Assembly (NCBI GenBank): GCA_945787525.1 | Contig: CALZJC010000012.1 | Location: forward strand, 1-21,992 | Origin: Thermoanaerobaculia bacterium | GTDB taxonomy: Bacteria > Acidobacteriota > Thermoanaerobaculia > Multivoradales > JAHEKO01 | Direction: 5' to 3' | Length of the DNA stretch: 21,992 bases | Part shown: positions 1 to 21,992 of the stretch, one piece after another | How the letters are laid out: every line of letters starts with the position of its first letter | How positions within the stretch are numbered: the first letter of the stretch is position 1 | Made by a program: the position numbers and the translations under genes | The notes under the pieces: generated by a model | Told to the model about the DNA's origin: nothing | The model's input: only the letters and a program-made list of their open reading frames with translations | Database searches by the model: none

Positions 1-4
1 CCGC

Positions 5-625
5 TCAGCACTCGATGTCGAAGATCGCGTCCACCAGCTTGGCGTCGCGATGCACGAAAGGCACCCCGAGCAGACGCGGCTTGCCGAACTCGATCTCGTA
101 GCGCAGCTGCTTCAGGGTGTCGGGCCTCTCCACCTCGCTGGCGATCAGCGCGTAGTGGGCCAGCTTCTTGGCGTCGCCCACGCCGTAGCGGCCACCCAGC
201 AGCCGCTCGCCCAGCTTCTCGCCGAGCTCGGGCAGCTTCTCGGTATAGCGGCGCACCAGGGTCGTCACCGCCGGCAGCGGCGCGTGGAAGGCCGGCACGG
301 CGAAGGTGCCCCGGCCGCCGGACGACTCCTGCTGGTCGCCGCCGAGAAAGAAGCTCATCAGGCCGCGAAAACCGCCGCCCGTGGCGTCGCGCTGGTGCAT
401 GGTGATCGTGGCCGGCAGCAGCCAGAACGGCCGGTAGAGCTCGACGGCGACGTTGGGCAGCGCCACGAAGGCGACCTCCATCGGCACCAGGCTCTTCTCG
501 GCGGCGGCGAACCGGTAGCCGTTGCGGCAGGCGGTGCAGTAGTAGACCACGTCCTCGCCGTCCGCCTTCACCGCCGCGCCGCAGCTCGGGCAGTCCAGCG
601 GCACCAGCTCGTAACCGGCCCTCAC
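5..625 (-). CDS. Zinc-ribbon protein, third paralog of the triad downstream of the SPFH gene (about 206 aa). Predicted start is GTG at 625..623, overlapping the upstream stop in a GTGA. N-terminal CPSCG…YYCTAC zinc ribbon; no obvious TM segment.
   Basis: The minus-strand frame ends …AIFDIEC* with a TGA at 7..5. The supplied 495-aa ORF is read-through. I chose the internal start because the upstream gene's TGA (624..622) overlaps GTG in the sequence GTGAGG. C-x2-C…C-x2-C motif and an ELYRPFWLL motif echoing PMWLFR/LPFYRV in the two upstream paralogs. Confidence 0.55.
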   Translation of the reverse strand: MRAGYELVPLDCPSCGAAVKADGEDVVYYCTACRNGYRFAAAEKSLVPMEVAFVALPNVAVELYRPFWLLPATITMHQRDATGGGFRGLMSFFLGGDQQESSGGRGTFAVPAFHAPLPAVTTLVRRYTEKLPELGEKLGERLLGGRYGVGDAKKLAHYALIASEVERPDTLKQLRYEIEFGKPRLLGVPFVHRDAKLVDAIFDIEC

Positions 626-1749
626 CCGTAGATCTCCGGTACCTTGCCGGCCATGAGCTCGCGCACCGCCTCCCGGCGGCGGCTTCTGCTGGCCAGGACC
701 CTGACCGCCTGGCCGAGGTTGACCTCCTTGTGCGCCCCGGTGCCCTCTATCACCACGCCGCCGTAGCGGAACTTGCGCCAGCCCCACCAGAGCGCCGCCA
801 GCAGCGGCAGCCCGACGAAAAGCAGCACCTCGAAGCTGGCCGCGATCTGCATCACGGTGGTGCCGACAAACAGCGCCGCCGCCTGGGTGAGCACCAGCAT
901 GGCGGCGCGAAAGAAGTCGTTGCCCGGCGCCTTGCCGTAGGCCAGCGAGCCGTCCTCGGCATCCACCAGCACCTGGTACGAGCGGTCCCTGAAGCGATAG
1001 CGCACGACCCACAACGGGTAGTAGATGACCGTCAGGCGCTCGCGCAGCGTCTGCAGGAACTTGAAGCGCACCGAGTGCAGACCGCTGGACGGGTCGGCCA
1101 AACGCCGGAACTGCTCGAGGGCCGCCTCGCGCACCTCGGTCTCGGAGCCGGTGGGTGGGAAGACCATGCCCAGCCGATCGAGAGCATCGCTGTCGAACGG
1201 CATTAGCCGATCGCCGCGCAGGTCGACCTTCTGGATGCCCCACTCGGCCACGTTCAGGGCCGGGTAGGTGCGATCGAAGATCTTCTCCGCCCGCCGCTCG
1301 ACGTCGACATAGTACGTGGTGGTGGTGCGGTTCTTGCCGCTGCCGGTAGTGCGCTGGCGCTTCTCGGTGCCGAGGGCAAAGCCGACGCAGTCCGCCTCGA
1401 CACGATAGAACGGCAGAAAGCTGAGGAACGCCTCGCCGATGCGCGCCGCGGTGCGCAGCTTGGGGTTCTTGACGATCCCCTTGGAGAGCCACTGGCGGGC
1501 GATCCCGCGGGCCTTCTCGGCGTCGATCTGGGGCTCGACGGCCAGCCGCCGGATGCCGACCTCACTGGTCGCCAGCAGCGGCGTCTCGCAGAACGGGCAC
1601 TCGACCACCCGCAGTCCGGCATCCACCTCGAGGGTGCCGCCGCAGTTGGGACAGGAGAGGCCGGTGACCCGCGAGGAGAGCCCGTCCTCGGCCACCGGCA
1701 CGATCTCCGGTGTGGGCTCGTCGGCGGCGTGCTCGAGCGGCTCGCTCAT
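622..1749 (-). CDS. Zinc-ribbon protein with C-terminal transmembrane helices, second paralog (about 375 aa). N-terminal CPNCGG…CPFC ribbon, about 150-aa central insertion, two C-terminal TM helices.
   Basis: ATG at 1749..1747 overlaps the upstream TGA (1748..1746) as ATGA. The supplied ORF start at 1767 is an in-frame upstream Met inside the previous gene. Shares EKARGIARQW…LPFYRV and PLWVVRYRFRDRSYQVLVDAEDG motifs with the 1746..2516 protein. Hydrophobic stretches FRAAMLVLTQAAALFVGTTVMQIA and VLLFVGLPLLAALWWGW. Confidence 0.65.
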   Translation of the reverse strand: MSEPLEHAADEPTPEIVPVAEDGLSSRVTGLSCPNCGGTLEVDAGLRVVECPFCETPLLATSEVGIRRLAVEPQIDAEKARGIARQWLSKGIVKNPKLRTAARIGEAFLSFLPFYRVEADCVGFALGTEKRQRTTGSGKNRTTTTYYVDVERRAEKIFDRTYPALNVAEWGIQKVDLRGDRLMPFDSDALDRLGMVFPPTGSETEVREAALEQFRRLADPSSGLHSVRFKFLQTLRERLTVIYYPLWVVRYRFRDRSYQVLVDAEDGSLAYGKAPGNDFFRAAMLVLTQAAALFVGTTVMQIAASFEVLLFVGLPLLAALWWGWRKFRYGGVVIEGTGAHKEVNLGQAVRVLASRSRRREAVRELMAGKVPEIYG

Positions 1750-2516
1750 ACTTTGCGCGTCACCCACCAGGCGAGGAACAGCAACGGCACCGCGGTGAGC
1801 CCGAAGACGAAGAGCTTGATCACCGGGTTGGTGAGGACAAAGCCCTCGATGGTAAACAGGATCAGTCCCAGGATCGCCACCAGAACATAGGGGCTCTCGG
1901 CCTTCTCGGGATAGACCGAGGCCATCACCGCGCCGGTCGAGCCGTCGACCAGCGCCTCGTAGTCACGTCCCTTGAAGCTGTAGCGGCAGCGCCACAGCGG
2001 TACCTGGACGAGCGCCGTCTCCTCGGGCTCACCCACGCCGCGCTGATCCAGCCAGCCCCGCGCGGTCTCTAGCGGGATGGTGGCGCCGAGCGCCTCCACC
2101 TCGCCGCTCTCGCCGGAGTACGGCTGCAGCTTGCCGGCCGGCACCTTGAGGTCGGCGAGCTGCGGGATCGGGGTCGGCGCCGCCGGCTCGACGTAGGTCT
2201 CCTCGCTGCCGCCCCGGCGGACCCGGAAGAGCCACATCGGGAAGGAGACCGCCCGCAGCGCGCCGAGCGAGCTCTTCTTGTCCAGATCCTTGACCGTTTC
2301 GTTGCCCGCCATCCAGCGCCGCAGCGCCGCTCGAGCCTCGTCGGCGCCGAGCAGCGGCGGCAACCGGTAGTGGTTGACCACCCCGCCGCGATCGACGAAC
2401 AGCGTCGCGTCGCAGTACTGACAGCGGAACAGCCGCCGGCCTGAGGCGAGTTGGTTCTCGCCGCCGCACTGGGTGCAGCGGATGACGTTGGCGGTGGCCG
2501 GGGACGGGCTGCTCAT
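1746..2516 (-). CDS. Zinc-ribbon protein with two C-terminal transmembrane helices, first paralog (256 aa). MSSPSPATANVIRCTQCGG…FRCQYCD.
   Basis: ATG at 2516..2514 preceded by AAGAG. The supplied 624-aa ORF fuses this gene to the SPFH gene through a stop-free intergenic stretch. C-x2-C…C-x2-C ribbon; EARAALRRWMAG…FPMWLFRV and PLWRCRYSFKGRDYEALVDGSTG motifs. C-terminal hydrophobic segments YVLVAILGLILFTIEGFVL and IKLFVFGLTAVPLLFLAWWV. Confidence 0.65.
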   Translation of the reverse strand: MSSPSPATANVIRCTQCGGENQLASGRRLFRCQYCDATLFVDRGGVVNHYRLPPLLGADEARAALRRWMAGNETVKDLDKKSSLGALRAVSFPMWLFRVRRGGSEETYVEPAAPTPIPQLADLKVPAGKLQPYSGESGEVEALGATIPLETARGWLDQRGVGEPEETALVQVPLWRCRYSFKGRDYEALVDGSTGAVMASVYPEKAESPYVLVAILGLILFTIEGFVLTNPVIKLFVFGLTAVPLLFLAWWVTRKV

Positions 2517-2526
2517 CTCTTGAACG

Positions 2527-2605
2527 GGGACAGGCAGCTCATTTCGGAGCGGCACGAAGCTCTCGCTCCTGGAGGACGGCCGTTGCGAAATGAGGTGCCT
2601 GTCCC
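2527..2605. repeat. Compound inverted repeat or RNA hairpin in the intergenic gap between the SPFH gene and the first zinc-ribbon gene. Twenty-bp arms with 1 mismatch, 39-nt spacer containing an inner GGAGCG/CGCTCC hairpin.
   Basis: Plus-strand 2527-2546 is gggacaggcagctcatttcg and 2586-2605 is cgaaatgaggtgcctgtccc, its reverse complement apart from one C/G. Inner repeat ggagcg (2546-2551) and cgctcc (2564-2569); CGGCCG palindrome at 2577-2582. No U-tract follows on the minus-strand mRNA. Confidence 0.6.
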
Positions 2606-2620
2606 TTGCGTGCGCGTGCG

Positions 2621-3551
2621 CTAGCCGGCGGCCTTGGTCCCGCAACCCGGGCAGAAGCGCGCCCCCTCGGGCAGCTTGTTGCCACACTGATGGCCCCGGG
2701 TCGCCCTGCATCGCCTCTTTCATCATCTGCGGCAGCATCATGCCCATGCCGGCGCCCATGCCGACCCCCAGCCCGGCGCCGACGCCGCTGCCGGTCTCAC
2801 CGCCCGACTGCTGCGCCGCGTCGCCCATCGCCCTGGCCGCCTTGAACTTGAGGTACTCGTTCATGTCGCCGACCGCCGCCATACCGGTGCGCTCGTCGAT
2901 CATCTTCTGGACCTCTTCCGGCGGCGTGATGGCGCCGAGGAAGAAATCCACCAGCTCGATGCCGTACTTGACAAAGTCGTCGCCGACCCTGGCCTTGAGG
3001 CCCATGCCGAGCTCGTCGTAGACCTTGGGCAGCTCGAAGATCGAGCTCAGGTTCTCGCCCAGGAGATCGGTCAGCCGGGCCACGATGACGTCCTTGAAAT
3101 AGCCCTCGACGCCGTCGGTGGTGTAGAGCCCCTGGGTGCCGACCACCGTATTGACGAACAGCTGCGGGTTGTCGATGCGCACGGCGAACTTGCCGAAGGC
3201 GCGCAGCCGCACCATGGCCAGCTCCTTGTCGCGGTAGACGACCGGCTCCTTGGTGCCCCACTTGAGGTCGATGAAGGTCTTGCTGGAGGTGAACACCACC
3301 GCCGCCTGGAAAGGCGACTTGCCCTTGAACGGCAGGCCCAGGACCTTGGTCAGAAACGGCAGGTTCTGGGTGGCCAGGGTGTGGCGCCCCGGACCGAAGG
3401 TGTCGAGCGCTTTGCCGTCGCGGAAAAAGACCGCCTGCTGGCTCTCCTCCACGACCAGCTGGCTGCCGAGCTGGATCGCCTTGGTGCCCTGCGACGGCCA
3501 CCGCGCCACCATGGTCTGTCCGGTGGGGTCGACGTACTGGATGACTTCCAT
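2621..3551 (-). CDS. SPFH/Band-7 domain protein of the YdjI/COG4260 type, with a glycine/methionine-rich linker and a C-terminal zinc-ribbon tail. The coding sequence is interrupted by an apparent +1 frameshift near 2690-2700.
   Basis: ATG at 3551..3549 with a strong purine-rich RBS (GAGAGGGGAAAGAAAC). N-terminus MEVIQYVDPTGQTMVARWPSQG…GSQLVVEESQQAVFFRDGKALDTFGPGRHTLATQNLPFL matches the conserved SPFH/COG4260 core. GSGVGAGLGVGMGAGMGMM linker. In the SPFH frame there is no stop until 1746. One nucleotide further on, the frame reads QCGNKLPEGARFCPGCGTKAAG* with a TAG at 2623..2621. Confidence 0.8.
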
Positions 3552-3568
3552 GTTTCTTTCCCCTCTCT

Positions 3569-4096
3569 TCAGCCGTCGGTCTTGACGACGCCGCTGATGA
3601 CGTTCTTGCGCTCGGCCCACTTGTCGCCGAGAGTCGAGATGTGTGCCAGTGCCTGATTGCAGGCCTCCTGGGCGTCGCCCTGGCCGGGCAGCGGGATGGC
3701 GGCGACGTCGCCGGCCAGCCGCGCGATGTCCTCGACCAGCGACAGGTCGAACTGGTAGATCGCGTCGAGCTCGGGCTCGTTGATCTTGACCACGTCGAAG
3801 AAACCGCTCTGGCCGTAGTCGGCAAAACGGATCGCCTGCGACAGGCCGTCGAGGCGCCCGTCCATGCGGCCGAACAGGTAGAGGGCGCCGATCTGCCCGG
3901 CGTCGGTGTAGGCCTGCGCCTTACCCCGAACGGCCTTCTTGATCTGCCCCAGCTCCTTGGCCAGGTGCTCGCGCTGCAGCTTGTCCACCTCGCGCCGCAG
4001 CTCGCGGTCCTGGAAGCCCCGGAAGCCCGGGATCTTGTCCATCAGGCGCTCGAGCCAGTTGCGCCGCTCTTGCGCCTCTTCGAATCCTGTCGTCAT
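3569..4096 (-). CDS. Hypothetical protein, 175 aa; charged and helical N-terminal half (coiled-coil-like). First gene of the SPFH operon.
   Basis: ATG at 4096..4094 with GGAGGA 6 nt upstream. Its stop (3571..3569) lies 17 nt before the SPFH start. I recognise no family; the sequence is MTTGFEEAQERRNWLERLMDKIPGFRGFQDRELRREVDKLQREHLAKELGQIKKA…. Confidence 0.6.
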   Translation of the reverse strand: MTTGFEEAQERRNWLERLMDKIPGFRGFQDRELRREVDKLQREHLAKELGQIKKAVRGKAQAYTDAGQIGALYLFGRMDGRLDGLSQAIRFADYGQSGFFDVVKINEPELDAIYQFDLSLVEDIARLAGDVAAIPLPGQGDAQEACNQALAHISTLGDKWAERKNVISGVVKTDG

Positions 4097-4181
4097 TCGT
4101 AGTCCTCCTGCCGGGGCTCTCTACGGCGATGGAGCCGGCGTTATTCGCATCGAGGCCCGGATCGGCCGAAGACCGAAGATA
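4097..4181 (-). promoter_or_regulatory. Intergenic region between the VanZ-like gene and the SPFH operon. It is the presumed promoter/operator of the SPFH operon and contains a tandem heptamer CCGAAGA x2 (4166-4179) abutting a GATATC palindrome.
   Basis: An 85-nt non-coding gap sits upstream of a gene with a strong SD. The direct repeat ccgaaga ccgaaga is visible on the plus strand. I could not identify a convincing sigma70 -35/-10 pair. Confidence 0.25.
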
Positions 4182-4754
4182 TCACCCGGCGGCGGCCCGA
4201 TCGGCGCGCCGGGCCTCGGCCAGGGCGGCCAGGGCGCCGACGGCCATGACCGCCGCCAGCACATTGAGCCACACGTCGACCCGGTCGTAGTACCGGTTGG
4301 GCAGCAGGTACTGGATGCCCTCGTCGATCCAGCCGGCGAGACCGCTCACCAGGACGGCCAGCAGCCCTGGAAGCGCCGACCAGCGCATGCCGGCGCCGGG
4401 CCGGCGGCGCTCCAGCAGCGCGGCGTAGACCAGTCCGGCGAGCAGACCGTACTCGAGCAGATGAAAGCGCTCCTCGGGCATCCTGATCGGCCACAGGACC
4501 CCCAGATAGAGCACCCCGAACAGCGCCAGAACGGCGATCTCGCGCCGTCCCGGTGAGCGCGCCAGGCACCAGCGCAGGACGACCGCCGCCACCACCAGGA
4601 AAAGGGCGCCGATCGAGACGCGCAGCAGGCCGTGGTCGCGCAGCCAATTGGCCAGCGGACGGACCGAGTACAGCGACGCGTAGATCGCCGCGAGCAGACC
4701 GCCGGCCCCGAACCAGAGCCGGCGTTCGCGAGCGGATCGGACCGGCAGGGACAT
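4182..4754 (-). CDS. VanZ-like family integral membrane protein (190 aa).
   Basis: Four or five hydrophobic helices. C-terminal motif GWIDEGIQYLLPNRYYDRVDVWLNVLA matches the VanZ-family E-x2-Q…P-x-R…D…N signature. Confidence 0.6.
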   Translation of the reverse strand: MSLPVRSARERRLWFGAGGLLAAIYASLYSVRPLANWLRDHGLLRVSIGALFLVVAAVVLRWCLARSPGRREIAVLALFGVLYLGVLWPIRMPEERFHLLEYGLLAGLVYAALLERRRPGAGMRWSALPGLLAVLVSGLAGWIDEGIQYLLPNRYYDRVDVWLNVLAAVMAVGALAALAEARRADRAAAG

Positions 4755-4819
4755 CGGCCCCGAGTCTACCTGCGAGGGACCTCTGTCGCCGCCGCTGCCC
4801 CGCTACAATCGTGCTCGCC
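4755..4819. promoter_or_regulatory. Divergent promoter region between the VanZ-like gene (minus) and the DUF354 gene (plus). TACAAT -10-like hexamer at 4804-4809, only 2-11 nt before the candidate GTG starts, which suggests a leaderless mRNA.
   Basis: Plus-strand cgcTACAATcgtgctcgccGTGcgg. There is no SD before either GTG (4811 or 4820). A TAGACT -10-like hexamer lies on the minus strand just upstream of the VanZ-like ATG. Confidence 0.25.
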
Positions 4820-5857
4820 GTGCGGCTGCTGCTCGACATCACCCACCCGGCCCACCTGCACTTCTTCCGCCACCTGGTGACGAGGATGCGGCGGGAGGGA
4901 CACGAGGTCTATCTGGCCGGGCGGCACAAGGACGTCCTGCTCGAGCTGGCGGCCGGCTACGGCCTCGTGCTCGACGCCTTCGGCCGCGCCCGGCCGGGGC
5001 TGTTCAGCCTGGGTCGCGAGATGGTGGCGCGCCAGACGCGTCTCGTGCGCATCATTCGCCGCTTCCGGCCGCACGCCATGATGGCCGTCGCCGGCACCTT
5101 CATCGCTCTGCCGGGCTGGTTGAAGCGCATCCCGACCTACGTCTTCTACGACAGCGAGCACGCCACCGTCTCCAACCTGCTGTCCTACCCGTTCGCCACC
5201 TGCGTCTACGTGCCGCGCTGCTATCTGGGGTCGATCCGCTGGCGGCACGAGCGCTACGACGGCTACCAGGAGCTGGCCTATCTCCACCCGGACCGGTTCA
5301 CTCCCGACCCGTCGGTGCTGGCCGAGGCCGGCCTGGCGCCGGGCGAGCCGTTCACCCTGGTGCGCTTCGTCGCCTGGGCGGCCGGCCACGACATCGGCAA
5401 GGCAGGGCTCGGCCTGGAGCAGAAAGTAGACGCGGTGCGCCGGCTCGGTCGCCACGGGCGGGTCGTCATCTCGACCGAGGGCGAGCTGCCGGACGAGCTC
5501 GAGTCGATGCGGCTGCGGCTCGAGGTGACGCGGATCCACCACCTCATGGCCCACGCCGCGCTCGTCTTCGGCGAGGGGGCGACCATGATGTCCGAGGCGG
5601 CGGTCCTCGGCGTGCCCAGCGTCTATGTCAACCCGCTGACCGCCGGAACCCTGGAGGAGCAGGAGCGGCAATACGGAATTCTGTTCGGCTTCCGGCCGGA
5701 CGACTTCGAGGCGGCCGTGGTCAAGGCGGAGTCGATCCTCGCCGCTCCCGCTGCCGAGCGCTGGCGCGCCATCGGGCGACGCATCGCCGACGAGAAGATC
5801 GACGTCACCGAGCTGCTCTACCGGGTCGCCACCGAGCGACCCTACGCCCGGGCATGA
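4820..5857 (+). CDS. DUF354 family protein (predicted GT-B/epimerase-like fold, glycosyltransferase-associated), about 345 aa.
   Basis: N-terminal VRLLLDITHPAHLHFFRHLVTRMRREGHEVYLAGRHKD matches the DUF354 hallmark DITHP.H..FF…GHEV. The start is GTG at 4820 (or 4811); the supplied ORF start at 4553 lies antisense inside the VanZ-like gene. Stop TGA at 5855-5857. Confidence 0.6.
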   Translation: MRLLLDITHPAHLHFFRHLVTRMRREGHEVYLAGRHKDVLLELAAGYGLVLDAFGRARPGLFSLGREMVARQTRLVRIIRRFRPHAMMAVAGTFIALPGWLKRIPTYVFYDSEHATVSNLLSYPFATCVYVPRCYLGSIRWRHERYDGYQELAYLHPDRFTPDPSVLAEAGLAPGEPFTLVRFVAWAAGHDIGKAGLGLEQKVDAVRRLGRHGRVVISTEGELPDELESMRLRLEVTRIHHLMAHAALVFGEGATMMSEAAVLGVPSVYVNPLTAGTLEEQERQYGILFGFRPDDFEAAVVKAESILAAPAAERWRAIGRRIADEKIDVTELLYRVATERPYARA

Positions 5858-5899
5858 AGGTCGGCCGGCGGTGGCCCGAGCGAGCTGCCGACGGTCAAG
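5858..5899. terminator. Convergent intergenic region between the DUF354 gene (plus) and the GT gene (minus), with a weak 8-bp stem (1 mismatch) at 5860-5867 and 5885-5892. A possible bidirectional terminator with no U/A tract.
   Basis: The stem is gtcggccg … ctgccgac; there is also a direct repeat gacggtc x2 at 5890-5896 and 5904-5910. Confidence 0.2.
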
Positions 5900-7052
5900 C
5901 TAGGACGGTCGGGCGACGCTTGCGCCCAGCAGCTTCTCGTAGAGGGCAAGCCACGAGCCGATGACGTGCTCCCAGCCCGACAGCCGCCAGATGACTTCGG
6001 CGTTGCGGCGGCTCGCGGCCCGATGCTCGTCCAGACGCTCGAGCACCGAGATGAGCGTCGCGCCGAGCGACCCGATGTCGTCCACCCTGACCAGGTAGGC
6101 ACCGCGCTCCTCCAGCACCCTGTACGGGAGCCAGCGGCCGGCGATCACGATGCTGCCGGCGAAGAGATGCTCCTGCATCGCGCCGGAGAGCGCATCGCTC
6201 TTGTGCACGTTGATCATCACGTCGGCGGCCAGCCGCAGGCGAGCCAGGTCGGCGTCGCTCAGCGGCTGCTCGAAGAGCCGGTACGCCAGTCGTGAGCCGG
6301 TCAGGGCATGCCTGACCCGAGCCCGCGTGTCGGACCAGCCGTAGGTCAGCGGAAAGACAAAGACACACTCGGGAGGCAGGCGTGCTTCGACGCTATGGAG
6401 AGCGTCGAGGATCTTGTCGTGCTGCACGACCGGTGAAGCACTGTGGCCACAGACCACGATCCGCGCCTCGCTGGGCAGGTCCAGCGCGCGCCGCCACTGG
6501 CGCCTCGATTCCGCCTCGCGAAGCCGGCGCACCTCCTCCAGAATGGACAGGCCGAAACGGCACAGATGGATCTTCTCCTCCGGGGTGTCGGGATAGACGC
6601 GCAGGAAATCGTCGCGCACCTCGGGGTTGGAAAAGGTCAGCGCGTCGGCAGCTCGAAACAGCCCCTGCTTGAAGGTCCTTTCGAGGCGCCCGGCCTGGTG
6701 GAGATCGCTGCCCCAGATGCTCACTGCCAGCCTCTTCGCCAGCCTGCGGATGAGCGGCAGGTAGGGTCGATAGTAGGCGCCGGCAAAGTGCAGGTGGGCG
6801 ATCTCGTAACGGCCCGGGATCTCGAGGAGGGTGAGCGGCGCGCGCAGCCGCTTGTAGCCGAGGTGGAGCCCCGAAAGCTGGCTCAGGAAGCGGTCGAGAC
6901 GCGAGGACCGAAGAAGCTCGCGCCCGTCATCGGTCTCGAGGGAGCGGTCAAAGAGGTAGAGGCGGTCCAAAGCGACGCCCTGCCGCCGCAGGCGGGCGGC
7001 CAGCGAATCGATCAGGAAGCTCTGCTGGGACCGGATCAGCAGGACTCGCAAG
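5900..7052 (-). CDS. Glycosyltransferase-like protein, GT-B fold (GT4-like), about 383 aa.
   Basis: The likely start is TTG at 7052..7050 (LRVLLIRSQ…), with a GGGGG RBS, 15 nt after the upstream stop. The supplied ORF start at 7156 is S/T-rich read-through overlapping the upstream gene. The C-terminal half has an E-x7-G-like nucleotide-sugar binding region: ADVMINVHKSDALSGAMQEHLFAGSIVIAG. Confidence 0.5.
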
Positions 7053-7067
7053 GCGCCCCCGGGGCGA

Positions 7068-7766
7068 TCACTCGATGAAGCGCTCCTGATAGGCCCGCTG
7101 AGCCTGCTCGTAGTCCTCCACGACTCCGATGTCGAGCCAGTACTCGCGGAGGACATATTTGGTGACGGGCATCCCGTTTTGGAGCATCTCCTGGATGAGA
7201 CGGTCGATTCCGTAGTAGGTATTGTCCGGGATGAGCTCGAAGACGGCGGGCTTCAGCACATAGATGCCCGCGAGAACCTCGAAGTTGAAGTCCGGCTTCT
7301 CTTCGACGCCGGTGACGTAGATGCCGTCCGATTCGATGTTGCCGAAGCGAAAGGGCGTCGTGAGCACCTTGGTGGCGATGGTCAGCCGGGAGTCCGGCAG
7401 TCCGGCGGCGAACGCGTAGATCTTGCTCAGGTCCGCCTCGGTCAGGATGTCGCCGTTCATGAGGATGAACGGCTCCGTGAGCCGCTCCTTGATCAGACTG
7501 AGAGGGCCGCATGTTCCCAGCGGCTCGCTCTCGACGCTGTAGTTCAAAACCACGCCGTACCTGCTGCCATCACCGAAATAGGAACGAACGTAGTCCGCCT
7601 TGTAGTTGAGCGCCAGGAAGATCTCGTCGAACCCGTGCTCCCGCAGCAGGCCGATCTGGATCTCCAGGAGCGCCTTCTCACCCAGCGGCAACATCGGTTT
7701 GGGAATGATGGCGGTCAACGGGCGGAGCCGGACTCCGAGCCCACCGGCCAGGACCACGGCCTTCAT
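7068..7766 (-). CDS. Sugar-1-phosphate nucleotidyltransferase (NTP_transferase family), 232 aa.
   Basis: N-terminal MKAVVLAGGLGVRLRPLTAIIPKPMLPLG matches the canonical G-G-x-G-x-R-L-x-P-L-T…PKPM pyrophosphorylase signature. ATG at 7766 overlaps the upstream TGA as ATGA. Confidence 0.8.
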   Translation of the reverse strand: MKAVVLAGGLGVRLRPLTAIIPKPMLPLGEKALLEIQIGLLREHGFDEIFLALNYKADYVRSYFGDGSRYGVVLNYSVESEPLGTCGPLSLIKERLTEPFILMNGDILTEADLSKIYAFAAGLPDSRLTIATKVLTTPFRFGNIESDGIYVTGVEEKPDFNFEVLAGIYVLKPAVFELIPDNTYYGIDRLIQEMLQNGMPVTKYVLREYWLDIGVVEDYEQAQRAYQERFIE

Positions 7767-8386
7767 GACGACTCGCCCCGGAAGACCCCGGACTCGGTCA
7801 CGCTGCAGCGCACGACGCTGCCCGCGCTGACCAGCACTCCGGAGGTCAATGAGACCCCATGGAACAGTGCCGCGCCACAGCCGACGAACACCTCGTCGCC
7901 GAGCCGGCAGCTTCCGTTGACCACCGCGCCGGTGGCCACGTGGCAGTGGTCACCGACGACGGCATCGTGCTCGACGGTTGCGCCGGTGTTGATGATGCAG
8001 TTGGCACCGACCCGGGCGGACGCGTTGACGGTGGCATGATGCATGACGATTGTGCCAGCTCCGAGATCTGCGTGGCGCGAGACGTGGGCTCGCGGCGACA
8101 CGATCGCCGGGAAGCCCCCTCCGAGCGCGACCACCCGCTCGAACAGTTCGCGGCGGCGGGCGGCCGTCCTCACCTGGCCGATGGTGATCAGGAAGTTGCT
8201 GTAGCGAGTCGACAGGCTCGGATAGTCGTCGTCGGTTGCGACCACCGGGTAGCCGAGGACCTCCTGCCCCAACATCTCGCGCCTGTCGACGACCCCGGCG
8301 ATCCGGTATTCCCCGGCCTCCTCGATCACATCGACGCACGCCCGGCAATGCCCGCCACCGCCGATGAGGATCAGCTCCGCAGTCAC
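7763..8386 (-). CDS. NeuD/PglD-family sugar acetyltransferase (left-handed beta-helix, hexapeptide repeat), 207 aa.
   Basis: N-terminal Rossmann-like ILIGGGGHCRACVDVI, then hexapeptide repeats (GAGTIVMHHATVNASARVGANCIINTGATVEHDAVVGDHCHVATGAVVNGSCRLGDEVFVGCGA). GTG start at 8386 with a GGTAGGA RBS. Confidence 0.8.
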   Translation of the reverse strand: MTAELILIGGGGHCRACVDVIEEAGEYRIAGVVDRREMLGQEVLGYPVVATDDDYPSLSTRYSNFLITIGQVRTAARRRELFERVVALGGGFPAIVSPRAHVSRHADLGAGTIVMHHATVNASARVGANCIINTGATVEHDAVVGDHCHVATGAVVNGSCRLGDEVFVGCGAALFHGVSLTSGVLVSAGSVVRCSVTESGVFRGESS

Positions 8387-8509
8387 AGTCCTACCCCGCT
8401 GGGGATGTTGATGGGGCGATCCACGACATTCTGAAACAGAGCGCTTGTCATTTCTGCACCGTGGGGCGACCTACGATACCTTGAGTCCGGCCATGGTCTC
8501 CTGCGGATC

Positions 8510-8552
8510 AGCGCGTCTGACTCTCGGCCGGTCCAACGCGCTCACCTGGCGC
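8510..8552 (-). terminator. GC-rich hairpin (7-bp stem AGCGCGT/ACGCGCT, 19-nt loop with a CGGCCG palindrome) immediately 3' of the last gene of the dcw transcript. Candidate terminator or stabiliser; no U-tract.
   Basis: Plus-strand agcgcgt at 8510-8516 pairs with acgcgct at 8546-8552. The stop codon of the 8542..9531 gene lies within or adjacent to the right arm. Confidence 0.25.
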
Positions 8553-9531
8553 CACGGTCGCGGCTGCGGAGCCGACGATCGCCCAGCAGCCCGACGCCTC
8601 CGAACGGCAGTGCCAGGGCTACCATCACGATGAAGTGGGCCACCCGCAGCAGGCCCGACAACAGTATCGCCTCGCCCACCGTCACACCCAGCTCCGGGCC
8701 CAGCAGCCCGAAGAGCAGCTCGCGCACACCGACGTTACCCGGCGTCACGACGAGGTAGTTGCTGATCTGCAGCACGGCATAGAGAACCAGGACCGCGGCC
8801 AGCCCGACCTGAGCCCCGAGCGCCAGAAAGGCGAGGCTGAAGCTCGTGCAGGAGACCGCCACGCTGACCAGCCCGAGACCCAGCACAGCCGCGCCATAGC
8901 GCAGGTCGGCAAAGCTGCGCACCGCCACCTCCAGGACCCGCGCCAGACGATCGTGCACCCAGGCGAGGCGGCGTTGGCGCAGCCACCCGGCGCGCGCTAC
9001 CCAATCGAGCACGACCGGCACGGCAGCCAGGGTCACTGCCGAGGTCGCCACCGCTGCCGCGGCCGGTAGCCCGCCGAGGCGCATGCCGGGGCGCAGCAGC
9101 CAGATCGTGATCCCTGCCAGCAGGAGATTGACCGTGGTGCCAACCCAGGCGAAGGCGACAAACGAACCGAGGTAGTCCGAGTAAGCGATGCCGTGGACGG
9201 CCTTCAGCTGCACCCCCCGATAGACGTTTCCGAGCTGCGGCACCAGGGTGCTGAGGAACCTGCCGAGCACAAACAGCCGCAGCCAGGGCAGGAAACCGAT
9301 CCGCTGCCCCGAGGCCTTTTCGAGGATCACCTGATAGCGCAGGCTGTCGAGCGCGAAGTAGCCCAGCTGTAGCAGCAGCAGCCCGACCGCGTGCAGCGGC
9401 CGGATCTCGAGCAACACCTCGAGCTCTGCCGGATTGCGTGCGAAGAAGCGGACGATCCAGGCCAGGCATACTGCCAGCACCAGCCAGGACAGGCCGCTCT
9501 TGAGCCTCTTGGGCAGCGGGCGTTCGGTCAA
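8542..9531 (-). CDS. Polytopic membrane protein (about 8 TM), candidate flippase-like LPG-synthase-TM/UPF0104 family member. Translationally coupled to ftsZ.
   Basis: 329 aa with eight hydrophobic helices and a conserved-looking [17 protein letters not shown] (P-x-G-x-G-x-x-E) motif near the C-terminus. ATG 9531..9529 overlaps the ftsZ TGA 9530..9528 as ATGA. Confidence 0.55.
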
Positions 9532-10826
9532 TCCATCTGCTTGCGGAGCACGGTCGGGATGTCGAAGTCGTCGACGTTGGACCAGTTTGGACCGTAGCCG
9601 TTGGGATCCTCGTTCTGGGTCTGGGCGATCACCTTGCGATAGAAGGGGATCTCCTCGGGCTCCTCGGTGATCGGCTCGACTTGCGGCGCGGCCGGCGCCC
9701 CCGGCCGCGCGGGCTCGGCGGTCTGGAACGGCTCCGGCTCGAGGGCGGGCGCCGGCTGCTGACGGGGAGTGAAGAACGGCTCATCCTCCATCGCCGCCCT
9801 GGCCTCGGCTGCCGCCGGCTGCCCAGCCGGCTGTTTGAAGCCGGTGGCGATCACCGTCACCTTCATCTCCTCTTCCAGATCCTCGTCGATAACCATGCCG
9901 GAGATGATGTTGGCAACCGGGTCTACGGCCTCGGCGATCACCTGGGCCGCCTCGGCCACTTCGTGCAGGGTCAGGTCGGCGCCGCCAGAGATATTGATCA
10001 ACACGCCCTTGGCGCCGACAATCGAGGTCTCCTCCAGCAGCGGCGAGGAGATCGCCCGCTGCGCCGCCTCCTGGGCGCGACTCTCGCCCTTGGCGACGCC
10101 GGTGCCCATCAGCGCCATGCCCATGCCGGTCATGATCGACTTGACGTCGGCGAAGTCGACGTTGACCTCGCCCGGCACGGTGATCAGGTCGCTGATGCCC
10201 TGTACCGCCTGACGCAGCACGTCATCGGCGATGCGGAAGGCCTCGCTCAGAGGTGTACCCCGCTCGACGAAGTTGAGCAGGCGCTCGTTGGGGATGGTGA
10301 TCAACGTGTCGACCGCCCCGCGCAGCTCTTCGAGCCCCCGCTCCGCGAGCTCCATGCGGCGGCGGCCCTCGAAGACGAACGGCTTGGTCACCACCGCCAC
10401 GGTGAGAGCGCCAATCTCGGCCGCCAGGGAGGCGATGATCGGCGCCGCACCGGTGCCGGTGCCGCCGCCGAGTCCGGCGGTGAGAAAGACCATGTCCGCC
10501 CCCTGAAGCAGCTCGAGCATGCGCTCGGTGTCCTCGAGAGCCGACTTGCGGCCGACCTCCGGGTCGCCGCCGGCTCCCAGCCCGCGGGTCAGGGCCTGGC
10601 CAAGCTGTTGCTTGGTGCCGGCGCGGCACTTGCGCAGCGCCTGCAGGTCGGTGTTGGCGGCCACGAACTCGATGCCCCGCATGCGGGCGTCGATCATCCG
10701 GTTGACCGCGTTGCCGCCGCCGCCGCCGATGCCGATCACCTTGATCTTCGCCGGCAGCATGTCGGCCGTGTCGTCGAGCGTGATCGGGAGTTTGCTCTCC
10801 GCTTCGTGGTCTTCGAAAAGAATCAT
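9528..10826 (-). CDS. ftsZ: Cell division protein FtsZ (432 aa).
   Basis: [13 protein letters not shown] tubulin signature, T7 loop region, about 100-aa P/A/E-rich linker and a C-terminal [11 protein letters not shown] peptide. ATG with a GGGGGAA RBS. Confidence 0.97.
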
Positions 10827-10851
10827 TCTTGATTCCCCCAGGTTGCCGCCA

Positions 10852-12090
10852 TTACAGCAGATCCGACAGCCGCTCGCGCAGATTGCCCATCATTCCACGC
10901 ATGCTGAAGCCATGGCGAACGTTTGATTTCTTGCGTAGCGACTGGGCCGACTGCCCATACAGCAGGAGGCCGGACGCGGCACTCCAGGTCGGGCATCGGA
11001 TGACGTCCACCAGACCGCCCAGTCCCTGCGGCAGTCCGTAGCGGACGCCGGTGTTGAACACCTGCTCGGTGAGCTCGAGCAGCCCGTCGAGCTGGGCGCC
11101 GCCGCCGGTCAGCACGACGCCACCGCGCAGCGACTCTTCGTAACCGTTGATCTCCAGCTCGCGGCGCACCAGCTCGAGCAGCTCGTGGGCGCGCGGCTGG
11201 AGGATGTCGCACAGCTGACGCTTGGGAATCACCCGCGCCGGGCCGCCAGCCACCGTCGGCACCGAGATGCCCTCGTCCTCGCCGAGCATGCCGGCCAGGC
11301 AGCAGCCATAGCGCAGCTTGATCCGTTCCGCCTCGGCGAAGGGCGTCCGCAGCACCATGCCGACGTCGCTGGTGAAATGGCCGGCGCCGATCGGCAGCAC
11401 GCCGCTGTGCATGACCTCGCCGTCGCTGTAGAAGGCGAACTCGCTGGTGCCGCCACCGATGTCGAGCAGCAGCGATCCGAGCTCGCGCTCGTCATGGGTC
11501 AGGACCGCCTCGGCGGTGGCCAGCGGCTCGAACACCGCCTCCAGCACCTCCACGCCGGCCCGATTGACGCAGGTCAGCAGGGTCCGCCGCCGCGTGGTGT
11601 TGGCGGTCACCAGATGCACCGCCACTTCCAGCCGGTGACCCAGCATGCCCAGTGGCTCGACGATGCCGCCCTGCTCGTCGACGACGAACTCCTGCGGGAT
11701 GGCGTGCAGGATCTCGCGATCCGACGGCAGCGCCGCCGCCTGGGCCGCCTCGAGCACGCGATCGATGTCCTGACGGGTGATCTCGTGCGTATTGCGCGCC
11801 ACCGAGACCATGCCCCGCGAGTTGACGCTTCGCACATCGGTGCCGGCGACGCCGACGTAGGCGCGCGAGATCTCGGTGCCGGCCATTACCTCGGCCTCTT
11901 CGGTCGCCCGTCGCAGGGCGTCGACGGCGGCGTCGATGTTGACGATATTGCCCTTGCGAGTGCCGCGGTTCGACGCCCGACCCTTGCCGACGATCTCGAG
12001 CTCGCCGTTGTCTTGCGGTTTGGCGATCAGCACCGCCACCTTCGAGGAGCCGATGTCGATCGCAACCAGGTTTGGGTCCGGTTTGGCCAT
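10852..12090 (-). CDS. ftsA: Cell division protein FtsA (412 aa).
   Basis: Actin-like ATPase motifs ([29 protein letters not shown]) and a C-terminal amphipathic membrane-targeting helix ([15 protein letters not shown]). Confidence 0.95.
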
Positions 12091-12096
12091 TTTCTT

Positions 12097-12906
12097 CTAC
12101 CCTTCCTCTAGACGCGGCGCCGACGTGGGCACCGCCACGATTCTGCCGCTGAATCTCAGATCAAGTGCCGCCGCCGGCATCAGGCGATGCCGTACCTCGG
12201 GCAGGTAACGGCGCAGACGGCGGAGGCCCGCCTCGACGCCGCCGACGCCCAAGACCAGGGCAAACGGCAACGCGGCGGTGTGAAACCGCAGATCGTCCTC
12301 TCCCAGCACCTCGACTTCGGACAGCTGCCGGCCCCACTCGGGCTCCAGGCGGACGAAGTCCGCCGCTGCGTCCAACGCCGGACCGAGTCGCGACTCGCCA
12401 CCGGAGGAGAGGCGGACCAGCATCAGATCAGCCGGCCCGGCGCCCGGGTCGTAGCGGTCGATCAGACGGCCGGCCCGGTCGATGTAGTGCATTCCATCGG
12501 CGCGACGCAGCAGCGCCGCCGGGCGGCGTTCGACCACCCTCACGGCCAGCGTATCGGGCAGCCGCTTGCGCATCGCCAGGCCCGCGATCCACGGGTGGCC
12601 GGCCAACTCGCCTTCGAGGTCGGCGAGCGACAGCCGCAGGAGGTGGCGCCCGCGCAGCGGCGCGATCTGCTCACCGATCCACTCCCGCGGCACCCGCTCG
12701 GTGCCGGACAGCTCGAGGGTCCGCAGATGGAAACGCGGCGAAGTCAGTACCCAGACGGCCGCCCCGACCGGAACCGCAACGACCACCGTGGCGAAGGCGA
12801 ACTGCCGCAGCAGCCTCAGCGGCAGGCTGCGTCGCCGGCGCGGCGCGGTGAAGCGGCGGCGGCGCAGGCCGCTCGGCACTTCGCTCTTCTCCACCGCCGA
12901 CGTCAC
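12097..12906 (-). CDS. ftsQ: Cell division protein FtsQ/DivIB (about 269 aa).
   Basis: GTG start at 12906 overlaps the murC TGA as GTGA, with GGAGG 5 nt upstream. Arg-rich cytoplasmic tail, single TM (FAFATVVVAVPVGAAVWVL), then a POTRA-like region. Sits between murC and ftsA. Confidence 0.85.
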   Translation of the reverse strand: MTSAVEKSEVPSGLRRRRFTAPRRRRSLPLRLLRQFAFATVVVAVPVGAAVWVLTSPRFHLRTLELSGTERVPREWIGEQIAPLRGRHLLRLSLADLEGELAGHPWIAGLAMRKRLPDTLAVRVVERRPAALLRRADGMHYIDRAGRLIDRYDPGAGPADLMLVRLSSGGESRLGPALDAAADFVRLEPEWGRQLSEVEVLGEDDLRFHTAALPFALVLGVGGVEAGLRRLRRYLPEVRHRLMPAAALDLRFSGRIVAVPTSAPRLEEG

Positions 12907-14291
12907 TCCGCCTCCTGACGGACCAGCCGCTCGGCCAGCCGGTAGATGTCGCCCGCGCCCATGGTCAACACCACGTCGCCGGGGCGCACCCGCTCGGCAA
13001 GCCGCTGCGGAACCTGCCGCCAATCGCTGCACAGCGCCACGCTGCGGTGGCCGCTACGGGTCGCCGCCTCGACGATCATCTCGGCGTCCACGCCCGGCAA
13101 CGGCGCCTCGCGCGAGGCGTAGATGCCGGTCACCACCGCCTCGTCGGCACCCAGCAGGGCGCGGCCGAACTCCTCGGCGAGGTCGCGGGTGCGGCTGTAG
13201 AGGTGGGGCTGGAAGATCGCCAGCAGCCTGGCCTTGGGAAAGACCTGACGGGCGGCGCGCAGCGTGGCCGCCACCTCGGTCGGGTGGTGGGCGTAGTCGT
13301 CGACCACCGCCGCACCGCGCCAGTCGCCGAGCCGCTCGAACCGCCGGTGGACACCGGAGAAGTCGCTCAGCGCCGCGGCGATGGTGGGCAGATCGAGGCC
13401 CACGGCCCGCCCCACCGCCACCGCCGCCAGGGCGTTCAACACGTTGTGCTCACCCGGCATCGGCAGCCGCAGCTCGCCCAGCGGCTCGCCACCCTCGCCC
13501 TCGATGGCGAAGCGAGTGCCGCCATCTTCCGTCCGCAGGTCGACCGCGGTGAGATCGGCCTGTGGCGACAGGCCGTAGGTCACCAGTCGATGCTCGGCCA
13601 GATCGGGCAGCACGCTCTGGATGTTCTCGTCGTCGAGGCAGAGCACGATCTGGCCGAAGAACGGCACCTTGCCGGCGAAGTCGACAAAGGCGGCGCGAAT
13701 CTCGTCGAGGTCCAGGTAGGTGTCGAGATGGTCGCTGTCGATGGAGGTGACCACGGCGATTATCGGCTGCAGGCGAAGGAAGCTCCGATCGTACTCGTCG
13801 GCCTCGGCCACCAGGTAGTCGCTGCGTCCGAGCCGGGCGCCGGTGCCCGAGACCCGCAGCCGCCCGCCGACCAGGACCGTCGGATCCAGCCCCGCCTCGG
13901 TCAGCACCGCGCCGATGAGCGACGTCGTGGTGGTCTTGCCATGCGTGCCGGCGATGGCGATGCCGTACTTCAGCCGCATCAACTCGCCGAGCATCTCCGC
14001 CCGCCGCACCACCGTGATGTTGCGCTCGCGGGCCGCCACCAGCTCGGGGTTGTCGTCGGCCACCGCCGACGACTTGACCACCAGGTCGACGTCCTCGAGA
14101 TGGTCGGCCGAATGCCCCTCGAAGACCTCGACCCCGAGGCGCTCGAGCCGCTCGGTGACCGGGCCCAGAGCCAGGTCGCAGCCGGTCACCTCGAGGTCGT
14201 AGTCGGTGAGCACCTCGGCGATACCGCTCATGCCGGCGCCGCCGATACCGACGAAGTGGATCCGCCGCAGGTTGGCGAAACGGCGAAACAT
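12903..14291 (-). CDS. murC: UDP-N-acetylmuramate--L-alanine ligase MurC (462 aa).
   Basis: MFRRFANLRRIHFVGIGGAGMSGIAEVL…GTHGKTTTTS Mur-ligase motifs. ATG 14291 overlaps the murG TGA by 1 nt. The supplied 790-aa ORF is a fusion of murC with a stop-free frame upstream. Confidence 0.95.
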   Translation of the reverse strand: MFRRFANLRRIHFVGIGGAGMSGIAEVLTDYDLEVTGCDLALGPVTERLERLGVEVFEGHSADHLEDVDLVVKSSAVADDNPELVAARERNITVVRRAEMLGELMRLKYGIAIAGTHGKTTTTSLIGAVLTEAGLDPTVLVGGRLRVSGTGARLGRSDYLVAEADEYDRSFLRLQPIIAVVTSIDSDHLDTYLDLDEIRAAFVDFAGKVPFFGQIVLCLDDENIQSVLPDLAEHRLVTYGLSPQADLTAVDLRTEDGGTRFAIEGEGGEPLGELRLPMPGEHNVLNALAAVAVGRAVGLDLPTIAAALSDFSGVHRRFERLGDWRGAAVVDDYAHHPTEVAATLRAARQVFPKARLLAIFQPHLYSRTRDLAEEFGRALLGADEAVVTGIYASREAPLPGVDAEMIVEAATRSGHRSVALCSDWRQVPQRLAERVRPGDVVLTMGAGDIYRLAERLVRQEAE

Positions 14292-15373
14292 CAGGCCACG
14301 ACCTCCTCGACGAGATCGGCCACCGCGGCGGCAGCCGCCGGCCGCGCCAGGTCGCGCAACGCCCGCCCCATGGCCCGCAGCCTCTCTCCGTCCGCCAGCA
14401 GCTCGGCCAGGGCGGCGGCGCAGCCGTCCGGGTCGCTCTCCTCCGACCGCAGGACCCGGGCGCCGCCGGCCGCTTCCAGCCGCGCCGCGTTGTCCGCCTG
14501 ATGGCCGCCGGCAAAGCCGTACGGGATAAGCAGCGCCGGCCGGCCGGAGGCGCTGATCTCGGCCAGGGTGATGGCCCCGGCCCGCGAGATGACCAGGTCG
14601 ACGTCGGCCAGCGCGGCGGCGACATCCTCGACAAAGGGCACCAGCTCGACCTCGAGACCGTCGCCGCTCAGGGCCGCCCACGCCTGGCGCGCCGGCTCCA
14701 GGTGGGCAGTGCCGGTCTGGTGGCGGACCGTCAGCTCCATGCCGCCGGCCGCCAACGCGGCGATCGCCGGCGGCACGATCCGGTTGAGCTCGAGGGCTCC
14801 CTGGCTGCCGCCCAGGACCAGAACGCGGCGGCGGGCCGCCGGAGCGATCTCCGCCATGCCGACGAAGCCTCGGCGGATCGGCACCCCGGTCACCCGCGCC
14901 GGGCAGACCAGCCGTGCGGCGGTCTCCTGCCAGGCCACCGCGGCCGTGACGGCGAGGCGCGACAGCAGGCGGTTGGCGGCGCCGGGCACTGCGTTGGGCT
15001 CGAGCAGTACCGTCGGCAGACCGGCCAGCCGGCCGCCGATGACGGCCGGAGCCGCGACATAGCCGCCCGTACCGAGCACCGCGCGGCCGTGCTCGCGCCG
15101 CAACAGCCGCCGGGCGGCGAGCGCCGAGCGACCCAGCACGGCGACGGCGGCCAGCCGCGCACCGATGCCATGACCGACCAACGGCCGCGCCGCCAGAGCG
15201 CGGTAGGGCATGCCGCGCGCCGTCACGATCTGGCGTTCCATGCCCTCGGGACGACCGATCCAGGTCACTCGCCACCCCCTCGCCGCCATCTCCTCCGCCA
15301 CGGCCAGACCGGGGAAGACGTGGCCGCCGCTGCCACCGCCAGAGATGAACAGATGAGGCTTCTCACTCGACAC
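14291..15373 (-). CDS. murG: UDP-GlcNAc:undecaprenyl-PP-MurNAc-pentapeptide GlcNAc transferase MurG (360 aa).
   Basis: N-terminal FISGGGSGGHVFPGLAVAEE (MurG G-loop); GTG start at 15373. Confidence 0.93.
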   Translation of the reverse strand: MSSEKPHLFISGGGSGGHVFPGLAVAEEMAARGWRVTWIGRPEGMERQIVTARGMPYRALAARPLVGHGIGARLAAVAVLGRSALAARRLLRREHGRAVLGTGGYVAAPAVIGGRLAGLPTVLLEPNAVPGAANRLLSRLAVTAAVAWQETAARLVCPARVTGVPIRRGFVGMAEIAPAARRRVLVLGGSQGALELNRIVPPAIAALAAGGMELTVRHQTGTAHLEPARQAWAALSGDGLEVELVPFVEDVAAALADVDLVISRAGAITLAEISASGRPALLIPYGFAGGHQADNAARLEAAGGARVLRSEESDPDGCAAALAELLADGERLRAMGRALRDLARPAAAAAVADLVEEVVA

Positions 15374-15377
15374 CCGA

Positions 15378-16457
15378 TCATCCGTGTTGGGACGCGTTGA
15401 GGATCAGGCCGGCGGCAATCAGACAGACCACCAGCGACGAGCCGCCGTAGGAGATGAACGGCAGCGGGATTCCCTTGGTCGGCAGGAGCTTGAGTACGAC
15501 CCCGACGTGCAGCGAGGCCTGCAGCGCCAGCATGCCGGTCAGACCCCAGGCCAGGAACCGCCCGAAGGTCTCGTTCGCCCGCGCCCCGGCCACCGCGCCG
15601 CGCCAGATCAGCAGGGCGAAGACGCCGAGGACCGCCACCGCGCCGAGGAAACCGAGCTCCTCGGCGATGACCGCGTAGAGGAAATCGGAGTGCGGATGGG
15701 GCAAGAAGTGGAGCTTCTGCACCCCCTGCGCCAGCCCGACACCGGCCAGCCCGCCGGAGCCGACGGCGATCAGCGACTGGTTGGCCTGCCAGTTCATGCC
15801 CATGGGCTCCAGCCCCGGGTCGAGAAAGGCCATCAGGCGCTCGCGCTGGTAGTCGACGGTCAGGATCACCGCCGCCAGCAGCGGCACCAGGGCCATCGCA
15901 CCGCTGGCGAAGAACCGCTTGCGCACGCCCGACAGGAACAGCATCAGCAGCGCAACGGCACAGATCAACGCCGCCGTGCCGAGGTCGGGCTGCAGCAGGA
16001 TCAGACCGACGACCGCCGCCAGCACCATGCCGCAAGGAAGCAGCAGGGCGTTGTCCCCCTGGCGCTCGGCCTGCCGATGGATCTGGTAGGCGACGAAGAT
16101 CACCACCGCCAGCTTGGCCAGCTCGGAAGGCTGCACGGAAACGCCGCCGATGAAGAGCCAGCGGTTGACGTCGTTCCACTCGGGCCCGAGCAGCGTCGCC
16201 AGCAGCAGAGCGAACATGGCGAGCATCCCGCCATAGACGACCACCGGTTGCCGCAGCCGCCGCAGGTCGACGTGCATCGCCACCCACATCGCCGCCAGAC
16301 CAAGCGCCGCGGCGAGGCTCTGCTTGACCAGGAAGCGGTTGACGCCGGCGTCGCGGTCCTGCACCGCGCTGGCCGAATAGACCATGATCAGGCCGAACGC
16401 CGTCAACACGATGACGGTCGAGAACAGCAGCTTGTCGAAGGCCAGCTTCTTAGCCAT
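15378..16457 (-). CDS. ftsW: SEDS-family peptidoglycan glycosyltransferase FtsW (359 aa).
   Basis: Ten-TM SEDS profile with …PSELAKLAVVIF… and …GIPLPFISYGGSSL… motifs. The start overlaps the murD stop by 8 nt. Confidence 0.92.
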   Translation of the reverse strand: MAKKLAFDKLLFSTVIVLTAFGLIMVYSASAVQDRDAGVNRFLVKQSLAAALGLAAMWVAMHVDLRRLRQPVVVYGGMLAMFALLLATLLGPEWNDVNRWLFIGGVSVQPSELAKLAVVIFVAYQIHRQAERQGDNALLLPCGMVLAAVVGLILLQPDLGTAALICAVALLMLFLSGVRKRFFASGAMALVPLLAAVILTVDYQRERLMAFLDPGLEPMGMNWQANQSLIAVGSGGLAGVGLAQGVQKLHFLPHPHSDFLYAVIAEELGFLGAVAVLGVFALLIWRGAVAGARANETFGRFLAWGLTGMLALQASLHVGVVLKLLPTKGIPLPFISYGGSSLVVCLIAAGLILNASQHG

Positions 16458-17823
16458 CGCCGCCCCCGCGCCGCGCCAGGGCGCGACGCCGAAACTCGTC
16501 GCCGCGCCGTTCGAAGTTGTCGTACTGATCGAAGCTGGCGCAGGCCGGCGACAGGACCACGGCCTCGCCCGGCCGCGCCGCCGCGCCGGCCGCCGCCATC
16601 GCGCTCGCCAGATCGCCGCTCATCTCGTGCGGCGTGGCCCCGCCCAGGGCGTCGCGAAACAGCTCCGCCGCCTCGCCGATCAGATAGAGCCGCGCCGCCT
16701 TGCGCCGCACCGGCCCACCGATCTGCCGCGGGTCGGCACCCTTGTGGCGGCCGCCCAGGATCAGGTGGACCGAGCCGTCGGCAAAGCCCTCGAGCGACCT
16801 CGCCGCAGAGCTCAGGTTGGTCGCCTTGGAGTCGTTGTACCAGTCGACGCCGTCGATCGTCGCCACCTTCTCCAGACGGTGCGGCAGGCCCCGGAAGGAG
16901 GCCAGACCGGCGCGCAGCCGCTCGGCCGGGGCGCCGGCGGCGCGGGCCAGCAGGGCCGCCGCCATGGCGTTCTCCAGGTTGTGCTCGCCGGCCAACGGCA
17001 GATCACGGCGCCCGAACAGCTCGGCCGGAGGCCGCCCCGGCTCGACCTCGACGACCCGGTCCCCATCCAGATAGCAGCCATCGGCCACCGGGCCCAGACG
17101 CGAGAACCAGCGCCTGCGGGCAGCCAGCGCGACGCCCGCTACCAGCGGATCGTCGGCGTTGAGTATCGCCACTTCCCGGCCGGTCTGGCGGGCGAACAGG
17201 GCGCGCTTGGCGGCGGCGTACAGGCCGACATCGGAGTGGCGGTCGAGATGATCGGCGCTGATGTTGAGCAGCGCCGCGGCGCATGGCCGGAAGCGGCTCA
17301 CCGTCTCGAGCTGGAAGCTCGACAGCTCGGTGACAAACAGGCGGCCGGCCTTGCCGGCCACGCAATCGGCCAGCGGCCGGCCGATGTTGCCGCAGACCTC
17401 GACCGCGTAGCCGCAGGCCTCCAGCAGCGCACCGGTCAACGCCGTGGTCGTGCTCTTGCCGTTGGATCCGGTGATGCCCAGGACCGGCCCGTCGAGGCAG
17501 CGGAAGGCCAGCTCCACCTCGGCCATCACCGGCACCAGGCGGCGGCGGGCGGCAACGACCAGGGGCCGGTCGAGCGGCACGCCGGGGCTCAGCACCAGCA
17601 GATCGACATCCGGCGGCAGCTCCCGCGGCTCGGCGCCCAGGGCCAGCTCGACCCCCGGATCGGCGATCAGCTCGTCGAGGTCCAGATCGGCCGGGGAACG
17701 GCGGTCGGCCGCCAGGACGTCGACCCCGCGGGCCCGTAGCAGACGGGTGGCGGCGCGACCCGAGAGTCCGAGCCCGTAGACCAGCGCCCGCTGCCAGGGC
17801 ATCTGCGTATCCGCCTCGATCAT
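16450..17823 (-). CDS. murD: UDP-N-acetylmuramoylalanine--D-glutamate ligase MurD (457 aa).
   Basis: …VLGITGSNGKSTTTAL… Mur ligase P-loop and C-terminal domain. ATG 17823..17821 overlaps the mraY TGA as ATGA. The supplied 1056-aa ORF is a stop-free read-through. Confidence 0.93.
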   Translation of the reverse strand: MIEADTQMPWQRALVYGLGLSGRAATRLLRARGVDVLAADRRSPADLDLDELIADPGVELALGAEPRELPPDVDLLVLSPGVPLDRPLVVAARRRLVPVMAEVELAFRCLDGPVLGITGSNGKSTTTALTGALLEACGYAVEVCGNIGRPLADCVAGKAGRLFVTELSSFQLETVSRFRPCAAALLNISADHLDRHSDVGLYAAAKRALFARQTGREVAILNADDPLVAGVALAARRRWFSRLGPVADGCYLDGDRVVEVEPGRPPAELFGRRDLPLAGEHNLENAMAAALLARAAGAPAERLRAGLASFRGLPHRLEKVATIDGVDWYNDSKATNLSSAARSLEGFADGSVHLILGGRHKGADPRQIGGPVRRKAARLYLIGEAAELFRDALGGATPHEMSGDLASAMAAAGAAARPGEAVVLSPACASFDQYDNFERRGDEFRRRALARRGGGDG

Positions 17824-18905
17824 CGCAGCTTGAGAGTCGACAGGCTGAGCAGGGCGAAGAGGATCGCGGCGATCCAGAAGCGCACGATGACCTTCGGCTC
17901 CGCCCAGCCCGACAGCTCGATATGATGGTGGATCGGCGCCATGCGCAGCACGCGGCGCCCGGTCAACTTGAACGAGACAACCTGGACGATCACCGACAGC
18001 ACTTCGATGACGAAGAGGCCGCCGACGATCAGCAGCTCGATCTCGTGCTTGGCCATCACCGCCACCATGCCGATGGAGCCGCCGATGGCCAGCGAGCCGA
18101 CGTCGCCCATGAACACTTCGGCGGGGTGGGAGTTGTACCAGAGGAAGCCGAGGCTGGCGCCCACCATGGCGCCACAGAAGATCGCCACCTCGCCGACCCC
18201 GCGTACGTACGGCACCTGCAGGTAACCGGCCACCACCGAGTTGCCGGCGACATAGGTGTAGACGGCGTAGGTGGCGGCGGCGATGAGCGTGGCGCCGATG
18301 GCCAGCCCGTCGAGACCATCGGTGAGATTGACCGCGTGTGAGGTGCTCACCAGCACCAGGGCGACGAACGGAAGATAGAGGATGCCCAGGCTGTAGACCG
18401 CATGCTTGAAGAACGGCAACGCCACCGTCGACTCGAACACATAGGGTGCCGGTAGGGACAGCACCGCCGCGGCGGCGGCAATGCCCACTACCACGGTCAG
18501 CAGCATCTTGGCGCGGGCGCTCAAGCCGAGGTTCTTGCCCCGCCTCAGCATGAGGTAGTCGTCGGTGAAGCCGATGGCGCCGAACGAGAGCATCACCCCG
18601 ACCGCCAGCCAGACGTAGGGATTCGCCAGATCGGCCCAGAGCAGGGTCGGCACCACTACCGCGAACACGATGAGCAGCCCGCCCATGGTCGGCGTGCCGG
18701 CCTTGTCGTGGTGCGCCTCGGGACCGACCTCGCGGATGCTCTGACCGACGGACCGCCGCTTCAGCTGTCGGATGAACCAGGGCATCAGCAGCAGACAGAG
18801 AAGAAAAGCGGTGAGCACGGCGATGGCGGTGCGAAACGTCAGATAGCGGAAGACGTTGAAGACCGCGAACCGCTCGCTCAGCGGGTAGAGCAGGTGGAAC
18901 AGCAT
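17820..18905 (-). CDS. mraY: Phospho-N-acetylmuramoyl-pentapeptide transferase MraY (361 aa).
   Basis: Ten-TM protein with …GTPTMGG…, …NLTDGLDGLA… and …MGDVGSL… motifs diagnostic of MraY. ATG 18905 overlaps the murF stop by 1 nt. Confidence 0.96.
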   Translation of the reverse strand: MLFHLLYPLSERFAVFNVFRYLTFRTAIAVLTAFLLCLLLMPWFIRQLKRRSVGQSIREVGPEAHHDKAGTPTMGGLLIVFAVVVPTLLWADLANPYVWLAVGVMLSFGAIGFTDDYLMLRRGKNLGLSARAKMLLTVVVGIAAAAAVLSLPAPYVFESTVALPFFKHAVYSLGILYLPFVALVLVSTSHAVNLTDGLDGLAIGATLIAAATYAVYTYVAGNSVVAGYLQVPYVRGVGEVAIFCGAMVGASLGFLWYNSHPAEVFMGDVGSLAIGGSIGMVAVMAKHEIELLIVGGLFVIEVLSVIVQVVSFKLTGRRVLRMAPIHHHIELSGWAEPKVIVRFWIAAILFALLSLSTLKLR

Positions 18906-20251
18906 CAGCCCGCCCCCTCGCTGTCGAGCACGCCGGCCACCAGCGTGTCCAGGGCAACGCCACGGGAGCCCTTGACCAGCAGCAGGTCGCCGTCGCGCAG
19001 CTGTTCCGCGACCGCATCGACCGCGGCGGCGGCGTCGGCGAACCAGAACGCCTCGGCGCCCTCCTGGCGCGCCCCGCGGACAATCTCGCGGGCCAGGTCG
19101 CCAACCCCGACAATCGGCGAAAAACCGACCTGCGCCGCCTCGCGCCCGGCCTGGAAGTGCATCTCCGGCGCTTGGTCTCCCAACTCGAGCATCTGGCCGA
19201 GGACAGCCCAGTGACGATCGGCGGCGATCCGCCGGCCGCTCTCCAAAGCGCGGCTGAGGGCCGCCGGGCTGGAGTTGTAGGAATCGTCGATGAGCCGTGC
19301 GCCACCGGGCAGAAGGTGCAGTACGCCGCGCATCGCCGCTGGCCGCGCGGTGGCCGCCACCGCCACGATCCGGTCGAGATCGACCCCGAGTCGATGGGCG
19401 CAGGCTGCGGCGGCGAGGAAGTTCTCGACGTTGTAGAGGCCGTGCAGCGCCAGACGGACCGCCACCTCTTCGTCGCCGACCCGCAACCGGAAGCTGGTGC
19501 TGGCACCGTCGGGCTCGACGCGTGGTGCGATCGCCCGGTAGTCGGCCTCGGTTTCGACCGCGAACCAGACCACCGGCCCATCGTGGCTCTCGGCGATGTC
19601 GACCACCCGCGGATCGTCACCGTTGGCCACCACCAGACCGCCCTCGACCAGGCCCTCGAGCAACTCGGCCTTGGCGGCGGCGATCGCCTCGATCGACGAG
19701 AAGTTCATCAGGTGGGCCGGCCGCACGTTGGTGAACACCGCCACGTCCGGACGACCCAGCCGGCTGACGCCGCCCAGCTCGCCCGGCGTCGACATGCCCA
19801 TCTCGGCCACCATCCACTCGGTCTCCTCGGGGATGCCGAGCAGCGCCAGCGGGAATCCGTAGAGGTTGTTCAGATTGCCCGGCGTCGCCGCCACCCGGTA
19901 GCGGCCGGCCAGCATCGCCGCCAGCAGCTCCTTGGTGGTCGTCTTGCCGATCGAACCGGTGATGCCCACCAGTCGCCGCGGCAGCCGCGCGCGCACCGCA
20001 CGGGTCAACCGATGCAGGGCGGCGAGCGAATCGTCCACCTGGATCAACGTCGCTCCGGCCGGCGCCGCCACCGGGCGCGTCACCACCGCCGCCGCGGCGC
20101 CGGCCGCCAGCGCATCGGTGACAAAGCGGTGACCGTCGACGCGCTCGCCGGGCAGGGCGAAGAACAGCTCGCCGCCCGCCAGGCGCCGCGAGTCGAGCGC
20201 CGCGCCGCGCCAGACGGTCGCCGGATCGCCGGAGATCAAGCGACCCTCCAT
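18905..20251 (-). CDS. murF: UDP-MurNAc-tripeptide--D-Ala-D-Ala ligase MurF (about 448 aa).
   Basis: The start is ATG 20251 (MEGRLISGDPATVW…), 13 nt after the murE stop. The supplied ORF start at 20368 overlaps murE. …VGITGSIGKTTTKE… P-loop. Confidence 0.93.
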   Translation of the reverse strand: MEGRLISGDPATVWRGAALDSRRLAGGELFFALPGERVDGHRFVTDALAAGAAAAVVTRPVAAPAGATLIQVDDSLAALHRLTRAVRARLPRRLVGITGSIGKTTTKELLAAMLAGRYRVAATPGNLNNLYGFPLALLGIPEETEWMVAEMGMSTPGELGGVSRLGRPDVAVFTNVRPAHLMNFSSIEAIAAAKAELLEGLVEGGLVVANGDDPRVVDIAESHDGPVVWFAVETEADYRAIAPRVEPDGASTSFRLRVGDEEVAVRLALHGLYNVENFLAAAACAHRLGVDLDRIVAVAATARPAAMRGVLHLLPGGARLIDDSYNSSPAALSRALESGRRIAADRHWAVLGQMLELGDQAPEMHFQAGREAAQVGFSPIVGVGDLAREIVRGARQEGAEAFWFADAAAAVDAVAEQLRDGDLLLVKGSRGVALDTLVAGVLDSEGAG

Positions 20252-20264
20252 GACCCTCGCCGCC

Positions 20265-21740
20265 TCATCTGCCCTGCCCTGTGCCAAACCTCTCCTCCAG
20301 CGCCTGGCGCGCCACATCGTGGTCGGAGAACGGCAGCCGGCGGTCACCGATGATCTGGACCGACTCATGTCCCTTGCCGGCCAGCAGCACCACCGAGCGC
20401 TCGTCGGCCACCGCCACAGCCCGGCGGATCGCCTCGCGGCGGTCGGGCACGATGCGGTAGTCCCGGTTCCCCGAGGCGATCAGCCCACGTTCCACCTCGG
20501 AGATGATCTCCAGCGGATCCTCGCTGCGCGGATTGTCGGTCGTCAGGATGGGCAGCTCGGCCGCGCCGGCGGCCTCTCCCATCGGGGCGCGCTTGCCGCG
20601 ATCGCGATCGCCGCCGCAGCCGAACACGACGATGCGGCGCTCGGCGCCCATCGCGCCCAGCGCTTCGATCACGGTGGCGAGGCCGCCGGGAGTGTGCGCG
20701 AAGTCGACCAGCACGGCAAACGGCGGGCCGGTGGTCACCGGCTCCAGCCGGCCCGGCAGCGGCGCCGTCGCCTCCACCGCCTCGGCCACTGCGTCGAGGG
20801 GCAGATCGAGCGCCACCGCGCCCGCCACCGCCGCCAGCAGGTTGTCGAGATTGAAGCCACCGAGCAGCGGCGAGCGCAGAACCAACTCGCCCACCGGCGT
20901 AGTGACGCGGGCGCGGATGCCGGCCAGGCCGAACTCTGCGCCGACCGCGTCCACGGCGCCGCCCGGGCCGAAGGTCAGCACGCCGGGCAGATCGGCAGCC
21001 AGGCGCCTGCCGTATTCGTCGCCGATGTTGACCACCGTCCTGCCGCCCGTCTTGAGCAGTGAGAACAGCTGACGCTTGGCGGCGAAGTAGCGCTCCATAT
21101 CAAGATGGAAGTCGAGATGATCGCGGCTCAGGTTGGTGAACAGCGCCAGGTCGAAGGCCGCGCCCGCCACCCGGCCGAGAACCAGGCCGTGCGAAGAGAC
21201 CTCCATGGCCGCCGCCCGCGCCCCCTCGCCGTGCCACTCGCGCAGCAGGCGGTAGAGGTCGGAGGCCTCCGGGGTGGTGCGCTCACCGGGCTCGAAGCGG
21301 TCGCCGAAGCGGTAGCCCAGAGTGCCGAACAGGGCGGCTGGCTTGCCCGCCGCGGTCAGCATCGCGGCCAGCAGATGCACCACCGTGGTCTTGCCGTTCG
21401 TGCCGGTCACCCCAGCCATCACCAGCTCGCGGTCGGGGTGGCCGTAGACCTCGGCGGCCAGCGGGCCGAGCAGGGCGCGCGGGTCGTCGACCTCGACCCA
21501 GGGCACCGGAAAACCGTCCGGCGCAGCGCCCCGCGCGACAACCACCGCCGCGCCACGGCGCACCGCGTCAGCGGCAAAATCACGCCCGTCGTACAGCTCA
21601 CCAGGCACGGCGACGAACACGTCGCCGGGCTCGACCCGGCGCGAGTCGTGGCGCACGCCGGCCACTTCGAGGCTCGCGGCGGCCGAGACGGGCAGATTCA
21701 GGCTCTCGATCAAGGTATCCAGTCTCACGTCATTCGGCAC
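20265..21740 (-). CDS. murE: UDP-MurNAc-L-Ala-D-Glu--2,6-diaminopimelate ligase MurE (about 491 aa). Contains the DNPR motif, so it is meso-DAP-specific.
   Basis: …GVTGTNGKTT… P-loop; …LTTDNPRSEDP… (DNPR rather than DDPR). GTG start at 21740 overlaps the ftsI stop by 11 nt; an alternative GTG exists at 21728. Confidence 0.93.
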   Translation of the reverse strand: MPNDVRLDTLIESLNLPVSAAASLEVAGVRHDSRRVEPGDVFVAVPGELYDGRDFAADAVRRGAAVVVARGAAPDGFPVPWVEVDDPRALLGPLAAEVYGHPDRELVMAGVTGTNGKTTVVHLLAAMLTAAGKPAALFGTLGYRFGDRFEPGERTTPEASDLYRLLREWHGEGARAAAMEVSSHGLVLGRVAGAAFDLALFTNLSRDHLDFHLDMERYFAAKRQLFSLLKTGGRTVVNIGDEYGRRLAADLPGVLTFGPGGAVDAVGAEFGLAGIRARVTTPVGELVLRSPLLGGFNLDNLLAAVAGAVALDLPLDAVAEAVEATAPLPGRLEPVTTGPPFAVLVDFAHTPGGLATVIEALGAMGAERRIVVFGCGGDRDRGKRAPMGEAAGAAELPILTTDNPRSEDPLEIISEVERGLIASGNRDYRIVPDRREAIRRAVAVADERSVVLLAGKGHESVQIIGDRRLPFSDHDVARQALEERFGTGQGR

Positions 21741-21992
21741 CGGCCGCGACGCCCAGCCAGAGCTCCACTACCTGGGGTAGCTCGCCGAGGGCGCTGCCCG
21801 GCGGCGGGCTCTGCCGGGCGACAAAGCCGCTGCCGTGCAGAGCCGGAGCGAGGCCGCTGCCGGCGGCCACGGTCAGGGCTCGGCGGGCGCTCAGACCGCG
21901 CAGGTCGGGCATCGTACCGGCGACAACGGCAGGCGGCGCCGGGCGGTTCTCCGCCAGCAGAAGCGGTGCGATCGGCTCCTCCGCGGCGGTGG
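21730..21992 (-). CDS. ftsI: Penicillin-binding protein (FtsI-like class B transpeptidase), 3' end only, ending in a PASTA-like domain. The 5' end lies beyond the window.
   Basis: The frame is open to the window edge. The C-terminal …AVVAGTMPDLRGLSARRALTVAAGSGLAPALHGSGFVARQSPPPGSALGELPQVVELWL* resembles a PASTA repeat. The position immediately upstream of murE is the canonical ftsI slot. Confidence 0.55.
   Translation of the reverse strand, partial: TAAEEPIAPLLLAENRPAPPAVVAGTMPDLRGLSARRALTVAAGSGLAPALHGSGFVARQSPPPGSALGELPQVVELWLGVAAGAE

Follow-up and report, generated by a model that had tools for sequence, protein, structure and literature searches.

Layout of the five-gene operon

The window analyzed here is a 21,992-nt stretch of contig CALZJC010000012.1 (assembly GCA_945787525.1) from a bacterium of the class Thermoanaerobaculia (Acidobacteriota). 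Five genes, labeled A to E, follow one another on the minus strand at its beginning (Table 1). The overlapping layout that an earlier note had proposed from the sequence was found in all its parts, including the five genes, their ATGA and GTGA overlaps, the hairpin and both spacers, of 17 nt and 85 nt. In the 85-nt gap, a Shine-Dalgarno-like AGGAGG is located 7 nt ahead of the ATG of gene A, and no sigma-70-type consensus was found there, which says little for this phylum. Among 21 related loci, the spacer between A and B ranges from 11 to 80 nt, and the 4-nt overlaps are retained in 16 (C/D) and 15 (D/E) of them, although these counts, like all those across loci given below, are not phylogenetically independent. 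From the conserved overlaps we reasonably infer that the encoded proteins may form a stoichiometric complex.

Table 1. Features at the beginning of the window, listed from upstream to downstream along the minus strand.
Feature	Coordinates	Strand	Description	Basis
VanZ-like gene	4182..4754	(-)	190-aa membrane protein, directly upstream of the module	Pfam VanZ, E 4.6e-06, under the gathering score
Gap before gene A	4097..4181	(-)	85 nt, after the VanZ-like gene	
Gene order A-B-C-D-E	4096 down to 5	(-), all five		ORF calls
Gene A	3569..4096	(-)	175 aa, soluble, all-helical	ORF
A/B spacer	3552..3568	(-)	17 nt, purine-rich (AGAGAGGGGAAAGAAAC)	Sequence read
Gene B, intact part	2695..3551	(-)	Start at 3551; YdjI/SamI-type SPFH domain and beginning of the Gly/Met-rich linker	
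Deletion junction	2694..2695	(-)	137 bp missing relative to contig L001	Contig comparison
Remnant of the gene B zinc ribbon	2621..2694	(-)	C-terminal ribbon (…HQCGNKLPEGARFCPGCGTKAAG, then TAG), +1 frame relative to SPFH	
Intercistronic RNA hairpin	2527..2605	(-)	20-nt arms (2586-2605 and 2527-2546), 39-nt loop	
Gene C (ZnR1)	1746..2516	(-)	256 aa; N-terminal ribbon, alpha/beta, C-terminal membrane hairpin	
C/D overlap	1749-1746	(-)	ATGA; start of D on stop of C	
Gene D (ZnR2)	622..1749	(-)	375 aa; paralog of C, membrane hairpin, cytoplasmic tail of ~50 aa	
D/E overlap	625-622	(-)	GTGA; start of E on stop of D	
Gene E (ZnR3)	5..625	(-)	206 aa; soluble, N-terminal zinc ribbon and conserved domain	

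The hairpin ends 10 nt ahead of the start codon of ZnR1 and is not followed by a T-run. The 131-nt region that contains it has a folding energy of -58 kcal/mol, which was not equaled by any of 200 shuffled sequences (z = -3.4). Compensatory changes were found in the closest species (locus L005); in loci more distant than this one the hairpin is not conserved, and it has no match in Rfam.

The SPFH protein and a deletion in its gene

The product of gene B matches the Pfam family Band_7_1 (PF13421) over residues 17-225 (E 1.6e-56, 191.8 bits, cutoff 24), and aligns along its whole length with YdjI of Bacillus subtilis, whose domains come in the same order (BLASTP 1e-22; hhalign 99.6%, E 6.5e-25, 284 columns). 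No hydrophobic segment was detected in it, as no 19-residue window reached a Kyte-Doolittle value of 1.6. As judged from its sequence, B is a soluble YdjI-type SPFH protein, made of a Band_7_1 domain, a Gly/Met-rich linker and, in the intact form, a zinc ribbon at the C-terminus.

The earlier note had described this same architecture for the window, and its YdjI-type core holds, whereas the in-frame ribbon does not, since two reading frames had been silently joined. Comparison with contig L001 (GCA_945787085.1), in which only 11 positions in 9.8 kb are substituted relative to the window (99.9% identity), revealed 137 extra bases in L001 between window positions 2695 and 2694, and an intact SPFH-linker-ribbon protein of 355 aa encoded there. 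The segment absent from the window is 81% G+C, shows no microhomology at its ends, and includes both the Ala/Pro-rich linker and the ribbon's first Cys-x2-Cys. As a result of the frameshift produced by this deletion, the ribbon tail is out of frame and the SPFH frame, which meets no stop, continues into gene C to yield a single ORF with ZnR1 (3620..1746, 624 aa). What is left of the tail (CGNKLPEGARFCPGCGTKAAG, then a stop) is read in the +1 frame and has lost its first Cys pair; when the two frames were spliced by hand, the remnant matched Pfam Zn_Ribbon_1 (E 1.7e-06, profile positions 4-22 of 23). The linker and an in-frame C-terminal CxxC…CxxC ribbon are present both in L001 and in 35 orthologous loci.

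The deletion stems either from faulty assembly or from a lesion at the level of the strain. If real, it would leave the module crippled, with an SPFH protein that is frameshifted and has no tail, or with one fused by accident to ZnR1 (~600 aa), a possibility that we regard as doubtful. The lesion is visible in the window sequence itself, and its clean ends within a region 99.9% identical to L001 suit a strain variant and an error equally. On the other hand, the five flanking genes are all intact and obviously constrained, and all the other complete orthologs have a ribbon or SHOCT tail except L016 and L034. The latter are two further MAG contigs with lesions in gene B, and their coincidence in the same gene suggests frequent assembly failure in the 81% G+C, low-complexity linker.

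Partner proteins and their genomic neighborhood

The products of C, D and E carry one N-terminal CxxC…CxxC each, and had been described earlier as three paralogous proteins and as a triplicated ribbon partner. For C and D the paralogy is full-length (BLASTP 5e-11; hhalign 98.8%, E 4e-17), and both align with B. subtilis YdjG along a stretch that runs from the ribbon through the final beta strands, C at hhalign 97.3% (E 2.3e-11, 192 columns) and D only moderately (82-85%, E ~1e-05, ~240 columns). Each has two C-terminal hydrophobic helices (residues 205-253 in C and 282-324 in D), in agreement with the earlier proposal that two of the three proteins end in transmembrane helices, and such membrane hairpins are absent from A, B and E. 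Among 512 homologs found for D, none has a Pfam domain. These results show that C and D are paralogous YdjG-type proteins, in which a cytoplasmic ribbon and an alpha/beta domain are held at the membrane by a C-terminal helical hairpin.

Protein E, in contrast, shares with C, D and YdjG only the ribbon (~26-35 columns aligned by hhalign), so that the partner is duplicated rather than triplicated and E is a different protein with a ribbon in common. No significant match to E was found in Pfam, NCBIfam, PADLOC or the PDB sequences. Its assignment as a further YdjG-type anchor was rejected, because the alpha/beta domain did not align and no C-terminal anchor is present. E, which has no hydrophobic segment, is a soluble ribbon protein, and in complete loci it appears only alongside C and D.

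The product of gene A has no hydrophobic segment and no significant match in Pfam. Its predicted structure consists of five long helices (pLDDT 78.8) in a generic helical bundle for which a structural search returned no informative neighbor, so any role assigned to it is guesswork. Residues 10-143 match the NCBIfam family NF047596 (LIMLP_15305 family; E 1.4e-08), with 34.8 bits against a cutoff of 210, and membership of A in that equivalog was therefore rejected. A would rather be a distant relative within the same superfamily, to which probably belong both NF047596 and the 1,503 clusters (at 50% identity) of the A family. The Leptospira profile, with 175 positions, falls in the same length class as A; the locus tag LIMLP_15305 appears in one paper only, just as the neighbor of a small RNA (PMC7567364). 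A was also compared with B. subtilis PspA, to which it shows no similarity in sequence or profile (0.2% by hhalign of the A profile, no significant Pfam match).

The five-gene order was found in ~22 further species-level genomes of the Thermoanaerobaculia, with protein identities of 49-95%, and the arrangement is consequently conserved well beyond this genome, so that a lack of such conservation, which the earlier note had named as grounds against its own reading, does not apply. Gene A is adjacent to a Band_7_1 SPFH gene in all 84 acidobacterial loci. In more distant loci, A lies beside the SPFH gene or one gene away from it in 5 of 6, across four named phyla: they are direct neighbors in Armatimonadota, Riflebacteria, Chloroflexi and Planctomycetota, and a single gene separates them in one additional genome. 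In several phyla, the gene for this small helical protein immediately precedes a Band_7_1-type SPFH gene. Most Thermoanaerobaculia, as well as other phyla, have this dyad without C-D-E, and the conserved core is A plus SPFH, not the five genes. The C-terminal tail of the SPFH protein may be a zinc ribbon, a double ribbon, a SHOCT domain or a GYF domain, and C-D-E are limited to loci of the zinc-ribbon type (present in 21 of the 35 loci with a ribbon tail and in none of the 23 with a SHOCT tail). Toastrack-type genes (DUF4097/DUF2807) are neighbors in one locus, L091.

The VanZ-like gene, noted earlier as a neighbor of the module, is indeed adjacent here and upstream of A in ~16 related loci, but this adjacency is restricted to a sub-clade and the gene is not a constant part of the module. 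By position, the module is more strongly linked to the dcw cluster, at its ftsA-ftsZ end. Most five-gene loci lie just downstream of ftsA-ftsZ, and an FtsZ gene is found no more than 8 kb upstream in 12 of 17 loci with C-D-E, versus 4 of 44 others, and three of these four are contigs cut short. In the window itself, the cluster murE…ftsW…ftsQ-ftsA-ftsZ lies upstream of the module on the same strand, and in L003, L004, L007 and L010 the module follows ftsZ, either directly or with VanZ in between.

This position raises the alternative that the module serves mainly as an accessory to cell division or to the cell wall, which would make it a divisome-associated scaffold, expressed together with the dcw cluster or later, rather than a stress-response system. 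The mislocalized peptidoglycan synthesis of B. subtilis ydjG and ydjH mutants (PMC8581546) points the same way. We nevertheless consider it unlikely, as the dyad without C-D-E is near ftsZ only in the 4 loci mentioned above, ftsZ and the module are 5.4 kb apart in the window, with glycan and lipid genes between them of which one lies on the other strand, and neutral synteny can account for a place behind a conserved cluster.

A candidate membrane-associated SPFH system and its relatives

The reading that we prefer, and hold to be somewhat probable, is that this operon codes for a variant, without PspA, of the membrane-associated SPFH system known as YdjG/YdjI (SamG/SamI). The mechanism is drawn wholly by analogy with one Firmicute system that shares 22-24% identity with the module. 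According to this analogy, C and D, probably in a C-D-E complex produced in fixed proportion from the overlapping genes, would dock an SPFH oligomer on the inner face of the membrane, where it might scaffold or sense the state of the membrane or the envelope. A, in the place of PspA, could be a partner recruited or regulated by B. The usual site of the five genes just after ftsA-ftsZ suggests that the complex may act on the envelope during growth and division.

SPFH proteins commonly build large oligomeric cages on membranes (cited in PMC11188069). B, which also matches the general Band_7 model (PF01145, E 6.9e-13), could accordingly be imagined as forming a cage through which a membrane protease or some other client is regulated, in the manner of HflK/C-FtsH or stomatin-NfeD, with the ribbon proteins as adaptors or substrates. 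This appears distinctly improbable, given that no protease, NfeD or FtsH gene is present in the module or its conserved flanks, that B does not begin with a membrane anchor as HflK/C and stomatins typically do, and that its match to the NCBIfam HflK model is negligible (13 bits versus a cutoff of 159). An anti-phage or conflict system with an SPFH or zinc-ribbon sensor, conceivable because SPFH domains and small ribbon proteins are known in some such systems, is highly improbable, as none of the five proteins matched any of 5,027 PADLOC models (PADLOC 2.0, E <= 0.01), no effector-like enzymatic domain was found with Pfam or NCBIfam, and the module has a stable housekeeping position and high sequence conservation across species.

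Beyond the PspA-less YdjG/YdjI variant proposed for this operon, a wider reading, on which we are evenly balanced, is that A and the Band_7_1 SPFH protein make up an ancient, undescribed two-protein membrane system present in at least five phyla. In it, A would be the dedicated client or effector of the SPFH protein, in the position that PspA has in Firmicutes, and the SPFH tail an exchangeable docking module; one lineage of the Thermoanaerobaculia would have added duplicated YdjG-like anchors and a new ribbon protein, and brought the complete unit to a site behind ftsZ. Since the SPFH-A dyad occurs in most genomes without a YdjG-like gene, C and D are not its general membrane anchor.

The resemblance to pspA-ydjGHI of B. 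subtilis that had been pointed out earlier is real homology, extending over the full length of B and YdjI and from the ribbon to the last strands of C or D and YdjG; likewise, the stated lack of PspA was borne out, as neither Pfam nor hhalign detected a PspA homolog in the module. Each system is encoded in a single operon, that of Bacillus (renamed pspA-samGHI) being regulated by sigma-W. YdjI resembles intact B, as encoded in L001, in being soluble and in having a Gly/Met-rich linker between its Band_7_1 SPFH domain and a zinc ribbon at the C-terminus. YdjG has, like C and D, a ribbon at the N-terminus, an uncharacterized alpha/beta domain in which the motif PxW…Y.Y…G occurs, and a membrane anchor at the C-terminus. 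The differences concern the anchor, which in YdjG combines two ribbons with a single tail anchor and in C and D one ribbon with a two-helix hairpin; the number of YdjG-like genes, single in B. subtilis and duplicated here; and the gene order, as the SPFH gene precedes the anchor genes here and follows them in B. subtilis. A and E have no B. subtilis counterpart. PspA, on which the B. subtilis system acts, and the TPM-domain protein YdjH, which that system also requires, are both missing here. No match to TPM_phosphatase (PF04536) was found in A to E, and A, C, D and E scored 0.3% or less against YdjH by hhalign, while YdjH itself matched the TPM domain (3e-23).

In B. subtilis, YdjI is soluble and requires YdjG and YdjH to form membrane foci, and cell-wall (peptidoglycan) synthesis is misplaced under stress in ydjG and ydjH mutants (PMC8581546; bioRxiv 10.64898/2026.02.06.704340). 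Recruitment of an SPFH protein to the membrane by YdjG-type anchors is known only for this species (PMC8581546). In the parts of Ravi et al. 2024 that match our search terms, Band-7 proteins with ribbon or SHOCT tails and their ribbon-bearing membrane partners are described as sub-membrane assembly factors (PMC11237479), a picture into which fit the SHOCT-tailed orthologs of B and the Toastrack-type neighbors in L091. The contexts presented in those passages are all centered on PspA, PspC or Toastrack, and neither the pairing of Band_7_1 with A nor the A-B-C-D-E operon appears in them. Similarly, no description of the A-B-C-D-E configuration was found in the searchable literature, in line with its earlier designation as undescribed. 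The flotillins FloA/FloT and HflK/C share the SPFH fold with B and are membrane-associated oligomeric scaffolds, but they possess a membrane helix or hairpin of their own and pair with NfeD or FtsH, and B has neither. At the center of this YdjG/YdjI-like operon stands a widespread, undescribed pair formed by the small helical protein A and a soluble SPFH protein.

Gene layout and protein identities

Five consecutive minus-strand genes form the module, with an 85-nt gap between a VanZ-like gene and A (the gene for the helical protein), a 17-nt, purine-rich spacer between A and the SPFH gene B, a hairpin-containing gap ahead of C (ZnR1), and ATGA and GTGA overlaps joining C to D (ZnR2) and D to E (ZnR3), all present in the window as the earlier note had described. 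The ATG of A is preceded by AGGAGG. A sigma-70 promoter scan found none, and an intrinsic-terminator scan returned terminator-like sites no more often than chance.

Features of the module and its surroundings in the window
Feature	Coordinates	Strand	Product or content
Gene A	4096..3569	minus	175 aa
Gene B (SPFH)	start 3551	minus	broken frame in window
Hairpin arms (B-C gap)	2586-2605 and 2527-2546		20 nt each
Gene C (ZnR1)	2516..1746	minus	256 aa
Gene D (ZnR2)	1749..622	minus	375 aa
Gene E (ZnR3)	625..5	minus	206 aa
Glycan/lipid gene block	4553-9531		about 5-5.4 kb, between ftsZ and VanZ
dcw cluster, murE to ftsZ	9528-21740	minus	Mur ligases, FtsW, FtsQ (POTRA), FtsA, FtsZ

The product of B matched the Pfam family Band_7_1 (E 1.6e-56) and aligned over its whole length, with identical domain order, to B. 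subtilis YdjI (BLASTP 1e-22; hhalign 99.6%); the reference pspA-ydjGHI locus came from a metagenome contig, which was retrieved by a DNA-pattern match to a published primer for ydjG. C and D are full-length paralogs (hhalign 98.8%, E 4e-17) and are homologous to YdjG (C: hhalign 97.3%, E 2e-11; D: 82-85%, E ~1e-05) from the CxxC…CxxC zinc ribbon through the C-terminal strands bearing a P-x-W…Y-x-Y/F…G motif, with two hydrophobic helices at each C-terminal end. The likeness to pspA-ydjGHI pointed out in the earlier note is thus one of homology, of B to YdjI and of C and D to YdjG, as found by BLASTP and hhalign. Of the three zinc-ribbon paralogs proposed earlier, C and D hold as such, whereas E has only the ribbon in common with C, D and YdjG. 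E lacks hydrophobic segments and matched nothing significantly in Pfam, NCBIfam, PADLOC or PDB sequences. By hhalign it was rejected both as a further YdjG paralog and as a stand-in for YdjH. No protein of the module resembled YdjH, a TPM-domain protein, in hhalign comparisons.

A is predicted to fold as five long helices bundled together (pLDDT 78.8). Its profile, like those of D and E, retrieved nothing meaningful from all PDB chains, and it matched weakly, below threshold, the function-less NCBIfam family LIMLP_15305, which in the searchable literature is a mere table entry (PMC7567364). That A might be a disguised PspA/ESCRT-III protein was rejected on sequence (hhalign against PspA 0.2%) and is unsupported by fold, the structural neighbours being generic helical bundles only; a strongly amphipathic N-terminal helix was not found. 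With A showing no similarity to PspA by hhalign, the description of the module as lacking PspA stands.

Conservation of the arrangement and of the A-SPFH dyad

Hundreds of close homologs were found for ZnR2 and for A, nearly all in Thermoanaerobaculia/Acidobacteriota metagenome bins. With each species represented by one genome, a scan detected A homologs in 146 genomes, the best 80 of which carried Acidobacteriota labels except for one Polyangiaceae and one 'uncultured bacterium'. The SPFH gene directly follows A in 84 of 84 acidobacterial loci, with a spacer of 11-80 nt (measured in 21 related loci), and about 22 species-level genomes continue with C-D-E in unchanged order, so that by neighbourhood comparison the five-gene arrangement is conserved beyond its own genome. 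The 4-nt overlaps are kept between C and D in 16 and between D and E in 15 of 21 loci. Where C-D-E are missing, a Ser/Thr kinase and an E1 dehydrogenase gene occupy their place. Acidobacterial SPFH proteins end in one of two tails, a zinc ribbon or a SHOCT domain, and C-D-E accompany only the ribbon type (21/35 ribbon loci versus 0/23 SHOCT loci).

The SHOCT tail (…KLRQLKGLLDEGLISQEEFNAKRQKLL) replaces the ribbon in about half of the Thermoanaerobaculia loci (contigs L024, L033, L036, L038-L040 and about 20 others). One contig with the complete A-B-C-D-E set and ftsA-ftsZ-VanZ upstream (L020, CAXMQZ010000105.1) comes from a bin labelled 'uncultured Polyangiaceae'; because the remaining matches are Acidobacteriota, it is probably mis-binned or mislabelled.

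A profile search with the A family recovered 1,503 clusters at 50% identity (894 at E <= 1e-10), with members also in Armatimonadota, Riflebacteria, Chloroflexi and Planctomycetota. In four of six distant loci, the gene immediately after A encodes a Band_7_1 SPFH protein, which ends in a ribbon, two ribbons or a GYF domain. Another (contig L091, 6001-10200) encodes consecutively A, a ribbon-DUF4097 (Toastrack-type) protein, an SPFH-ribbon protein, DUF2807 and a double-ribbon protein, a row that connects the dyad with a domain previously associated with phage-shock-type systems. In the remaining one (L090), A is a ribbon fusion and lacks a neighbouring SPFH gene. The genes following the dyad in other phyla were considered as divergent forms of C, D, E, YdjG or YdjH and rejected as unrelated. 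Because most of the distant loci keep A and the SPFH gene while their downstream genes are unrelated to these, the A-SPFH dyad is the unit conserved across phyla, and the YdjG-like pair together with E is a lineage-specific addition.

The Riflebacteria SPFH ortholog has a GYF_2 tail, and those of Chloroflexi and Planctomycetota have two ribbons. In L091 the A-SPFH row adjoins a gas-vesicle gene cluster. Some A-family members of 243-256 aa carry a fused N-terminal ribbon (L090 6001-6768; P0427, P0445, P0449, P0477).

Chromosomal surroundings, intercistronic hairpin and broken SPFH frame

Loci with C-D-E usually lie right after ftsA-ftsZ, often with VanZ between, and 12 of 17 of them encode FtsZ no more than 8 kb upstream, versus 4 of 44 others. 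In the window, the module lies at the distal end of the dcw cluster, on the same strand. The intervening block encodes LPG_synthase_TM, a PglD-like acetyltransferase, NTP_transferase and a 383-aa protein without a Pfam match, plus DUF354 on the opposite strand; its absence from contigs L003 and L004, where VanZ directly follows ftsZ, gives it the look of inserted genes for glycan or lipid modification. Downstream of the module, a MoxR-like AAA ATPase (AAA_3/AAA_5) is encoded beside a 663-668-aa protein without a Pfam match (L002 13747-16579; L003 9814-12653), the pair lying directly after the module in L003 and about 4 kb further on in L002.

The hairpin in the B-C gap lies in a 131-nt stretch folding at -58 kcal/mol (z = -3.4). 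It is kept in the nearest species (2527-2605 in the window; about 9690-9770 in contig L005), with both arms changed and their pairing preserved (arm pairs ACAGGCACC/GCTGCCTGT vs ACACGAACC/GGTTCGTGT), and is absent from more distant loci, where the gap measures -25 to 952 nt; the 952-nt gap ahead of ZnR1 is in L011 (2048-3007). The hairpin has no T-run, and an Rfam search over window positions 1-4900 gave no match at E <= 1, so it is not a known RNA family. An arm occurs at a single site within the window, and a dispersed repeat was rejected. The hairpin may serve to process the transcript or affect its stability.

The reading of SPFH domain, linker and ribbon as one protein failed in the window: the SPFH frame never reaches the ribbon tail and runs without a stop into ZnR1 as one 624-codon ORF, the tail (…CGNKLPEGARFCPGCGTKAAG and stop) being in the +1 frame with its first Cys pair lost. 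A related contig 99.9% identical to the window (L001, GCA_945787085.1) differs by 11 substitutions across 9.8 kb and carries 137 additional bases between window positions 2695 and 2694, encoding a normal 355-aa B with SPFH domain, Gly/Met linker, Ala/Pro linker and FCHQCG…FCPGCG ribbon. The segment missing from the window is 81% G+C and ends without microhomology. It is plausible that this low-complexity stretch was misassembled, because the same gene has lesions in two other MAG contigs, truncated to 182 aa in L016 (about 8603-9950) and with a C-terminal tail that reads like a frameshifted SHOCT in L034; a real deletion in the strain is possible. Assembly errors or real indels may arise readily in the G+C-rich linker region.

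Proposed working and relation to pspA-ydjGHI

In B. subtilis, YdjI is soluble and forms membrane foci only with YdjG and YdjH, PspA in turn depends on YdjI, and without YdjG or YdjH cell-wall synthesis becomes disordered under stress (PMC8581546). The SamGHI part (YdjGHI) is reported also to work independently of PspA, which was found dispensable for the developmental phenotype in Bacillus (2026 preprint, bioRxiv 10.64898/2026.02.06.704340). On the homologies, topology and conservation established here, and with B. subtilis as the model for interactions and physiological role, C and D, probably with E, would hold the soluble SPFH oligomer at the membrane's inner face, their overlapping genes presumably yielding products in fixed ratio. 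A, proposed as the constant partner of the SPFH protein, could be its client, regulator or effector, and the complex would monitor or organise the membrane in connection with envelope growth. A divisome accessory or a protease-regulating cage has less support than such a membrane complex, as does a defence system, against which stands a PADLOC search of the module that gave no matches.

Surveys of PSP partners and of ESCRT mention Band-7 with ribbon, and YdjG, in passages that make no mention of the A family or the A-B-C-D-E operon (PMC11237479; PMC11188069), and nothing was found on COG4260 in the searchable literature. The most novel element of the locus is the A-SPFH dyad. The locus exposes a large uncharacterised family almost always encoded beside a YdjI-type SPFH gene, which singles out A as a specific and testable partner candidate for SPFH proteins of a class widespread in bacteria, and the position at the distal end of the dcw cluster points to a phenotype worth seeking.

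The closest known system is pspA-ydjGHI (pspA-samGHI), with which the locus has two of four protein types in common by homology. It differs in lacking PspA and YdjH, in a duplicated YdjG type with one ribbon and hairpin anchor per copy, in the added A and E, and in gene order, which the earlier note had called different and which is in fact reversed. To our knowledge, YdjI/SamI-type SPFH proteins have so far been understood through one Bacillus operon only, in which YdjI is taken to recruit PspA to the membrane. [quoted passage not shown]

Follow-up and report, generated by a model that had tools for sequence, protein, structure and literature searches.

The studied SPFH protein of the COG4260 type is YdjI (SamI) of Bacillus subtilis, whose gene stands last in the operon pspA-ydjGHI (pspA-samGHI). 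It comprises a soluble SPFH domain, a low-complexity region and a C-terminal zinc finger or ribbon, and has no membrane anchor of its own (bioRxiv 10.64898/2026.02.06.704340). The membrane proteins YdjG and YdjH, products of the same operon, recruit YdjI to the membrane, and YdjI is needed to localise PspA (PMC8581546; bioRxiv 10.64898/2026.02.06.704340).

A gene of this type occurs in a MAG of the Thermoanaerobaculia (Acidobacteriota), on the 21,992-nt stretch of DNA analysed here, referred to below as the window. Its intact allele, which is carried by a sister contig, has the same domain architecture as YdjI, and in this contig and in close orthologs the SPFH domain, the low-complexity linker and the ribbon are all encoded in a single frame. 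The window allele itself departs from SamI: it has no linker, and its ribbon is encoded in the +1 frame. The surroundings of the gene also bear comparison with the Bacillus operon. On its 3' side are two partner-like genes whose products, with an N-terminal CxxC...CxxC and a hydrophobic C-terminus, would by their architecture be the counterparts of YdjG and YdjH; YdjG, too, begins ...KCPNC, to judge from a primer sequence (PMC8581546). The SPFH gene comes first in the window, however, whereas it is last in Bacillus, and, unlike the Bacillus operon, the window has no PspA domain beside the SPFH gene that Pfam or NCBIfam could detect. Architecture and the literature together thus suggest a resemblance to the pspA-ydjGHI (samGHI) membrane-stress module; Pfam, NCBIfam and PADLOC assign no family to the neighbours in the window, and PADLOC gives no hit for any of the six proteins of the cluster.

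Results

The window and its close orthologs share a conserved gene order, comprising DUF354, a 190-aa gene, a 175-aa gene, the SPFH gene, and genes for proteins of 256, ~379 and 206 aa. The 175-aa gene immediately upstream (3569..4096, minus strand) has no Pfam match, and its NCBIfam match to LIMLP_15305 is sub-threshold (34.8 bits against a cut-off of 210); it accompanies the SPFH gene in all close relatives inspected (loci L084-L087 and the sister contig, L089). The interval between ftsZ and DUF354 differs from one locus to another. In L084 (5371-7620) it holds a methyltransferase and a Polysacc_synt/MurJ-like flippase that have no match in the window, and in the window (5850-9530), as in the sister contig, it holds other genes, including LPG_synthase_TM, PglD_N/hexapeptide and NTP_transferase genes. 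This interval looks like a variable surface-polysaccharide islet beside the dcw (mur-ftsQAZ) cluster.

The SPFH gene begins with an ATG at 3551 on the minus strand. Its 5' part (2695..3551, minus strand) consists of codons 1-285 plus 2 nt, ending ...ATG CAG GGC GAC CCG GG, and every base of it is the same in the sister contig. The first ~280 residues form a clear SPFH domain. Band_7_1 (PF13421) matches residues 17-225 over profile positions 3-210 of 211, with 191.8 bits against a cut-off of 24 (E=1.6e-56); the whole domain is thus above the curated Pfam cut-off, making the protein a member of this family, and the same match is recovered from the 601-aa ORF described below. The SPFH frame reads ...MMKEAMQGDPGPSVWQQAARGG... 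and, past ...MMKEAMQGDPG, goes on as PSVWQQAARGG... until its first stop at 1746. The resulting ORF has 601 aa if counted from the ATG at 3551 and 624 aa if a GTG farther upstream is taken as the start. Read in the +1 frame, the DNA gives ...GHQCGNKLPEGARFCPGCGTKAAG*, the stop being a TAG at 2623..2621.

What the +1 frame encodes is a zinc-ribbon remnant, HQCGNKLPEGARFCPGCGTKAAG, which together with its TAG occupies 2621..2692 on the minus strand and is recognised by translation, tblastn and Pfam; the tail of an ortholog (residues 344-366), used as a tblastn query, finds it in frame -2 at 2692-2624. The remnant has no Cys1, only the GC (2694-2693) of the TGC codon for this residue being left. 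Its match to Zn_Ribbon_1 scores 28.0 bits against a cut-off of 25 and is confined to profile positions 4-22 of 23, and in place of the four-ligand CxxC...CxxC of this family (PF13240) the window offers xHQC...CPGC, with three Cys. Judged on sequence, this is a genuine though incomplete ribbon and no chance match, because its Zn_Ribbon_1 score is above the cut-off and its 23 residues are identical to the intact tail of the sister allele. A start codon of its own was considered for the remnant and rejected, there being no ATG, GTG or TTG in its frame after the preceding stops.

These observations agree with much of what a sequence-only reading of this DNA had described. Translation confirms both the stop-free SPFH frame running into the next gene and the ribbon tail lying one nucleotide over, and the gene is indeed a COG4260-type SPFH gene with its zinc ribbon in the +1 frame. 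The CCCC run reported on the plus strand at 2694-2697 is present, and removal of one base from it joins the two frames to give ...MQGDPGHQCGNKLPEGARFCPGCGTKAAG*, the tail quoted in that reading having omitted 'AAG'. The joined tail has three Cys only, as was stated, and its match to the Zn_Ribbon_1 profile lacks the first Cys.

Comparison with orthologs shows that far more than one base separates the two frames. A protein search gave thousands of relatives, the best 120 of which were inspected for length and domain content; all of these 120 are 328-392 aa long, and 118 have a precomputed ribbon domain. The ten best representatives with a tail of the 'HQCGNK/HECGNK' type (P0001-P0010) are 91-96% identical in amino acid sequence over the aligned SPFH part (~91% of the query) and have 361-367 aa, compared with 309 aa for the earlier joined model. 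In the ortholog alignment MMKEAMQ..GG is followed by a low-complexity linker of ~45-60 residues, rich in Ala, Gly, Pro and Glu, and then by the almost invariant A-F-C-H-Q-C-G-x-K-L-P-x-x-A-x-F-C-P-x-C-G-T-K. The window passes straight from ...QGDPG to HQCG, with no linker between. A DNA alignment of six related loci places the gap between GACCCGGG and GCCATCAGTG, and the window gene is 155-173 nt shorter than each of these relatives, the difference always being 2 mod 3. Measured between fixed anchors, the linker is 181-199 nt long in close relatives and 163 nt in the sister contig, the latter being the 26 nt of the window plus 137 nt.

A wider survey took in the genomes of 80 species representatives, annotated for the most part as Thermoanaerobaculia or Acidobacteriota, with ~75 complete copies of the SPFH gene. 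All of the complete copies are in frame to the end except one, L060 (MAG MFD03066.bin.2.238, contig_8717, 3001-4010), where a simple 1-nt indel occurs near residue 250. Like the window, L060 has an SPFH gene with its C-terminal tail in another frame. L060 retains its whole sequence, however, with everything downstream of the indel (GLGVGMGAG..., linker, SHOCT tail) continuing in frame +1, whereas the window has lost the whole linker; L060 was probably broken by a point frameshift, or appears broken through a homopolymer error. The C-terminal tail of the SPFH family is dimorphic across Thermoanaerobaculia species (loci L004-L083; for example L034, 3001-4014), some copies ending in a zinc ribbon and others in a SHOCT domain preceded by a comparable low-complexity linker; the SHOCT sequence ...NPVAGRLRQLKGLLDEGLISQEEFNAKRQKLLEEM scores 35.6 bits against a Pfam cut-off of 27.

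The nature of the break is revealed by the sister contig, which was reached by an exact-sequence look-up of the 175-aa protein encoded upstream. This NCBI MAG contig (CALZHI010001040.1 of GCA_945787085.1; L088/L089) has 9,988 nt and is 99.9% identical to the window. Aligned by blastn with window positions 1-9779, it shows 11 mismatches and a sole gap, of 137 nt, at 2694|2695, where two gap-free segments abut with an offset difference of 137. There is one mismatch in the 7,085 nt of 2695-9779 (at 8661) and there are ten in the 2,694 nt of 1-2694. Six of the 11 fall in window positions 1-65, at the end of the contig; such a cluster is typical of a contig that ends in a strain-variant branch and indicates that several co-existing strains are present in the data.

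The 137 extra nucleotides (7086-7222 of the sister contig) begin with CGGCCAGACTCCGCC and end with GCCGCCTTCT; they have 81% GC, and 137 is 2 mod 3. In the intact sequence the left breakpoint is GACCCGGG|CGGCC... and the right one ...CCTTCT|GCCATC. The junction in the window (2694..2695, at the meeting point of the two blastn segments) accordingly reads GACCCGGG|GCCATCAG; it is blunt, with zero overlap and no microhomology. The lost bases extend from base three of the first Gly codon in the linker up to and including base one of the Cys1 codon, and with them have gone a 43-residue Ala/Pro/Gly/Glu linker, a Phe and the first zinc ligand. Because 137 is 2 mod 3, the remaining 23 ribbon codons are shifted to +1, and because the first base of the Cys1 codon was taken the fourth ligand is missing and the tail has three Cys. 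The G4/C4 run at 2694-2697 is itself a product of the junction (GGG|G) and is not present in the intact allele. When the 137 nt are restored, the gene encodes an intact 355-aa protein, ...MQGDPG-GQTPPAAPPAGTPAAAAAAATGSAAEGDEADAGAVEESAPAGAAFC-HQCGNKLPEGARFCPGCGTKAAG*, with FCHQC...CPGC and a full Zn_Ribbon_1 match (profile positions 1-22 of 23, 32.5 bits). Relative to the Band_7_1 plus Zn_Ribbon_1 (PF13421 + PF13240) proteins of Thermoanaerobaculia, the window gene therefore has the same SPFH part (base-identical to that of the sister contig) and the same neighbourhood; it differs in having 137 nt fewer than the sister contig and 155-173 nt fewer than the others, with the ribbon out of frame and Cys1 gone.

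How old is this event? The ribbon remnant and the hairpin that follows it are base-identical in the sister contig. Compared with six more distant relatives, the remnant carries two substitutions private to the lineage of the window, neither of which changes an amino acid in the ribbon frame, whereas both do so in the frame now read; the SPFH domain has nine private changes in 840 nt, seven of them synonymous. Since the changes in the remnant are synonymous only in the ribbon frame, the ribbon has been kept by selection in its own frame practically up to the present, and the event is thus very recent or artefactual. The rest of the window is clean. By tblastn, ten other genes (MurC, FtsQ, FtsA, FtsZ, DUF354, and the 190-, 175-, 256-, 379- and 206-aa genes) align over their full length and in a single frame with their orthologs in L084, and only the SPFH gene is split between frames.

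Downstream of the junction, the read-through PSVWQQAARGGALLPGLRDQGRRLAHAHARDRHLISQRPSSRSESFVPLRNELPVPVQE (2517..2694, minus strand) covers the out-of-frame ribbon and what was formerly the intergenic region. At 70% GC, 59% of 60-codon windows on the minus strand are free of stops, so that an open stretch of this kind is unremarkable and no more than chance would give. It leads into the downstream gene of 256 aa (1746..2516, minus strand; ATG at 2516), which is intact and in frame with the SPFH gene. Its product, with an N-terminal CxxC...CxxC, a hydrophobic C-terminus and no Pfam family, gives a full-length, single-frame tblastn match with its ortholog in L084. The best 120 homologs of this protein are all stand-alone, with 245-327 aa, and no natural fusion to an SPFH protein occurs among them. 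The 601-aa ORF (1746..3551, minus strand) is accordingly a mechanical fusion of the SPFH part, junk and the downstream protein, recorded by a gene caller as protein P0242 (NCBI); Pfam finds Band_7_1 in it but not the ribbon. Exact look-up of the 601-aa fusion and of the 256-aa protein in a gene-position index returned nothing on record. Within a single 90%-identity cluster, P0242 bridges two unrelated families, SPFH proteins of 355-368 aa and downstream proteins of 255-269 aa. This mixed cluster is a side-effect, in annotation and clustering, of the broken gene.

Just after the ribbon TAG lies an intergenic hairpin (inverted repeat I1; 2527..2605, minus strand) with 27-nt arms that are 89% complementary. 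The RNA fold of the 141-nt region has an energy of -60.9 kcal/mol (z = -3.05), and ribosomes translating the broken allele would have to pass it. Equivalent hairpins are found at five loci (window 2499-2605, minus strand; L084 11115-11215; L085 4628-4735; L086 1675-1745; L087 2243-2312). The structure is conserved among these close relatives, with compensatory changes in L084 and L085, and five of its pairs hold through changes on both sides; no U-tract is present, and Rfam has no family for it. At two of the loci, L086 and L087, the region around the start codon of the downstream gene (GAAATGAG...GTCCCC) itself serves as the 3' arm, so that folding would hide the ATG. The other three (window, L084, L085) use a near-copy of this region as the 3' arm instead (direct repeat 2525-2545 / 2499-2519, 86%), with the real ATG 26-35 nt further on. 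The role of the hairpin may lie in translational coupling or in regulation of the downstream gene.

Discussion

Almost certainly, the frameshift was left behind when 137 nt were deleted from the hyper-GC stretch that encodes the low-complexity linker of a YdjI/SamI-type SPFH gene. It had previously been attributed to the G4/C4 run, as a one-base length error, in which case the true product would be the 309-aa joined protein, where MQGDPG is followed at once by a ribbon that has degenerated to three Cys. Deleting one G does produce a continuous ORF, and L060 provides a true 1-nt frameshift of such a kind in a relative. A homopolymer error, however, leaves all orthologous sequence in place, with a difference of 1-2 nt in the run, whereas here 137 nt, not 1 nt, separate the window from a sister that is 99.9% identical, and the run in question was made by the junction. 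Every relative, moreover, has at least ~24 linker residues and FC ahead of the second Cys, and L060 keeps all of its downstream sequence, which the window does not. An in-frame deletion from GCCA to GCCA, giving an in-frame short allele with a GACCCGGG-GGCCATCAG-type sequence, would have to be combined with a 1-nt loss, so that two events would be needed. A one-base slip is therefore scarcely credible. Programmed +1 ribosomal frameshifting, which would join the SPFH domain to the ribbon in a product spanning ...MQGDPGHQCGNK... (GDPGHQCGNK), can effectively be excluded. In its favour, the ribbon is in the +1 frame, as is the downstream domain of prfB-type genes, and lacks a start codon; GGG-C could also, on inspection, permit weak slippage of tRNA-Gly. 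Against this, the sister contig and all close relatives, read at the DNA level, encode the tail in frame, and the conservation of the shift at the same site that programmed frameshifting requires is absent from the ~75 complete relatives, the six closest loci and the sister contig. Unlike prfB-type genes, the window has a site made by a deletion junction, and inspection of GAC CCG GGG CCA shows no in-frame stop and no obvious slippery signal, rare-codon stall or correctly spaced SD-like stimulator, the only strong hairpin starting ~90 nt downstream. Rfam gives no hit anywhere in the window, hence no frameshift element, and the joined product would be without the linker and one zinc ligand, Cys1.

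There remains the broader class of explanation put forward by the sequence-only reading, a pseudogene or a sequencing or assembly error, and this was right. As something that would count against its interpretation, that reading had named read evidence of a 3-nt-compatible sequence at the site (a simple assembly error); in substance such a sequence comes from the sister contig, and not from sequencing reads of the assembly that holds the window. That the extra 137 nt are instead an insertion artefact of the sister contig would be implausible, given the sequences of all the orthologs.

Is the deletion, then, present in living cells? We judge the chances to be about even that it is a genuine, very recent, strain-level allele. 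The linker would in that case be a hot spot for indels, and an out-of-frame deletion would have knocked out the ribbon in an allele not yet purged; the cell would make no useful tail, or a fusion of SPFH domain, junk and downstream protein, and the functional form in the population would be the 355-aa intact allele of the sister contig. The free variation in linker length among close relatives does point to a high real rate of indels at this place. Across six relatives, no word longer than 8 nt is shared between the breakpoint neighbourhoods and no direct repeat longer than 15 nt occurs in the linker, leaving nothing to explain an assembly collapse. With neither a long shared word nor a repeat, k-mer collapse cannot make the junction, and in a short-read graph assembly the junction would have to be in the reads. 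Similarly, the clean genes elsewhere and the lack of Ns or of any other gap over the 9.8 kb compared imply that the assembly is not error-prone. On the other hand, the deletion is found in one assembly only; the sole other frame-broken copy, L060, is broken at a different site, and the 11-member protein cluster contains no second fusion. Since the deleted copy is unique among its relatives, a real allele would stand in opposition to strong purifying selection. Replication slippage, too, less typically leaves a blunt deletion lacking microhomology. A scan of IMG/VR for the junction gave no match; a conserved 32-mer that lies 24 nt ahead of the junction in the window matched only one JGI metagenome contig (L003), which carries the linker, and a scan of GTDB representatives gave no copy of the window, the best match being 95% identical and intact.

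The other possibility, to which we give a somewhat less than even chance, is that the cells carry the intact 355-aa gene and that its 81%-GC, strain-variable linker was lost in assembly or library preparation. Contig ends might have been abutted at a coverage gap or strain bubble, length variants might have collapsed in a consensus, or a polymerase might have skipped the structured, GC-rich segment. Consistent with such a loss, a 99.9%-identical contig holds the intact sequence, the missing piece is approximately the whole of a low-complexity, strain-variable tract that is hard to assemble, the ribbon remnant is untouched, and the six mismatches in window positions 1-65 point to strain heterogeneity in the data. 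The density of mismatches also changes at the junction (1/7085 compared with 10/2694; Fisher p = 2e-5), an effect that is smaller when the cluster in the first 65 nt is left out (4/2629; p = 0.02); a seam between separately assembled pieces would look alike. When the intact allele is folded as DNA, its outermost stem, GGCGGC/GCCGCC (7084-7089 / 7212-7217), closes around nearly the deleted bases (7086-7222). This is a weak lead, since folds across this tract are driven by GC content and fare no better than shuffles (z = -1.5 in L084, -0.64 in the sister contig), with no specially stable hairpin spanning the deleted DNA. Nor is 81% GC over 137 nt more than moderately extreme in a 70%-GC genome, and this tract posed no difficulty to the sister assembly. 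The absence of any repeat or k-mer overlap from which a de Bruijn assembler could create the junction, and of Ns or further indels, again weighs against an artefact.

If the deletion is real, the SPFH domain is intact and the ribbon lost, and translation would run through 59 junk codons, including the hairpin, crossing ...GDPGPSVWQQAAR... before entering the 256-aa protein. It is very unlikely, though conceivable, that the 601-aa ORF is then a working protein which tethers the soluble SPFH scaffold covalently to its presumed membrane partner. Were this so, the N-terminal CxxC...CxxC of the partner, ~70 residues past the junction, would come to lie at about the position of the lost ribbon, and a one-step fusion would have been caught in the act.

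Our conclusion is that the window carries an ordinary copy of a gene of a known family that has been disrupted or mis-assembled. The case does illustrate that an apparent homopolymer frameshift in raw sequence can be the scar of a far larger deletion, the missing zinc ligand here being the clue. A further consequence is that the 601-aa fusion ORF, which glues two unrelated families together, is now in a public protein collection. In MAGs, both assembly and annotation merit a check at the low-complexity linkers of SPFH-ribbon proteins. For the organism itself the biological weight of the finding is small: the gene is well conserved, a single copy of it is broken or mis-assembled, and the population also contains the intact allele.
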